Shown: one piece after another, positions 1 through 64,000 of the stretch
How positions within the stretch are numbered: position 1 is the stretch's first letter
Layout of the letters: every line of letters starts with the position of its first letter
From: Candidatus Aminicenantes bacterium
GTDB taxonomy: Bacteria > Acidobacteriota > Aminicenantia > Aminicenantales > JAFGBC01
NCBI GenBank assembly: GCA_963702005.1
Contig: OY969696.1
Location: 4,160,001 to 4,224,000 of the forward strand
Direction: 5' to 3'
Length of the DNA: 64,000 nt
The notes under the pieces: model-generated
What the model saw: only the letters and a program-made list of their open reading frames with translations
What the model was told of the DNA's origin: nothing
The model's database searches: none
Made by a program: the position numbers and the translations under genes

Positions 1-1620
1 AACCGTTCATCCTCCTTACTCCTACCAGCTTCCTTACAACCGGTTCCCGGCTCGCGTCGAGATCTACGACCTCGCCGGAAAGAAGGTTGTCGAGTTGTGC
101 GACAAGCCTCTCCAGGACACGATCCCGGTCGCCTTCGACGCCGTCGAGGCCGGACCGCGCGATCACCAATGGCGGGACGACACGCCGGCGACCGTCGTCT
201 GGTGCGAAGCCCAGGACGGCGGGGATCCGGCCAAGCCGGCCAAAATCCGGGACCGCCTCTACCAGCTTCCCGCGCCGTTCAACGGAGAGCGCCGGCTCCT
301 CTGCGGAACGGTAAACCGTTTCGCCGGCGTCACCTGGGGGGACGGACGGACGGCCGTCGTCCAGGACTCCTGGTGGAAGAACCGCAACACGAAACCTACC
401 TCATCGACCCTTCCGGAGAAAATCCGTCGCCCCGGATTCTCTTCGACCTGTCCTCCGAAGACCTCTACGCCCAGCCCGGGTGGTTCGTCGCCGCGCCCAA
501 CGCGCTCGGGCGCTACGCGCTTCTCTTCAGCAAGGACAAGTCCAAGCTCTACCTCCGGGGCGAGGGCTATTCCCCCCAGGGCAACCGGCCTTTCCTCGAC
601 GAGTTCGTCCTGAAGACGGGAAAGGCCCGGCGCCTGTGGCGGGCCGACGGTCTGAAAACCTACGAGTCGATCGTCGACGTCCTGGACATCCGGAAGAAAA
701 CGCTCGTCGTCCGGATCGAGAGCCCGACCGATTATCCCAACTACTTCATTCGCGGGTTCGACTCCAAGCGGCCGCCCCGGCAAGTGACCTTCTTCGAGAA
801 TCCCTATAAATCGCTGGCGGGCGTCAGCAAACAAATGATCGCCTACAAGAGGGAGGACGGCGTCGACCTCAAGGGAACCCTCTACCTGCCCGCCGGCTAC
901 GACCCCAAGCGGGACGGCCGCCTCCCGATGCTCATGGAGGCCTACCCCGTCGAGTACAAAGACAAGGCCGCGGCCGGACAGGTCGACGATTCCCCCCACC
1001 GGTTCGTGTTCCTCTACTGGGGCTCGCCCGTGTTCTGGGTCGCGCGCGGCTACGCCGTCCTCGAAAGCGCCGCCTTCCCCGTCGTGGGTCAGGGCAAGGA
1101 AGAGCCCAACGACACCTACGTCGAGCAGCTCGTCATGGACGGAAAAGCCGCCATCGACGCCGTCGACCGGATGGGCGTCGTCGATCCCAAACGGGTCGGC
1201 GTCATGGGGCACTCCTACGGCGCGTTCATGGTCGCCAACCTCCTGGCCCATTCCGACCTGTTCGCGGCCGGGATCGCCCGCAGCGGCGCTTACAACCGGA
1301 GCCTGACGCCGTTCGGTTTCCAGGCCAAGGAGCGGACCTACTGGCAGGCCCAGTCCCTCTACCTCCGGATGTCGCCCTTCAACTACGCCGACAAGATCAA
1401 CGAGCCTTTGCTCCTCATTCACGGCGACGCCGACAACAACCCGGGGACCTTCACGCTCCAGAGCGAGAGGCTGTTCCTGGCCATCAAGGGATTGGGCGGG
1501 AAGGCCCGCCTCGTCCTCCTCCCCTACGAGAGCCACGGCTACGCCGCGCGCGAAAACATCCTCCACATGCTCTGGGAGATGGACGCTTGGCTGGAGAAAT
1601 ACGTCAAGGGCGCTCATTAG
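1..1620 (+). CDS. S9 family (prolyl oligopeptidase-like) peptidase, 5' end outside the window, frameshift near 392-394
   Basis: GHSYG nucleophile motif, HGDADNN and ESHGY catalytic Asp/His regions. The N-terminal part reads in the frame of ORF 95..613 up to SWWKNRNTK and continues as TYLIDPS in ORF 97..1620; one A is missing from an AAA run. Confidence 0.88.
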   Translation, partial: NRSSSLLLPASLQPVPGSRRDLRPRRKEGCRVVRQASPGHDPGRLRRRRGRTARSPMAGRHAGDRRLVRSPGRRGSGQAGQNPGPPLPASRAVQRRAPAPLRNGKPFRRRHLGGRTDGRRPGLLVEEPQHETYLIDPSGENPSPRILFDLSSEDLYAQPGWFVAAPNALGRYALLFSKDKSKLYLRGEGYSPQGNRPFLDEFVLKTGKARRLWRADGLKTYESIVDVLDIRKKTLVVRIESPTDYPNYFIRGFDSKRPPRQVTFFENPYKSLAGVSKQMIAYKREDGVDLKGTLYLPAGYDPKRDGRLPMLMEAYPVEYKDKAAAGQVDDSPHRFVFLYWGSPVFWVARGYAVLESAAFPVVGQGKEEPNDTYVEQLVMDGKAAIDAVDRMGVVDPKRVGVMGHSYGAFMVANLLAHSDLFAAGIARSGAYNRSLTPFGFQAKERTYWQAQSLYLRMSPFNYADKINEPLLLIHGDADNNPGTFTLQSERLFLAIKGLGGKARLVLLPYESHGYAARENILHMLWEMDAWLEKYVKGAH

Positions 1621-1703
1621 CTTGAACCCCCGTCCGCCGCTCATTTGACCGCCCCGGGGTCCTATGGTATGTAAGGAGTAAAGATAGAGGCGGAGATCGC
1701 GAC

Positions 1704-3107
<1,404 letters not shown>

Positions 3108-3131
3108 GTTCAAGATGTCGCGGGAGAGATA

Positions 3132-5828
3132 ATGGGGTATCGAGCAATCACGGCCTCAATAATCGCCCTCACCCTCCTCGCCGGAACGGCTTGTCGAAAT
3201 GCGGACAAGGCCGCAGCCAATCCCGACAGCGAGGCCGTCGGGGCGGGCGGGCCGAACCGCACCGTCCTGCCCGTGAACCAGGTCGTGACGCCCGCGGGCG
3301 TTCAAGTCCCGCTCCCCGGCTTGCGTCCCTTGGCCCTCGCCCTGTCTCCGGACGAAAAACTCCTCGCCGTTTCGGGCAAGACCAGCGAGGTCGTCATCAT
3401 CGACCCGGCGAGCGGCCGCATCCGCCAGCGCGTCGTCTTCCCCGCCCATAAAGAAGACCAATCCCATCCCGAAGCCCCGTCGGCGGCCATCCTGTTTCAG
3501 GACAGCGAGGCACAGCTGAGCTATACGGGCCTCATCTTCTCGCCCGACGGGAAATGCCTCTATCTCAGCAACGTCAACGGAGACATCAAGGTTTTCGCCG
3601 TCAGCCCCGACGGGGAGGTCTCGCCCACGCGCGCGCTGCCTCTTCCCGCCGCCCATGCGCCGCGCCGGGAGGAAGAGATCCCGGCCGGATTGGCTCTTTC
3701 CGCCGACGGCCGGCGTTTGTTCGTCTGCGGCAACCTCTCGAACCGGCTTCTCGAGCTCGACGCCGAGACGGGAGCGGTCGTCCGGATCTTCGACGTCGGC
3801 GTCGCGCCCTATGACGTCGTGCTCGCCGCCGGCAAGGCTTATGTCAGCAACTGGGGAGGACGCCGTCCGCGGCCGGGCGACCCGACCGGCCCGGCCGGCC
3901 GCGGGACCGAGGTCAAGGTCGATCGCGAGACCCGGATCGCCTCGGAAGGGTCGGTCAGCGTCATCGACTTGGCCGCCGGCCGAGTCACGAGCGAAATCCT
4001 CGTCCAGAAGCACGCCTCCGCCCTGGCCGTATCCCCAGACGGCAGGTACGTCGTCTGCGCCAACGCCGCGAGCGATAACCTGAGCGTCATCGACGTCCGG
4101 ACCGACGTCGTCGTGAAAACCATCTGGGTCAAGCCGAGCCCGGCCGACTTGTTCGGCGCTTCCCCCAACGCCGTCTGTTTCGCGCCGGACGGCCGCCGGC
4201 TCTACGTCGCCAACGGGACCCAGAACGCCGTCGCCGTCCTGGCCTTCGACCCCGACGAGGGCGACGCGCGTATCGAGGGCTTCATCCCGGTCGGGTGGTA
4301 TCCGGGCGCGATTGTCGACAGCCCGGCGCGGAAATCGCTCTGCGTCGCGAACATCAAAGGGCATGCCGCCGCCCCGGAGCCGTCCGAGGACACCGGCGCC
4401 CCCGGCTTCAACTCTCATCAGTACAGCGGCTCGGTCTCGCTCATCCCCGTCCCCGAGAAGCGCGAGCTGGCCCGGATGTCGGCGACCGTCGAGAAGAACT
4501 ACCGCCGCGAGCGGATCTCGCTCGCCCTCCTTCCGCCCCGCCCCGACCGGCCGCCCCGGCCCGTCCCGGAGCGGATCGGCGAGCCCAGCGTCTTCAATCA
4601 CGTCGTCTACATCATCAAGGAGAACCGGACCTACGATCAGGTTTTGGGCGACGTCGCGGCCGGGAACGGCGACCCCGCCCTCTGTATCTTCGGCGAGCGG
4701 GCGACCCCCAACCAGCACAAGCTGGCCCGCGAGTTCGTCCTTCTCGACAACACATATTGCAGCGGCATCTTGAGCGCCGACGGGCATCAGTGGTCGACGA
4801 CCGCCTTCGCGACCGATTACCTGGAACGGTCCTTCGCGGGCTGGCCGCGGAGCTATCCCGACGGGATGGGGCCGGACGAGATCGACGCCCTGGCCTACGC
4901 CCCCAGCGGCTTCCTCTGGGACAACGCCCTGAAGCACGGGATCTCAATCTGGAACTTCGGGGAATTCGCCATGCCCGACTGCCGCTGGGCCGATCCCAAG
5001 CGCGAGGGGGAACCGGCCTGGCGCGACTTCTGGAGCGAATATCTCCACGGCGACGGCCTGGTTCGCATCGGTTCCCTGCCCGGGATCGAATCGATCGCCC
5101 CGTTCACGCCGGCCGATTATGTCGGCTGGAACATGGACGTCTCCGACGTCTGGCGGGCGCGGGCGATCGTGCGCCAAATCGAGGCCTGGGACAAGGAAGG
5201 CCGGATGCCGCAGCTTGTCCTCATCTGCCTGCCCAACGATCATACCAACGGAACCGAAGCAGGCTCTCCGATCCCCGAAGCCTGTGTCGCCGATAACGAC
5301 CTGGCCTTCGGCCGGATCGTCGAGGCCCTGAGCCGGAGTCGGTTCTGGCCGGAGACGGCCGTCTTCGCCATCGAGGACGATCCCCAGAGCGGCTGGGATC
5401 ACGTCAGCGGCTACCGGACGACGGCTTATTGCGTCAGCCCCTACACGAAGCGCGGGCAAGTCGTCGGCACCCAGTACAACACGACGAGCATCGTGCGGAC
5501 GATCGAACAGATCCTGGGGCTGCCGCCCATGAACCAGTTCGACGCCACGGCGATCCCGATGTTCGACTGCTTCGCCGACACCCCCGACCTCGAACCCTTC
5601 GAGGCCGTGGCCAACCGGGTACCGCTCGACACGATGAATCCCCGCCCAGAGGAGATCGCGGACGTTCTCCTGCGCCGCGACGCCCTGATATCGGCCCGCC
5701 TCGATTTCAGCCGGGTGGACGCTTGCCCCGAGGACGTCCTCAACCGCATCCTGTGGCACGCCGTCAAGGGGAGCGCCGCGCCCTACCCGGCTTGGGCCGT
5801 GTCCGAGCGGCCGGACGAGGATCGGTAG
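3132..5828 (+). CDS. Lipoprotein with YVTN/YncE beta-propeller and alkaline-phosphatase-superfamily phosphoesterase domain
   Basis: Lipobox-like GTAC, repeated SPDG..LYV.N blades, HVVYIIKENRTYDQ, LPNDH and EDDPQSGWDHV motifs. Confidence 0.88.
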   Translation: MGYRAITASIIALTLLAGTACRNADKAAANPDSEAVGAGGPNRTVLPVNQVVTPAGVQVPLPGLRPLALALSPDEKLLAVSGKTSEVVIIDPASGRIRQRVVFPAHKEDQSHPEAPSAAILFQDSEAQLSYTGLIFSPDGKCLYLSNVNGDIKVFAVSPDGEVSPTRALPLPAAHAPRREEEIPAGLALSADGRRLFVCGNLSNRLLELDAETGAVVRIFDVGVAPYDVVLAAGKAYVSNWGGRRPRPGDPTGPAGRGTEVKVDRETRIASEGSVSVIDLAAGRVTSEILVQKHASALAVSPDGRYVVCANAASDNLSVIDVRTDVVVKTIWVKPSPADLFGASPNAVCFAPDGRRLYVANGTQNAVAVLAFDPDEGDARIEGFIPVGWYPGAIVDSPARKSLCVANIKGHAAAPEPSEDTGAPGFNSHQYSGSVSLIPVPEKRELARMSATVEKNYRRERISLALLPPRPDRPPRPVPERIGEPSVFNHVVYIIKENRTYDQVLGDVAAGNGDPALCIFGERATPNQHKLAREFVLLDNTYCSGILSADGHQWSTTAFATDYLERSFAGWPRSYPDGMGPDEIDALAYAPSGFLWDNALKHGISIWNFGEFAMPDCRWADPKREGEPAWRDFWSEYLHGDGLVRIGSLPGIESIAPFTPADYVGWNMDVSDVWRARAIVRQIEAWDKEGRMPQLVLICLPNDHTNGTEAGSPIPEACVADNDLAFGRIVEALSRSRFWPETAVFAIEDDPQSGWDHVSGYRTTAYCVSPYTKRGQVVGTQYNTTSIVRTIEQILGLPPMNQFDATAIPMFDCFADTPDLEPFEAVANRVPLDTMNPRPEEIADVLLRRDALISARLDFSRVDACPEDVLNRILWHAVKGSAAPYPAWAVSERPDEDR

Positions 5829-5834
5829 GCCCGG

Positions 5835-7019
5835 CTATAACTCCCCCAAGTGACCGTAGGCCGCCCTCAAGCGGATGCGGTTCGCCTCGTCCCGCGGCGG
5901 GATTCCTCCGTTGAGAGGGTTGATGATATCGGCGATGCACACGGGCGTCAGCCGGCCCTTGCGGACGGTCGCGTCCGGACAGGCGTGGCAGAGGACATAC
6001 TCCCGGCCGCCGTCCCGAAACTCGGGGGGCGTTTGGATGACGGAGAACCAGAAGCCGATGTCCCGTCCCCTTCCCGAGCGCTTGAGAATCGAGACCGCTT
6101 CCCGGAGCGCCTTCGTCCGCCCGGCGGCTTCGGCGAAAACGGCAAGGATCGCGAGCGGAAACACCGCCGCTCGAGATAGAAAGGGCGCGTAGAGCCATCG
6201 TCCCCGAATGACCCGATGGAGGCGGGCCAAGAATCCGAACAGCCGCGGCGAAAGGATCAAGGACCGCCCCGTCCGGCGGTTGAAGAAGAAGAAATAGACA
6301 AGCCAGCGGACGTCCCCGTCGTCGAGGTTTGAAGGGATGTAGGCGGAGGGCGCCGCAGCCATCTCCAGCCGGAAGCTGTCATATTCGTGGGCCAGCCCCG
6401 GCCCCGTTTGTTCGGGCCGGGCGGGATCGCGGGCCAGGACCGCCAAGGCGCCGTCGAAATACCGATAGCCGGAATAAGCGCGAAGAAGGCTCGGAATCCG
6501 TCCCCGGCTTCCTTCATAGACCGTGAGGGACAGGCCGAACCGAACCCCCCGCCGCTCGAGCTTTTCGAAGACGGCCCGCCGCGCCGCTTCGAGGTCGGGG
6601 TGGACATGGGCCTGCCCCTCGTCGATGTGGACGAGGACGCGGTCGAGCCCGGACGCGGCCAAGCGGTCCAGAAGATCGTCGCCGCCGGTTTCGAGGAACC
6701 GGATCCCGTTCGTCAGGAGCTGGCAGCGGAGGCCGCGGGCTTTAATGTCCGCGACGATGCCGGGAAGCTCGGGGTGAAGGGTCGGCTCTCCCCCCAGGAG
6801 CGTGACGACGCCGGCCTTCCGTTTGGCCAGGGCGAGGCCGACTTCCTCCCGGATCTCGCTCCGCGATTTGACGAGGCTCCGCTCGGAGCTGTAGCAGGAC
6901 CGGCAGCGGATGTTACAGGTTTTGTTCGTCTCGATCGTGAAATGGGGCGTCTCCCGGAGCGGGTACTTGAGCATCCAAGGCCGGTCGGGGCCGGCGGGGC
7001 CGAAGTCCTCAATGCGCAT
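5835..7019 (-). CDS. Radical SAM protein
   Basis: CNIRCRSC (CxxxCxxC), GGEPTLHP, LTNG; C-terminal CHACPD...VC. Start placed at MRIED (7019), overlapping the upstream stop at 7009. Confidence 0.88.
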   Translation of the reverse strand: MRIEDFGPAGPDRPWMLKYPLRETPHFTIETNKTCNIRCRSCYSSERSLVKSRSEIREEVGLALAKRKAGVVTLLGGEPTLHPELPGIVADIKARGLRCQLLTNGIRFLETGGDDLLDRLAASGLDRVLVHIDEGQAHVHPDLEAARRAVFEKLERRGVRFGLSLTVYEGSRGRIPSLLRAYSGYRYFDGALAVLARDPARPEQTGPGLAHEYDSFRLEMAAAPSAYIPSNLDDGDVRWLVYFFFFNRRTGRSLILSPRLFGFLARLHRVIRGRWLYAPFLSRAAVFPLAILAVFAEAAGRTKALREAVSILKRSGRGRDIGFWFSVIQTPPEFRDGGREYVLCHACPDATVRKGRLTPVCIADIINPLNGGIPPRDEANRIRLRAAYGHLGEL

Positions 7020-8511
7020 CGCGGCCGGAGCCTTCTTTCTTTGACGATCTTTCCCGGGCCAGCCGGAGGGCGAAGCCGGGCTCATCCAGAATCCGGTCGA
7101 CGATGTCGCGCCGCGGCTCGCCCGCGCTCCGGGGGCGGATATCGTACCAGCCCGAGGCTTTCAGGATGAAGCTTCGCTCCAGGCCCGGTACGGCCGGCGG
7201 CGCCGGGAAGACGAGATCAACGCTATCGCCCCGGCCGGGCATGTCTTGGAAGACCCCGTCGGTCCGGACGAGCAGGCTCCGCACATCCGCCCCCTTCCCG
7301 TCAATGGCCGCGGCGGCCTGAATCTCGCGGACGGAAATCGGCGCGTCCTCCGAATAATCGACGGCCAGGCTGTCGAGCCTCCAGAATCCGGCCGGCGGCT
7401 TTAGGCGGAGCTTCAGCCTGTCTCCCGGGACATCGCTGACGTTGATGAGGTAAGCCTTCTCCTTGGCCACGTAAGGTCCCCCTCCGTAGATGACGGTCCG
7501 CGGGACCCAACCCGCGGGCGTTTCGACCTGGACCTTGAGAAGGTAGAGCTCTTCCCGGGCATACCAATTCATGAGCCTGGCATAGGCCGGTCCGCGGGCG
7601 TTGACGTTCCGGAAGAACGCCGGGAGGTCGCTCCCCAGATATTCGAGGAAGCTTTTTGCGACCTGAGACCCCCAGAGAGTCGTCCAGGCATCGGCGACGA
7701 GCTTTGCGGTCCGCGCCCCGTCCGGCTTGGGGAATTCGATCACGATTTCGTCCCGGAGACCGTCCGTCCCCGGCTTGCGGCCGGCGGCCGAGGACTCCCA
7801 GAACAGCCCGTCCCTTTTTAGGAGAGCCGCCCTGACATCTCGGTTGTTCCCGTCCACGGCCCTAAGGGGCAGGAGGGGCGCGCGGATCGTGTAGAGCCGC
7901 CCGAAAGAATCGGGCAGAACCCTGACTCCGGCCGGATGATCGATCGCCAGGATCTTGACTTCGTCCGTATGCTCGATTTCCTGGAGCTCGTTCGTCATCC
8001 GCAGCCGGTAGCTCCCCCGCAGGTCCCGGAGCCGTTCGAGCGGAATCCACTCCGTCCGTTCCAGGGCGCGGCAGATCGCCCCTCCGTAAGGCTCGGCCTC
8101 GAGGACGAAGCGCGTCCCATCGAACGTGAAAACAAAGGGACAGGATGTCAGCGGCGGAAAAGGCGAAGGAGCCGTCTTGGCGCTGATGGCCAGGCCCAGT
8201 TCGATGGCCGCGAGGCCTCCAAACAGGATCGCATAGGTTAGATCAGTCTTCCTTACCGTCACCGATTCGATCGTAGCGGCATCGATCGAGACGGCTTTGC
8301 TTTTATCCGACGTTCCCGTAATCCGGCCTTCGGCCAGACGGGGCCTATTGACGATGGTTTCGACGCCATCCTTGGTCCGGACGACGACCGAGGGGCTGCT
8401 CTCGATGGCCGGTTTTTCAGAGGGCGAAAAGCGGATCGTCGTGGTCGAGCAGGCGACGAAAAAGACGACGGCCAGGATCAGGGCCAAAACCTTTCTTGGA
8501 ATGGGACACAT
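7009..8511 (-). CDS. Uncharacterised lipoprotein with an SCPF-type domain
   Basis: Lipobox FVAC, AAGGAGG RBS, SCPFVFTFDG...YRLRMTNELQE...AIDHP segment resembling domains I recall from large secreted proteins; function unknown. Confidence 0.75.
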   Translation of the reverse strand: MCPIPRKVLALILAVVFFVACSTTTIRFSPSEKPAIESSPSVVVRTKDGVETIVNRPRLAEGRITGTSDKSKAVSIDAATIESVTVRKTDLTYAILFGGLAAIELGLAISAKTAPSPFPPLTSCPFVFTFDGTRFVLEAEPYGGAICRALERTEWIPLERLRDLRGSYRLRMTNELQEIEHTDEVKILAIDHPAGVRVLPDSFGRLYTIRAPLLPLRAVDGNNRDVRAALLKRDGLFWESSAAGRKPGTDGLRDEIVIEFPKPDGARTAKLVADAWTTLWGSQVAKSFLEYLGSDLPAFFRNVNARGPAYARLMNWYAREELYLLKVQVETPAGWVPRTVIYGGGPYVAKEKAYLINVSDVPGDRLKLRLKPPAGFWRLDSLAVDYSEDAPISVREIQAAAAIDGKGADVRSLLVRTDGVFQDMPGRGDSVDLVFPAPPAVPGLERSFILKASGWYDIRPRSAGEPRRDIVDRILDEPGFALRLARERSSKKEGSGRDAH

Positions 8512-8522
8512 GGTCTCCTCCT

Positions 8523-9077
8523 TCAGATTCCCATCAAGCGCCGGAGGACGCCGAATTTTTTTTCGGGACTCATTTCCCTGAAATCGTAGCGGGAGGGAGG
8601 GGAAGCTGCGTCCTCGCTTAAGCCGATGAGAAAGCCGAGGGGAATCCCAATCACCAGCCCGGAGAGCGGAACTCCCAAAAGGGCAGCCTGGTACTCCGTG
8701 TTATATTCGGATGTGCACAGCGCAATCACTCCGGTCAAACAAGAGACTAATCCAAATCCCGTCCCGATGGCCCGTCCGGTATGGCTTTTTTGGCCGCACA
8801 ACCGAATGGAACGGATCTCCGTGACGGCGACGGTCTTCGTCTCAACGTTCCAGTAGGGCGAAGGAAGGAACGCGACCTTGTCCTTTTCGAGGCGCGCCAA
8901 CTTGCAGAGATACAGCTGTCCCCCGGTCGTCAGGAGCTCAACTTCGGGGAAGGCTTTGGCCTCCACGACGACCCCCTCCGGAGGGGCGATCCCGGGGGTG
9001 ACGCTCGTGGTCGCGCATCCGGCAAGAGCCAGGCTTAATACGGCCAAGACCGCCCCACTTCCCATTGTCGTTCTCAT
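8523..9077 (-). CDS. Uncharacterised lipoprotein with glycine-rich membrane hairpin
   Basis: Lipobox LAGC, AAGGAGG RBS, two Gly-rich hydrophobic helices. Confidence 0.75.
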   Translation of the reverse strand: MRTTMGSGAVLAVLSLALAGCATTSVTPGIAPPEGVVVEAKAFPEVELLTTGGQLYLCKLARLEKDKVAFLPSPYWNVETKTVAVTEIRSIRLCGQKSHTGRAIGTGFGLVSCLTGVIALCTSEYNTEYQAALLGVPLSGLVIGIPLGFLIGLSEDAASPPSRYDFREMSPEKKFGVLRRLMGI

Positions 9078-9319
9078 CGCTGACCTCCTTTATAAATGAA
9101 AGCCGAACGTTAAGCCGACCGAGCCGCTCGACAGCGAAAGCCGCCGGGCGGGAACGCCGACCGCGGCCATGGCCGGGATGGTGCTGGATCTCTAAAGCGC
9201 GAATGTCGGATCGAGCGAACTTTCGGGGAGAATTTTCGATACTCAGGAAGAGGGCGTCGCCCTCGACTCCCAGCCGAGGGCCGAGCGTCGTCTTGATCTT
9301 GTCCATGGCGTCCCTCTGC

Positions 9320-9381
9320 TTTCAATCTAGGCAAGGCGGGCTGACGGTTGTCAGAACGCCGTCAAGAATATGTCAAGATTT
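9320..9381 (-). promoter_or_regulatory. Triple 11-bp direct repeat (TCTTGACA-like) followed by TAGATTGA, putative OmpR-family-controlled promoter
   Basis: Minus strand AATCTTGACAT/ATTCTTGACGG/CGTTCTGACAA then TAGATTGAAAGC; same architecture as 12541-12605. Confidence 0.7.
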
Positions 9382-9408
9382 CCTGAAGCTCGACTCCCCT
9401 TCCGCCCC

Positions 9409-10090
9409 TTATTTCTTGAATTTATAGCCGGACCAGGGGATGGTCAGGAGGTGGGCGGGACGGGCGGGATCGTCCTCGACCTTCCTCCTGAGGTTGTGGA
9501 TGAAGGTGTCGACGGTCCGTGTCGTCGGAAACTTTTTGTAGCCCCAGACCTCGTTCAGGATCCGCTCCCGGCCGACGACCTCGTCCTCATGACCGACGAG
9601 GAGGCGGAGGAGGGCGAACTCTTTAGCCGTGAGATGGACGGTCCGCCCACCCTTGGTCGCCGTCTGGGTCTTGAAGTCGAGCCGGACGTCGCCAAACGCA
9701 TATTCTTCGAGGCCGGATGAAACGGCCGTCCCCCGGCGCAAGACGGCCCGGATCCGGGCCAGCAGTTCCCGGGCCCCGAACGGTTTCTGGAGATAATCAT
9801 CGGCGCCCAGCTCGAGGCCGAGAACCTTATCGATCTCCTCCTCTCTGGCCGCTTATCATGACGAGCGGGGTCCAGTTTCCCTTGGCCCGCAGCTCCCGGC
9901 AGACGTCGAACCCGCCCTGGCCGGGCAGCGCGACGTCCAGGACGATGAGGTCGAACGGCCGCATGCCCACCAGGCGGAGGCCTTCGTCCCCGTCGTTGGC
10001 GAGCTCGATCTGGAGGCCCTCCGGTTCCAGCGCCGTTTTCAAGGTCTCGGCGAAGGTCCGGTCATCCTCGATGATCAGGATTTTTTTCAT
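9409..10090 (-). CDS. OmpR/PhoB-family response regulator, frameshift near 9840-9846
   Basis: Receiver MKKILIIEDD...LIVLDVALPG in one frame; EEIDKVLGLELGADDYLQKPF and winged helix (LTAKEF, TRTVDTFIHNLRRK) in another. ATGA overlap with the kinase stop. Confidence 0.9.
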
Positions 10091-12471
10091 GGTTGCGCCT
10101 TCTTGAAAACCAAACTCAGGCGGCTCCCCCGTCCGGGCTCGCTCCACAGGCCGACCGAACCCCGGTGGCCGTCCATGATGTGCTTCACGATCTTGAGCCC
10201 CAGCCCGATGCCTCCGGGATTGGCCCGAACCGCCTCGGCCGTCCGCCGGAAGCCTTCGAAGACCCGGGCTTGGTCGGCGGCGGGAATCCCGATCCCGTTG
10301 TCCGCAACGGCTATCGTCGCCTCTTCGCCCCCGTCCTCCACGGAGACCTCGACCTCCTTCGGCCTCCGCCCGTACTTGACGGCGTTGTCCAGGAGGTTGA
10401 CGAGGGCCTGCATGACGGCGTCCGGGTCGACCTCGAGAAAGACCGGAGCGGCGGGCAAACGCGTCCGGAGCCGCCCCCCGTCCTGCTCGAGGGCCGGCCG
10501 GAAGAGCCCGACGGCGTCTTCGACGAGGGGGCGGACGTCCGTTTGGGCCATCGCGTAGGTTTTAACCTCGAGTTCGATCTTCCCATAATCGAGGACGTTG
10601 TGGACGAACCGGGACAGGCGGCCGCACTCGGAGGCCATCATCCGGAGCAGGCGATCCTTCTCGGCCTCTGCGCCGACCCGGCCCGAGCGGAGAATCTCGG
10701 ACAGGCAGAGGATCGAATTCATCGGCGTCCTCAGTTCGTGGGAAACGGAGGCAATGAACTCGGTCTTCATCCGGTTGAGCTCGACCAGCGACCGCCGGAA
10801 GGCCTTTTCATAGACGATTTCCTCCAGAAGGCCGATCCGGTCCAGGTTGAGCCCCATCTCCGAAGTCAGGGCGAGAAGGAGCTCGACATCGTCGTCGCCG
10901 TACTTTGCCCCGGACAGCTTGGGTCCGAAGGCCGCGAAGCCGGACTGGGACGCCGATAAGGCCGGAAAGGGAATGAGGAGACCGAATCCCGACTTCTCCA
11001 AGAGCGGCGAGCGGGACTCATCCAAGGCTTTCTCGACGGCCGCGCCGCCCGTGCGGACGTAGCTCCGGCCCGGCGTCCAGTTCTCGGCCTTGAGCCGGTC
11101 GAAGGCCGGGTCGTCCGGAACGGCCCCGAGGAGGTCCTCCTCTTCCTGGTCCGCCCGCCGCCCTCGTAAAAAGACGGCCGTCCGGCCGACCGGCATCGCG
11201 TCCTCGACCGCGGAGCGGAACAAACCGGTCAGGTTCTCGCGCCGGACCATCTTTTGGGCGGCCGCGCTGAACGCGTCCAAGCAAGCCCTGAGATCGTAGC
11301 TCCGCCGGAAAAAGGCCTTGTCCACCAGGCGCTGGATCTTCCTCCGGGCCGGATGGAAAGCCGCCGCGGCCAAGACGGCCGCCGCCAGCGAGACCCACCG
11401 CTCCCGGACCGGTCCCCAGCGAGAGAAAAGGCCGCGCAGGAGCTCGAGGGCGAAAAGATAGAAGGAAACGATGGCCACGGTCAATAGGGAATAAACCAGG
11501 CTTCGGTTGATGACCAGGTTAATGTCAAGGAGCTTGTACTTGAGAACGGACAGCGCGAAGGCGGCCGGGACGACGATGATGAGCAGCGTCGCCAGTTCTT
11601 CCGGAACCAGCGGGGCGCGGCCTAACGCCCGCGGGATCTGGTAGAGGATGACGAACGGCGTGAGCCCGACCGCGAGACCGTAGAAAATCCATTTGAGCTT
11701 GGCCCTGTCCTCGACCGCGCCGGCCCTCCGGAAGCTCCGGACGAACTGGACGAAGGCCGCCAAGAGAAAGACCACCAGATACCAGCGAAAGGCAGGGATC
11801 AAGCGCTGCTGGGCGCGGAAGGCCGCGATCGAAGGAGCCAGAACGGCCGAGATGAACAGCGCGTTCAGGCCGGCGGCGAACGCGAGCGCCGGCAGATAGA
11901 GTGTCGTCAGCCGCCGCACGGCGAACCGCGGGGCAAAGGTCAGCGCGAAGCGGAGGAGCAGGGCGGGCGCCAGAGCATAGAACAGATTGAAGACGAGGCC
12001 GGGGAGAAGGCTGGCCGGGCTCGTCCGGACGCAGTAGAAATCGCCGTTGATGATGAGCGCCGCGCCGAAAGCGAGGGCCATCCAGAAAAAAATCCGGGCC
12101 CGGCTATCGCCCCTCTTGAGGGCCAATACCAGGAAGCCGAGGAGGAAGATGGCCAGGCCGCTGACTAAAAAAAGCGAGGGATAGGGGATTTGAGAATAAT
12201 AAGGAACGAGCCGAACGACAACCGTCTCCTCGGCGCCTCCCCGGTTCAGGACCAGTTGCGACTCCCGGCCGATCGTGCGTCCGCTCAAGAGAAAGTCCAG
12301 GTCTCCGGCAGACCGGACCTCGATCCCGTCCATCCGGACGATATTCGAAACCGCGATATTGCGGGGCAGCCCGGGACGTCCCTTGAGAAGGATAAATCCG
12401 AAGACGCTGAGGGCGACGACGACGGCCCCCGCCGCGACGGAGAAGAAGAAAACGGCCTTGGGAGGTCGCAC
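10087..12471 (-). CDS. Membrane sensor histidine kinase (partial PDZ-like loop, multi-TM, GAF-like, HisKA, HATPase)
   Basis: SHELRTP H-box, NLLDNAVKY, DNGIGI, GIGLGL; many TM helices. Confidence 0.92.
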   Translation of the reverse strand: MRPPKAVFFFSVAAGAVVVALSVFGFILLKGRPGLPRNIAVSNIVRMDGIEVRSAGDLDFLLSGRTIGRESQLVLNRGGAEETVVVRLVPYYSQIPYPSLFLVSGLAIFLLGFLVLALKRGDSRARIFFWMALAFGAALIINGDFYCVRTSPASLLPGLVFNLFYALAPALLLRFALTFAPRFAVRRLTTLYLPALAFAAGLNALFISAVLAPSIAAFRAQQRLIPAFRWYLVVFLLAAFVQFVRSFRRAGAVEDRAKLKWIFYGLAVGLTPFVILYQIPRALGRAPLVPEELATLLIIVVPAAFALSVLKYKLLDINLVINRSLVYSLLTVAIVSFYLFALELLRGLFSRWGPVRERWVSLAAAVLAAAAFHPARRKIQRLVDKAFFRRSYDLRACLDAFSAAAQKMVRRENLTGLFRSAVEDAMPVGRTAVFLRGRRADQEEEDLLGAVPDDPAFDRLKAENWTPGRSYVRTGGAAVEKALDESRSPLLEKSGFGLLIPFPALSASQSGFAAFGPKLSGAKYGDDDVELLLALTSEMGLNLDRIGLLEEIVYEKAFRRSLVELNRMKTEFIASVSHELRTPMNSILCLSEILRSGRVGAEAEKDRLLRMMASECGRLSRFVHNVLDYGKIELEVKTYAMAQTDVRPLVEDAVGLFRPALEQDGGRLRTRLPAAPVFLEVDPDAVMQALVNLLDNAVKYGRRPKEVEVSVEDGGEEATIAVADNGIGIPAADQARVFEGFRRTAEAVRANPGGIGLGLKIVKHIMDGHRGSVGLWSEPGRGSRLSLVFKKAQP

Positions 12472-12496
12472 GAGATGTAACCCCTGCCTTGTTTGG

Positions 12497-12526
12497 ACTA
12501 TAACACTCCACCGGAAGGACTGTCAA
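12497..12526 (-). promoter_or_regulatory. Sigma70-type promoter for the kinase/regulator operon
   Basis: TTGACA-N18-TATAGT on the minus strand. Confidence 0.55.
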
Positions 12527-12540
12527 CCTCGCCCGCGGCT

Positions 12541-12605
12541 ACTATTAACAGATTCTTGACAGCTTCTTGACAACTCGGTCCTCCGCTTCGGTTAGATTGA
12601 GAAGC
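12541..12605 (+). promoter_or_regulatory. Triple 11-bp direct repeat plus TAGATTGA upstream of the 5'-nucleotidase
   Basis: ACTATTAACAG/ATTCTTGACAG/CTTCTTGACAA then TAGATTGAGAAGC. Confidence 0.7.
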
Positions 12606-12640
12606 GGGACAACCCAAAATCTCAATTCAAGGAGGTCATC

Positions 12641-14248
12641 ATGAAAGGGAGATTGATCAGGGTCCTGGCGCTCGCCGTCTGTCTGGCCGGCGCCGCGGTC
12701 CTTGGCTACGCCCAGGGGGATTCGGCGACACTAACGATCCTCCACACGAACGACACCCATTCCAGCTTGGTGCCGTTCGGCCCCGACGGCCGCTACGGCG
12801 GGATCGCGCGGATGGCCGCGCTAATGAAGCGGCTCAGGGGAAGCGACCCGAACGTCCTGGCCTTGAACGCCGGGGATGTCTTCGTCGGATCGTTCGAGTT
12901 CAACAAGTACCTGGGCTATCCCGAGCTGAAGCTCATGGAGAACTTCTATGACGCCATGGGGTTGGGAAACCACGAATTCGACCTCGGCACCGATGTCCTG
13001 GCCGGCGTCCTCAGCGGTCAGCTGGCCGGCGACTCGCCGGTCGCACTCCCCGTTTTGTGCGCGAACATCAACCTCGCCGGCCAACCGTCGCTCAAACCCT
13101 TCATCAAGCCCCGCCTGATCAAGACCATCGGAAGCCTCAAGGTCGGGATCACGGCTGTCGTCACCACCGACGCCCAGAACTACTCACAGGACGTCTTCAA
13201 GCTCCTCAAGGATCCCTACCAAGCGGCCGGGCTTCAAGCCGGACGCCTGCGAGCCGAGGGTTGCCAGCTTGTCATTTGCGTTTCCCACCTGGGGAGGCTC
13301 GCCGACCTCATGGGGCTGTCCCAGGTTCCCGGGATTGATATCATCGTCGGCGGTCATTCTCACGACTTCATGAGGACGCCCTACGTCCTGAACGGCAAGA
13401 TCATCGTCCAGGCCGGGGAGATGGGCAAGGCCCTGGGAGTGCTCAAGGTCCGGGTGTCCGGGGGGAAAGTCAGCCTCGAATCCTACAAGCTCTATGCCGT
13501 GACCAGCGCCGTCAAGGCCGATCCGGTCGTCCAGGCGACCGTGGACGCCCTCAAAGCCGGCGTCGAACAGGATCCCCGTTTCGGCAAAGTCTACACCCGA
13601 GTTCTGGCGACGGCCCAGGTCGACCTTGAGGAGCGCTGGAAGGCCGGAGACCCCAAGCGGGACACCGCGCTGGGCAACTTGGTGTCCGACGCCATCCGGG
13701 CCGGCGTCCGGAAGGCCGGCCTTCACGCCGAGATCGGGCTCGAAGCCCTCGGCTACACGGCCTACCGGATTCACAAGGGGCCGGTCGTGGGGAACGATAT
13801 CCTGCGGGCGGTCCCTTATGGCTACGATCCGGCGTCGGGCCTCGGCTTCAAGATCAATTGCGTCATGCTCAGGGGCGACCAGCTCCTGGCCGGCCTGGAA
13901 TATTCCGTCTCGCTCGTCGAGTACACGGACGATCTATCCCTTCAGCCTTCAGGGTTGACCTATCGTTACGATTCGCGGAAGGCGGCTTCGCCCCGCCTGG
14001 GGGAGATCAACCGGCTCGATATATCCTCGGTCAGGATCAACGGACAACCCATCAATCCCCTGGGTTTGTATTGGGTGGCCATGAGCGAACAGCTCACCAA
14101 GTTCCTTCTCTCGCTGGGCATGACGCCCTACAAAACCGTGGACACCGGGCTCTTCGAGTATAATGTCGTCCGCGATTTCATGAAGGCCGAAAAGACGCTG
14201 AATTATGCCGCTGAGGGCCGGGTCATCGATGCCCGCTATCTGAGGTGA
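12641..14248 (+). CDS. Secreted bifunctional metallophosphatase / 5'-nucleotidase (UshA-like)
   Basis: Signal peptide; HTNDTH, AGD, GNHEFD, SHLG, GGHSH motifs; AAGGAGG RBS. Confidence 0.92.
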   Translation: MKGRLIRVLALAVCLAGAAVLGYAQGDSATLTILHTNDTHSSLVPFGPDGRYGGIARMAALMKRLRGSDPNVLALNAGDVFVGSFEFNKYLGYPELKLMENFYDAMGLGNHEFDLGTDVLAGVLSGQLAGDSPVALPVLCANINLAGQPSLKPFIKPRLIKTIGSLKVGITAVVTTDAQNYSQDVFKLLKDPYQAAGLQAGRLRAEGCQLVICVSHLGRLADLMGLSQVPGIDIIVGGHSHDFMRTPYVLNGKIIVQAGEMGKALGVLKVRVSGGKVSLESYKLYAVTSAVKADPVVQATVDALKAGVEQDPRFGKVYTRVLATAQVDLEERWKAGDPKRDTALGNLVSDAIRAGVRKAGLHAEIGLEALGYTAYRIHKGPVVGNDILRAVPYGYDPASGLGFKINCVMLRGDQLLAGLEYSVSLVEYTDDLSLQPSGLTYRYDSRKAASPRLGEINRLDISSVRINGQPINPLGLYWVAMSEQLTKFLLSLGMTPYKTVDTGLFEYNVVRDFMKAEKTLNYAAEGRVIDARYLR

Positions 14249-14288
14249 TCCCTCGACGGGGAAAGTCATTGGCCGTATTTTGTTCAAA

Positions 14289-14324
14289 GGGGGCGGCCTC
14301 CGGGTGGGGGGCCGCCTTCTCTTT
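14289..14324 (+). terminator. Probable intrinsic terminator
   Basis: GC-rich GGCGGCC...GGCCGCC hairpin followed by TTCTCTTT after the nucleotidase stop. Confidence 0.55.
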
Positions 14325-14448
14325 GGAGCGTGTTCGTCCGGCCTTGACATCCCCAAGATTTTATTGGACACCAGCCGCCGATTGCGCTAAAGACAATTAA
14401 GAGTATTCAAATCGGCAGGCTCCGCCCGCAGATTAAAGCAGGAGAGCT

Positions 14449-15336
14449 TTGATGAGAAACCTGGCAATTGTCGCGCTCCTGATCATGCTGACCGCCGCGG
14501 CCTCCGCTCCGCTCGCGGCTCAAGACGAACTCGCGATCTGGAAGGAGTTCGTCCAACTCCTCAAGACCGACGCCTTAACCCTGGACCGCGTCCATCCCGC
14601 CGATCCGCGGACTCCGGAATCCCGATTGGCTTGGCTGGGGGATTTCGCGAAAGGGACGGATTGGAAAGAGTGGGAGGCGGCGCCCAAGGTTGTCCGTTCC
14701 GGAAACCTGGTCTCTTTCATCATCACCCTCGGACAGAGCCGCAACAGCCCGTGGGAATATATTTTCTGCTTTAGGGTCGAGGACGGCCGCTGGTCTTACC
14801 GCTTCACGGAGGGCATTTTTATCCGCCTGGATAAAGTCGGCAAACTTCCCGCCGAAGCCTCGGGCTTTCCCGACCTGCCCGAGGAGCGGAAAGACTGGAT
14901 GCGGCAGGAAATTTACTGGTCCGAACAAGTCCGGCTCTTTAATTTCTTGGCCCGTGAAAAGGGGAAGGATTTCGCTTTTCGTTGGGTCGCTGAGGGCATC
15001 GGAAACGGAGTCGGGTATCTTCTGGGAGCCGCCACCTGGGTTCCCTTCTACCCGCCTTCACGGTCATTCATTCTCTATTTGTGCTGGGAGCAGGCGAAGC
15101 TCCTGGGCAATAAGGTCACCCTGGAGAAGCTGGACGATCACGAAGCCGTCGTCCGTTTCGACGACCTCATTTATTTCGCGCTCTACATGCGGGCTTCTCA
15201 CCTGAAGCAGCAGATTTCGCTCGAGGACTATGTCAAGATCTTCGAAACGATCTGGCAGGACCGGGCCCGGGCCGCCGGCTGGATTCTTAAAATCGACGGA
15301 CAGGGACGGCGAATCTTCCTGCGCTTCAGCAGATAA
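14449..15336 (+). CDS. Secreted hypothetical protein
   Basis: Signal peptide, AGGAG RBS, natural amino-acid composition; no motif recognised. Confidence 0.7.
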   Translation: MMRNLAIVALLIMLTAAASAPLAAQDELAIWKEFVQLLKTDALTLDRVHPADPRTPESRLAWLGDFAKGTDWKEWEAAPKVVRSGNLVSFIITLGQSRNSPWEYIFCFRVEDGRWSYRFTEGIFIRLDKVGKLPAEASGFPDLPEERKDWMRQEIYWSEQVRLFNFLAREKGKDFAFRWVAEGIGNGVGYLLGAATWVPFYPPSRSFILYLCWEQAKLLGNKVTLEKLDDHEAVVRFDDLIYFALYMRASHLKQQISLEDYVKIFETIWQDRARAAGWILKIDGQGRRIFLRFSR

Positions 15337-15465
15337 TGATCCTTCGGCCATACTCCGCCTTCAGAAACATTTGGATTGTGGATGAGCGCGGCCTATTCCT
15401 GGGCCTTTCCTTGACAACGGTCATCGGTAGAATGGCGCTGGTGGAGAACGGAACGGTGCGGGGCT

Positions 15466-16680
15466 TTAGCCTTCGGCTACGTCCGGGGCCATCGGCTTGG
15501 GCGCGCCGCCGCGGCCCTTCCCGAACACCTCGGGCCCGCGCGTCAGGTAGAAGAGAAAGACGGCCAGGGACAGGACGCCCGTGAATAGAAACGGCGCCTG
15601 AATCCCGTACCGGTCGGACAGGAATCCGGAGATCAGGCTGACGACCGCGCCCGAGAGCATCTGGAGGTTGGAGACCCAGCTGAAAGCCAGCCTTTGTCCC
15701 GAGGTCGGGACCGTGGACCCGACGAAGGTGTGAAGGGAGGGGTAAGTCATGAGGAGGAAACCGCCGTAGCTGAGGAGGCCGACAACCGCTAACGCCTTGT
15801 GGCCGGCCAGCCCGATGACGAATAGGGAGACCACCGCTCCGACCAGGCTCAGCAGGAAGACATTCCGTCGGCCGAAGCGTCGGCTCCAGACGCCGTATCC
15901 GTAGCCGGTGATCGTGCCCAAACCAATCCAAAAAGCGAGGTAGAGCCCGGTCGCTCCGATCGGGATGCGGAACCTGTGATTGAGGAGCGAAGGGGCATAA
16001 TAAACGATGACCGACCAGCCGATTCCTCCGAAGAAAAAGCCCGGGATGTAGCGTTTGATCCCGACCAAGGACCTCCACCAGGATCCGACGCTGAGGTCGG
16101 GCGTCTTCTCGCTGCGGGAGGAGACGCCCTTGATCGCCCGCATGCCTAAGATCCCCAAGAGAAGCCCCAAGACGCTCCAAACGTAGAGCGGCGTTTTCCA
16201 GGTCCAGCGCTGGGCCAGATAGCCCACCGACAGGAAGGCCAGCAGGACGCCGACGTTGCCGGACCCGCTTTGGATCCCCATGGCGTCGTCGAGCTCCTGT
16301 CCCGACCCGGCCCGCGAGGTCGAGATCCAGGCGATGATGATCGGATGATAGAAGGTCGTGAACAGCCGGAGGAGGAGGAAGAAGGCGAGGAGCGCCGCGA
16401 AGCTCGTCGCGAACGGGACGAGAGCCATCGAGGCGCAAATCCCCAGCAAGCTCAGGAGCATCAGGCGGCGGTACTCGTGGCGGCAGGAGAGGCTGACGAC
16501 GTAGAACTGGAAAACGAAGGAGATGAGCAGGCCGAGGTTCGAGAGGAGGCCGATCTGGGAATAGCTCGAGATCAGGAACCGCTGGCTGTAGAGGATGGGA
16601 AAGATCATCGGCGTGGCGACGGTCGCCGCGTCGTTGAGGGCGTGGAAGAGCGAGGCGGAGAGGAGGATCTGCTTTTTCAT
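15466..16680 (-). CDS. MFS transporter (Fsr-like)
   Basis: About 12 TM helices, HALND start, FYHP, SRRFGRR loop. Confidence 0.85.
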   Translation of the reverse strand: MKKQILLSASLFHALNDAATVATPMIFPILYSQRFLISSYSQIGLLSNLGLLISFVFQFYVVSLSCRHEYRRLMLLSLLGICASMALVPFATSFAALLAFFLLLRLFTTFYHPIIIAWISTSRAGSGQELDDAMGIQSGSGNVGVLLAFLSVGYLAQRWTWKTPLYVWSVLGLLLGILGMRAIKGVSSRSEKTPDLSVGSWWRSLVGIKRYIPGFFFGGIGWSVIVYYAPSLLNHRFRIPIGATGLYLAFWIGLGTITGYGYGVWSRRFGRRNVFLLSLVGAVVSLFVIGLAGHKALAVVGLLSYGGFLLMTYPSLHTFVGSTVPTSGQRLAFSWVSNLQMLSGAVVSLISGFLSDRYGIQAPFLFTGVLSLAVFLFYLTRGPEVFGKGRGGAPKPMAPDVAEG

Positions 16681-16773
16681 CGGCGTAAACGGGGTTACTG
16701 TAGCACGTCCGGCGCCGCCTGTAAATCACCCGGATTTGCGGAAAATGCGCTATTCGTGTATAAATAACGACTT

Positions 16774-18018
16774 ATGGCAAACCCGCTCCATCTGTTCCGC
16801 CATCTCGATTTCAGCCGGACCTTCTCCGCCCTCCATTACCGGAATTACCGGTTGTGGTTCATCGGGCAGACCATCTCGCTTTTCGGGACCTGGATGCAGG
16901 CCGCGGCCCTGGGCTATCTCGTCTTCGACCTAACCCGTTCGCCCGCCTATCTGGGCTATGTCGGGTTCGCGGCCGGCGTCCCCGCCTGGCTGTTCATGAT
17001 CTACGGCGGGGTCGTGGCCGACCGGATGTCCCGCCGGACCCTCCTCATTCTGACCCAGACGGCCATGATGATCCTGGCTTTCGCCCTGGCCGCCTTAACC
17101 TTCCTTCACGTCGTCCAGGCCTGGCACATCATCGTCCTCGCCTTCGGCTTTGGGATCGCCAACGCTTTCGACGCGCCGGCCCGGCATGCTTTCATCACCG
17201 AGATGGTCGGCCCCGAGGACCTGACCAACGCCATCGCCCTCAATGCGACCATGTTCCACCTCGGAATCTCCCTGGGCCCGGCCGTATCGGGCATCACCTA
17301 CGCTCTCTTCGGCCCGGGCTGGTGCTTCGCCATCAACGGCATCTCCTTCATCGCCATCATCATCGCTCTCCATCTCATGAAGCTCACCGATCCGGACCGC
17401 CCGGCAGCCATCCGGTCTCACCGGACCGATCTCAAGGAGGGCTTCCGCTATGCGTTCCGGCATCCCGTCATCCGGACGGTCATTCTCCTCATCGCCGTGA
17501 CCGGACTGTTCGGGAGCGCGTTCCTGACGCTCATCCCGGCCTGGGCGGTCAAGATCCTCCACGGAAACGCCGCCACCAACGGCTGGCTCCAGTCGGCGCG
17601 CGGGGTCGGCGCCCTGATGAGCGCCCTGCTGATCGCTTCGCTGGGACGCTTTCAGTTCAAGGGGAAGCTCCTCACGGCGGGCACCTTCGCCCTCCCCCTT
17701 CTCCTCCTCGCTTTCGCTTTCACGCGCGGGCTCGCGCTTTCGCTCCTGCTCCTGGTCGGGGTGGGCGGTTCGCTTGTCGTTGTCATGAACCTGGCCAACG
17801 CCCTGGTCCAGACGCACGTCGAGGAAAGGCTCCGCGGACGGGTCATGGGGATCTATGCCTTCGCCTTCTTCGGCCTCATCCCGCTCGGCTCCCTCTGGTC
17901 GGGTGCCCTGGCCCAGTGGCTGGGAGAAACCGTCTCGGTCGCCGCCGGTGCCGTCGTAACGCTCGGGTTCGCGGCCGCAGCCTGGATTTTCGCCCCACGG
18001 CTGAGAACGCTTTCTTGA
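16774..18018 (+). CDS. MFS transporter (MFS_3/DHA3-like)
   Basis: RNYRLWFIGQTISLFGTWMQ, GGVVADRMSRR, LRGRVMG. Confidence 0.9.
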   Translation: MANPLHLFRHLDFSRTFSALHYRNYRLWFIGQTISLFGTWMQAAALGYLVFDLTRSPAYLGYVGFAAGVPAWLFMIYGGVVADRMSRRTLLILTQTAMMILAFALAALTFLHVVQAWHIIVLAFGFGIANAFDAPARHAFITEMVGPEDLTNAIALNATMFHLGISLGPAVSGITYALFGPGWCFAINGISFIAIIIALHLMKLTDPDRPAAIRSHRTDLKEGFRYAFRHPVIRTVILLIAVTGLFGSAFLTLIPAWAVKILHGNAATNGWLQSARGVGALMSALLIASLGRFQFKGKLLTAGTFALPLLLLAFAFTRGLALSLLLLVGVGGSLVVVMNLANALVQTHVEERLRGRVMGIYAFAFFGLIPLGSLWSGALAQWLGETVSVAAGAVVTLGFAAAAWIFAPRLRTLS

Positions 18019-18080
18019 GTTGACGTTCCGGCCCAAACTCCCTACCTTTAGTAGAGCGGTCCGCCGCGGCCGGACGGCCC

Positions 18081-20381
18081 CTAGCGGCTGTCCGAGTCGA
18101 GGAGCGGGTATTCCTTGGGCGGCTCGACTCCCAAGAGATTCTTGACGAAATAATCCCAACGCTTCCGGACGAAGTAGCCGTTCCCCAGACCGTGGTGCCG
18201 GTTGGGCATGATGAGCAGGTCGAAATCCTTATTGGCCTTGATCAGGGCGTCCACGAGCTGGAGTGTTGCCGCCGGGTGGACGTTATCGTCCAGGTCTCCG
18301 TGGACGAGGAGGAGCTTTCCCTTAAAGTTCGCGGCCAGGGTCGGGTTCGCCTGGGCTCGGTAGTGGTCTCCGACCGGATAACCCATCCACAGCTCGTTCC
18401 ACCAGACCTTGTCCGCGCGGTTGTCGTGGCAGCCCGAGGACGACACGGCGACCTTATAGAACTCGGGATGGACGAGGAGGGCGTGGGCCGAGTCGTAGCC
18501 GCCGGCCGAATGACCGTAGATTCCAACCCTCTCCAGGTCCAGGTAGGGGTAGCGTTGGGCGAGCTGGCGGAGGCCGAGGATGTGATCTTCGAGCCCGGAG
18601 TCGCCCAGGTTTTTGTAGGAGACGTTGTGGAAGGCCTTGGAGCGCATGGCCGTGCCCATGCCGTCGATGGTGACGACGATGAAACCCAGCTCGGCCAGGG
18701 CCTGATCATGGGAGGACGCCTGGAACGACTTGGGCGTGCGGACGGCCTGGGGCCCGTTGTAGATGCCGTCGATGACGGGATATCGGCGCGAAGAGTCAAA
18801 ATTCGAAGGTCTGTAGATGACGCCGTAGATGCCGGTCTTGCCGTCGCGTCCCGTGACCCGGAACGGCTCCGGCTTGGGCCAACCGGAGGCGAGGAGTTGT
18901 CCGAGGTCGGCTTTCTCGAACTCGCGAACGATCTTGCCGTCCGGGAAGCGGCGCAGGACCGAGACCGGGGCGGTATCGATCTTGGAATAGGTGTCCAAGG
19001 CGAACGCTCCGTCGGGGGAGGGACGTATATTGTGGTCGTCGTCCTCGGGCGTCAGCAGGGTCAGCCCCCGGCCGTCGAGGTTGATCCGGTAGAGAAACCG
19101 GAAATAGGGATCGCGGCCGGGCTCCCGGCCGCCGGCGATAAAATAGACCTGCCGCTTCTTTTCGTCGACCCGTACGATCTCGCGCACGACGAACTCGCCC
19201 GAGGTGATCCGGTTCTTGAGCTCTCCGCTCCGGCCGTCGAAGAGGTAGATCTGGCACCAGCCGTCCCGCTCCGAGCCCCAGACGAGTTCGGCGCCGTTCC
19301 CCAGCACGGCCAGATAGGTCATGTGGGGATCGACGCAGGTCTGGGAGGTTTCGGTCAGGACGACGCGGGCCTTCCCCGTGGACGGGTCGGCCTCATAGAG
19401 GCGGGCCGTCTGATAGCCGCGGACCGTTTCGGCGAAGTAGAGGCGCCGGCCGTCCTCGGTCCACAGACCCGAGCCGGCCGCCTTCCACATCAGGATCGGC
19501 ATGAGGAGCGGAGGGCATTCGACCGGGATCAGTTTCTTTGCTTCGACCTCGAACACGACCGGCTCGCCCCGGGTGAGGATTTCGTCGCCCGGAAGCTCGT
19601 AGACGTAGGAAAAAAGCTTTGCTCTCTGCCCGCCGGGAGGGACGAACTGGAGGAGATGATGGCGTTGAGCCCCCCGCTCGTCGATCCGCCAGGTCAGGAT
19701 GCGTTTTGAATCGGGCGACCAGAGGACCTCGATCGACCTGGGCGCGGGCTTGTCGCCCGCCTCGACCTGCTCCTGAAGCCCGGGCGAGGACGACCCGTAG
19801 GCGTAGCCTTCAATGCCGTCCCGACTGAGCTGAGTCTCCGCCCCGCCGGCGGCCTCGCGCAGCCAAAGATCGTAGCCGCGGAGGAAGGCCGTCCACTTGC
19901 CGTCGGGCGAGGGCGCTTCGTCCTTGCGCTCCTCGGTCTTCTCGGTCTTGACCAGGTTTCCGGTCTTGAGGTCGAATATCCAAACGGCTTTGGCCGCTTC
20001 GAACTTGATCCGCGTTTCACCCTTCTCGAAGCCGAACGTATCGAAAGGAAGGTTCGAGGCCGAGACGGCTTCGCCCGTGGCGGCGGCGAGCGCGGCCGCG
20101 ACCTTGGCGTGATCGAAGGCGGGCATGACCGCGTTACGGGCGGGATCGACGAGGAGGAACAGCTTTCCGTCGCGCAGGTCCCGCTTATACCAGAAGCGGG
20201 AGCCCTTGTCGAGCCAGTTCGGCGTCACGCGCTCGTTGAGCACCAGCTTGCGCGCGTTCTGGGGGAGGAACCGCTCGGCCCTCCGGTAATCCTCGAGAGA
20301 GCCTTGTCCCAGGAGCGGACCGATCAACACGCAGAGCAAGGCCCCCAAGCCTAATAATTTTGAACCGGCGGTCGGTGCCAT
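18081..20381 (-). CDS. S9B dipeptidyl peptidase IV family protein
   Basis: DPP IV N-terminal propeller, GHSAGG, HGDLDDNVH, catalytic His region; start MAPTAG after GAGGAGG. Confidence 0.92.
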   Translation of the reverse strand: MAPTAGSKLLGLGALLCVLIGPLLGQGSLEDYRRAERFLPQNARKLVLNERVTPNWLDKGSRFWYKRDLRDGKLFLLVDPARNAVMPAFDHAKVAAALAAATGEAVSASNLPFDTFGFEKGETRIKFEAAKAVWIFDLKTGNLVKTEKTEERKDEAPSPDGKWTAFLRGYDLWLREAAGGAETQLSRDGIEGYAYGSSSPGLQEQVEAGDKPAPRSIEVLWSPDSKRILTWRIDERGAQRHHLLQFVPPGGQRAKLFSYVYELPGDEILTRGEPVVFEVEAKKLIPVECPPLLMPILMWKAAGSGLWTEDGRRLYFAETVRGYQTARLYEADPSTGKARVVLTETSQTCVDPHMTYLAVLGNGAELVWGSERDGWCQIYLFDGRSGELKNRITSGEFVVREIVRVDEKKRQVYFIAGGREPGRDPYFRFLYRINLDGRGLTLLTPEDDDHNIRPSPDGAFALDTYSKIDTAPVSVLRRFPDGKIVREFEKADLGQLLASGWPKPEPFRVTGRDGKTGIYGVIYRPSNFDSSRRYPVIDGIYNGPQAVRTPKSFQASSHDQALAELGFIVVTIDGMGTAMRSKAFHNVSYKNLGDSGLEDHILGLRQLAQRYPYLDLERVGIYGHSAGGYDSAHALLVHPEFYKVAVSSSGCHDNRADKVWWNELWMGYPVGDHYRAQANPTLAANFKGKLLLVHGDLDDNVHPAATLQLVDALIKANKDFDLLIMPNRHHGLGNGYFVRKRWDYFVKNLLGVEPPKEYPLLDSDSR

Positions 20382-20460
20382 TTTGACCTCCTCTGGATCC
20401 GTCTTTCCGTGTATACAGCACGCGCCAGGCCGAAAGCAAGCCCGGCCGGGCGGGCCGGAT

Positions 20461-20666
20461 TCGCGGGGACTGAAGCTCCACGAACTCACGTCCGTGGGAT
20501 CTGCTTATTGCAGGCGTTGGAGCGCACCCATGGAGCCGCTAATACGGCTCCATGAGTACTGCGAAACCGCACTCATGGAAGCCCTGAGTACTGCAAGGCT
20601 GCTGCCTGTCCCCGAAGCGGGGAGATGGCTATTCCTCCACGGACTAACGTCCATGGAATCCCGCGA
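20461..20666. repeat. Composite palindromic intergenic element (REP/BIME-like)
   Basis: Bounded by TCGCGGG/CCCGCGA; two CCACG(G/A)ACT..GTCC(G/A)TGG hairpins (20478-20497, 20636-20657) and two GCACYCATGG...TGAGTACTGC hairpins (20524-20562, 20569-20594). Modules shared with 54371-54578. Confidence 0.8.
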
Positions 20667-20717
20667 GGGGATTGAACGGCGCCCCGTTTTATGGTAATAA
20701 AATGAGCCTCGGAAGAT

Positions 20718-22767
20718 ATGGGAGTAGGGGTCGTGTTTTCGGCGCGTCCGGTATTTGCCGCCATACTCTGTCTATGTCTTTTTCTCGGCTCGACCGCGAT
20801 CCTCCCGGCCGCAGCCTCGGACACGGCCAGCCTCCCCGCCCTTCTCAAGAAGCTCGATACGCTCCCCGAAGCCGAGAAGATCCCCGTTCTCAACTTGATC
20901 TCCGAGACCTATCTCGCCCGGAAAGACACCCGGGAAGCGCTTCGCTGGGCCGAGCAAGCCCTCCGTCTCGCCCTGGTCCGCGGAAACGATTGGGAAATCG
21001 TCAGGGCGCGCCTGACGCTCGGTTCCGCCTATTATTTTCTCGAGAACTACGCGCTGTCCCTGGAGCATCTCAAGGAATGTTCGACGAAGCTCAAGGAGCT
21101 CGAGGGAGCGCCCGGGGGCGTTCCGAGAGATAAGCTCCTCAAGGCCCGGATCGAGACCGCCGGCTGGCTCGGCTACGCCTTCGAAAAAAACCAGGACATC
21201 CAATCCTCCCTGGATGCGCTCCAGACCGGGGTTGATCTCGCCAAGGAGGCCGGCGACGAGCGGTCCACGGCCGACTTCCTGTACCGAATCGCCGCCGGCC
21301 GCTTCGTCAAAACCGAGTACGAAAAGGCCCTGGCCGCGGGAATCGAGGCCGTCGAGACGGCGCGGAAACTTCGCGACCCGGGGCTCCTCAGCGATTGCGA
21401 ATCCGCGGTCGGTTTTATTTATCGCGACTTGAAGCGCTGGGACACGGCCCTGGAATTCTTCCAATCCGCGCTCCGCAGCTCCGAAGCGGCCCATGACGAA
21501 CGCCGGACGGCCTTGGTCCTAAACGAGATCGGAAATATCTTTACTTTTCGGGAAGACACCAAGGAAGCCCTTAGATACAAAGAGAAGGCCCTGGACGCCG
21601 CCAAACGATCGAACGACGATTACACCCTGTCCTGCTGCCTCCATGACATCGGCAGCGTTTACCTGGAACAGGGGGACAAGGCCGCCGCCTTGATTTTTCT
21701 CCGTCAAGCGCTGGACATCGATATCAAGGAAGGCCAGGAGAGGGAGATCGCCATCGTCTCCCAGAACATCGCCGAGATCTACATGAGTCTGAACAGGATC
21801 GGAGAGGCCCAGGCCGTTCTGGAGCGGGCCCTGCCCTATATCGAGAGAGTCAATTTTCCCAAGGAGCGGGCGGCCATCTACGGCTTGTTGGCCGATGTCC
21901 ATGAGCGGCGCGGCGAGCCCGGGCTGGCCCTGGCTTACCTGCGCAAGGCCTCCGACTTGGAGGAAAGGGTCCCTAAGGAAGAGGGCTCCCGTCAGCTCCA
22001 AGAGCTCCAAACCCGGTACGAAACCGATAAGAAGAGGCGGGAAAACGAGACGTTAGCGCAAAAGAACAACTTCAATGAGCTGACCCTCAAAAAGCAGACC
22101 GCCATCCGTTATTCCCTGATCGCCCTCTCGCTCCTGGTCATTCTCATCGCCGCCCTCATTTACAATCGCTATCGCCTCAAGGCTCGGGCCAATTGGGAGC
22201 TGAAGCTGGCCAACGCCGAGATCAGCGCTAAAAAGGACGAATTGGACCGTGCCAACGTCCGGCTCGAGGAGCTGTCCCGCCATGACCCTCTGACCGGCCT
22301 CTCCAATCGCCGCGACATGATGGAGAAATTCGAAGAGGAGAAGATCCGCTTCGACCGGACCGGACGCCCCTTCGCCTTGATCATGGCCGATATCGACAGC
22401 TTCAAGGACATCAACGACGGCCACGGACACGACTGCGGCGACTTCGTCCTCAAGAGGTTGGCCGGCGTCCCTGAGGTCCTCGCTCCGCAAGCTGACCTGG
22501 ATCAGCCGCTGGGGCGGCGACGAATTCCTCCTCCTCCTGCCCGAGACGAACCTGGCCGGGGCCCGCCGGGTCACGGACAAGATCCGGGACCGGATGGCTC
22601 GAACGCCCTTCTCCTGGGACGGCCAGGCCCTCGACGTCCGGCTTTCGCTCGGGGTCAGCGTCTTCCGGGAAGGGACGGAGATCGACGATCTCCTGCGCGA
22701 GGCGGACCAGGACATGTACCGGAAGAAGAAGGCCGCCAAGGCTAGGCCGGTCGGGCTCCAAGCCTGA
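20718..22767 (+). CDS. TPR-repeat membrane-anchored diguanylate cyclase, frameshift at 22469-22471
   Basis: Signal peptide, TPR array, TM, HDPLTGLSNRR, DIDSFKDINDGHGH; RWGGDEF and ADQDMY follow in the +1 frame, which stops at 22767. Confidence 0.9.
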
Positions 22768-22797
22768 GCCGGGATTTTTTTGAGGAGGACCAACCTT

Positions 22798-24144
22798 ATG
22801 ACCGAGACCGAGCAGCGCTTCCCGATGACCTTCTGGACGGCCAACACGATCGAGCTCTTCGAGCGGGCCGCCTACTACGCCATGGCCTCCTTCGTGGTCA
22901 TCTACCTCCATGAGAACCTGGGGATGAGCCCGAGCAAGGCGACCTCCATCAACGGCATCCTCCTCTGGGGCATCATCTATTTCCTGCCCATCCTGTCCGG
23001 CACGCTGGCCGATAAGTTCGGGTTCAAGCGGTCGCTGAGCGTCGCTTTCGTTCTGATCTCGTTCGGCTACCTGATCATGGGAAACCTCCAGCGGCTTTGG
23101 CCCGGGATCATCGGACGGGGCGCGGCCGAGACCGTCGACTTCACGGTGCCGGTCGTCCTGGGCGTGGTCCTGATCGGGATCGGCGGCTCGATCGTCAAGC
23201 CCTGCATCGCCGGCACGGTCCAGAAGACGGCCGGAACGAGGGCGACCCTGGCCTTCGGAATCTTCTACATGGTCATCAACATCGGCTCTATTTCCGGACG
23301 GGGCGTTTCCTACTTCATCCGGACCAGCCTGGGCATCCCGGCCATCTTCAGCTACGTCGCCTCGCTCTTCGCCCTGGCCGGCCTCATCATCACGCTTTTT
23401 ATCTACCGCGAGCCCGAGTTCGTCAGCGACGGCATCAAAGACGGGCAGACGGTCCCCAAGAGGACGTTGGGCCAGGCTCTGCTGGGCATCGTCACCGTAC
23501 TCAGCAACCTCAATTTCCTGTTCCTGATCATCGTCCTCAGCCTGTTCTGGTTTCTCTACATCCAGCTCTACAACCTCATGCCGCTCTTCATGCGCTATGT
23601 CGACCCCAACGCGCCCATGGAGCTATACACCATGGCCAACCCCCTTATGATCGTCTGCTTCCAGCTCCTGATCACCCGCTGGGTCAAGCGCTGGGCTCCG
23701 GTCAAGTCCATCATGCTCGGAGCCGTCGTCGTGACGCTGGGGATGTCCCTGAACGTCCTGCCGACGCTTTTATTCAAAGACATTACCTCAAAGATTCATA
23801 TCGGCATAGCCGTTCCCGTCGCCGGCATTTTCCTCCTCGTCTCGATCGCCTCAATGGCCGTGGGCGAGATGATGGCCTCCCCGCGGGTCTATGAATACAT
23901 CGGCGCCATCGCGCCGCGCGGCCAGGAGGGGCTTTACCTCGGTTACCAGAGCCTGCCGATCGCCCTGGCCAGCATCGTCGGAGGTCGCTTGGGAGGCAAG
24001 CTTTTCGAGCGCTACATCTCGAATCCCGTGAAGGCCGGCTTGCCCCCCGGCATCACGGCCATGTGGCTGATCATCGTCGGGATCGGGGTCGCCTCGATCG
24101 TCGGACTTTCCGTCTACGACCGGCTCGTCGCCAAAGCCAAATAG
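22798..24144 (+). CDS. POT/PTR-like peptide MFS transporter
   Basis: ELFERAAYY (ExxER), KP, FYMVINIGS motifs; GAGGAGG RBS. Confidence 0.88.
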   Translation: MTETEQRFPMTFWTANTIELFERAAYYAMASFVVIYLHENLGMSPSKATSINGILLWGIIYFLPILSGTLADKFGFKRSLSVAFVLISFGYLIMGNLQRLWPGIIGRGAAETVDFTVPVVLGVVLIGIGGSIVKPCIAGTVQKTAGTRATLAFGIFYMVINIGSISGRGVSYFIRTSLGIPAIFSYVASLFALAGLIITLFIYREPEFVSDGIKDGQTVPKRTLGQALLGIVTVLSNLNFLFLIIVLSLFWFLYIQLYNLMPLFMRYVDPNAPMELYTMANPLMIVCFQLLITRWVKRWAPVKSIMLGAVVVTLGMSLNVLPTLLFKDITSKIHIGIAVPVAGIFLLVSIASMAVGEMMASPRVYEYIGAIAPRGQEGLYLGYQSLPIALASIVGGRLGGKLFERYISNPVKAGLPPGITAMWLIIVGIGVASIVGLSVYDRLVAKAK

Positions 24145-24264
24145 AAATAAAGCGGAACGAGCGAGCTACAACAGGCATTCCCCACCGGGGAAAACTGCGG
24201 CTTCAGGCCGCTCCGGGAAGCCCTGAAAATCGGCGGAAGGACAGCACGGACGCGGGCCGGCCCG

Positions 24265-25710
24265 TCACAGGCTGCCGGCGGCTGCCGCGCCCCAGTCCAC
24301 GATGGCTTTGACGGCGGCGTCGATGGCGAGCCGCGTCCCGTTGCCGCCCCGGTTGGCCAGGAAGGAAAAAATATAGTCTCCTCCGTCCGTGCGGACGACG
24401 CCCGAGAGGGCTCGTACGGCCCTGAGATAGCCGGACTTTGCCCGGACCCGGCCGCGGTATGGTTTCTCCCAAAAGTGGTTCTCGATCGTTCCGTCCATCC
24501 CGCCCACGGCCAGCGTGCTCTCAAAAATATTCCAGTCGGGGCGGCCGGCCAGGTGCAGGAGGATTTGGGTCAGGGCCCAAGCGCTTAGGCGGTTGTCCCG
24601 GCTGAGGCCGCTTCCGTCGGAAAGATAAAATTCGCCGTCATCAATCCCCAGCCCGCGCAGATAATCGGACAGGACCTTTCGGCCGCTCTCCCAACTGCCT
24701 CCTTTGCCGTCGAGGCTGGCTTGGGCTCCAAGTCGCTTGAAGAGCGCCTCGGCGGCCAACCCCAGGCTCTCCTTATTGGCCATCATGAGACAATCGCCCA
24801 GCGGCGTCCGGTATTCGGCCAGCGGCCGGAAGTCAGCGTCGTCGGGCATGGGACGCTCCAAGATTTGCCCGGTCATGTGGATCCCCGCTTTGGTCAAACC
24901 ATCCCTGAGCAGATGGCCGAAGAAGAGGGCCGGATTCTCCACGGCGAAGGAGTAGGGGCCAGCCCGGTCACGGCAAGTTCCCGAGACGACGAGCTCGCCG
25001 GGAACTTCGGTCCGATCCAGGCTGATCCGGCTCCGGCCATAAGACCGGGGCCACACATCATTGATCGGATTCAAATAATCGGTCGGCGGCTCAAGGGAGA
25101 TCACGATCCGGCCTCCCTGATTGAGCACGACGATGTCCGCGCAGTTGCCGTTATAATTGAGGCCGCTGACCTCGCAGGCGTATTTTTGATTGAGTTGGTT
25201 CGCCGGCCAGTTGGGATAAATGCGTTGATCGTCGAAGACGGATACGTCGAGGACGATATTCGAAAGAGAGACGACGCCGCTTTCTATAAGGCGGTCGATG
25301 ATGTCCTGCAGAATCGAGGGGCGCCGATGTCCGTTTCGGGCGGCGATCTCGGGATCGCCGAACAGGGGGTCGCCGCTCCCGATGACGACCAGGTCTTCCC
25401 CGCTCAGGCCGACGCGCGTGACGAAGGCGAAATCCGGCCCCAAGATCTCCAGTGCGCCGGCCGTGGTGACGATCTTCATGTTCGAGGCCGGCATGAGAGG
25501 AAGTCGCGGGTTTTTCTCGTAGACGACCTCGCCCGTATCCCGGCGCACGACGCAGGCCGAAAATTGGACTTTTTTCAACCCGGGCCTGTTTAGAATCTCG
25601 TCGATCCGCTTCGACAGATCATTAGGCGCGACGGCTTGGCCGCAGGGCAGCCTCCCCAGACAAAGAGCGAAGGCCAAGATCGGCAAGGCCGCCATCCTCG
25701 TCAACTTCAT
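24265..25710 (-). CDS. dacB: D-alanyl-D-alanine carboxypeptidase/endopeptidase (PBP4, S13)
   Basis: PASNMK (SxxK), GSGDP, DGSGLSRDN, KSG. Confidence 0.92.
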   Translation of the reverse strand: MKLTRMAALPILAFALCLGRLPCGQAVAPNDLSKRIDEILNRPGLKKVQFSACVVRRDTGEVVYEKNPRLPLMPASNMKIVTTAGALEILGPDFAFVTRVGLSGEDLVVIGSGDPLFGDPEIAARNGHRRPSILQDIIDRLIESGVVSLSNIVLDVSVFDDQRIYPNWPANQLNQKYACEVSGLNYNGNCADIVVLNQGGRIVISLEPPTDYLNPINDVWPRSYGRSRISLDRTEVPGELVVSGTCRDRAGPYSFAVENPALFFGHLLRDGLTKAGIHMTGQILERPMPDDADFRPLAEYRTPLGDCLMMANKESLGLAAEALFKRLGAQASLDGKGGSWESGRKVLSDYLRGLGIDDGEFYLSDGSGLSRDNRLSAWALTQILLHLAGRPDWNIFESTLAVGGMDGTIENHFWEKPYRGRVRAKSGYLRAVRALSGVVRTDGGDYIFSFLANRGGNGTRLAIDAAVKAIVDWGAAAAGSL

Positions 25711-25798
25711 GGTCGTTCGGACATCAACGATATATTGACTCGAGTTCCTATTTATAAGGGCGATCTAAAATAAATGTCAAGCGGTTAGGGGAAAGCCG

Positions 25799-27889
25799 CT
25801 AATTCGGCTGCGCTAAGCGGGAAGCGAGGAGCTGGGCCGTATGCCGGACCTCGACCTCGAGGCCCCGCCGGCGGCAGCCGCCCCGGATCTGGAGGAGGCA
25901 GCCCGGGCAGTCGAGGGCGACGGTCGAGGCGCCGGTCTCCTTGATGGCGTCGAGTTTCTCGGCGAGGATGGCCTCGGAGACCTCGGGGTGGTCGGCCGAA
26001 AAGCTCCCGGCGAAGCCGCAGCAGGTCGCCGTCTCGGACATGTCTTTGATCTTAGACCCCGTCGCCGTCTCCAGGACCGACCTCGTCGCCTCCGAAGCCT
26101 TGAGGTAATACTTGTGATGACAGGATTCGTGATAGGTCAGGGCGCCTGGCTCTTTCCTTTTGGAAAGAACACGCGCCAAGCCTTTCTTTTCCATCCGCTC
26201 GACGAACTCGGCGAAGGAGACGACCTTCTCGGCAAGCCCCGCCGCCTCCTCCCCCGCCAGGTCCGGCCCGGCGTGCCCCAGCATGGTCGTGCAGGTCGGA
26301 CAGAGGGTGACGACGGTCTCGCTCGCCTTGATCGCATCGATCAGCCCGCGGTAGGACTTGCGGGCGGACCTTGAAAATCCCCCGTTCGCCGACGGGAATC
26401 CGCAGCAGACGGCCGGGGCGAGGTCGATCCCATATCCGAGCGCTCTAAGGACCCGGGCCGCGTCTATCCCGATCTCGGGATAAAAGTGCTCGACCAAGCA
26501 TCCGGCGAAGATGGTGACCCTGCCCTTGCCGGAGGACGCCGCACCGCCCAGTTCGCTCTTTTTAAAGAGCCTGGTGAAGGTTTTTTTCGCCGGAGCGGGG
26601 ACGGCCCTGAACCGGTCGTATTTCCGAAACGGGAACGGAAACCGTCTCAGGAATCCTTTCTTCCCGGTCAACAAAGGCCGCCCGATTCTGGCGGCCTTGA
26701 ACACGGCCCGATGGACGGGCGGCCGCGCCATCACGCCCTCGAACGCCATCCTCTTCCAGAGGGGCGCGCCCGTCCGCTCGTTGAGCCGCTCCCTGAGGGC
26801 GATTACGAGGTCCGCGATTTTGATCTTGGCCGCGCAGTACTCCTCGCAGCGGTGGCAGCCAAGGCAGAGCCCGGCCATCGCCTTCGAGTTCTTGAGTCCA
26901 TGAACCCAGGCCGTGAGAAGCGCCCCGATTCCTCCCATATAGACGTGGGCGAATTCTTTCCCGCCCAGAACATTGTAGGCGGGACAGACGTTGAGGCAGG
27001 CCGAGCATTTGATGCAGCGCAGAACCTGGCGGAAGACGGGATCGGCCAGGATCTCGGAGCGGTGGTTGTCGAGGATGACGATGGTCCGGGGATGATCCCC
27101 GGCGCCGGCGATGAAAGAGACATAGCTCGTAAAGACCTGGCCGGTCGCGTTCCGGGGCAGGAGCCGGAGGACGAGGGCCGCGTCGGCCATGGTCGGCACG
27201 ACCTTCTCGATCGAGGCCAGGACGACCTGGATGGGCGGGACCGTCGAGACGAGCCGTCCGTTTCCCTCGTTGGTGACGAGCATGACCGCGCCGTTCTCCG
27301 CGACCAGGGCGTTGGCGCCGCTGAAGCCCGCCGGTATCGAGAAGATCTCTCGGCGGAGCTCCTCGCGGGCGATCCGGACCAGCGCCGGGATCTCGTTGGG
27401 CACGGGACGGCCCAAGCGGCGGGCGAATGTCCGGGCAACATCGGCCCGGGTCAGGTGGATGGCCGGCATGACCATGTGGGTGGGCGCTTCGGCCTCGAGC
27501 TGGACGATCCACTCGCCCAGGTCGGTCTCGCGCGGCTCGATCTTCCGACCGATCAGGAAATCGTTGAGATGCGTCTCCTCTCCGACCATGGACTTGCTCT
27601 TGGCGACCTTGCCCGCGCTGTTCCGGCGGAGGACCTCGGCGATCGCCAGGTTCGCTTCATCGCCGTCCCGGACCCGGAGGACGGTGTTCCCGCGCTTGCG
27701 GGCCTCGGCCTCGAACAGGGCGAGCAGCTCTTCGTTTCTCTCCAGGCTCCGGTCCTTCATCTCGGCCAGCAGAGTCCGCAGCTCCTCGAAATCCTCCCCC
27801 ATTAGGGCGTTCCGGCGCTTGACGAGGTAGCTCCGCGAGAATTCGGCCAAGACGGATTGGAGGTGAGGGTCGATCCGGGTCCGGCTCAT
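25799..27889 (-). CDS. LutB/LldF-like LUD + ferredoxin protein fused to two CCG (LutA-like) domains
   Basis: KSKSMVGEE, ETDLGEWI, NEGNGR, CIKCSACLNVC, CLGCHRCEEYC, CCGF twice, HESCH, CPGC. Confidence 0.9.
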   Translation of the reverse strand: MSRTRIDPHLQSVLAEFSRSYLVKRRNALMGEDFEELRTLLAEMKDRSLERNEELLALFEAEARKRGNTVLRVRDGDEANLAIAEVLRRNSAGKVAKSKSMVGEETHLNDFLIGRKIEPRETDLGEWIVQLEAEAPTHMVMPAIHLTRADVARTFARRLGRPVPNEIPALVRIAREELRREIFSIPAGFSGANALVAENGAVMLVTNEGNGRLVSTVPPIQVVLASIEKVVPTMADAALVLRLLPRNATGQVFTSYVSFIAGAGDHPRTIVILDNHRSEILADPVFRQVLRCIKCSACLNVCPAYNVLGGKEFAHVYMGGIGALLTAWVHGLKNSKAMAGLCLGCHRCEEYCAAKIKIADLVIALRERLNERTGAPLWKRMAFEGVMARPPVHRAVFKAARIGRPLLTGKKGFLRRFPFPFRKYDRFRAVPAPAKKTFTRLFKKSELGGAASSGKGRVTIFAGCLVEHFYPEIGIDAARVLRALGYGIDLAPAVCCGFPSANGGFSRSARKSYRGLIDAIKASETVVTLCPTCTTMLGHAGPDLAGEEAAGLAEKVVSFAEFVERMEKKGLARVLSKRKEPGALTYHESCHHKYYLKASEATRSVLETATGSKIKDMSETATCCGFAGSFSADHPEVSEAILAEKLDAIKETGASTVALDCPGCLLQIRGGCRRRGLEVEVRHTAQLLASRLAQPN

Positions 27890-28467
27890 GCCTTCTTCCT
27901 GATTTTTCCGTCGACAAGGACGATGACCAGACGGCCCGGGCCGTGGACGCCGATCGAAAGGACGTTCTCGATATCGGCGGTCCGGCTCGGACCGGTGACC
28001 AACGAAACCTGTCCGAACCCGGACGGCCGCGCCAGGTGCTTTATGATGGCGGGAAGAGTCTCCTCGAGGCGGGCGGCAATCGCGCCGGAATCGAGGACGC
28101 CAACGCAGACGGGCGGCAAGGTCCAGACGTTTTTATCGGCGTCGCTTCGATCGAGGTGGACAAGCGTCCCCGTTTCCGCGATTCCGTGATGGGCGAATAC
28201 GATTCCGGCCTCGGCCGCCGCTATTTCTTCGGCCTTGTTGCCCCGGACGATGCGCGCCTTGGAGCGAGGAGGGACAAAGGCCCGGGCGTCGGACGCAACG
28301 GCCAAAATCTTGGCGCCGAGATCGTCGAGGATTCCGGAGATGATTTTCCGGGCGCCGGCGGCCGTTTCCGCCCTTAGAACCTCGGCGCCGGCCGCCTCGG
28401 CCCGTTCTCGGAAGAGCCCGGCGAGCCGCGCCCCTCCGCTCGCGCCGGCCGTTCGCCGCTTCACCAT
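27886..28467 (-). CDS. LutC/YkgG-family LUD domain protein
   Basis: GIAETGT and TGPSRTADIE...GVHGP signature. Confidence 0.92.
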   Translation of the reverse strand: MVKRRTAGASGGARLAGLFRERAEAAGAEVLRAETAAGARKIISGILDDLGAKILAVASDARAFVPPRSKARIVRGNKAEEIAAAEAGIVFAHHGIAETGTLVHLDRSDADKNVWTLPPVCVGVLDSGAIAARLEETLPAIIKHLARPSGFGQVSLVTGPSRTADIENVLSIGVHGPGRLVIVLVDGKIRKKA

Positions 28468-29783
28468 CGCCGGGCCTTCTTGGGCTCCATCTTGCGGAGG
28501 TCCAGCCCCCGCTCGAGCGCGCCGATCCGGTACAGGCAGATCTCGCGGACGGACGAGGGATGGTGAAGGACTTCGCTCAGCGATTGGGCGCCCACCGCCC
28601 AGACGCCGCCTCCCCGGACGATGACGACCTTGTATTCGTGGAGCTTGGCGATGAACGTCGCGTCGTCGACTCCGGGCGGGAGGACGGGGATGACGAGATA
28701 GAGGAAGCCGCCCTCGGCGTCGATCGGGATGACCCGGTCGGCGGGCTCCGTTTCTCCCGGATAGCGGTAGTGGGCCAGGGCTTCGGCTTCGGGCTGGTAG
28801 CAGTGCATGGCGGTTTGAAAGTCCGTTTCGGCGTAGATGAGCTTATGGAAGCGAAGCTCCCCGGGATCGCCGGCCTCCGGCCCGATCGGAAGCCTGCGCA
28901 GCGGGCCGCCCAGGTCGCGCGGCATGGCGCCCTTCCCCGCGTAGAGAAGATGGTCGACGCCGCGGGCCGAGATGGAGCCGGTGTGGAAGGGCGAAAGCCG
29001 CGATTCGAACATCCGGTTCCCGGCCTTGCGAAACTCCTTGAGGATCTCCTCCTCATCGGGAAAATCGCAGACGTCGTCGCCCTCGATCTCGTAGGGAACG
29101 GGCGGATGCCGGAAATGCGCGGCCGGGTCGCTCCGGATCTCCGCCCTCAGCTTTTCGACATCGACGCCGAGCTTGCGGAGGAGCCGGACGACGTAACCGG
29201 AGTTGTTGGCAATGCCCAGAATGAAGAAGGCCTCCTGCAGGGTCCGCCCCCGGGCGAACGTCCCGTGGGTCTGGACGACCGTCGCGGGATGATCGGCCAG
29301 GCGCTTGGGGACGGTCTCGATGACCTCGAACGAGCCGCTCGGGACGGCCAGCCAGTCGACCGGGACGACGCCCCCCAGATGATACCAGCCGAGGGGATCG
29401 ACCGGGACGAAGGCGGGCGGCTTGTTGGGCTTGTCGGCGTCGTCGAAGGTCGCGATGATGAGGTCCTTGGTGTGGGCGTGGAACGAGGCCCGGACGCCCG
29501 CGATGGCCAGAATCCGGGCATGGATGTCCGTCTCGGACGAAGCCTTGTAGTAGCCGTAGTCGGTCTCGCCGGGCGAGAGAAAGCAGATCTGGCTCGGTTC
29601 GAGGTCGCCCTTCTGGGAGCCGGTCGCAGTGATGACGATTTTCTCGCGGCCGGCCCCGTCCCGCCACTTGACGACCATGTTCCCGCTGTGGCTGTCCTGG
29701 ATGTCGACGAGGAGGCTGGCCCTCCCCACAGTCTGGAAGAGCTTGAGAAGCTCCTCGCTCGCTTTCCAATCCTTTCCGATCAT
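28461..29783 (-). CDS. Tandem two-domain class II aldolase/adducin-family protein
   Basis: Domain 1: SHSGN, ITATGS, ASSETDIH, HAH, THG. Domain 2: HTGSISAR, FHKLIY, MHCY, PIDAEG, VIVRGGG. True start MIGKDW overlaps the AOR stop (ATGA). Confidence 0.85.
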   Translation of the reverse strand: MIGKDWKASEELLKLFQTVGRASLLVDIQDSHSGNMVVKWRDGAGREKIVITATGSQKGDLEPSQICFLSPGETDYGYYKASSETDIHARILAIAGVRASFHAHTKDLIIATFDDADKPNKPPAFVPVDPLGWYHLGGVVPVDWLAVPSGSFEVIETVPKRLADHPATVVQTHGTFARGRTLQEAFFILGIANNSGYVVRLLRKLGVDVEKLRAEIRSDPAAHFRHPPVPYEIEGDDVCDFPDEEEILKEFRKAGNRMFESRLSPFHTGSISARGVDHLLYAGKGAMPRDLGGPLRRLPIGPEAGDPGELRFHKLIYAETDFQTAMHCYQPEAEALAHYRYPGETEPADRVIPIDAEGGFLYLVIPVLPPGVDDATFIAKLHEYKVVIVRGGGVWAVGAQSLSEVLHHPSSVREICLYRIGALERGLDLRKMEPKKARRW

Positions 29784-31639
29784 CGCGTCCGCTCCTCGAT
29801 CGCGAGCGCGCGAAGGAGGGCCGGGCCGGGCCGGCCGTCCGCATCCCACTCGCGCACGCGGTAGTAATCGCGCCGCATCCTGTCCATGGCCTCCCGCGAG
29901 ACGGTCCGCTCCTGGCCGTCGATGACGACGGGGATCGAGGCGAAGCGCTCGGGCAGGGCGTCGTCGGCCGGCGTCAATCCCGCTTCGATGTTGAAGAGCC
30001 GCTCGAGGGCGGCCACCCGGTTTTCGACTTCCTCGAGCCGGGCCATTGAGAAGTCGAGGCCGGTCGCCCCGCTGGCCATCCGCGACCAGGGATCGGCCGC
30101 GAACGCGAACCCGGTGAAGCGGCACACCCCCAAGCTGTCCTGGAGGATGCCCAGGTTCTGCATGTTGCGGATGGCGATCGGCGACTGGAGGAGGCTGAAG
30201 CGGGGAATCTCCTTGGCCCCGCCGAAAAAGGCGAGCGAAACGGCGTAGCCGCCGCGCAGGTGGCAGGCGCCGGTCGGAGAGGTCATATAGCCAAGCGCTT
30301 GAGTGAGGGAGGCGCGGGGATCGTAGCCGGGGATTTCGAGCCCCTTGACGGACATCGAAAGCTCCGGGCGTCCGCAGGACGCCGCCAGCCGGCGCGATCC
30401 CTCGGCGAGCCGAGCCCCGATCCCCTCGCGGCGCGCCGTGAGCCGGGCCAGCGTCTCGAGCGAGGAGGCGCTCCCAAAGCGCAGGTCGAGTCCGCCGGCG
30501 TCCGCCGGCGTGAGGAGGCCTTTCTCGAAAAGCTCCATGGCGCAGGCGACCGTCCCGCCGAAGGAGATGGTATCCATGCCCAATTCGTTGCAGCGATAAT
30601 TGGCCCTGGTGATGGCGGGAAGGTCGTAGACGTCGCAGACCGGGCCCATCAGGACCGTCGTCTCGTACTCGGGGCCCTCGCCCTTCTCGTCGCAGGCTCC
30701 GCCCTCGCCGTCCCGGAGGCGGGTATGCCGCTGGCAGCCGATCGGACAGGCGTGACAGGCGCCGGGGCGCTCGAGCAGCGTCTTGGCGAGAGTCTCGCCC
30801 GAGATTCTCTCCAGGTCCTCCTCACGGTGGCTGCAGTCCAGGAAGTTCCGGTGGGGAAGCATCCGGATGAGGTCGATGAGCTCGACCAGGCCCAAGGTTC
30901 CCAGTTCGCGGAGGAGGCGTTTGGTGATGGGCGCCTGTTTCATGAGGTAGAAGGCCTGGTCCAACCCGGCCTGAAAGCGGTCCTTGTCCTTGATCGCGAT
31001 CTTGGCCTTGCCCCGTACCCGGACGGCTTTGAGGTTCTTGGAGCCCCAGACGGCGCCCGGGCCCGAGCGTCCGTAGGTCCGGTTCATGTCGTTGACGACG
31101 GCCGCGATCCGGACCAGGTTTTCGCCGGCCGGGCCGATGCAGAGGACCTTGGGGCGGAGGCCGGGCTCGGCGCCCTCGCTCAGCCTGTCGGTCGTCGCGT
31201 GGACGTCGAGGCCCCAGAGATGGGAGGCCGGGGCGATTTGACAGCCTTGGGGCGAGATGTCGAGCATAACCGGCCCGGAGGCGCGGCCCTTGACGACGAG
31301 GACGTCGTATCCGGTCGCTTTAAAGGCGCTGGCCCAGGTCCCTCCCGAGTTCGCGCTCCCGATGAACCCGGTCAGGGGCGATTTGAAGACCATGTGGCCG
31401 CGGCAGGAGGTCGGGGCGTTCGTCCCGACCAGCGGCGATGTCGCCAGGACGACGACGTTCTCCGGGCCGAGCGGGTCGCAGGCGGGATCGACGCCGTCGT
31501 AGAACAGGCGGGTGGCGAGGCCGCGGCCGCCCAGGTAGCGCTCGACGAGGGCGGGTTCGAGGGGGAGCGTCCGAGCCTCGCCACAGGAGAGATCGACCTC
31601 GAGGATCTTCCCGTGGAAGCCGAACGGATTTTCGCCCAT
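29780..31639 (-). CDS. Aldehyde:ferredoxin oxidoreductase (tungsten/molybdopterin AOR family)
   Basis: YLGGRG, KSPLTG, IGPAGENLV, GSKNLKA, CHACPIGC, EGPEYET, GMDTIS, GACH. Confidence 0.93.
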   Translation of the reverse strand: MGENPFGFHGKILEVDLSCGEARTLPLEPALVERYLGGRGLATRLFYDGVDPACDPLGPENVVVLATSPLVGTNAPTSCRGHMVFKSPLTGFIGSANSGGTWASAFKATGYDVLVVKGRASGPVMLDISPQGCQIAPASHLWGLDVHATTDRLSEGAEPGLRPKVLCIGPAGENLVRIAAVVNDMNRTYGRSGPGAVWGSKNLKAVRVRGKAKIAIKDKDRFQAGLDQAFYLMKQAPITKRLLRELGTLGLVELIDLIRMLPHRNFLDCSHREEDLERISGETLAKTLLERPGACHACPIGCQRHTRLRDGEGGACDEKGEGPEYETTVLMGPVCDVYDLPAITRANYRCNELGMDTISFGGTVACAMELFEKGLLTPADAGGLDLRFGSASSLETLARLTARREGIGARLAEGSRRLAASCGRPELSMSVKGLEIPGYDPRASLTQALGYMTSPTGACHLRGGYAVSLAFFGGAKEIPRFSLLQSPIAIRNMQNLGILQDSLGVCRFTGFAFAADPWSRMASGATGLDFSMARLEEVENRVAALERLFNIEAGLTPADDALPERFASIPVVIDGQERTVSREAMDRMRRDYYRVREWDADGRPGPALLRALAIEERTR

Positions 31640-31726
31640 TCCGATGTATTAATATATAGGATTAAGGAGGTGTCCGACAAGCTATCCGTTTCGCCGCCGC
31701 GGGACGAGCGAAGCGCGCGGATGAAT

Positions 31727-32803
31727 TCACTCGAGGCCGCGCTTGTGCTTATAGACGTCCTTCAAGTATGCCGCCACTCGCCTGCCAAAAGCCTTTTCGG
31801 CCTGGCGGCGCGCCCTGACATCTTGTTTCAAGGCCAGAAACCTCAACTCCCGGCGCAGCTTGAAATAGCTCTCCAGCCGACCGGCGTCGAGGGCTCCGGA
31901 CGCTACGGCCGCCCGCACCGCGCAGCCCGGCTCGTTGTCATGGCGGCAGTCGGCGAACCGGCAGCGAGCCGCCAGTTTTTCGATGTCGTCAAAGGACCGT
32001 CCTAGGCCGTCGTCGTCCGTCCAGAGCTGAAGCTCGCGCATCCCGGGCGTGTCGATGAGCAAAGCCCCGTTGGGAAGAGCGACGAGCTCGCGGGCCGTCG
32101 TCGTGTGCCTGCCCCGGCCGTCGCCATCGATGACGGGAGCGGTCCGAAGACGCTCCTCTCCGAGGAGGCGGTTGATCAGCGTCGACTTTCCCACGCCCGA
32201 AGATCCCAGGAGGGCCACCGTCTTCCGGGGGATAAGGTAAGGTTGAAGGGACTCCAAACGGCCACCGGCAACGGCGCTCGTCGCGACGACCGGCGTCCCG
32301 GGCGCGATCTTTTCCACTTCGAGGACGACGTCCTCCAGGTCGCCCCGCAGGTCGGCTTTGTTGAGCACGACGACCGGCGAGGCTCCGCTGTCCCAAGCGG
32401 TCGTCAGATAGCGCTCGATGCGGCGCGGGCTGAAGTCGCCGTCGAGCCCGCTGACGAGAAACACGGTGTCGATGTTGGCCGCCACAACCTGGGCCTCGAC
32501 GACATCCCCGGCGACCTTGCGTCGGAAGGCGCTGCGTCGCGGGAGGACGCCATGGATAAGCGCCGGACCGGCGACTCCCGGTTCCGCGACGACCCAATCG
32601 CCGACAACGGGGTAATCGGCACGGCCGGCCGCGAGATGACGGAACCGTCCCGAGACATCGCCCGCCCATTCTCCCCCTGGGACGGCTAATATGGATCGGT
32701 TCCGATGCTGCTTCACGACGCGGGCCGGGACAAGGCCCAGCTCGGCGTGGGGCGCGAATTGCGCCGCAAAATAGTCATCCCATCCGAAATCTATTAAATC
32801 CAT
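31727..32803 (-). CDS. rsgA: Ribosome small subunit-dependent GTPase A
   Basis: VGDWV, NKAD, GSSGVGKST, GRHTTT, DTPGMRE, CRFADCRHDNEPGC zinc site. Confidence 0.93.
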   Translation of the reverse strand: MDLIDFGWDDYFAAQFAPHAELGLVPARVVKQHRNRSILAVPGGEWAGDVSGRFRHLAAGRADYPVVGDWVVAEPGVAGPALIHGVLPRRSAFRRKVAGDVVEAQVVAANIDTVFLVSGLDGDFSPRRIERYLTTAWDSGASPVVVLNKADLRGDLEDVVLEVEKIAPGTPVVATSAVAGGRLESLQPYLIPRKTVALLGSSGVGKSTLINRLLGEERLRTAPVIDGDGRGRHTTTARELVALPNGALLIDTPGMRELQLWTDDDGLGRSFDDIEKLAARCRFADCRHDNEPGCAVRAAVASGALDAGRLESYFKLRRELRFLALKQDVRARRQAEKAFGRRVAAYLKDVYKHKRGLE

Positions 32804-32823
32804 CGCCTCATAATCTCCGTCAT

Positions 32824-32966
32824 GTCACCCGTTCGCCGACGCGAAGCCCCCCCTTTCAAAGCGGGGATGAGAAGCGAGGCTCAGGGTTAACCCTGACCAA
32901 GCCCCGCCTTTGCAGTACCCATGGCTTCCATGGGTGCCGGCCTTCAGGCCGGGGAGTCGAGGGTTT
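32824..32966 (-). repeat. About 140-bp multi-hairpin intergenic element (MITE/REP-like), copy A
   Basis: Reverse complement aligns along its whole length with 41218-41361 and with the scaffold of 54371-54578. Confidence 0.88.
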
Positions 32967-33139
32967 GACTCGATTCTCCCGGGCCGTTGGGATAGGCAAG
33001 CGCCGAATTCCGCGCGACCGGGATAAAGATCGGAAGAGTGGATTCGATCCCGAGGAGGGACGTCGCTGCCGATGGATTAAAGCCTAGCCGCCGTGGACTT
33101 CAGATTCGAGGGCCGATGCGCCGGCATCGACCGGTATTG

Positions 33140-33168
33140 AGTATACCGGCTCCGGCCTACGTTGGCAA
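33140..33168 (-). promoter_or_regulatory. Sigma70-type promoter upstream of rsgA
   Basis: TTGCCA-N17-TATACT on the minus strand. Confidence 0.55.
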
Positions 33169-33192
33169 GGATTTTTCAGGATGTCGACCGGG

Positions 33193-33471
33193 TCAACCGC
33201 CGATGAGGAAGGGGAGGATGGCAACAGAGTCGCCCGCGGCAAGAGGCGTAGCGAGCCCCTGCAGCGATAGGACATTCATGCCGCCCTTCATCACTATAAC
33301 CTGGGGGTTGAGGGTCCCGTCCGGCTTAAAAATTTCCTTGCGGCGTTCGGGAGTATCGCAGAGCGCCTCGAGCAGGTCCGCGATCCGCGCAGGCTCGGCG
33401 AGTTCGACGTCTTTTTCTTTCGCGCCAAAAAGCGGTTTCAGCTGGGCCAGAAACCGGACGCGAACCGTCAT
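33193..33471 (-). CDS. moaD: MoaD/ThiS-family sulfur carrier
   Basis: MTVRVRFLA start, ubiquitin-like size of 92 aa, C-terminal GG; ATGA overlap with the upstream gene. Confidence 0.88.
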   Translation of the reverse strand: MTVRVRFLAQLKPLFGAKEKDVELAEPARIADLLEALCDTPERRKEIFKPDGTLNPQVIVMKGGMNVLSLQGLATPLAAGDSVAILPFLIGG

Positions 33472-34235
33472 TTCGACCTCCCCGCCCCCTCCGCTCCCCT
33501 GCCGCCGCAGACCGGACAATTCGGGTTCCGCTTGACCTCGACTTCGTCCCAGGAGGCCAGACGGCCGTCCCAAAACAGGAGCCGTCCCGCCGCCAGGGTC
33601 TCGATCCCAGCCAGCAACTTGACGACTTCCCCGGCCTGGATGGAACCGACAACGCCGCAGGTAACCCCGAGGATCGGGAAACCGGACCGGGCCGGGACCG
33701 GGGGGAAAACGCATTTGAGGCAGGCCGTCTTTCCCGGAAGGACGGTCATGACCTGGCCGCTCATGTCGATGACGGCGCCGTGGACGAGCGGAATCCCGCG
33801 CCCGACCGCCGCCTCGTTGAGGACGAAGCGCGTCTCGAAATTGTCCAGGGCGTCCACGGCCGCGTCGCACCCTTCCAGAAGACCCGAGGCGTTCGCGGGC
33901 TCGATCCGCCCCCGAACGGCCTCGATCCGGACGTAAGGATTCATGTTCCGGACCCGGAGCCCGGCGCGGACCGCCTTGGGCTTCCCCTCGTCGAGCTCCG
34001 TGTACAGAACCTGGCGGTTGAGGTTGTCCAGCTTGACGATATCCTGGTCGTAGACGCGAATGGTCCCGACGCCGGCGGCCGCCAAGTAAGTCAGGATCGA
34101 AGAACCCAACCCGCCCGCGCCCGCCACGAATACGGTCGCGGCCTTGAGCCGTTCCTGGCCGCCGGGCCCGAGGACTTCGTCCTGGCGCCGGTAGCGCTCC
34201 CGTTCTTTCGCCCGAAACTCGACCTTGTCTTTCAT
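33468..34235 (-). CDS. moeB: MoeB/ThiF adenylyltransferase
   Basis: ERYRRQ, GAGGLGS, NLNRQ, DNFETR, CLKC and CPVC zinc motifs. Confidence 0.9.
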   Translation of the reverse strand: MKDKVEFRAKERERYRRQDEVLGPGGQERLKAATVFVAGAGGLGSSILTYLAAAGVGTIRVYDQDIVKLDNLNRQVLYTELDEGKPKAVRAGLRVRNMNPYVRIEAVRGRIEPANASGLLEGCDAAVDALDNFETRFVLNEAAVGRGIPLVHGAVIDMSGQVMTVLPGKTACLKCVFPPVPARSGFPILGVTCGVVGSIQAGEVVKLLAGIETLAAGRLLFWDGRLASWDEVEVKRNPNCPVCGGRGAEGAGRSK

Positions 34236-34753
34236 CGGGATATCTCCGCGAGGATACGCTTTTCGAAATCCGCTGCATCGAAACGGACGACTAGGGGCCG
34301 CTTTTGCAGCCGTCCCAGGAGATCCTCAAGAATGGACTCTCGCACCACGAGGAGTACACGCCGGCCCGGCTCCTCCAGCGAGGGTTCGAGCTCCGGCCAG
34401 ACGCCCTTTCCTTCGAGCTCGGCCGGCCCGACTTCGTCCACGACGAGAAAATCCCCGGGCCCGCTCTTCTTTACGATTTCGCGAGCCCGCTCCAATCCCG
34501 CCGGGACGAACCTGAAGGAGCCGACGTCCAAGCCTCGTCGCTTCTTTTCGCCGTCCGATTTCCTTCTTAACAAAGGCGCGGCCTCGCCCGTCCCGATGAC
34601 CTCGAGATCATAGCCGGTGATCCCTTCTCCGTTCCTGACACTCGGGCTCAAGTATCCGGATAAAGGCACGTGCATCGCGGCCAGTGTTTCAACAAGCGCC
34701 CGGACCCGAGTCGTCTTCCCGGCGTGCAGCGGCCCCTCAATTATTATTACCAA
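34232..34753 (-). CDS. NTPase_1/DUF2478-like P-loop NTPase
   Basis: GPLHAGKT Walker A, VVDEVGPAELEGKG Walker B; coupled to moeB. Confidence 0.82.
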   Translation of the reverse strand: MVIIIEGPLHAGKTTRVRALVETLAAMHVPLSGYLSPSVRNGEGITGYDLEVIGTGEAAPLLRRKSDGEKKRRGLDVGSFRFVPAGLERAREIVKKSGPGDFLVVDEVGPAELEGKGVWPELEPSLEEPGRRVLLVVRESILEDLLGRLQKRPLVVRFDAADFEKRILAEISR

Positions 34754-34815
34754 TCTACTATCGCTTTGTATCCTTCAAATGCAGGCAACTTAGATTCAAG
34801 GTCGGCGAGGAACCA

Positions 34816-34848
34816 GGCCACGAAGAGGGTCGTCTGAGGGCCGGAGCG
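34816..34848. repeat. 33-bp dispersed intergenic repeat, copy 1
   Basis: GGCCACGAAGAGGGTCGTCTGAGGGCCGGAGCG; 30/33 identical to 56391-56423. Confidence 0.7.
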
Positions 34849-34881
34849 GGCACGGTCCGCCGAGCCTCATGGCCCGAGTCC

Positions 34882-37026
34882 CTAGCGGACGACGATCTGG
34901 GCGTCCTGGGTCTCGAAGTTGATCGGCTTCCCGGTGGGCGAACTGGCCGTGACCCCCGTTACCGAGACGACCGCCTCTCCCGGCCCGAGCGCCTCGAAGA
35001 CGAGAACGGCCAAGTTGCCGGCCCCGCGGACGCCCCGCGCCGGATCGGGGCTCGAGAAGCCCAGCGTGCAGGTGCCCGATCCGTTGTCGAAGTTCGAAAG
35101 GAAAGGCGTCTTCTCTCCGAGCTGTGTTGTCAGCCCGCCCTGCTCGATGCTTTTAATCGTCACGACGCTCGAGTCGTAGCCGATGTTTACGGCCAAGGTT
35201 CCGATATCCTTCTCGGCCATGACGTTGACGCTGATCCGAAACTCCCGTTTTTGGGGAACCTCGAAGTTCGGGGGGTTGAGGAAGATCTGGTTCTGGCCCG
35301 CTTGGGCCTCCTCGGCCGCCGGGGGGGCCCCCGGCTCGCGCGGCCGCTCCGGCATCTGCCCCTGCGCATACTCCTCGGGCGCGACCTCGCCCTCGCCGCC
35401 GCCCAACCCTTCGAGCTCGACCCAGAGGGGCTTTTTATCCTCGTCGCCGATCGGGATGGCCCGGATGATATGGGGTGTGATGGTCAGGATGACGTCCGTC
35501 TGTTCGATGTTCTTTTGCGCGCTCCCGAACAAGCGGCCTAAAACCGGTATCCTGACCAGGTAGGGAATCCCCTTGAGGGATGTCCTCTCCTCGTCCCGGA
35601 GCAGCCCGGCCAGCAGGTTCGACTCGCCGTCCTTGAGGCGGAGGGTGTTCTTGACCTCGCGCGTGTTGATGATCGGGATGTCGGCGTAGCCCGTCCCGGC
35701 CAGCGAGGTGATCTTGAGGTCGATCTCGAGGGTGACCTCTTTCTCCCGGTGGACATGGGGCTTGACCTTGATGTCGATCCCGACGTCCTGGTAATCGTAA
35801 TTCGTCAGGGGCTGGGAGCTGACGCCGCCGGCCGCGATCGGCTGGAAGGTCGTCTTGATGATCGGGACCTTCTGGCCGACAACACACTTCATCTCCTCCT
35901 CGGCGATGCCGCGCATCCGAGGCTGGGCGATGACCTTCGTGTCGGCGTCCGTCTCCAGGAAATGGAGGAGGGCCGAGGGCATGCTGATGTCGAGGTTCGC
36001 CCCGGCCAGCGGCTTAAAATTCTGGAGCTTCGAGTAGTTGACGCTTTCGGCGGAGGCGTCTCCCTCATTATAGCGGACGCTGCCGTACCCCTGGGAGAGC
36101 TCGATCCCCAGCTTGGTGAGGTAAACCCGGGAGACCTCGAGGACCTCGAGGTCGACCAGGACCTCGGGCCTGGCCTTGTCCCAGAGGCGGATGAGCTTTT
36201 CGGCGAGCTGGATGACGGCCGGCGTATCCCTGATGGTCAAAGAGTTGAGGGTTTTATCGGCGATGATGTTGGGCGTCTTGTAGCTTGAGCGGAGCATGGC
36301 CAGCAGGTTGTTCTGGACGTCCTGGGCCAGGACGTTGGAGAGGTAGAAGATCTTGATAGCGTTCTCTTCGTACTGAAGCCTCTTCATCGGGTTGTCGGGA
36401 ACCACGATCAAGGTCCGGGCGTCGATGACGCGGTAAAAGTTGCGCGACGCCGTGCAGAGGAAATTCACGGCCTCCTCGAAGGTCCGGCCGCTCAAATCGA
36501 CCGTTAAGGGCGTGTCCTTGTACTGTTCGTCATAGACGACGCTGATGCCGGCCTGCTTGCCCAGGGCTTGGAAAATGTCCTTGAGCTGGGCCTCGCTGAA
36601 CTTGAGGATGAGTTTTTCGGGGCCGGCCGCGAGCTTGACGGGAGGCTCCCAGATTTCCGCCTCCGATGGCGGAGCCTTGGTCGGCTCGGCCGTCAGGTCC
36701 CGGAGCTCGCCGGCGATGATGCTGCTGGAAGGATCGAAGGCGAGGGCTTTTTTGTAGGCTTCCACCGCCTCGGCCTTCTTGCCCTGGGCGGCCAGCGCCC
36801 TCCCCGCCTGGAGATGAAACATGGAAGCCTGGATCTTGGCCCTGGCCAGGGCAACACGATAGACCGGTTCCTTGGGATTCTCGAGGGTAGCCCGTTCATA
36901 ATGGGCGATGGCCTCGTCCCAGTCCTTGATAAGCTCGGCCTGGACTCCCAGCCGATAGCTCGACGTCAGAGTCGCGCACCCCCAGAGTCCGAGGAGGACG
37001 ATCGTCACAAGCACCGCTTTTCTCAT
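34882..37026 (-). CDS. Secretin (GspD/PilQ family) lipoprotein with N-terminal TPR and C-terminal cohesin-like domain
   Basis: Lipobox LWGC, TPR, N domains, YQDVGIDIKVKP, IPVLGRLF, ITPHII; C-terminal beta-sandwich. Confidence 0.9.
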   Translation of the reverse strand: MRKAVLVTIVLLGLWGCATLTSSYRLGVQAELIKDWDEAIAHYERATLENPKEPVYRVALARAKIQASMFHLQAGRALAAQGKKAEAVEAYKKALAFDPSSSIIAGELRDLTAEPTKAPPSEAEIWEPPVKLAAGPEKLILKFSEAQLKDIFQALGKQAGISVVYDEQYKDTPLTVDLSGRTFEEAVNFLCTASRNFYRVIDARTLIVVPDNPMKRLQYEENAIKIFYLSNVLAQDVQNNLLAMLRSSYKTPNIIADKTLNSLTIRDTPAVIQLAEKLIRLWDKARPEVLVDLEVLEVSRVYLTKLGIELSQGYGSVRYNEGDASAESVNYSKLQNFKPLAGANLDISMPSALLHFLETDADTKVIAQPRMRGIAEEEMKCVVGQKVPIIKTTFQPIAAGGVSSQPLTNYDYQDVGIDIKVKPHVHREKEVTLEIDLKITSLAGTGYADIPIINTREVKNTLRLKDGESNLLAGLLRDEERTSLKGIPYLVRIPVLGRLFGSAQKNIEQTDVILTITPHIIRAIPIGDEDKKPLWVELEGLGGGEGEVAPEEYAQGQMPERPREPGAPPAAEEAQAGQNQIFLNPPNFEVPQKREFRISVNVMAEKDIGTLAVNIGYDSSVVTIKSIEQGGLTTQLGEKTPFLSNFDNGSGTCTLGFSSPDPARGVRGAGNLAVLVFEALGPGEAVVSVTGVTASSPTGKPINFETQDAQIVVR

Positions 37027-37556
37027 TCCTCATCTCCTTCCAGGGGAAACGTCATCTTCACTCCATCGGGCCCGGTGAGCTCGATACTCTTCGGGGTGAT
37101 CGAGCCGACCTTGTACCAATCGGCAACGATGTCCCCGGTTTGGACGGCCAGGGCTTGCCCCTGGACGAGAGCCAAACCGATGATGGACTTCGGGGACTGT
37201 ACGAACCCGATGTATCTCAGGCTCAGCGAAGGGAGGGCCTCGTTCGCGTTCGCCGGCGTTTTTCCGCTCCGCGTCCCCGGATTCGCCCGGCCGGGCGCAC
37301 CGGAGGCCGGGATCTTCCCCGGTCCGGCCGGGATGGAGGCGACGTCCTCGCCTTCGTCTTCGGCGCTGGGGGAGAAGATGCTGCGTTTGGGCGGCACGAG
37401 CTCTTTGGCCGCCCTGAACAGGAGGTCCATGCAGACGAAGCTTTTAGGCCGGACTTCCGCGCTTTGGGTGACCGGCGGCTTATCCTGGCCGACAACGATC
37501 GCCAGGGCCGCGGCCGCCGACGCCAACAGGATCACTCCGAGCTTAGCTGCGCGCAT
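37023..37556 (-). CDS. PilP/GspC-like pilus or secretion accessory protein
   Basis: Position in operon, N-terminal hydrophobic segment, LRYIGFV...GDIV..YKVGSI beta domain. Confidence 0.65.
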   Translation of the reverse strand: MRAAKLGVILLASAAAALAIVVGQDKPPVTQSAEVRPKSFVCMDLLFRAAKELVPPKRSIFSPSAEDEGEDVASIPAGPGKIPASGAPGRANPGTRSGKTPANANEALPSLSLRYIGFVQSPKSIIGLALVQGQALAVQTGDIVADWYKVGSITPKSIELTGPDGVKMTFPLEGDEE

Positions 37557-38109
37557 AATACCCCGTCAACGTAATGGAGAGCGCCAAAGTCTGCCCCTTG
37601 TCGGGGGTCTTCAAGAAATCGAGCCGCTCCAGGAAAATCAACTTGGGGAACCGCTCCAGGTCGTCGAGGAACCGCTTGAGCATGAAATAGGAACAAGAAC
37701 AAGTAAAAACGACGCTGACCCGCTGAGCCTTCTCGCCGCGGACCTCTTCGTAGTTATAGGTGAACTCGGAAGGCTCGATGGCCGCCCCGCCCAGGATCTG
37801 GCGGAGGTCGGTATAGAAAGGCACTATCCCGTCCGCCTCCTGGTAGAACCAGTCGGCCCGGACCTCCTTCAAGTCGCGGAGGCCCTGCTGCCACATGAGC
37901 CAGTCCGTCTTTTTCTTTTCCCGCTCGGCGTCGACCTTCCGGTAGGCTTCCTGCCGCTTGGCGAGCTCCCGCTCGGTCCGGGCCAGGCCCGGCTTTTCGA
38001 CGACGCCGAGATAGAAAAGATAGACGAGGGCGGCCGCGAGGAGGACGCCCAGGACGGAAAGAATCCTCTTCTCCCGCCCGCTAACGAACACGCTATTTCC
38101 GCCGTTCAT
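37543..38109 (-). CDS. pilO: PilO/GspM-like protein
   Basis: REKRIL + TM + coiled coil + SYFMLKRFLDDLE ferredoxin-like segment. Confidence 0.75.
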   Translation of the reverse strand: MNGGNSVFVSGREKRILSVLGVLLAAALVYLFYLGVVEKPGLARTERELAKRQEAYRKVDAEREKKKTDWLMWQQGLRDLKEVRADWFYQEADGIVPFYTDLRQILGGAAIEPSEFTYNYEEVRGEKAQRVSVVFTCSCSYFMLKRFLDDLERFPKLIFLERLDFLKTPDKGQTLALSITLTGYYARS

Positions 38110-38662
38110 AGCCCACCACGATGTCGGAGACGAGAGCTCCGCCGTCGCCCCGCGCCTGACTCATGACGCGGATCTGGCCGAAGCTCAGCTTCTCCAGCTC
38201 CTTGATGAAGCGGACGAGCTCGTTGACGTCCGTCGAAGCGACTTTGAGCCTGATCTCTATGAAGGCCTTCTCGGTCGAAAGCGGGGAGAAGGACAGGATG
38301 TAGCTCGGCCCGGGCAAGGCATCCTCGAGGAGCGTCAGCAAGTTCACCCAAGAGAAGGCTTTCCGCTCGATCACCGCGTTGATGCGGTCGATGTCGGGCT
38401 TGGCAGTCTGGACGTATTTGGCGTTATCCTGGTCGTATTTGTGGATATCGGCCTTGGCCTCGGTATCGAGCCGCCCGAGCCGGGCGAGCTCGGCCCGCGC
38501 CTCGCCGATCCGCCCATGGACTCGGGCGAAGAGCCCCCCGCCGGCCGCAACCGCGAGCAGGATCCCGGCCGCGAGAAGCGCGAAGGCCAGTGTGAACAGG
38601 CGCTTGTTCCGAACGGGCTCGCTGGCCAGGTTCATACGCACGCCCCGCCTGCTCATCATCAT
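38093..38662 (-). CDS. pilN: PilN-like protein
   Basis: MNLASEP, TM, coiled coil, SWVNLLTLLEDALP; start overlaps the pilM stop. Confidence 0.75.
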   Translation of the reverse strand: MMMSRRGVRMNLASEPVRNKRLFTLAFALLAAGILLAVAAGGGLFARVHGRIGEARAELARLGRLDTEAKADIHKYDQDNAKYVQTAKPDIDRINAVIERKAFSWVNLLTLLEDALPGPSYILSFSPLSTEKAFIEIRLKVASTDVNELVRFIKELEKLSFGQIRVMSQARGDGGALVSDIVVGYERRK

Positions 38663-39582
38663 GGAATTTGTCCCAGCAAAGGGAGCACCATCGGGATGTC
38701 GGCCGGGGCGAGGCCGGCCAGCGCCGGGTGCGTGATCTCGAGGACGGGGATCGATAAGGCCGTCCTCAAGCCCTCCCGGATCGCTCCGGCCGGATCGGGG
38801 ACGCCCAGCCGGAGGCCCAGGGCGCGGACCTGCCTTTTCTCCCGGTCCTCGATGAAGCGGATCGTGTTCTCGATCTCCTTGGCCGCCTCCGGGATGCGGC
38901 GCGGGGATCGCCCCCCCCCGGAGACGAGCGGCTTGAGCCGGTAGAGGCTCATCTCCCCCTCGACCAGGCCGATCAAGCACAGGGACTCTTCCTCGATGTT
39001 CACGATGAGGCTGTCCCGGAACTCATCCTGGCCAGCCAGGTTGAGAAGGCTCAGGGAGGGAATCCCGACATGCCCGACCCGGAAATGGAGGCGCTCGAAG
39101 GCCACCTCATACTCGCGGACGACGGACTCTTTAATGACAACGGCTAAAACCTTGGGCGCCGGGGAGTTCAAGACTTCATAGACAAGCCTGGTATCCTCGG
39201 CCAAGAGGGGCATCTGCTTCTGGATGCGCCAGCGGATGACCTTCTCCCGCTCTTTGTCGGCGGCCGGAAGCGAGTCGAACGGCAGAAGGGCGGCCCGGAC
39301 GCACACGTCGGGAATGAGGCAGGAGACGGATTTCTCGGACAACCGGAGCCGGGCGACGGCTTCCTTGATTATGCCCCCGAGGAGGGTGGGGTCCGGAAGG
39401 TTGGGTTTGTCGAAGGAGGGGACGACGGTCCCGGGGGGGAGTGGGAAGACCGCGGCGCCGGCGATCTTGTTCTCTTTCCGCTGGTAATGAACGCCGGCCA
39501 GAGCCTTCGAGGACACCAGGATGTGCCCCTGGAGCCGGGGCGTATCCCGGAAATAGTCCAGCCAGCGTTCGGGAATCCTCAT
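38659..39582 (-). CDS. pilM: PilM-like protein
   Basis: Operon position between the ATPase and PilN; sequence compatible with an actin-like fold. Confidence 0.7.
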   Translation of the reverse strand: MRIPERWLDYFRDTPRLQGHILVSSKALAGVHYQRKENKIAGAAVFPLPPGTVVPSFDKPNLPDPTLLGGIIKEAVARLRLSEKSVSCLIPDVCVRAALLPFDSLPAADKEREKVIRWRIQKQMPLLAEDTRLVYEVLNSPAPKVLAVVIKESVVREYEVAFERLHFRVGHVGIPSLSLLNLAGQDEFRDSLIVNIEEESLCLIGLVEGEMSLYRLKPLVSGGGRSPRRIPEAAKEIENTIRFIEDREKRQVRALGLRLGVPDPAGAIREGLRTALSIPVLEITHPALAGLAPADIPMVLPLLGQIP

Positions 39583-39589
39583 CGCCCCC

Positions 39590-41215
39590 TCACTCGACGA
39601 AGGTCACCTTGTTGAGCTCCCGCAGGCTGGTCGTTCCCCGCAGGACCTTCTGAATCCCGACTTCGCGCAGGAAGACCATGCCCTCGGACTTGGCCTGCTT
39701 GCGGATCTCGGACAGTGGCTTCCGGACCAGGATCATTTCCCGGATCGTATCGGACAGCTCGAGGAGCTCGGCGATGGCCGTCCGGCCCTGGTAGCCGGTG
39801 TCGTGGCAGTTCGGGCAGCCCTTGGCTTCGTAGAAAACCTGGTCCCGGTAGAGGCTCGGGTCCAGGCCGGATTCGAGAAGCTGGGCTTTGCCGAGCTTGT
39901 GGGGCGTCTTGCACTTCGGGCAGAGGACCCGGACCAGGCGCTGGGCCAGGGTGCAGTTGAGGGCCGAGACGAAACTATAGGGATCGACCTGCATATGGAG
40001 GAAGCGGCCGATGACGTCGAAGACGTTGTTGGCGTGGACGGTCGTGAAGACCAGATGGCCGGTCAGGGCCGCCTGGATGGCGATCTGGGCCGTCTCCGGG
40101 TCCCGGATCTCGCCGACCATGATCTTGTCCGGATCATGGCGGAGGATCGAGCGCAGTCCCCGGACGAAGGTCAGTCCCTTTTTCTCGTTGACCGGGATCT
40201 GGGTGATCCCCTCGACCTGGTATTCGACCGGGTCCTCGATGGTGATGATCTTGTCCTCGGGGGACTTGATCTCGGTCAGGGCGGCGTAGAGGGTCGTCGT
40301 CTTGCCGCTCCCGGTCGGTCCGGTCACGAGAACCATCCCGTAGGGCTGGGTGATGTAGCGGCGGAAATGGCGGAGGACCTCGTCCGAAAACCCGAGCAGG
40401 TCGAGCCGGAGCTCGGAGATGGCCTCCGTGATCATTTCCTTATCCAGGATGCGGATGACGGCATCCTCGCCGTAGATGGAAGGCATGATCGAGACCCGGA
40501 AGTCGATCGTCTTGTCCTTGATCCGGAGCCGGAAGCGGCCGTCCTGGGGAACGCGGCGCTCGGCGATGTCCAGGTCCGACATGACCTTGACCCGGGAGAT
40601 GATCGGGGCCATGAATTTCTTGTCGATCGGCTCGAGGGCCTCGCTCAGGACCCCGTCGATCCGGTATTTGATGATCATCCGCTCGTCCTTGCTCTCAATG
40701 TGGACGTCGCTGGCCCGCTTCTGGACGGCCGTGAAGATGATCGTATTGACGAGCTTGATGATCGATCCGTCCTGGTCGGCCAGCTTCTCGATCGAGAGGA
40801 CCTCCTCCTCCTCGCCCGATTCCTTCTCGACGACCTGCATGATGAAGCCCTCGGTGGCGTCCTTGAGGACCTGGAGGGCCGTCTCGCTCCGGCGCAGGGC
40901 CTCCTGGATGGCCCGCTGGGAAGCGGCCAGGACCTGGACCTTGCGGCCCAGGAACGATTCGATGGCGTCGATCGTGGCCAGGTCCGAGGGGTCGGAGATG
41001 GCGATCTGGATGAGGTTGTCCCGCTCGCCGAGCGGGATGAAGTTCAGCCGGTAGAGGAAATCGACCGGGATGGACTGGACGAGGTCGCGGTCGACCGGAT
41101 AGCCGGCCAGGTCGATGTAGGGGACGTTGTAGCGCTCGGCGAGCTTGCGGATCTCCCGCTCCTCGGCGAATATTTCTTTGCGGGCGTCGTCCCGGCCGTC
41201 GGTTCGTTTCGTCAT
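39590..41215 (-). CDS. pilB: GspE/PilB assembly ATPase
   Basis: ASDVHIE, PQDGR, GPTGSGKTTT, TIEDPVE, LRHDPD, GEIRD, TGH, CPKC/CPNC. Start MTKR at 41215; the longer ORF start lies inside a repeat. Confidence 0.92.
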   Translation of the reverse strand: MTKRTDGRDDARKEIFAEEREIRKLAERYNVPYIDLAGYPVDRDLVQSIPVDFLYRLNFIPLGERDNLIQIAISDPSDLATIDAIESFLGRKVQVLAASQRAIQEALRRSETALQVLKDATEGFIMQVVEKESGEEEEVLSIEKLADQDGSIIKLVNTIIFTAVQKRASDVHIESKDERMIIKYRIDGVLSEALEPIDKKFMAPIISRVKVMSDLDIAERRVPQDGRFRLRIKDKTIDFRVSIMPSIYGEDAVIRILDKEMITEAISELRLDLLGFSDEVLRHFRRYITQPYGMVLVTGPTGSGKTTTLYAALTEIKSPEDKIITIEDPVEYQVEGITQIPVNEKKGLTFVRGLRSILRHDPDKIMVGEIRDPETAQIAIQAALTGHLVFTTVHANNVFDVIGRFLHMQVDPYSFVSALNCTLAQRLVRVLCPKCKTPHKLGKAQLLESGLDPSLYRDQVFYEAKGCPNCHDTGYQGRTAIAELLELSDTIREMILVRKPLSEIRKQAKSEGMVFLREVGIQKVLRGTTSLRELNKVTFVE

Positions 41216-41217
41216 GC

Positions 41218-41361
41218 AAAATCCTCGACACCCAGGCCTGAAGGCCGGCACCCATGGAAGCCATGGGTACTGCAAAGGCGGGGCTCGTTCGGGATTAGCC
41301 CTGAGCCTCGCAAATCATCCCCTCCTTTAAAAGCGGAGCTTGGCGTCGGCGAATGGGTCAC
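41218..41361 (+). repeat. About 140-bp multi-hairpin intergenic element, copy B
   Basis: Fills the whole pilC-pilB gap; homologous to 32824-32966 and 54371-54578. Confidence 0.88.
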
Positions 41362-42566
41362 TGGGTCACCTGGATGATATTAAAGATGGGGAGGTAGACG
41401 GCCAGGAGCATGCCCGCCGCTACAAGCCCCATGAAGATGATGATGACGGGTTCGATCAGGGAAACCAGCGTGTCGATTCGGGCCCGGATCCGTCCGTCGT
41501 AGAAGTCGGCGACCTCGGCCAGCATCCCTTCCAGGTTGGCCGAGGTCTCCCCGATCCGGATCATGTCCAGGGACAGGGGCGGGAAGAATCCCGTTTGGGC
41601 GAGCGCCTCGGACAGGCTCTCGCCGTTCTTGATCTTGTCCTGGCAGCCGCTCGTCAGCCTGACCAGATATCTGTTGGGGACGGCGCAGCGGGCGATCCCG
41701 ATGGCCTGGAGGAGGCTGATCCCGGCTTCGAGAAGGAGTCCCAAGGTCCGACTGAACAGGGAAACCCCGGACTCGATGAAAATGGAATGGCCGTAGGGAA
41801 TTCGAAGCTTGATACGATCGACGAGGATGCGCCCCTCCTCCTTGCGCCGGAGGACGAAATAGCCAACGGTCAGGCCGATGAGCAGGATGAGAAAGAAGGG
41901 GATCTGTCTCCGGGCGGCCGTGGCGAAGGCCATCAGGTTTCTGGTCACGGCCGGGAGATTGGCCTCAAAGTCCGCGTAGAAGCTGGCGAAGCGGGGAAGG
42001 ATGAAATTGATGAGGATGGTCAGCAGGATGAGGGCGAAGGTGATGAGAAGGGTCGGATAGATGAGGGCCGACCGGATGCGGGACTTGGTCTGGGAGACGG
42101 TCCGGGCGTAGGTCAGGTAGCGGCTGATGGCGCCGGCCAGGTTCCCGCTCCGCTCGCCAGCCATCAGCGACGCCGTGTAAACCCTGCCGAATTGAGACTC
42201 GTGGGCGGCGAAACTGTCCGAGAGGGCCTTCCCTCCCCGGATGTCCTTCTCGACCGCCATCAGGAGCTCCTTGAAGGGAAGGTTCTTGATCCGGCCGACG
42301 ATGATCTCCATGCCGCGCAGGATGGGGTAGCCGGCCTTGATCAGGGCCATCAGCTCCTGGTTGAACATCAGGAAATCGCGGGCCTTGACTTTTTTCGTGA
42401 AGGGAAGGAGCCGGACCTGGATCTTCTTCCAATCCCGATGGACGGAGAGGACGCACAACCCTTCGCCCTCAAAACGGCGCCGGCATTCATCCAAGGAAGA
42501 GGCCAGGATCGTTTGGGAAAAGGCCTTCCCTTCATCCGTGGCTAACCGGCATGTAAAATAAGGCAT
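41358..42566 (-). CDS. pilC: GspF/PilC platform protein
   Basis: FNQELMALIKAGYP, AGERSGNL, SALIYP, IGETSANL, LIEPVII, YLPIF. Confidence 0.92.
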   Translation of the reverse strand: MPYFTCRLATDEGKAFSQTILASSLDECRRRFEGEGLCVLSVHRDWKKIQVRLLPFTKKVKARDFLMFNQELMALIKAGYPILRGMEIIVGRIKNLPFKELLMAVEKDIRGGKALSDSFAAHESQFGRVYTASLMAGERSGNLAGAISRYLTYARTVSQTKSRIRSALIYPTLLITFALILLTILINFILPRFASFYADFEANLPAVTRNLMAFATAARRQIPFFLILLIGLTVGYFVLRRKEEGRILVDRIKLRIPYGHSIFIESGVSLFSRTLGLLLEAGISLLQAIGIARCAVPNRYLVRLTSGCQDKIKNGESLSEALAQTGFFPPLSLDMIRIGETSANLEGMLAEVADFYDGRIRARIDTLVSLIEPVIIIFMGLVAAGMLLAVYLPIFNIIQVTQ

Positions 42567-42617
42567 CTCAGACTCTTAATGATGCAGACCCGCACTCTCA
42601 CCCGTCGGGTAACTTCA

Positions 42618-42646
42618 ATATTAGGGAAATAGGGGTTTTTTGTCAA
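42618..42646 (-). promoter_or_regulatory. Sigma70-type promoter of the pilus/secretion operon
   Basis: TTGACA-N17-TAATAT. Confidence 0.55.
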
Positions 42647-42701
42647 ACTAGCGGCCCCCTTCTGACGGAGTCCGCCGCGGCCTCGGCCTTGGGGGCTCAG
42701 C

Positions 42702-43877
42702 TCACTCCCCGGCCAGATCGTACTTCTGGATGAGGGGGTTGAGCCTGGTCAGGAGCTCGTAGAACGACTGGCCGGCCCGCCCGGCGAGCTCGTAGGCCGT
42801 GACCTCCTCCCCCCCGTCGCGCCCGATGACCGTCACCGGGTCTTCGACCCGGGCGTCCGGGATATCGCTTAGATCGATCACAATCATGTCCATAGCGACG
42901 TTCCCCAGGACGCGGGCCCGGCGTCCCCGGACCAGGACCTCGGCCACCCGCGAGAGGGCGCGCGGAAAGCCGTGCCAGTAGCCGATCGGGCAGACCCCTA
43001 CGACCGAATCTCTGGTCAGCGTCTCGCTCAGGTCATACCCGATCCGGGCGCCCGCGCTAAGGCGTTTGACCTCCGAGACGATCGTCCGCCAGGAGAGGAC
43101 CGGCTTCAGTTCGAATTTGTTCTCGAAGAACGGCTTCATCTTCAAGGACGGCCAGAGCCCGACCAGCCCGATCCCGATCCGGACCATTTCGAAATGGGCC
43201 TCGGGAAAAAGAAAGACCCCGGCTGTGCCGCAGGCGTGGAGGAGCGGCCGGTACCCGGCTCCCCGAAAGACCGCGGCGGCGCGCCGAAAGGCTTCGATCT
43301 GGTCCCGGGTGTAGGCCGTGTCGTCCGGGTCCTTGGCGGCGGCGAAGTGGGTGTAGAGGCCCTCCACCTCGAGCCGGGGATGGTCCCGGCGCAGGATGCC
43401 CGCGAGTTTTGGGATTTGGGCCGGCAGGAAGCCCTGGCGGTGGAGGCCCGTGTCGATTTTGATATGGACCCGGACTCCATCGCCCACTCCCGAGCAGCCG
43501 AGGGCGGCCAGGCTCTCGAAGCTCGAGACGGTCAGGCTGATCCCGCGGCTCACCGCTTCCTCGAGGCGAGCCGGGAGCGTATAGCCCAGAACGAGGATGG
43601 GTTTCGCGATCCCGGTCTCCCGGAGCGTCACCGCCTCGACGATCGAATCCACGCCCAGCCAGTCCGCGCCCAGCCGGTCCACGGCGGGGACAAAGTCGTA
43701 CAGCCCATGCCCGTAGGCGTTGGACTTGGCGACGGCCATCAGCCGGCAGCCGGCGGGAAGGAGCCCTCGGAAAAGTCCGATGTTATGGGTCAGGGCGCTA
43801 CGGTCGAGCTCGATCCAGGTCCGGACGAGATGCTTTTCGATGACGGCGTCTGGATTAGATTTCGCTTCTATAGACAT
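42702..43877 (-). CDS. alr: Alanine racemase
   Basis: VAKSNAYGHG PLP lysine, HIKIDTGLHRQG, VRIGIGL, IGY, VAMD, YE. Confidence 0.95.
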   Translation of the reverse strand: MSIEAKSNPDAVIEKHLVRTWIELDRSALTHNIGLFRGLLPAGCRLMAVAKSNAYGHGLYDFVPAVDRLGADWLGVDSIVEAVTLRETGIAKPILVLGYTLPARLEEAVSRGISLTVSSFESLAALGCSGVGDGVRVHIKIDTGLHRQGFLPAQIPKLAGILRRDHPRLEVEGLYTHFAAAKDPDDTAYTRDQIEAFRRAAAVFRGAGYRPLLHACGTAGVFLFPEAHFEMVRIGIGLVGLWPSLKMKPFFENKFELKPVLSWRTIVSEVKRLSAGARIGYDLSETLTRDSVVGVCPIGYWHGFPRALSRVAEVLVRGRRARVLGNVAMDMIVIDLSDIPDARVEDPVTVIGRDGGEEVTAYELAGRAGQSFYELLTRLNPLIQKYDLAGE

Positions 43878-44115
43878 TCTTTCGATGTCCGATTCTAAGA
43901 ATAAGAACGTCCGGGCCTAATAATGCATAAATAATTCTATATTCCCCAACTCGGAATTTGCGAAGCCCGGCAAAAGAACCCTTCAAGACCGGATTAAGCT
44001 CGGGTTTCTTTGAAAGCTCCTGTTCAATTCGGTCGAGGATTCGGCCCGCTTCGGATTTAGACAGCTTTTTAAGGTCGCGCTGGACAGACTTTTTGTAGAC
44101 GATATTAAAGGCCAA
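43855..44115 (-). CDS. RelE/ParE-family toxin
   Basis: 86 aa, basic, LKGSFAGLRKFRVGEYRIIY...IGHRKNVY. Confidence 0.92.
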   Translation of the reverse strand: MAFNIVYKKSVQRDLKKLSKSEAGRILDRIEQELSKKPELNPVLKGSFAGLRKFRVGEYRIIYALLGPDVLILRIGHRKNVYRSEI

Positions 44116-44323
44116 GGGACTTTCTCAGCTCTTTGCCAGAAATGATGGGATCGCTCTTATCATGGAGACGGTCCAGCGCCACCTGAAGATCTGCGAATTC
44201 CTCGATATAAGACTCTAAAGCCTTCTGGATGATGAAAGAACGCGGCCGCTCCGTCTCCTTGGCGATGGAGTCGAGTTGTTCCACGAGTTCTTTAGAAAGC
44301 CTCACCGATATCGCTGTATTCAT
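44105..44323 (-). CDS. Ribbon-helix-helix (CopG/RelB-like) antitoxin
   Basis: ISVRLSKELVEQLDSIAKETERPRSFIIQKALESY; acidic tail; overlaps the toxin start. Confidence 0.9.
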   Translation of the reverse strand: MNTAISVRLSKELVEQLDSIAKETERPRSFIIQKALESYIEEFADLQVALDRLHDKSDPIISGKELRKSLGL

Positions 44324-44343
44324 TTAGCATCTCCAATAATTGG

Positions 44344-44380
44344 TGTATTACAATGTAAACAACAAGGGTTGATTTGTCAA
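44344..44380 (-). promoter_or_regulatory. Toxin-antitoxin promoter with overlapping inverted-repeat operator
   Basis: TTGACA-N17-TACATT; TTACA-A-TGTAA palindrome across the -10 box. Confidence 0.65.
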
Positions 44381-44458
44381 CCGATATTTCCGGACTTATT
44401 AGAAAGGGCAGGCCGAGAACGGTCGGGGAGAATTCCAGAAAATGAATCGCTTCAGATC

Positions 44459-46132
44459 TTAATGCGTCGTGAACGTCCAGTCGTTGCCCGAGACCGCCCA
44501 CTCGGAGTCCTCGATGTCCTTCCCGTTGCCGACGGCCTTGACGTTCCAGGAGTAGGCCGTGGCCGAGGCAAGGCCGGAGAGTTTGAGATAGGCCCGGCCT
44601 TTTTTGACATTGTAATAGGTGTAGTTGCCGCTCCCGAGCTTGATCCGGACCTGATATTGGGTCTCTTCGGGGTAGGGCTTCTTATTTTGGTCGGTCCAGC
44701 GCAGGACGACGCTCGCCCCCACTCCCGTCGCCCCTTTCGCCGGCGCCTGTAAGAGCGCCGGGAACAGAACCTTCACCTTGAACACATAGGGCTTCAAGTT
44801 TCGAAGGACATATCCGATACCTTGATAATATTGACCGTCCCAATAGCCAGAATTCCTAACCCCGAAAATATCAATATCGCCATCATCATCCAAATCGCAC
44901 GGATAGCCCCGAATAATAAACAATCCCCGCTGAAAGGGAGGAAGCAACAGCTTGCTCATTTCGACGAACTGAGCGTTCCCCTTGTTCAGGAATACCTTCG
45001 GGCCGGAATCGTCACAGACATCAAAAAAATCCATCCAGCCGTCTCCGTTGAAATCCACGGGAATTATCGCGCTGCCGCTTCGAAATCTCAGATCGGAAAG
45101 AGAATCCGTGGCATCGCAAAACGTCCCGTCGCAATTATTCAACATGAGTTGATAGCCAAGGCCGCCCGGCTGATAAGTGCTGACGTGCATAATGAGATCC
45201 GGCCAGCCGTCTCGGTTAAAATCCGCAGAAGCAATACCAAAGGAACCATATCCTGGCCCTCGCCGTATGGGCGGCAAATAATTATCTGGCGCAAACTGGA
45301 AATGACTAGCCCCGTCATTTAAGAGAATTCGAGTCTTATTTTCTGCCATACCGGGATCGGGATAAGGACCCAATACGAGGTCTAGATCTCCGTCTTTGTC
45401 TGTATCTAATAAAAGGCAGCAGCTCATTAGGCCGTAATCACCGACTTCTCGTGCCGGGAAATTGTCATCGTCTTGCAGAAATGTCCCCTTACCATTATTG
45501 ATTAAGAAATATCTATCGGAGCAATAAATGTCTATATCTCCATCATTGTCGATATCTCCGCTGGTAGCTTCGATAGTTGAACCGAGAATAGACGGTAGGC
45601 ACGCGTCCGTTTTGTTGACTAAAGATCCCCGCGAGGTTTGAAAAAACAGCTGATTCTGAGCCCCAAATACAGGTTGCCAATCCATTCCCCCGGCCTCGGG
45701 CATGAACAAGTCTTGCCATCCATCAAGATTAAGATCTGCCACGACGGGTTGATTAGAGCTATAAGACCTGCCAGATTTAAAAACGAAAACGGTCGCATCA
45801 GTGAAATGTCCTTGCCCGTCATTCCTGAGCGCCGTCAAATAGCCCGGTCCAAACCCAATCGGTGAGCTCTGCGGTGGCCCGATTGACTCTCCAAAGACGA
45901 TATCCAAGTCCCCGTCATGATCAAAATCGACGGGAGCCACGGCCTCGATCCCTCCTGTCAAACGCTTTGGCAGATAAAAGGATTCGAGAGAAAAATAGTC
46001 GGTCGCGGTCTTTTTGGTTTGGCCGGCATAGAAAGCGCCGGACGCGAGCCGGTCCGTGGCTCCAGGATTCCCTTTGATCGAGATAAGGACAACCAGTCCG
46101 ATGATAATTATTATGAACTTTTCTTGTTTCAT
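44459..46132 (-). CDS. Secreted FG-GAP/VCBS-repeat protein with C-terminal FN3-like domain (copy 1)
   Basis: Repeated DFDHDGDLDI / DIDNDGDIDI / DFNRDGWPDL motifs; C-terminal LRW...YSWNVKA beta-sandwich. Confidence 0.85.
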   Translation of the reverse strand: MKQEKFIIIIIGLVVLISIKGNPGATDRLASGAFYAGQTKKTATDYFSLESFYLPKRLTGGIEAVAPVDFDHDGDLDIVFGESIGPPQSSPIGFGPGYLTALRNDGQGHFTDATVFVFKSGRSYSSNQPVVADLNLDGWQDLFMPEAGGMDWQPVFGAQNQLFFQTSRGSLVNKTDACLPSILGSTIEATSGDIDNDGDIDIYCSDRYFLINNGKGTFLQDDDNFPAREVGDYGLMSCCLLLDTDKDGDLDLVLGPYPDPGMAENKTRILLNDGASHFQFAPDNYLPPIRRGPGYGSFGIASADFNRDGWPDLIMHVSTYQPGGLGYQLMLNNCDGTFCDATDSLSDLRFRSGSAIIPVDFNGDGWMDFFDVCDDSGPKVFLNKGNAQFVEMSKLLLPPFQRGLFIIRGYPCDLDDDGDIDIFGVRNSGYWDGQYYQGIGYVLRNLKPYVFKVKVLFPALLQAPAKGATGVGASVVLRWTDQNKKPYPEETQYQVRIKLGSGNYTYYNVKKGRAYLKLSGLASATAYSWNVKAVGNGKDIEDSEWAVSGNDWTFTTH

Positions 46133-46155
46133 TTTGTTCTCCATATGCACGGAAC

Positions 46156-48705
46156 CTAATGGCTGATGGTGAAGGCGGCATTGCTGGTATCTGAAGGGGT
46201 TTTGTATCTTGCGCTGGTGATTCTTATTCTATAGTCGCTTCCTGCGGCCTGGCCGGACGGCACCTTCCACCCGTAGGAACCTTTGCCGTTTTTGCCAATC
46301 GCTGCATTGGCTTCAATTATGGCATTGGCCTTCGTGCCCTTTAGCAGCTCTATTTTTACGGATGCGCCCGTCTTGCCCGTAAAGTCCCACTTGACAGTCT
46401 GAGTTGAGCCGGCTTTCCATGTCTCTCCTCCATCGGGAGAGGTCAACGTAATGGCCGGGGAGGAAAAATCGAGCTTGGCCAGAAATGAATCCCAGCTTCC
46501 CTTCGGGAGTTTCTGATAGGGACCCCGGAGAGGAAAATCAGAAGAATGGGTCCAGCCGGCTACATACACGGCTCCGCGACTATCCACCGCGACTCCCGTT
46601 CCTTTGTCTCTTTCATATCCGCCAAGACACATAGAATAGGCAAGAACGTTCCCGGCGGGCATGAACTTCGTCACAAAAGCGTCGCCATTCATCGTTATTT
46701 TCTGGTAAGGGTTCTGAAAGGGAAAATTAATCGACCCGGTCTCTCCCGTGACATAGACATTCCCGTTATTGTCCACGGCGATATCGCCGGCTTCTTCCCA
46801 ATAGCTTCCGCCGAAATAGGTCGAGAAGACCGGAGTTAATCCCGAGGGCGCCAGTTTCGTTATAAACAAATCCAGGTTCCCGGCCCGGGCTTTCTGGAAG
46901 GCGTTCTTCACGGGGAAGTCATCCGAGTACGTTTCGCCGATGATGTAGGCGGCTCCCAGCCCATCCACCGCAATGCTATAGGGCCATTCCATCGAGGAGC
47001 CGCCAAGATAGGTGGAATAGATAAGCGCATTGCCCGTGGGCGAGAACTTGGCCACATAAGCGTCCGCCTCTCCCGCAAGCTTCTTTTGATAAGGATTCTG
47101 GAGAGGAAAATCCGGGGAGTCGGTCCAGCCCGTGACATAGGCGGAACCCGCACTGTCCACGGCAATTCCCCAACAGCCATCATGGAGTGTGCCGCCTAGG
47201 TATGTCGAATAGACAAGGGCATTGCCGGCGGGCGTGAACTTCGTTACGAAACCGTTCCAGACACCGCAGGAAGCCGTGCTTTGAAAAGGATTGACAAGCG
47301 GGAAGTTCGTAGAATTGGTCCAGCCGGTTACGTAAGCGGCGCCGGAGCTATCTACGGCAATGTCCCGGCCTCTATCCCAATAATTTAATCCTTCAGCTCC
47401 CGGAAAAGCATTAAGATAACTGGAATAGGCAAGGGCATTTCCCGCGGGACTTATTTTGGTTACAAAAACGTCGGTGCAACATCCTATGAATATAGACATA
47501 AGGGGATTCTGGAGGGGAAAATCGGAGGACCAGGTCTCACCCGTAACATAAGCCGCCCCGGAAGAATCTACGGCGATACCATAGGCCTCATCGATGCTGC
47601 TCCCTCCCAGGAAGGTCGAATAAACGAGGGCATTACCCGATGGGGCGAACTTGGCCACGAAGACATCGGGATTGCCCTTATTCTTATTCTGAAAAGAGCC
47701 CTTTAATGGGAAATCTGCGGAAGTCGTGTATCCAACCACATAGGCGGCAGCGGTTTTATCCACTGCGATGTCCGTGGCGAAATCGTCGCCGCTACCGCCG
47801 AGGTAGGTGGAGTAGATGAGGATGGGGTCGATCGTCAGGGCATGGGCGTGGTCGTAGCCGCCGACTTTGAATCCATAAATATTTTTACCGACTTCTTTGA
47901 ATTCCGATAAGACTTCAACCTTTCGCACGCCGATCCACTGGTAGCTGATCGGCTTGTGGTGTGAGAGCTGGCCAAAGATCGTTTCGACGACGAGATCGCC
48001 GCGCTCATCAATCCGGGAATCGCTGACATCTTGATATTCGAAGCGGATATCCTCTACCCGCGCGCCGGGCTTGATGATCCAGTCGTACTCCACCCGGCTC
48101 TCCACCCCATAAACTTTCAGGTCGATCCCCGGATAGAGATCCTCATAAAGAACGGCCCGGGAGGAAGGGATGTTGGTCTTCCATTTCGCCCGGTCATTGC
48201 CGATGAAATAATTAACCCGGTTTTCGGTCGGCTCGAGAGCGGATAGCCGAGGCTGCTTGTTCGCCCCAAGAAAGACGACCCTGGAAACGTCTCGCTTGAT
48301 GTTTACTGCCGTCTCCCGGTCTAGCCTCTCCTGCAGAAGGGCTTCCGGATCCTCCGTCAGCATTCTCTTTTTCCAGTCTAGGTTATCCGAATCCCGTTCG
48401 CGGATCGCCGCGTCAAACACCAGCCCTTTATTCGTCATCCAAAGCGTGTAACGCGAGGTCTTCGCATAGAACAGGGCTTCTGCGTCCACCTGCCCTTGAT
48501 TCGGAATAAAATAGAGCGGGATTTTTCCATAGTCCGGAACGAGGGCTCCCGGATTTTGATCGATCGCGGCCTGGGGAAGTTTTTGCGTGGCGACGATTTT
48601 TTCAGCTTGTCGGACTTGCCCGGCCGACGAGTCCCGCGGACCGGAGTAGCCAACCGCCAGCGCCCCGAATAAGATCAGAGCCGGAATCAGCCTTGACCGT
48701 CCCAT
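46156..48705 (-). CDS. Secreted SBBP (beta-propeller) repeat protein with C-terminal Ig-like domain (copy 1)
   Basis: FIPNQGQ and NYFIGND N-domain, repeated YSTYLGG...IAVD..G.AYVTG.T.S.DFP, SPDGGETW Ig-like tail; start MGRSR after GGAGG. Confidence 0.88.
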   Translation of the reverse strand: MGRSRLIPALILFGALAVGYSGPRDSSAGQVRQAEKIVATQKLPQAAIDQNPGALVPDYGKIPLYFIPNQGQVDAEALFYAKTSRYTLWMTNKGLVFDAAIRERDSDNLDWKKRMLTEDPEALLQERLDRETAVNIKRDVSRVVFLGANKQPRLSALEPTENRVNYFIGNDRAKWKTNIPSSRAVLYEDLYPGIDLKVYGVESRVEYDWIIKPGARVEDIRFEYQDVSDSRIDERGDLVVETIFGQLSHHKPISYQWIGVRKVEVLSEFKEVGKNIYGFKVGGYDHAHALTIDPILIYSTYLGGSGDDFATDIAVDKTAAAYVVGYTTSADFPLKGSFQNKNKGNPDVFVAKFAPSGNALVYSTFLGGSSIDEAYGIAVDSSGAAYVTGETWSSDFPLQNPLMSIFIGCCTDVFVTKISPAGNALAYSSYLNAFPGAEGLNYWDRGRDIAVDSSGAAYVTGWTNSTNFPLVNPFQSTASCGVWNGFVTKFTPAGNALVYSTYLGGTLHDGCWGIAVDSAGSAYVTGWTDSPDFPLQNPYQKKLAGEADAYVAKFSPTGNALIYSTYLGGSSMEWPYSIAVDGLGAAYIIGETYSDDFPVKNAFQKARAGNLDLFITKLAPSGLTPVFSTYFGGSYWEEAGDIAVDNNGNVYVTGETGSINFPFQNPYQKITMNGDAFVTKFMPAGNVLAYSMCLGGYERDKGTGVAVDSRGAVYVAGWTHSSDFPLRGPYQKLPKGSWDSFLAKLDFSSPAITLTSPDGGETWKAGSTQTVKWDFTGKTGASVKIELLKGTKANAIIEANAAIGKNGKGSYGWKVPSGQAAGSDYRIRITSARYKTPSDTSNAAFTISH

Positions 48706-48732
48706 GGCCCCTCCTTGCCTTATCCAGAACAT

Positions 48733-50382
48733 TCACTTGGTCGTGAACGTCCAGTCGTTGCCCGAGACCGCCCACTCGGAGTCTTTAATGTCCTTTCCAT
48801 TCCCGACGGCCTTGACGTTCCAGGAATAGGTCGCGACTGCAGCAAGGCCGTTGAGCTGGAGATAGGCCCGGCCTTTTTTGACATTGTAATATGTGTAGTT
48901 CCCGCCCGCCAGCTTTATCCGGACTTGGTACTGGGTTTCCTCGGGATAAGGCTTCTTGTTCTGGTCGGTCCAGCGCAGGACGACGCTCGCGCCCACTCCT
49001 GTTGCCCCCTTCGCCGGCGCCTGCAAGAGAGCCGCGAACAGAACTTTCGTGCTGAAGACATAAGGATTTAAATTGCGGAAAACATAACCGGTATCGGGGC
49101 CATAGGGACCACCCACAACGAGAATGTCAGCGTCGTCATCTCTATCCATATCGAAAGGGACACAGACATAATAATAATTGTTCGTTGGAAAAGATAAAAG
49201 TCTTTTACTTGTTTCAATAAATTGAGCATTTCCTTTGTTTAGATAAATCTTCGGCCCACGTTCAGTAATCCCGATAAAATCCATCCACCCATCATTATTG
49301 AGGTCAGCCTCAACCGGCCTGATACCAGACACATTATTGGGAATGTTATTGGTGGCATCGCGAAATGTCCCGTTGCAATTGTTCAATAAAAGCTGAACTC
49401 GTGACTCAAGACTCTGTCCGTCGTAAATATTCATAATTAGATCCGGCCAGCCATCTTTGTTGAAGTCTGCGGACATAATTTTGTCGGTCACCGCGTTTTT
49501 ACCGCAGAGTTTTGGGGGCATAGAGTTATCGGGCGCATAATTGAAATATCCATTCCCATCGTTGAGTAGGATCCTATCGTTTTCCCTCCAACCTGTTGCA
49601 CCCAAAACCACATCCATATCGCCGTCCTTGTCCACATCCACAAGAAGAGCAGAATCATATCTGTGATCATACCAATCGGGGACTTTGGTCATATCCGCAG
49701 GCAGGTTGTCATTCTTGAAAGTAAAATAGCCTTTGCCGTCATTAATCAAAAAAAACGGCGTGAGAGGTATAGGCCCTCCCGGAGCGCAATATATGTCTAA
49801 ATCACCGTCATGATCGATATCTCCTGCTGAAGCTTGATACGTAAATGCCATGATGTCTGGAAGACGGGGGCGAGTTTCATTTCTTAAGCGGCCTCTGGGA
49901 GTTTGAATAAAAATTTGATTTTGGGCGCCAAAATGGTAATCCCGGTCGTCTCCGCCATCAGGAAGGAAGAGGTCCTTAAGACCGTCATGGTTAAAATCTT
50001 CCGCGAGGCCACCGGAAGGGAAGGTCGCGGTGTCATGAAAAAAAACCCTAGTGGTCACATCGCTAAAATGCCCCTGGCCATCATTCCGGAGTGCAATCAG
50101 AAGGGCATTTCCATAGGGGGTAGGCGGCGGCGGGCAGGATAATTGAGTTACAATAACATCTAAATCTCCGTCATTATCAAAATCTATAGGGATCAGATTG
50201 CAAAGGTTTCCCTCATTCCAGGGAAAGGGGAATGTCTCAACAGCAAAATATTTCTTGGGAAAAAGTCTCTCCCTTTTATTTACAGGCAGATCATTAGCAA
50301 AGATATTGAAGCCCATCCAAAGATCCATCATAAACAGGACTAAATATCCCAGCACGGTTTTTAATATGTTGCTTTGCTTCAT
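48733..50382 (-). CDS. Secreted FG-GAP/VCBS-repeat protein with C-terminal FN3-like domain (copy 2)
   Basis: Same architecture as 44459-46132; last 103 aa are 92/103 identical to copy 1. Confidence 0.85.
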   Translation of the reverse strand: MKQSNILKTVLGYLVLFMMDLWMGFNIFANDLPVNKRERLFPKKYFAVETFPFPWNEGNLCNLIPIDFDNDGDLDVIVTQLSCPPPPTPYGNALLIALRNDGQGHFSDVTTRVFFHDTATFPSGGLAEDFNHDGLKDLFLPDGGDDRDYHFGAQNQIFIQTPRGRLRNETRPRLPDIMAFTYQASAGDIDHDGDLDIYCAPGGPIPLTPFFLINDGKGYFTFKNDNLPADMTKVPDWYDHRYDSALLVDVDKDGDMDVVLGATGWRENDRILLNDGNGYFNYAPDNSMPPKLCGKNAVTDKIMSADFNKDGWPDLIMNIYDGQSLESRVQLLLNNCNGTFRDATNNIPNNVSGIRPVEADLNNDGWMDFIGITERGPKIYLNKGNAQFIETSKRLLSFPTNNYYYVCVPFDMDRDDDADILVVGGPYGPDTGYVFRNLNPYVFSTKVLFAALLQAPAKGATGVGASVVLRWTDQNKKPYPEETQYQVRIKLAGGNYTYYNVKKGRAYLQLNGLAAVATYSWNVKAVGNGKDIKDSEWAVSGNDWTFTTK

Positions 50383-50405
50383 GTTGCCTTCCACCCAAAA
50401 TCTTC

Positions 50406-52952
50406 CTATCCACCGATATAGAAACCCGCGTCACTGGTGTCAGAGAGAGAAGCATGTCTAGTGCTGGTGATTCTTATTGTGTAATCCTCTCCGGAGGCGA
50501 GGTTAGCTGGAATTTTCCATGTGAAGGAACCTTTGCCGTTTTTCCCGATTGACGCGTTGGGAGCAACAACCAAAATAGTTTTTTCCCCTTTGAGCAATGC
50601 GATTCTTACGCTTGTCCCTGCTTTTCCCGTATAATCCCATTGGATTATCTGGGTGGTGCCTAATCTCCATTGCTCGCCTCCATCCGGAGCCCTCACGGTG
50701 ATAGCCGATTGCGGAATATTAAGCTTGGTTACAAATGCATCCAGGCCTCCTCCGAGTATTTTTTGATAGGGAGTTCGCAGAGGAAAAAGTGGAGAATATG
50801 TCTCTCCGGTTAGATAAACGGCCCCATTGGGATCAATCGCGATTCCCCGTCCTCTATCATTCCCATTCCCTCCAAAATAAGTTGAATAAGCGAGTGTGCC
50901 AGTCGGGCTGAATTTAGATAAAAACGCATCGTCCCCACCGCCGCGTGACTTTTGATAAGGATTTTGTAAAGGAAAATCTAAGGAACCTGTTTTCCCAATT
51001 ACGTAAATAGCCCCGCTTCCGTCCAGGGCAATTTGGCCTCCTTGATCAAGCCAAAGCCCGCCGATAAAAGTGGAAAAAGCGATTGAATTACCTGCAGGAT
51101 TAAATTTTGTTACGAAGCCATCCAACGTTCCTTCGTTCGTTTTTTGATAAGCGTTCTTGGTGGGAAAGTTCCAAGAAAATGTCTCTCCCGTAACATAGGC
51201 GGCTCCGGCTTTGTCTAGGGCAATGTCATAAATACAATCCCACCCTGCTCCACCAAGGTAGGTCGAGTAGATGACCGCATTGCCTTCCGGAGAGAACTTC
51301 GATAAAAAGGCATCCCCGTAACCTCGGAAGATATTTTGAAAAGGTGTTTTTAGGGGGAACTCGCGTGAGCATGTATATCCGCCGACATAGGCGCAGCCGC
51401 GGCCGTCCACGGCAATCGCGCGCCCTTCATCAGCAAGGCCGGTGCCCAGGTATGTGGAATAGACAAGATCATTGCCTTCGGGCGTGAACTTAACGACGAA
51501 GGCATCTCTTCCCCCCCCGAATACACTCTGAAAAGGATTCTTCAGAGGGAAATCGTTGCCGGGCGGCCAGTAGAAATAATACAGTCCTGTCCATCCAGTC
51601 ACATACGCGGCACCCGTGTCATCCACAGCAATAGCTTTTCCACGATCCTCGGACGCTCCTCCCAGATATGTGGAATAAGCAAGGGCATTGCCCGCGGGAG
51701 TCAATTTTGTCACAAAAGCGTCGGGACACTCTTTAATCGTCCCCTGGTATGCATTTTGGATTGGAAAATCGTATGAATAAGTCATCCCTGTGATATATGC
51801 GGCGGCAGTTTTGTCCAGAGCTATGCCATAGGCCTCATCAATATCATTTCCTCCCAGGAACGTTGAATAGATCAGCGCGTTCCCTGAAGGGGAGAACTTT
51901 GTCACAAAGACATCGGATTTTCCTTTATTCTTATTCTGAAAGGAGCCTTTGGCGGGGAAATTCGTGGACGTTGTATATCCGACCACATAAGCGGCGCCTG
52001 TGCTATCCACAGCGATGTCCGTGGCGAAGTCGTCACCGCTGCCGCCGAGATAGGTGGAATAGACGAGGATGGGGTCGATGACCAGGTCATGAGCGCGGTC
52101 ATAGCGGCCGACACCAAATCCGTAGGCGTCCTTTCCAATATTAATAAATTCTGAAGAGACTTCGACTTTTCGCCCGTCGATCCACTGATAACTTATCGGT
52201 TTATGGTGCGAGATCTCCCCCAAGGCCGTTTTGACGATAAGATCGCCGCTGGCGTCGATACTGGAATCGCTGACATCTTGATATTCGAAGCGGATATCTT
52301 CGACCCGCGCACCGGGCTTGATGATCCAGTCGTATTCCACCCGGCTCTCCACCCCATAAACTTTCAGGTCGATCCCCGGATAGAGATCCTCATAAAGAAC
52401 GGCCCTTGAGGATGGGATGTCGGTCTGCCATTTCGCCGGGTCATTGCCGATGAAATAATTGACCCGGTTTTCGGTCGGTTCGAGGGCTGTCATTCGAGGG
52501 TGCTTGTTCGCCCCAAGAAAGGCGACCTTGGAAACGTCTCGATTGAAGTTTGCTTCAGTCTCCCGTTCCATCTTTTCGCGGAGAACGGAGTCAGGATCCT
52601 CCGTCAGCATTCTTCTTTTCCATTCCAGGTCATCCGTCTTCCGCTTGTTGATCGTGGCGTCGAACACCAACCCCTCTCTCGTTATCCAAAGCGTATAGCG
52701 CGAGGTTTTCGCATAGAACAGAGACTGACCGTCCACTTGGCCGCGATTGGGAATAAAATAGAGGGGGATTTTTCCATAATCGGGGATTAGCGCTCCCGGA
52801 TTTTGATAGATCGCGGCTTGCGGGAGTTTTTGCGTGACGACGACTTTTTTAGCTTGTTGGATTTGTCCAGCCACCGAGTCCCATGAACCTGAGTGGTCAA
52901 CCGACAGCGCCCCGAATAAGATTAGAGCCGGAATCAGCCTTGACCGTCCCAT
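50406..52952 (-). CDS. Secreted SBBP repeat protein with C-terminal Ig-like domain (copy 2)
   Basis: Paralog of 46156-48705 with the same MGRSRLIPALILFGAL start. Confidence 0.88.
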   Translation of the reverse strand: MGRSRLIPALILFGALSVDHSGSWDSVAGQIQQAKKVVVTQKLPQAAIYQNPGALIPDYGKIPLYFIPNRGQVDGQSLFYAKTSRYTLWITREGLVFDATINKRKTDDLEWKRRMLTEDPDSVLREKMERETEANFNRDVSKVAFLGANKHPRMTALEPTENRVNYFIGNDPAKWQTDIPSSRAVLYEDLYPGIDLKVYGVESRVEYDWIIKPGARVEDIRFEYQDVSDSSIDASGDLIVKTALGEISHHKPISYQWIDGRKVEVSSEFINIGKDAYGFGVGRYDRAHDLVIDPILVYSTYLGGSGDDFATDIAVDSTGAAYVVGYTTSTNFPAKGSFQNKNKGKSDVFVTKFSPSGNALIYSTFLGGNDIDEAYGIALDKTAAAYITGMTYSYDFPIQNAYQGTIKECPDAFVTKLTPAGNALAYSTYLGGASEDRGKAIAVDDTGAAYVTGWTGLYYFYWPPGNDFPLKNPFQSVFGGGRDAFVVKFTPEGNDLVYSTYLGTGLADEGRAIAVDGRGCAYVGGYTCSREFPLKTPFQNIFRGYGDAFLSKFSPEGNAVIYSTYLGGAGWDCIYDIALDKAGAAYVTGETFSWNFPTKNAYQKTNEGTLDGFVTKFNPAGNSIAFSTFIGGLWLDQGGQIALDGSGAIYVIGKTGSLDFPLQNPYQKSRGGGDDAFLSKFSPTGTLAYSTYFGGNGNDRGRGIAIDPNGAVYLTGETYSPLFPLRTPYQKILGGGLDAFVTKLNIPQSAITVRAPDGGEQWRLGTTQIIQWDYTGKAGTSVRIALLKGEKTILVVAPNASIGKNGKGSFTWKIPANLASGEDYTIRITSTRHASLSDTSDAGFYIGG

Positions 52953-53049
52953 CGTCCCTCCTCTCCCCGATCGCAACGACGAACAAAAAGCTGAGCTGAA
53001 GTAATAGGAATCCCCTGTTTGAAACCTATAGCCTCATAGCCTTGGCCAG

Positions 53050-53079
53050 ATGATATATCCCTCTGCGGAACGGTGTCAA
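53050..53079 (-). promoter_or_regulatory. Sigma70-type promoter of the SBBP/FG-GAP array
   Basis: TTGACA-N18-TATCAT. Confidence 0.5.
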
Positions 53080-53113
53080 CAGGAAGAGGAGGACGGTCTC
53101 GCCGGCGTCGGCC

Positions 53114-54307
53114 TCAAGCCCACAGCGCTTGGGCGGGGTCGGGCTTGAACGTCCGCGTCCGCGCCTCGTCGATCATCTGGGCGACCAGCAGGTTCCAGCT
53201 CACGAAATCGGGCGCGGCGAGCGGGGCGCCCGTTTCGGCGTGATAATTCTCGTGCATCATGCCGTTGGCCGCCAGGTCCGCCAGGCATAGCCGGGTGACC
53301 CGCTCGGCCACGGTCAGGGCTGCCTCCGGATAGCCGTAATGGATGAGGGCGTGCATGGCCATCCAATTGAAGTGGGGCCAGATCGGCCCCTGCCAGTTCG
53401 AGTAGGGTTTGATGACGTTCTCGTTGTTGTAGGAAGGCTCGTCGGCGGCGACCGACCGGATCCCGAAGGGAGACCAGAGCTTTGCCGGATCGAGGACGTA
53501 CCGCTCGATCATGGCCCGGGCCTGCTCGTCGGAGGCGAGCCGGGCCCAGAGGGGGATCAGGTTGCTGTAGGTGACGCAGCGGATCCGCGCACCTTCGACA
53601 GCGTCGTAGCTAAAATAAGTGGCGTCAGCCGGATCCCAGAGATGGCGGTTCACGTCGTCGGTCAACTTGCCGGCGCGCTCCCGAAAGGCCTCGGCCTCGG
53701 CGGACTTGCCCAGACGGTCGGCGATTAAAGCCATGCCCTTATAGTCAAGGACCATGAAGCCGTTGACGTCCCCGGCGGCGATGCTGTTGTGATAGCGGGG
53801 GACCAGGGTCGGGTTGTTGTCGGCCCCGGACTCCAGACCGTCCCACCATTTGACGAGCCCGGTCGCCCGGTCGCTCATCTTCCGCTCCCGGTAGGTCACG
53901 CACGCCGCCATCTTTTCCCAGACGGGCTCGATCCAGCCGAAATCGCCCAGCGAAATCGAAGCGTAGTAAGCGGCTTGTCCCATCAGCGGCTTGATATGGT
54001 AGAGGCGGGCGTCGCGTCCGGCCCAGGGTCGGATCCCGCCCGGCGTCTGTCCGTCGGGCTCGGTGTAGCGGAGGAAGTTCAGGCACCAGTTCTTGAGGTA
54101 AATGCCGTCGGCCCGATCGACCGAGATGAGATGGAGGCCGACGAAGAAGGCGTCCCAATCCCACTGCTCTTCGTAGACGCCGCTGGGGACGATGTAATCG
54201 TAAGGCAGGGCGCCGTTGGCGCGGCGGAGGACGCGGCTTCGCAGGGCGCCAATCCGTTCCCGGGCGTCCGCGGCCAGCCTATCGAGGTCGGGTTTTGCGG
54301 CTGTCAT
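53114..54307 (-). CDS. MGH1/GH63-like (alpha/alpha)6 glycoside hydrolase (trehalase-like)
   Basis: QWDWDAFF, ESGADNNP, WQGPIW, MHENY motifs; no signal peptide. Confidence 0.85.
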   Translation of the reverse strand: MTAAKPDLDRLAADARERIGALRSRVLRRANGALPYDYIVPSGVYEEQWDWDAFFVGLHLISVDRADGIYLKNWCLNFLRYTEPDGQTPGGIRPWAGRDARLYHIKPLMGQAAYYASISLGDFGWIEPVWEKMAACVTYRERKMSDRATGLVKWWDGLESGADNNPTLVPRYHNSIAAGDVNGFMVLDYKGMALIADRLGKSAEAEAFRERAGKLTDDVNRHLWDPADATYFSYDAVEGARIRCVTYSNLIPLWARLASDEQARAMIERYVLDPAKLWSPFGIRSVAADEPSYNNENVIKPYSNWQGPIWPHFNWMAMHALIHYGYPEAALTVAERVTRLCLADLAANGMMHENYHAETGAPLAAPDFVSWNLLVAQMIDEARTRTFKPDPAQALWA

Positions 54308-54370
54308 TGGATCACTGCCCCTCGCAACTCATAATCGGGAAGGACTATAGTATCGGTACCCGAAGAAGTC

Positions 54371-54578
54371 AAATCATCGACACTCATGGAAGCCATGAGT
54401 GCTGCAAGGCTGCTCCCCGGCCGAAGCTCCACGGACTAATGCTCATTGGAGCGCCAGTACTCATGAACCGTTTCCGGTTCGTGAGTACATGAATGCCGGG
54501 GCTTGTTCATGATTAACCCTGAGCCTCGCTCTCATCCCCGCCTTGAAAGGCGGGGCTTGGCGTCGGCGAACGGGTCAA
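54371..54578 (+). repeat. Multi-hairpin intergenic element, copy C, with extra nested inserts
   Basis: 3' half TTAACCCTGAGCCTCGC..CATCCCCGCCTTGAAAGGCGGGGCTTGGCGTCGGCGAACGGGTCAA matches copies A and B; inserts match modules of 20461-20666. Confidence 0.88.
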
Positions 54579-54669
54579 CCCCTCGAAGAGGATATCGTTG
54601 ACAGGATGCTTTATTTGCGGGTATTAATAATTAGCCCTTACGACGGCAAGCTCGATTCGAGGAGGATCC

Positions 54670-56325
54670 ATGAGATTCCATTCAGGAAGGCACGTTGCGG
54701 GATTCCTGGCGGCGGGCCTGGCTTTGCTGCCGGCGGCCCTTGGGGCAGAGACCCCGACCTTCCGGCAAGTCCGGGTCCCGGTCACGGGACCCATCCACGA
54801 CATGGTCGTCGTGGACCTCAACCGGGACGGCTACCCGGACATCGCCGTCATCGACAATTCCGCCAAGCTCATCCGGATTTTCCTGGGAAGCGCGTCTTAT
54901 ACCTACGCGCAATCTTTCACTACGGCGCACTCCAAAATCGGAAAAAAATTCGTCGGGCCGGGCGACTTCAATGGCGATAAGAATCCCGACCTGGCCGTCG
55001 ATATGCCGTCGACCAAGACCTACTTCGTCGTTTTTCCCGGCAAAGGGGACGGCTCCCTCCTCGCCGCCGTCAACGTCGGCACCGGCACGGTCCAAAAAGG
55101 CTTCAACCAGGCCGCCGTCCTCGACTTCAACAACGACGGCAAGCCGGACGTCATCGGCTTCCAGAATAACGGCGGGCCGCTCCTCTCCTTCCTGAACCTC
55201 GGCAAGGCCAAGTTCAAGAAGACTCAGATCCAAGCCGTCTGCGACTACGGCAGCGTTACGACCGGCGATTTCGACGCCGACAAATACGACGACGCCGTCT
55301 TCGGACATCCCGTGAAAGGCTATGTTCATTACCTCAAAAGCAACAAAGACGGGACGTTCCAGGCGCCAAAGTCAACCATGGTCGGAAGCATCGGCCGCTT
55401 CCTGACCCGCGGCGACCTCAACGGGGATCATAAGGCTGACTTGGTCGGCAGCGGCAGCTCCGGAAATAGCGGCTGGACGATGCTCGGCCGGGGGGACGGA
55501 CGGTTCAACAAGAAAAAAATGCTGGGCGGCGAGACCTCGATGGCGGGCGGAGGCGTCCTGGCCGATCTGGATTCGGACGGCAAGCTCGACTTCGCCTCCG
55601 GCGAAACGGATGGGATCGACCTCTTTCAAGGATTGGGCACGGGGGCCTTCGAAGCCCTGTTTTCCCTCGCTAAGCACCTCCGCTTCGACCGCAAACCGGG
55701 GGCCGTCGCCGCGGCCGACGTCAACAAGGACGGCCGGCTCGACCTCATCGGGGCCCAGTGGACATCGGGCGTCAAATGGAACGACGACAGCGACGACATG
55801 TCCAACTTCATCCTCTTCCTCAACGGGCAGACGCCGAACACCCTGACGATCTCCAACCTGGCGACGACCAAGCTCAACTACGCGGGCGGCCTCGTCTATT
55901 ACGCGGGAAGCGTCCAGTTCCAGTCGACGAGCGGAGACCTCAAGTTCCTCAGCACGACCGAGGTCACGGACAACGCTTACATGGACTTCCGGGTCACCCT
56001 CGATTTCCCCTCGCCCCTGAGCGATTACACCTATCACTACTTCGCCACCGGCAGCTATCTCCACAAGCCCGGACAGACGGCGGGGACTCTCAGCTGGGAC
56101 ATTATCCTCCCCACGACCGTCGTCAGCAGCAGCACGCCGACCGCGACGCTCAAGGATTTCTACATCCTGGACTACAACCTGGTCCAGAGCAACGGGCTGC
56201 TCACGTCCAGCCTGCCCGTCAGCGCTACAATCCGGGCGTTCAAGGACGCCGCCGGCCTGGGGACGGCCCTGCGCTCGGGCCGCAACGGCAAAGCCGTCTT
56301 GGTCGGAGTCGAAACAGATAAATAA
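54670..56325 (+). CDS. Secreted FG-GAP/VCBS-repeat protein
   Basis: Signal peptide; seven DLNRDGYPDI-type repeats; Thr/Ser-rich beta C-domain; GAGGAGG RBS. Confidence 0.88.
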   Translation: MRFHSGRHVAGFLAAGLALLPAALGAETPTFRQVRVPVTGPIHDMVVVDLNRDGYPDIAVIDNSAKLIRIFLGSASYTYAQSFTTAHSKIGKKFVGPGDFNGDKNPDLAVDMPSTKTYFVVFPGKGDGSLLAAVNVGTGTVQKGFNQAAVLDFNNDGKPDVIGFQNNGGPLLSFLNLGKAKFKKTQIQAVCDYGSVTTGDFDADKYDDAVFGHPVKGYVHYLKSNKDGTFQAPKSTMVGSIGRFLTRGDLNGDHKADLVGSGSSGNSGWTMLGRGDGRFNKKKMLGGETSMAGGGVLADLDSDGKLDFASGETDGIDLFQGLGTGAFEALFSLAKHLRFDRKPGAVAAADVNKDGRLDLIGAQWTSGVKWNDDSDDMSNFILFLNGQTPNTLTISNLATTKLNYAGGLVYYAGSVQFQSTSGDLKFLSTTEVTDNAYMDFRVTLDFPSPLSDYTYHYFATGSYLHKPGQTAGTLSWDIILPTTVVSSSTPTATLKDFYILDYNLVQSNGLLTSSLPVSATIRAFKDAAGLGTALRSGRNGKAVLVGVETDK

Positions 56326-56390
56326 GATCCGGCCGAGAGAAATTTTTCATCCGGGGTTCGATTAAAGAAAGGTGGGGTGGCGCGGCAACG

Positions 56391-56423
56391 GGCCAGGAAG
56401 AGGGTCGTCTGAGAGCGGGAGCG
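56391..56423. repeat. 33-bp dispersed intergenic repeat, copy 2
   Basis: 30/33 identical to 34816-34848. Confidence 0.7.
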
Positions 56424-56545
56424 CGTGTCGATGTTTGTGGGGGGGACAGGCGAAGCTGATGGGGTAGATGGGCGGACACGTCTATTATATTTTTTTTCTT
56501 TAGCGAGGGCGAAGGATAGTCGATGAAGAAGGCCGTACGAACCCC

Positions 56546-56570
56546 ATACTCAGGGAAACCCTGAGTACTA
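56546..56570. repeat. Solo REP-like hairpin
   Basis: TACTCAGGG-AAA-CCCTGAGTA, a variant of the GYACYCATGG-AAG-CCATGRGTAC hairpin. Confidence 0.65.
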
Positions 56571-56648
56571 GAAGCCTCGTCTGCTGAGCCTGGCAGGGGA
56601 AAGCAAACGCACCTTCGAGCCATTCTGGCCCGAGCCGTCCCGGCCCGA

Positions 56649-56677
56649 TTGACAAAGCCCGGCGAAAGGGTTATCTT
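56649..56677 (+). promoter_or_regulatory. Sigma70-type promoter
   Basis: TTGACA-N17-TATCTT, 10 nt before ATG 56688. Confidence 0.55.
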
Positions 56678-56687
56678 CATCATCGTT

Positions 56688-56918
56688 ATGAGGCGGAGAA
56701 CCGTGGTGCCGGCCATCCTGGCCGCCTTTTTCCTGCTCGCGGCGGCGACTCCCCAAGAACGGCCGGCCAAAAAGCCCAAGTGGGATTACCTGAGCAATTT
56801 TTTTTCCCGGAACACGGCGCCGCTCGGCCTCAAGGAGAATCCCCTCCTCAAAAAAATGCTCCGGCAGTCCAGGACCAAATGGGCCATCCGGTCCGGGTTC
56901 AGGCACATTCTGGACTGA
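56688..56918 (+). CDS. Small basic protein with signal peptide (76 aa)
   Basis: MRRRTVVPAILAAFFLLAAA signal-like N-terminus directly after a promoter and ahead of the sensor kinase. Confidence 0.5.
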   Translation: MRRRTVVPAILAAFFLLAAATPQERPAKKPKWDYLSNFFSRNTAPLGLKENPLLKKMLRQSRTKWAIRSGFRHILD

Positions 56919-56971
56919 GAGTCCCGAATTTTTTTTGCCCACGGGATTCATTTTTTTGAATTGAACGGACG

Positions 56972-59812
56972 ATGAACAAGAGACTTTTCCTCATCCTCGT
57001 CCCCGTCTTCTTCCTCCTCGTCCTGGGCGGCGTCAATCTTTACCGGAAGATCATCTGGCAAGAGCCGACCGACGGCGTTTCTTGGGAGAAGAAGGGCGCC
57101 GCCCTGACCGCGGTTAAGGTCGAGGAGGGAAGCCCCGCTTACCTGGCCGGCATTAAGAAAGGGGACATCCTCTATTCCATCAACCAGACGCCGGCCCAAA
57201 CCCGGATCGATATCAAGAAAAGCCTCTGGCTCGCCTGGACCGGAAGCCAAAAGCTCATTTACCAGATCAACCGGCAGGGCGAGCTCATTTATCCGTCGTT
57301 CTACCCGACCTCGCGGGGCTCCGACCTCATCTATTATTATCTGGCCTTGATCGGTTTAACAACCCTTGTCATCGGGCTCGTCGTCTTTCTGAACTCGCGG
57401 CGTCAATTCACCCTGGCCTTCGTCTATTTTTATCTTCTCTGCATGGCCTTTTATTCCTTTTATATCTTTTCTCCGACCGGCGACCTGGACGTGCTGGACA
57501 GTATTTTCTACTGGCTCGACAAGGTCGCCTTCCTCCTCTTCCCGCCCCTCCTGCTCCACTTTTTCCTCATCTTCCCCCAGCGAAAACGCCTCGTAAAAAA
57601 CAAGCCGTCGATGATTCTCGGGATCTATGCGCCCGGCCTCATCCTGGTCATGGCCCACCTCGCCCTTCACCTCATTCCCCAAGGCGGGAAAACGGACGCA
57701 TGGGCCATCGCTTTTCACGATACGCTTGAGAAGCTGAGCCTCTACCACTTCGCGCTGTTCATGATCGTCGCCCTGGTCACGATCGGCCACAGCGCCCTGA
57801 AACCGCCCAACCTCATCGTCAAAAAACAGCTCAAAGGGGTCGCGTTCGGGCTCGGCTTCGGGATCATCCCGTTCACGGTTTTTTACGTCGTCCCCATCCT
57901 GGTCGGCTTGGCCCCGACCAAGGCCGGGGAGTTGTCCGTGATCCTTCAGGCTCTCATCCCGCTGACGTTCGCCTACTCGATCTCGCGCTACCGGCTGATG
58001 GACTTCGAGGTCCTGATCAAAAAGGCGGCGACCCTCCTCTTCTCCTACGTCGTCATCGCCAGCGTCTACTTCATCGTCAGCGCCCAGACCCGGTTCTTCA
58101 CCGAGTACAAGCTCAACGCCCTCATCCTGGGGATTCTGGCCATTCTGCTCGGGGCGACGCTGTTCTCGCCCCTCAAAAAGCTGTTCCAGTACCTTCTCGA
58201 CCGCGTCATCTACCGCCAGAGTTATGCCTACCGGCGGACGCTCCTGTCCATCTCCAAGGAGCTGAGCCGGGAACGGAACCTGGAGCGGCTGTCCGACTCT
58301 CTTCTCGAGCTCATCGCCAACGCGCTCTCCCTGCGCTCGATCGCCCTCCTCCTTCCCGCCGGCGGCGATCCGACCGTCCTGTCCGTGTTCCGGAGCCGAG
58401 GCGAGATACCGGCCGGCCTGCGCGAGGTCCGACTCGACCCCGCCCTGGAGGTCATGCTCCGCGAGCGGGACTACCTATCCTATTTCCCGCTGGCCGAACG
58501 GCGCGAGTTCCAGAAGAAATTCGAGGCGCTGTCGAGCCGCGGTTTCTTCCATGTCCTCCCCCTCCAGGTCGAGAACAAGCTCATCGGATGCCTGGGCATG
58601 GGGAAGAAGGAGGACGACACCTATCTGACGAGCGAGGATTGGGATCTCCTGACGACGATCTCCTCTTCGGTCGCCCTCGCCCTGGAGAACGCCACCCTCT
58701 ACAACCAGGCCAGCATCCGGACCCTCGAGCTCGAGCGCCTCAAGGACTACAGCGAAGACATCATCGAGAGTCTGACCGTCGGAGTGGCCGTTCTCGACCA
58801 GGCCGGCCGGATCATCGGCTGGAACCGGGTCCTCGAGGACGTCTTCGCCCGGAAGAAGGAGGAAGTCCTGAACCGGACCCTGTTCGATGTCCTGGGCGAG
58901 CGGACCTATTCGGCCCTCTTTCCGTCCGACACCCAGCAGGACTTCCGCCTCCTGAGCGAGATCACCCTCGACACGCCGGACGGCGCGAAGCGGATTTTCG
59001 ACATCGCCCGCACGCCCCTCTTCGACAACCTGATGAATCCTTATGGAACGATCATCGTCTTCGAAGATACGACCGAGAAGATCCGCCTCCAGCAGCAGCT
59101 GCTGACCTCCGAAAAGCTCGCCTCGATCGGCCTCCTCTCGGCCGGCGTCGCCCACGAGATCAACACGCCCCTGACCGGGATTTCGAGCTACGTTCAGATG
59201 CTCCAGAAGAAGCTGACCGACAAACACTACGCCCAGATCCTGGGGAAGATCGAATTCCAGACGGACCGGGTCAGCCGGATCATCAAAAACCTCCTCAGTT
59301 TCGCCCGGAACCCCTCGACGACCGCCTTCCACCGGGTCGACCTCAAAGAGTCCATTGACGAGATCATTTCCCTGATCGATTACAAGCTGAAGACCATGAA
59401 CATCACCCTCGTGCTCGCCCTGGCCCCCGTCCGGCCGCTCTGGGCCCAGGGCGAACGGCTCCAGCAGGTCCTCATCAACATCATCCTCAACGCCCTCGAC
59501 GCCATGCCGGGCGGCGGAACCCTCGGGATCGTCCTCGGCGAGGCCGGGGGCGAAGCCGTCATCAAGATCACGGATACCGGGACCGGCATCCAGCCCCAGC
59601 ATCTCTCCCACATCTTCGACCCCTTTTTCACGACCAAGGGCGTCGGCAAGGGGACGGGCCTCGGCCTCTCGATCAGTTATGCTATAATCAACGAGCATGA
59701 AGGACGGATCAGCGTCGAAAGCGAGGCCGGGAAGGGCACCTGCTTCTCCATCTTCATCCCTCTCGACCTGGATCGGAGGCCGCGTCCTCCGGCCCGGGTC
59801 ACGGACGATTAG
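56972..59812 (+). CDS. Sensor histidine kinase (PDZ, multi-TM, GAF, PAS, NtrB-type HisKA, HATPase)
   Basis: VEEGSPAYLAGIKKGD PDZ, AGVAHEINTPL, NALDAM, DTGTGI, FDPFFTTK, GTGLGL. Confidence 0.93.
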   Translation: MNKRLFLILVPVFFLLVLGGVNLYRKIIWQEPTDGVSWEKKGAALTAVKVEEGSPAYLAGIKKGDILYSINQTPAQTRIDIKKSLWLAWTGSQKLIYQINRQGELIYPSFYPTSRGSDLIYYYLALIGLTTLVIGLVVFLNSRRQFTLAFVYFYLLCMAFYSFYIFSPTGDLDVLDSIFYWLDKVAFLLFPPLLLHFFLIFPQRKRLVKNKPSMILGIYAPGLILVMAHLALHLIPQGGKTDAWAIAFHDTLEKLSLYHFALFMIVALVTIGHSALKPPNLIVKKQLKGVAFGLGFGIIPFTVFYVVPILVGLAPTKAGELSVILQALIPLTFAYSISRYRLMDFEVLIKKAATLLFSYVVIASVYFIVSAQTRFFTEYKLNALILGILAILLGATLFSPLKKLFQYLLDRVIYRQSYAYRRTLLSISKELSRERNLERLSDSLLELIANALSLRSIALLLPAGGDPTVLSVFRSRGEIPAGLREVRLDPALEVMLRERDYLSYFPLAERREFQKKFEALSSRGFFHVLPLQVENKLIGCLGMGKKEDDTYLTSEDWDLLTTISSSVALALENATLYNQASIRTLELERLKDYSEDIIESLTVGVAVLDQAGRIIGWNRVLEDVFARKKEEVLNRTLFDVLGERTYSALFPSDTQQDFRLLSEITLDTPDGAKRIFDIARTPLFDNLMNPYGTIIVFEDTTEKIRLQQQLLTSEKLASIGLLSAGVAHEINTPLTGISSYVQMLQKKLTDKHYAQILGKIEFQTDRVSRIIKNLLSFARNPSTTAFHRVDLKESIDEIISLIDYKLKTMNITLVLALAPVRPLWAQGERLQQVLINIILNALDAMPGGGTLGIVLGEAGGEAVIKITDTGTGIQPQHLSHIFDPFFTTKGVGKGTGLGLSISYAIINEHEGRISVESEAGKGTCFSIFIPLDLDRRPRPPARVTDD

Positions 59813-59815
59813 ACC

Positions 59816-61203
<1,388 letters not shown>

Positions 61204-61245
61204 GCCCGCCCGCGCCGCCCGCCGCCCCGCGCCCGGGGCGCTCCT

Positions 61246-63885
61246 TCAGTCGGAAAAATTCCCGGGGACGGCCTTGCGGGGATTGACGACAACCTTCCCG
61301 GGCTTCCCGCTGAAGGGGAAGCTGAAGGTCTGGGCGGCCTGGTCGACGACGACCATCTCGGTCCGGGTCCGGCCCCCCTCCTTCCACTCGAGCCAGAGCG
61401 GGAAGACGAAGACCTCGCGGAGTTGTCTGACGACGACCTGGTGCTCGCTCCCGGCCGGACCGGTCATGATCTGTTGGGAGACGCGGACCTCGGGCAGGGC
61501 GTGGGAGGAGAACCATTTGTCGAAGAAACGGGACAGGTCCCGTCCCGACCGCTTTTCCAGGATTTTCTGGAAATCCCGGGTCCGGGCCGTCCGGGCATGG
61601 TAGATCTCCTGGAATTCCCGGAGGGCCCCGCACAAGACATCCTCGCCGCAGAGGTCGAGGAGCATGTTCATGATGAGGGCCGCCTTGTCGTAGATGATGG
61701 CCTGGTAAGCTTCAAAATCGAGGAGGGACAGGCGCGAGCCGAGGAGGATCGGCCCGAACACGGATTTCCGCTCGGTCCATTGAGAGAGCTTTTTAAGGAT
61801 GGCGGTATAGGCGGACTCGCCGTACTTATTACGGAGGTAGAGGATAGCCCCGAACTGGGCCATTCCTTCGCCCAGCCACAGGTCTCGGTAGGTACCCCAG
61901 GTCACGTTCTGGCCCCACCACTGGTGGGCGATTTCGTGGGCCAGGAAGTATTCCTTCCAGCGGGATAGGTCGACCGGACTATCGACGTTGATGTACATCC
62001 CGCGGTTTCCGATCCGGGGGATTTCATTGAGGACGACGAAGGAGGCCGGGCTGTGCCCCCCCGCCGCGGGCCAGATCCGGTGGACGATGCCGAGCTTCTC
62101 GAACGGGAATGGGCCGAACCGGCTTTCGAAGAAGGCGAGGATGTCCTGGGCGGCGGCGAAATCTTCGTTCTGGTAGTCCCGGACTTCGGGAGAGACGAGG
62201 ACCCTGATGGGCAGGGCGGCGCAGGCCTGAGGGCCCTTCTCGAAACGCCCCGTGATGAAGGCGAGGTATTTGACGGGGGACTTGGTCACGAAGCGGTAAA
62301 CCCCGCTGCCGACGTCGTCCAGTTCCTCGACCCGCTCCATCCCCTTGAGCTCGCCCTTCTCCACGAACTCTCCGTTGGCGACGCACTTGTAGCCGGGGGG
62401 GACGATGATCTTGAGGCTCGCCTGGAAAAAGTCCTCCTTGGGAGCCGCCGGGTACCAGAACGCGGATTGGCTGTAAAGGACGCTGTCGAAGCTGACCGGC
62501 CCGAGGATGATCGCGTCCGAGATCTGGCGGCCGCTAACGACGTCCACGGTTTGCTGGGGCGGCACGAGCCGGCCCCGGTAGACGACGGTGACGGCGGCCG
62601 GGACGTCCTTGGGCGGAGGAACGATGAAGTAAATGTAGAGGATCTTCCGGAGCCGGTCCTGGGTGTAGAACAGCTCCCGCCCGGCCTCGTCGCAGATCTT
62701 CAGGATCTGAAGCTCGGGGTTGAGCGTCAGCTTGAGGACGTCGAGATGATCGATCAGGGGGACGATCTCGACCCGGGCCCTGGCCGACAGGAAGAAGGAG
62801 CGCGGCTTGAGCTCGACCTCGATCTGAGTGCGGACGACATCATAGCGCTCGCCAAAGGAGATGAACATCCGCTTCTTGTCCCCCGTCTCGGGCGGCGAGT
62901 AGAGAGAGATGATCCGGTCCTCGTCCGAGGCGTAGACGTTGACCTCGTCCTCGCCGAACGGAGAGTAGATATAGGTCAGGCCGCCGACCCGGCTCCCCTT
63001 CATCTCCAACACGGCCTCGTCGCCCTGGGGCAGGAAAGAAAACAGCTCCCCGGTCATCGAGTTCTCGATCGTGAACGAGCGCGGATAGTAGCGCATGAAC
63101 AAGGCGGCGGCCTTCTCCCGCTCGCCGGCGAGAACGGGCCGGGCGGCCTGCCCTTCGGCGGGCCGGATCCGGACCTGGTTCTGGAAGAACTGGTTCGAAC
63201 AGCGCAGGAACAGGAAGTCGAGCTTGTCTAGGATGGCATCCTTTTTATAGAAAAGCTCGAGCTGGTGTTTCTCGATCGGATCCGACGGCGTGAACTGGAC
63301 CCGGCCCCGGCCGATGACGACGAGGGCCGTATCGAGGTGGGGGATGTTGTCGTAAAAAACGAGGGCGTCCTCGAAGGCCACTTTGATGTCGACGTGGTTG
63401 ATTTCGAGGGAAGCGGCTCGCTCGACCCGGTCGGACGGAATCCGGACCTTATAGAGGTTCTCGAGAGCGCTGGTCGTGGTTTTGCCGGCGACCTGCCAGC
63501 CGCTTTCGGCCCGGACGACATCCAGGAGCCAGATCTCGAACATCCCCGAGTACTCGTTTTGGTAAAGGGCTTGGAAGCCGACTTGAACGGACGGACCCGT
63601 TTCCTGCGGCTGCTGAACTCGGGCCAGCTTGACCGTGTCCATCGAAAATGCGTCGAAAAAGTCATTCTGGATCGCCCGCTCCTTCTCCCGGATTTCGGGG
63701 GCGAAGAAGCTCAGGTAAGAATCGAACTCCTTCGCTTCCAAGGTCCTCTGAAATTCCGAGAGGAATTCTTCGAGGGTTTGATCGGCCGCCGCGGCCGGGA
63801 CGCCGGAAGCAAAGAAGCCGAGACATAGACCCAGTGCCAGGATGATTCTTAACGGGATTCCCTTCGGGATTGTCGGGCTTGGCAC
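61246..63885 (-). CDS. Secreted M1-family (gluzincin) metallopeptidase
   Basis: HEIAHQWWG, WLGEG, IYDKAALI; signal peptide. Start tentatively GTG 63885. Confidence 0.88.
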   Translation of the reverse strand: MPSPTIPKGIPLRIILALGLCLGFFASGVPAAAADQTLEEFLSEFQRTLEAKEFDSYLSFFAPEIREKERAIQNDFFDAFSMDTVKLARVQQPQETGPSVQVGFQALYQNEYSGMFEIWLLDVVRAESGWQVAGKTTTSALENLYKVRIPSDRVERAASLEINHVDIKVAFEDALVFYDNIPHLDTALVVIGRGRVQFTPSDPIEKHQLELFYKKDAILDKLDFLFLRCSNQFFQNQVRIRPAEGQAARPVLAGEREKAAALFMRYYPRSFTIENSMTGELFSFLPQGDEAVLEMKGSRVGGLTYIYSPFGEDEVNVYASDEDRIISLYSPPETGDKKRMFISFGERYDVVRTQIEVELKPRSFFLSARARVEIVPLIDHLDVLKLTLNPELQILKICDEAGRELFYTQDRLRKILYIYFIVPPPKDVPAAVTVVYRGRLVPPQQTVDVVSGRQISDAIILGPVSFDSVLYSQSAFWYPAAPKEDFFQASLKIIVPPGYKCVANGEFVEKGELKGMERVEELDDVGSGVYRFVTKSPVKYLAFITGRFEKGPQACAALPIRVLVSPEVRDYQNEDFAAAQDILAFFESRFGPFPFEKLGIVHRIWPAAGGHSPASFVVLNEIPRIGNRGMYINVDSPVDLSRWKEYFLAHEIAHQWWGQNVTWGTYRDLWLGEGMAQFGAILYLRNKYGESAYTAILKKLSQWTERKSVFGPILLGSRLSLLDFEAYQAIIYDKAALIMNMLLDLCGEDVLCGALREFQEIYHARTARTRDFQKILEKRSGRDLSRFFDKWFSSHALPEVRVSQQIMTGPAGSEHQVVVRQLREVFVFPLWLEWKEGGRTRTEMVVVDQAAQTFSFPFSGKPGKVVVNPRKAVPGNFSD

Positions 63886-63914
63886 CTTGTTACATCCCTC
63901 TGACCATTTGGATA

Positions 63915-63931
63915 AGCATGAAATGTGCCAA
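63915..63931 (-). promoter_or_regulatory. Putative sigma54 (-24/-12) promoter
   Basis: TTGGCAC-ATTTC-ATGCT matches TGGCAC-N5-TTGC with one mismatch. Confidence 0.55.
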
Positions 63932-64000
63932 GGGAGAACTCGCGCCACCATCGAAGCCAGGCCTAAACATGGACGTCAAAGCCGGGCCGCACGGGCGGGA

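Follow-up and report, generated by a model that had tools for sequence, protein, structure and literature searches.

A tungsten-type aldehyde oxidoreductase and a tandem class II aldolase in Aminicenantes: a candidate lactaldehyde branch of L-rhamnose/L-fucose catabolism

Results

The operon and its gene products

In the window (the whole stretch of DNA analysed, 64,000 nucleotides of a Candidatus Aminicenantes genome), four consecutive minus-strand genes encode a tungsten-type aldehyde oxidoreductase (AOR), a tandem aldolase (ALD2), a LutC-like protein and an LdhH-type LutB–LutA fusion (Table 1). A sequence-only reading had described four genes with overlapping stop and start codons, and the ORF coordinates as well as all three overlaps are confirmed: the genes are translationally coupled, with 4-nt start/stop overlaps at the AOR/ALD2 (cgATGAtc) and LutC/LdhH (gcATGAgc) junctions and a 7-nt overlap at the ALD2/LutC junction (cgATGGTGAag). 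ALD2 starts at the ATG at 29783 and has 440 amino acids, the listed GTG ORF to 30125 being an over-extension into AOR. The candidate promoter of the same reading does exist as a motif in the sole intergenic gap, but by itself the pattern is not beyond chance, since 2 promoter-type sites occur in 11 kb versus 1.2 ± 1.1 in shuffles. Upstream neighbours are RsgA, the ThiS-like and ThiF-like proteins, NTPase_1 and a secretin; PBP4 and MFS lie downstream.

Table 1. Features of the operon and its upstream region (positions in the window)
Feature	Position	Strand	Remarks
ThiF/MoeB-like adenylyltransferase	33468..34235	-	PF00899, 227.7 bits
ThiS/MoaD-like protein, 92 aa, ends GG ('WorX' of Class I WORs)	33193..33471	-	PF02597
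Promoter-like site TTGTCG-N18-TATATT	31651..31680	-	11 nt ahead of the AOR ATG; pattern match only
AOR, putative WorL-only (Class I WOR type) tungsten/molybdenum-pterin aldehyde:ferredoxin oxidoreductase, 619 aa	29780..31639	-	AFOR_N + AFOR_C
ALD2 N-terminal domain, ~residues 1–222	29118..29783	-	class II aldolase fold, full metal and catalytic set
ALD2 C-terminal domain, ~residues 223–440 + stop	28461..29117	-	degenerate, aldolase-like; tail ...MEPKKARRW conserved
LutC-like LUD-domain protein, 193 aa	27886..28467	-	PF02589, 86.5 bits
LdhH-type LutB–LutA fusion, 696 aa	25799..27889	-	LUD + 4Fe-4S dicluster + 2 CCG (Pfam)

AOR matches PF02730 (241 bits) and PF01314 (379 bits), and its closest solved structure is the Pyrococcus furiosus AOR (PfAOR; 1aor, E 3.7e-130). 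Residues C295, C298, C302 and C506 align with the cluster cysteines of PfAOR, and T248, E326, Y439 and H460 with its Thr243, Glu313, Tyr427 and His448; all are invariant in 17 orthologues. The [4Fe-4S] cysteines and these four residues of PfAOR are given as WOR family residues in the cited part of PMC13328260. Domains and residues thus place AOR in the AOR/WOR family, the use of tungsten rather than molybdenum and of ferredoxin being putative. Among the flanking genes examined, none adjoining AOR encodes WorS, WorN, WorABC, a ferredoxin or an FAD/NAD subunit, which bears out the earlier remark that AOR has no stand-alone ferredoxin or NAD-linked subunit next to it, and 32 of the 53 loci whose sequence extends at least 3 kb upstream carry a homologue of the ThiS-like protein ahead of AOR. 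This neighbourhood fits a Class I WOR (WorL only, with an optional ThiS-like WorX), as in P. furiosus AOR, which is likewise WorL-only, has a ThiS-like WorX nearby and keeps the pterin and cluster residues. The ThiF/MoeB-like protein is presumed to be the partner of the ThiS-like protein in sulfur transfer to the pterin cofactor.

ALD2 matches PF00596 (89.5 bits) in two stretches, so that the description 'double class II aldolase' holds for the domain count, but only the N-terminal half is catalytically equipped. The AF2 model of this half (pLDDT 92.7) finds Thermus thermophilus FucA as its top Foldseek match (2fk5, TMt 0.83), and it holds three histidine metal ligands (H102, H104, H173), a catalytic E84 and a phosphate loop (H32-S-G-N35); we take H102/H104/H173 and E84 to be equivalent to FucA His92/94/155 and Glu73. 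Across 32 sequences with identities as low as 26%, no substitution occurs at H32-S33-G34-N35, T52, S82, E84, H102, H104, H173 or G174. The C-terminal domain has H-C-Y at the position of the HxH motif and R-G-G-G at that of the third histidine, and the positions of the lost metal residues vary among relatives; judged by these residues, only the N-terminal half is catalytic. ALD2 reaches no NCBIfam cut-off, the top model being PRK08660 'aldolase' (118 of 203 bits). ALD2 matches RhaD and FucA models at E 1e-3 to 1e-4 (NF002963, 19.7 of 170 bits; NF040649, 18.9 of 250; PRK08087, 17.2 of 264), and because these scores lie under the equivalog cut-offs, ALD2 is classed as RhaD/FucA-like in action and not as a member. 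The PF00596 superfamily also includes epimerases, dehydratases and decarboxylases that share the same metal site, so that the residues by themselves are no proof of aldol cleavage. The C-terminal Trp tail follows AOR adjacency inside the order but not outside it, as 25 of 29 distant ALD2 members are AOR-adjacent despite having no Trp tail.

The LutABC/LldEFG domain set is complete, with LUD in LutC, LUD and a 4Fe-4S dicluster in LutB and two CCG domains in LutA, LutB and LutA being fused. LdhH matches the L-lactate dehydrogenase large subunit model NF045670 over profile positions 12–706 of 706; at 727.1 bits it stays under the equivalog cut-off of 800 bits. The proteins therefore share their domain set with Desulfovibrio-type LdhH/LutC and LutABC/LldEFG and differ in this score.

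The AOR–ALD2 pair is the conserved unit

AOR and ALD2 are adjacent in 16/20 and 60/62 related (GTDB) loci, two sets that share genomes, and in 30/36 distant metagenome loci (24 AOR-ALD2, 6 ALD2-AOR); here as in all counts, related genomes are non-independent samples. Adjacency is kept down to ~27% ALD2 identity and through reversed gene order, and nearly the whole order carries the pair, often amid housekeeping genes. The AOR orthologue, which 41 of 61 relatives have, is found solely beside ALD2, and at E ≤ 1e-100 none of the 10 relatives that lack a full ALD2 has it, save for 42–44% paralogues in G018: the two genes are lost together. Lut genes lie beside the pair in 20 of 61 loci. Hence, of the AOR, aldolase and LUD neighbourhood that the sequence-only reading had proposed to search for, the conserved unit is AOR with ALD2, while LutC–LdhH is an add-on in about one-third of loci. 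Orthologues of LdhH, grouped at 51% identity or more, occur in 19 of 61 genomes, 18 of which have RhaA; in 17 they lie beside ALD2 or an ALD2 remnant, and G018 and G003 keep LutC–LdhH without AOR or ALD2.

Complex prediction, which covered the C-terminal half of ALD2 (222–440) with AOR and used alignments made in this analysis, gave an ipSAE of 0.84 (runs 0.81, 0.84 and 0.86), compared with 0.00 for the best of 3 controls; a mark of this level is attained by 58/80 solved complexes and by 2/110 mismatched pairs. The runs share at least 83% of contacts, with a partner pLDDT of at least 78. The AOR interface segment 469–496 hardly varies among AORs that are linked to ALD2, whereas the corresponding segment of the genome's three AOR paralogues is unrelated. 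The degenerate C-domain of ALD2 thus probably docks on AOR.

Rhamnose/fucose genes and microcompartments

A rhamnulokinase, RhaA, FucI-like or rhamnosidase gene adjoins the pair in 11/80 GTDB and 18/80 distant metagenome loci (29/160), the commonest extra neighbour being a kinase that makes ketose-1-phosphates; neighbour kinases score 467–543 bits on TIGR02627 (rhamnulokinase). Examples are RhaB-ALD2-AOR-LutB (L149), ALD2-AOR-RhaB (L150), AOR-ALD2-kinase-FucI-like (L185) and RhaA next to AOR-ALD2-LutA-LutB-LutC (L209). Sugar genes adjoin the pair neither in the window nor in any of the 20 G-loci. The genome itself carries rhaA, rhaB and a rhamnosidase gene, in a cluster that lacks an aldolase, with RhaA 1.47 Mb from the operon, and a FucI-like enzyme is also encoded elsewhere. 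Besides ALD2, its one PF00596 gene is AraD (323 bits), which adjoins ribulokinase. RhaA is present in 34/41 genomes with the pair versus 4/15 without; six of the 41 pair-bearing relatives (G007, G015, G027, G035, G042 and G052; 92–96% completeness) have neither RhaA nor a strong FucI match. ALD2 is not the sole candidate aldolase everywhere, because nine relatives have a third, RhaD-length PF00596 gene, and five of these nine also carry the pair.

Microcompartment (BMC) shell genes occur in exactly three of 61 relatives (G016, G018 and G030), and these are precisely the RhaA-positive relatives that have no AOR–ALD2; the genome under study has no PF00936 shell-gene match. The neighbours of the class II aldolase in the family-scanned BMC locus of G030 include an acylating aldehyde dehydrogenase and an acetate kinase, and in G016 and G018 a class II aldolase lies ~3 kb from the shell genes. 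The cited part of PMC4207490 describes, for PVM-like fucose/rhamnose microcompartments, a class II aldolase as signature enzyme and lactaldehyde as sequestered intermediate. By analogy, the BMC loci of these relatives are PVM-like fucose/rhamnose microcompartments.

Discussion

Gene structure, residue conservation, gene neighbourhoods and complex prediction, all of them computational, make it probable that the operon is a ferredoxin-linked version of the lower, lactaldehyde branch of L-rhamnose/L-fucose catabolism. The ketose-1-phosphate would come from RhaA/RhaB or the FucI-like enzyme, encoded elsewhere in the genome; the metal-dependent N-domain of ALD2 would cleave L-rhamnulose-1-P and/or L-fuculose-1-P to DHAP and L-lactaldehyde, the WorL-only tungsten-type AOR would convert lactaldehyde to L-lactate while reducing ferredoxin and, given their family membership, LutC and the LutB–LutA fusion would convert lactate to pyruvate. 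The sequence-only reading had suggested this route, in which a metallo-AOR takes over from AldA, and it gains support from the sugar-linked loci, from the recurrence of Lut genes beside the pair in varied orders and fusion states, and from a genome in which rhaA, rhaB and rhamnosidase are accompanied by no aldolase other than AraD and ALD2. A WOR oxidises lactaldehyde in vitro, according to the cited part of PMC11725836. If the dead C-domain binds AOR as predicted, the aldolase would be a tungstoenzyme subunit that hands over its reactive aldehyde directly; that it is a stoichiometric subunit of a WorL-only enzyme, with lactaldehyde passing from the zinc straight to the tungsten site, is a tentative proposal, somewhat short of probable.

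Other substrates would imply another role. In a DHAP-shunt salvage, ALD2 would cleave 5-deoxyribulose-1-P or methylthioribulose-1-P, formed via MtnP and MtnA from radical-SAM by-products, and AOR would oxidise acetaldehyde or methylthioacetaldehyde. The genome does encode MtnA (453 bits; cut-off 271) and MTAP (287; cut-off 275) with no MtnB, RuBisCO-like protein or further aldolase candidate, the N-half of ALD2 matches both the MtnB-like aq_1979 structure 2irp and, at 4e-10, the MtnB model TIGR03328, and the near-universality of the pair in the order, often among housekeeping genes, would suit such a role. However, MtnA is present in 61/61 relatives, including all those without ALD2 and three without any PF00596 match, and it lies beside the pair in 0/180 loci, compared with 29 for Rha/Fuc genes. 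Clustering of the Ald2/DrdA type, with mtnA/mtnP or with the drd kinase and isomerase genes, is not seen either, MtnA being 3.9 Mb and MTAP 0.6 Mb away, and acetaldehyde leaves unexplained both the coupled lactate-oxidising genes and the replacement by a fucose/rhamnose-type microcompartment. We regard this salvage as unlikely, although ALD2 may have a side activity on either substrate. It is also unlikely that AOR is a general aldehyde-detoxifying enzyme with an unrelated neighbour, or that ALD2 handles another phosphosugar without aldol cleavage, as an epimerase, dehydratase or decarboxylase. PfAOR-like enzymes are broad-range in the cited text of PMC13328260, ALD2 reaches no equivalog cut-off, and six pair-bearing relatives have neither RhaA nor FucI; on the other side stand an adjacency that endures sequence divergence and gene-order inversion, the joint loss of both genes, the predicted binding of ALD2 to AOR, and the ketose-1-phosphate-making kinase as commonest extra neighbour.

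LutC–LdhH could instead be the electron outlet of AOR, which would pass electrons from its [4Fe-4S] cluster via the LutB clusters to the CCG domains; the sequence-only reading had likewise considered LutB as a possible electron acceptor. The absence of a ferredoxin gene beside AOR, the coupling across all four genes and the near-exclusive location of the LdhH orthologue group beside ALD2 would fit this proposal, but about two-thirds of AOR–ALD2 loci have no Lut genes, two relatives keep LutC–LdhH without AOR or ALD2, LdhH is a full-length match to a Desulfovibrio-type L-lactate dehydrogenase model, and WorL-only WORs use free ferredoxin according to the cited part of PMC13328260, which makes an outlet very unlikely. 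Hardly credible is a biosynthetic direction, in which reduced ferredoxin would drive the reduction of an acid by AOR, and ALD2 would join the aldehyde to DHAP: AORs are able to reduce acids (PMC9295118, in the part cited) and aldolases are reversible, but the neighbours, namely rhamnosidase, isomerase, kinase and lactate oxidation, are catabolic.

The lactaldehyde route favoured here has the chemistry of Escherichia coli FucA/RhaD, AldA and LldD, which take 6-deoxyketose-1-P to DHAP and L-lactaldehyde, then to lactate and pyruvate; it would differ by the tandem two-domain ALD2, by AOR in place of AldA and by a LutABC-type enzyme in place of the flavoenzyme LldD. The earlier reading knew of no described pathway with this combination. 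Its logic is, in fact, published: as reported in the cited part of PMC3870299, RhaEW (Bacillus subtilis YuxG; Chloroflexus aurantiacus) is NAD-dependent and occurs with lldEFG in some RhaR regulons. In it, a distant relative of class II aldolases is tied to the enzyme for the oxidation of L-lactaldehyde to L-lactate, as proposed for AOR–ALD2, and in some genomes LldEFG (= LutABC) carries the route on to pyruvate, as LutC–LdhH would. The novelty lies in the tungsten-type enzyme and its aldolase partner: in RhaEW the NAD-dependent dehydrogenase domain, RhaW, is part of one polypeptide, whereas AOR would be a separate, ferredoxin-linked enzyme, Pfam finds no RhaW-like or other dehydrogenase domain in ALD2, and the covalent link of RhaEW is here a predicted non-covalent contact via the dead second aldolase domain. 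AOR–ALD2 may serve as an NAD-independent aldolase/oxidase module. In DmpFG and BphI–BphJ, a TIM-barrel metal-dependent pyruvate aldolase is bound to an acylating NAD dehydrogenase and the aldehyde is handed over; AOR–ALD2 would work likewise, with hypothetical channelling and unrelated folds.

In the cited part of PMC13328260, a defined physiological role is known for five of 92 WOR clades only, that proposed for PfAOR is the detoxification of amino-acid-derived aldehydes, and no aldolase partner is described for Class I WORs, the word 'aldolase' occurring 0 times in the main text. The locus offers a testable role for one more clade, lactaldehyde oxidation in deoxyhexose catabolism, with a named predicted partner. 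An aldolase subunit would be of a type missing from the five-class WOR scheme as presented there, and central sugar catabolism would give the clade a defined role, one that yields reduced ferredoxin, hence H2 or energy conservation. If correct, the route would also fill a gap left by metabolic reconstructions of Aminicenantes, the 'missing RhaD / missing lactaldehyde enzyme'. These bacteria are abundant in anoxic sediments and wetlands. Their rhamnose/fucose fermentation balance would shift to reduced ferredoxin and lactate or pyruvate instead of 1,2-propanediol, on which other anaerobes spend the lactaldehyde step as NADH. An aldolase–AOR complex would be a shell-free alternative to the fucose/rhamnose microcompartment: both routes have a class II aldolase and a lactaldehyde intermediate, but PVM and PVM-like BMCs contain the aldehyde by a protein shell and a CoA-acylating aldehyde dehydrogenase, whereas any containment by AOR–ALD2 would be by an enzyme–enzyme complex.

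A conserved AOR–ALD2 pair

The sequence-only reading described four genes with overlapping stop and start codons, and this is borne out by the coordinates of the open reading frames, all on the minus strand, and by the three junctions, at which start and stop overlap as ATGA, ATGGTGA and ATGA. They encode a tungsten/molybdenum-pterin aldehyde:ferredoxin oxidoreductase (AOR), a tandem class II aldolase (ALD2) and two proteins of the lactate-oxidizing family, LutC and LdhH. A longer GTG open reading frame of ALD2, up to 30125, is an over-extension within AOR. The families of the neighbouring genes confirm that AOR has no adjoining ferredoxin or NAD-linked subunit; genes for WorS-like or flavoprotein subunits are likewise missing next to it. 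Among proteins and contigs that bear a name, the nearest carry the label Candidatus Aminicenantes.

Features of the operon and its surroundings (window positions), and microcompartment loci in three relatives
Feature	Position	Strand	Description
LutB–LutA fusion (LdhH)	25799–27889	minus	696 aa; LUD_dom, 4Fe-4S dicluster and two CCG domains
LutC	27886–28467	minus	193 aa; Pfam LUD_dom
ALD2	28461–29783	minus	440 aa from ATG at 29783; Pfam Aldolase_II, two stretches
AOR	29780–31639	minus	619 aa; Pfam AFOR_N and AFOR_C
Promoter-like TTGTCG-N18-TATATT	31680–31651	minus	sole intergenic gap of the region
RsgA-type ribosome-biogenesis GTPase	31727–32803	minus	separates ThiS-like gene from AOR
ThiS/MoaD-like gene	33193–33471		92 aa, GG terminus; upstream of AOR
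ThiF-like gene	33468–34235		upstream of AOR
NTPase_1 gene	34232–34753		upstream of AOR
Secretin gene	34882–37026	minus	TPR repeats and C-terminal cohesin domain
PVM-like locus, G016	C11 ~805–812 kb		five BMC-domain matches
PVM-like locus, G018	C4 ~110–117 kb		five BMC-domain matches
PVM-like locus, G030	C221 (L129)		five BMC-domain matches

ALD2 is present in 52 of the 61 genomes of the same order, and AOR directly adjoins it in 16 of 20 loci from those genomes and in 60 of the 62 GTDB loci that extend 1.9 kb or more upstream, two samples that have genomes in common and are not independent. An AOR orthologue (at least 57% identity; 45–47% in one genus) occurs exclusively beside ALD2 in 41 of the 61 genomes, and in five further ones the contig stops at ALD2. 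At E ≤ 1e-100 the orthologue is absent from the ten genomes that have no full ALD2, the exception being paralogues of 42–44% identity in the relative G018. One family (L036, L037, L040) has lost AOR, and there the next gene, for an Nramp-like transporter, overlaps the 3' end of a tail-less ALD2. Of the AOR–aldolase–LUD neighbourhood suggested from the sequence, the AOR–ALD2 adjacency is conserved, but LutC-LdhH lies 3' of ALD2 in only 6 of 20 order loci and 20 of 61 GTDB loci; downstream of ALD2 the remaining loci carry unrelated genes, such as those for HD-GYP proteins, a tRNA synthetase or a peptidase.

LdhH orthologues, grouped at 51% identity or more, occur in 19 of the 61 genomes, and in 17 they adjoin ALD2 or an ALD2 remnant; of the other two, one has the locus split across contig ends, and G018 has no ALD2. 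In the relative G003 (C1; locus L126, 8843–8911) an intact LutC-LdhH is directly preceded by 23 codons left over from the ALD2 C-terminus (91% identical). They are the scar of a deletion in which AOR and the bulk of ALD2 were lost; G003 lacks RhaA as well. Many genomes of the order also carry, elsewhere than at ALD2, a member of a second LdhH paralogue group with 33–39% identity to that of the window (e.g. G056:C1:3965153–3967081); the window's genome has none at E ≤ 1e-30.

Metagenome contigs were searched with an alignment of distant ALD2 family members only. Among the distant loci that extend 1.9 kb or more on each flank, AOR is directly adjacent in 30 of 36, in the order AOR-ALD2 in 24 and ALD2-AOR in 6, and six of the 30 carry Lut genes, with LutA, LutB and LutC unfused and variously arranged. 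The pairing therefore outlasts divergence of ALD2 to about 27% identity, a reversed gene order and changes in the fusion state of the Lut genes.

ALD2 and AOR as proteins

The AlphaFold2 model of ALD2 (pLDDT 92.7, pTM 0.93) consists of two class II aldolase folds in tandem, both of which match FucA-type structures (best 2fk5, TMt 0.83). The N-terminal half keeps H32-S-G-N35, T52, S82, E84, H102, H104, H173 and G174 without exception in 32 members, down to 26% identity; by equivalence to E. coli FucA we take these residues to comprise the phosphate loop, the three metal-binding His and the catalytic Glu. In the C-terminal half both the HxH pair and the third His are gone, and the sole invariant residues there are D355, E357 and G393. 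The description of ALD2 as a double aldolase thus holds for the folds but not for the catalytic residues, whose set is complete in the N-terminal half only. The family is small (among 1.84 billion sequences, 246 cluster representatives match at E ≤ 1e-3, of which 39 pass E ≤ 1e-30), and ALD2 scores under every NCBIfam cut-off, the best being PRK08660 'aldolase' (118 of 203 bits). Since single-domain relatives of ~190 aa align with either half, an origin of ALD2 by tandem duplication would fit. In L127 (G031, 4794–6179) and in the 'Saccharicenans'-labelled loci L077, L081, L084, L089, L092 and L093, the interdomain linker of ALD2 holds ~22 additional residues, which brings the gene to 1386 nt.

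The nearest solved structure to AOR is that of Pyrococcus furiosus AOR (PfAOR; 1aor, E 3.7e-130), followed by FOR (8e-70), WOR5 (4e-51) and BamB (3e-38). The C-x2-C-x3-C...C cluster ligands are kept, and T248, E326, Y439 and H460 align with PfAOR Thr243, Glu313, Tyr427 and His448, which are described as residues of aldehyde-oxidizing tungsten-containing oxidoreductases (WORs) (PMC13328260). Under the scheme of the same paper AOR belongs to Class I, the WorL-only WORs, and has a ThiS-like 'WorX' close by. LdhH aligns over its full length with the model of the Desulfovibrio-type L-lactate dehydrogenase large subunit, at 727 bits, below the 800-bit cut-off.

When AOR (1–619) was co-folded with the degenerate half of ALD2 (222–440), with 17 rows of paired orthologues in the alignment of either chain, ipSAE was 0.81, 0.84 and 0.86, and 0.00 in three controls; among solved complexes 58 of 80 attain this mark, among mismatched pairs 2 of 110, counts that are only a rough guide with custom alignments. 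Between runs 83% or more of the contacts recur, and the partner has a pLDDT of at least 78. The sequence matches to structures include no solved complex of the AOR and aldolase families, so that recall of such a complex by the model is unlikely. This model of AOR with the non-catalytic half supports a predicted binding of AOR by the C-terminal half of ALD2. The predicted AOR interface includes residues 469–496, which are near-invariant among ALD2-linked AORs, unrelated in the genome's three AOR paralogues and divergent from PfAOR. At the C-terminus of ALD2 an [M/F/Y]-E-P motif is shared nearby, and within the order a tail ending in Trp tracks AOR adjacency (exceptions L095 and L116). As an AOR docking signal the Trp tail fails in distant members, 25 of 29 without it still being AOR-adjacent.

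Probable substrate of the pair

The RhaA, RhaB, rhamnosidase, FucI-like protein and MtnA of the window's genome were compared by tblastn with all ALD2 loci. The earlier proposal, that a ketose 1-phosphate yields lactaldehyde for a metallo-AOR, gains from the Rha or Fuc genes that adjoin the pair in 11 of 80 GTDB and 18 of 80 metagenome loci; they adjoin it in 0 of the 20 loci taken from the 61 order genomes. Arrangements include RhaB-ALD2-AOR-LutB on a single strand (L149), ALD2-AOR-RhaB (L150), RhaB-ALD2-AOR (L154), AOR-ALD2-kinase-FucI-like (L185), RhaA divergent from AOR-ALD2-LutA-LutB-LutC (L209), and AOR-ALD2 convergent with RhaA-RhaB, then rhamnosidase (L099). The four locus kinases scored reach 467–543 bits on rhamnulokinase TIGR02627 (cut-off 528) versus 122–138 on fuculokinase. 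The window's genome has a rhamnosidase-RhaA-RhaB cluster, without an aldolase, at 2.71–2.72 Mb, a FucI-like gene at 1.78 Mb and two PF00596 genes only, ALD2 and an AraD (323 bits, cut-off 257) that adjoins ribulokinase. Of the genomes that have the pair, 34 of 41 carry RhaA, versus 4 of 15 of those that do not; it is present in 18 of the 19 that carry the LdhH orthologue. Six relatives with the pair have neither RhaA nor a strong FucI match, a misfit with lactaldehyde formation from these sugars. A second misfit is that ALD2, though the only spare class II aldolase of the window's genome, is not so in nine relatives, which have a third PF00596 gene of RhaD-like length (59–74 bits, ~670 nt spanned) not adjoining RhaA (e.g. 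G002:C246:352–1023, G060:C5:863764–864435, G017:C1:1604213–1604881).

The RhaA-positive genomes without AOR and ALD2 (G016, G018 and G030) are exactly the 3 of 61 that have microcompartment shell genes. In the G030 locus, the one scanned for families, a CoA-acylating aldehyde dehydrogenase (PRK15398, 533 bits) and an acetate kinase adjoin an N-terminally extended class II aldolase; the class II aldolase of G016 and of G018 lies ~3 kb from the shell genes. The composition of the G030 locus is that of the PVM-like fucose/rhamnose microcompartment, in which the sequestered intermediate is described as lactaldehyde (PMC4207490). One of the three swaps is intrageneric (G030 versus G004, G012 and G060). 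We read microcompartment and AOR–ALD2 as non-orthologous replacements for the same two steps. Since LutC-LdhH is retained in G018, lactate would fit as the product of both routes.

We infer all catalytic steps of the following route from family membership and context. RhaA and RhaB, or a FucI-like isomerase and a kinase, would make a 6-deoxyketose 1-phosphate, which the N-terminal domain of ALD2 would split into DHAP and L-lactaldehyde; AOR, held by the C-terminal domain, would oxidize lactaldehyde to L-lactate, reducing ferredoxin, and LutC-LdhH, where present, would take lactate to pyruvate. Lactaldehyde is reported to be oxidized in vitro by E. limosum WOR1 (PMC11725836).

The main alternative is that the pair serves a DHAP shunt, as the window's genome has MtnA and MTAP without MtnB or a RuBisCO-like protein. 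However, MtnA is universal, occurring even where ALD2 was lost or PF00596 genes are missing altogether, and adjoins the pair in none of the 180 ALD2 loci compared by tblastn, and acetaldehyde would leave both the Lut genes and the microcompartment swap unexplained. Because MtnA is in all genomes, the phylogenetic profile of ALD2 against MtnA is uninformative as a discriminator. ALD2 may nevertheless have a side activity on DHAP-shunt substrates. With respect to the electrons released by AOR in the lactaldehyde route, we do not favour the earlier suggestion that LutB accepts them: two thirds of the pairs have no Lut genes, and Lut genes persist where AOR is absent.

Relation to described pathways

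The sequence-only reading did not know this combination as a described pathway, which needs qualifying because the pathway logic is in print: RhaEW is an aldolase fused to a lactaldehyde dehydrogenase, NAD-dependent unlike AOR, and lldEFG is part of some rha regulons, with pyruvate as end product (PMC3870299). What appears to be new here, and was not found in print by literature search, is a tungsten-type AOR in the lactaldehyde role, a tandem aldolase whose dead domain would serve for docking, and a WOR with an aldolase partner. The main text of the WOR classification paper does not contain 'aldolase', 'adducin' or 'MoaD'; its supplementary neighbourhoods of 4,064 WorL may list such neighbours (PMC13328260).

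Surroundings of the operon

The promoter-like site noted earlier just before AOR is at its place, but its pattern alone is within chance (2 sites in 11 kb versus 1.2 ± 1.1 in shuffled sequence). Neither a riboswitch nor another RNA family of Rfam was found upstream of AOR or ThiS, cmscan of 24000–37500 at E ≤ 1 giving one chance-level sRNA match; intrinsic terminators number 7 versus 9.6 ± 3.2 expected, with none 3' of LdhH. Downstream of the operon a PBP4-type carboxypeptidase gene lies behind its own TTGACA...TATAAA element. A sigma-70-like site (10/12 match, 33168–33140) lies ~340 nt 5' of the RsgA start. The order secretin-NTPase_1-(ThiS)-AOR-ALD2 is syntenic throughout the order, and in most relatives the ThiS-like gene is directly 5' of AOR, without an intervening RsgA. 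Further along the window, 44001–52000 has a G+C content of 0.48–0.53, versus 0.58–0.67 elsewhere in the window, and may be a foreign island.
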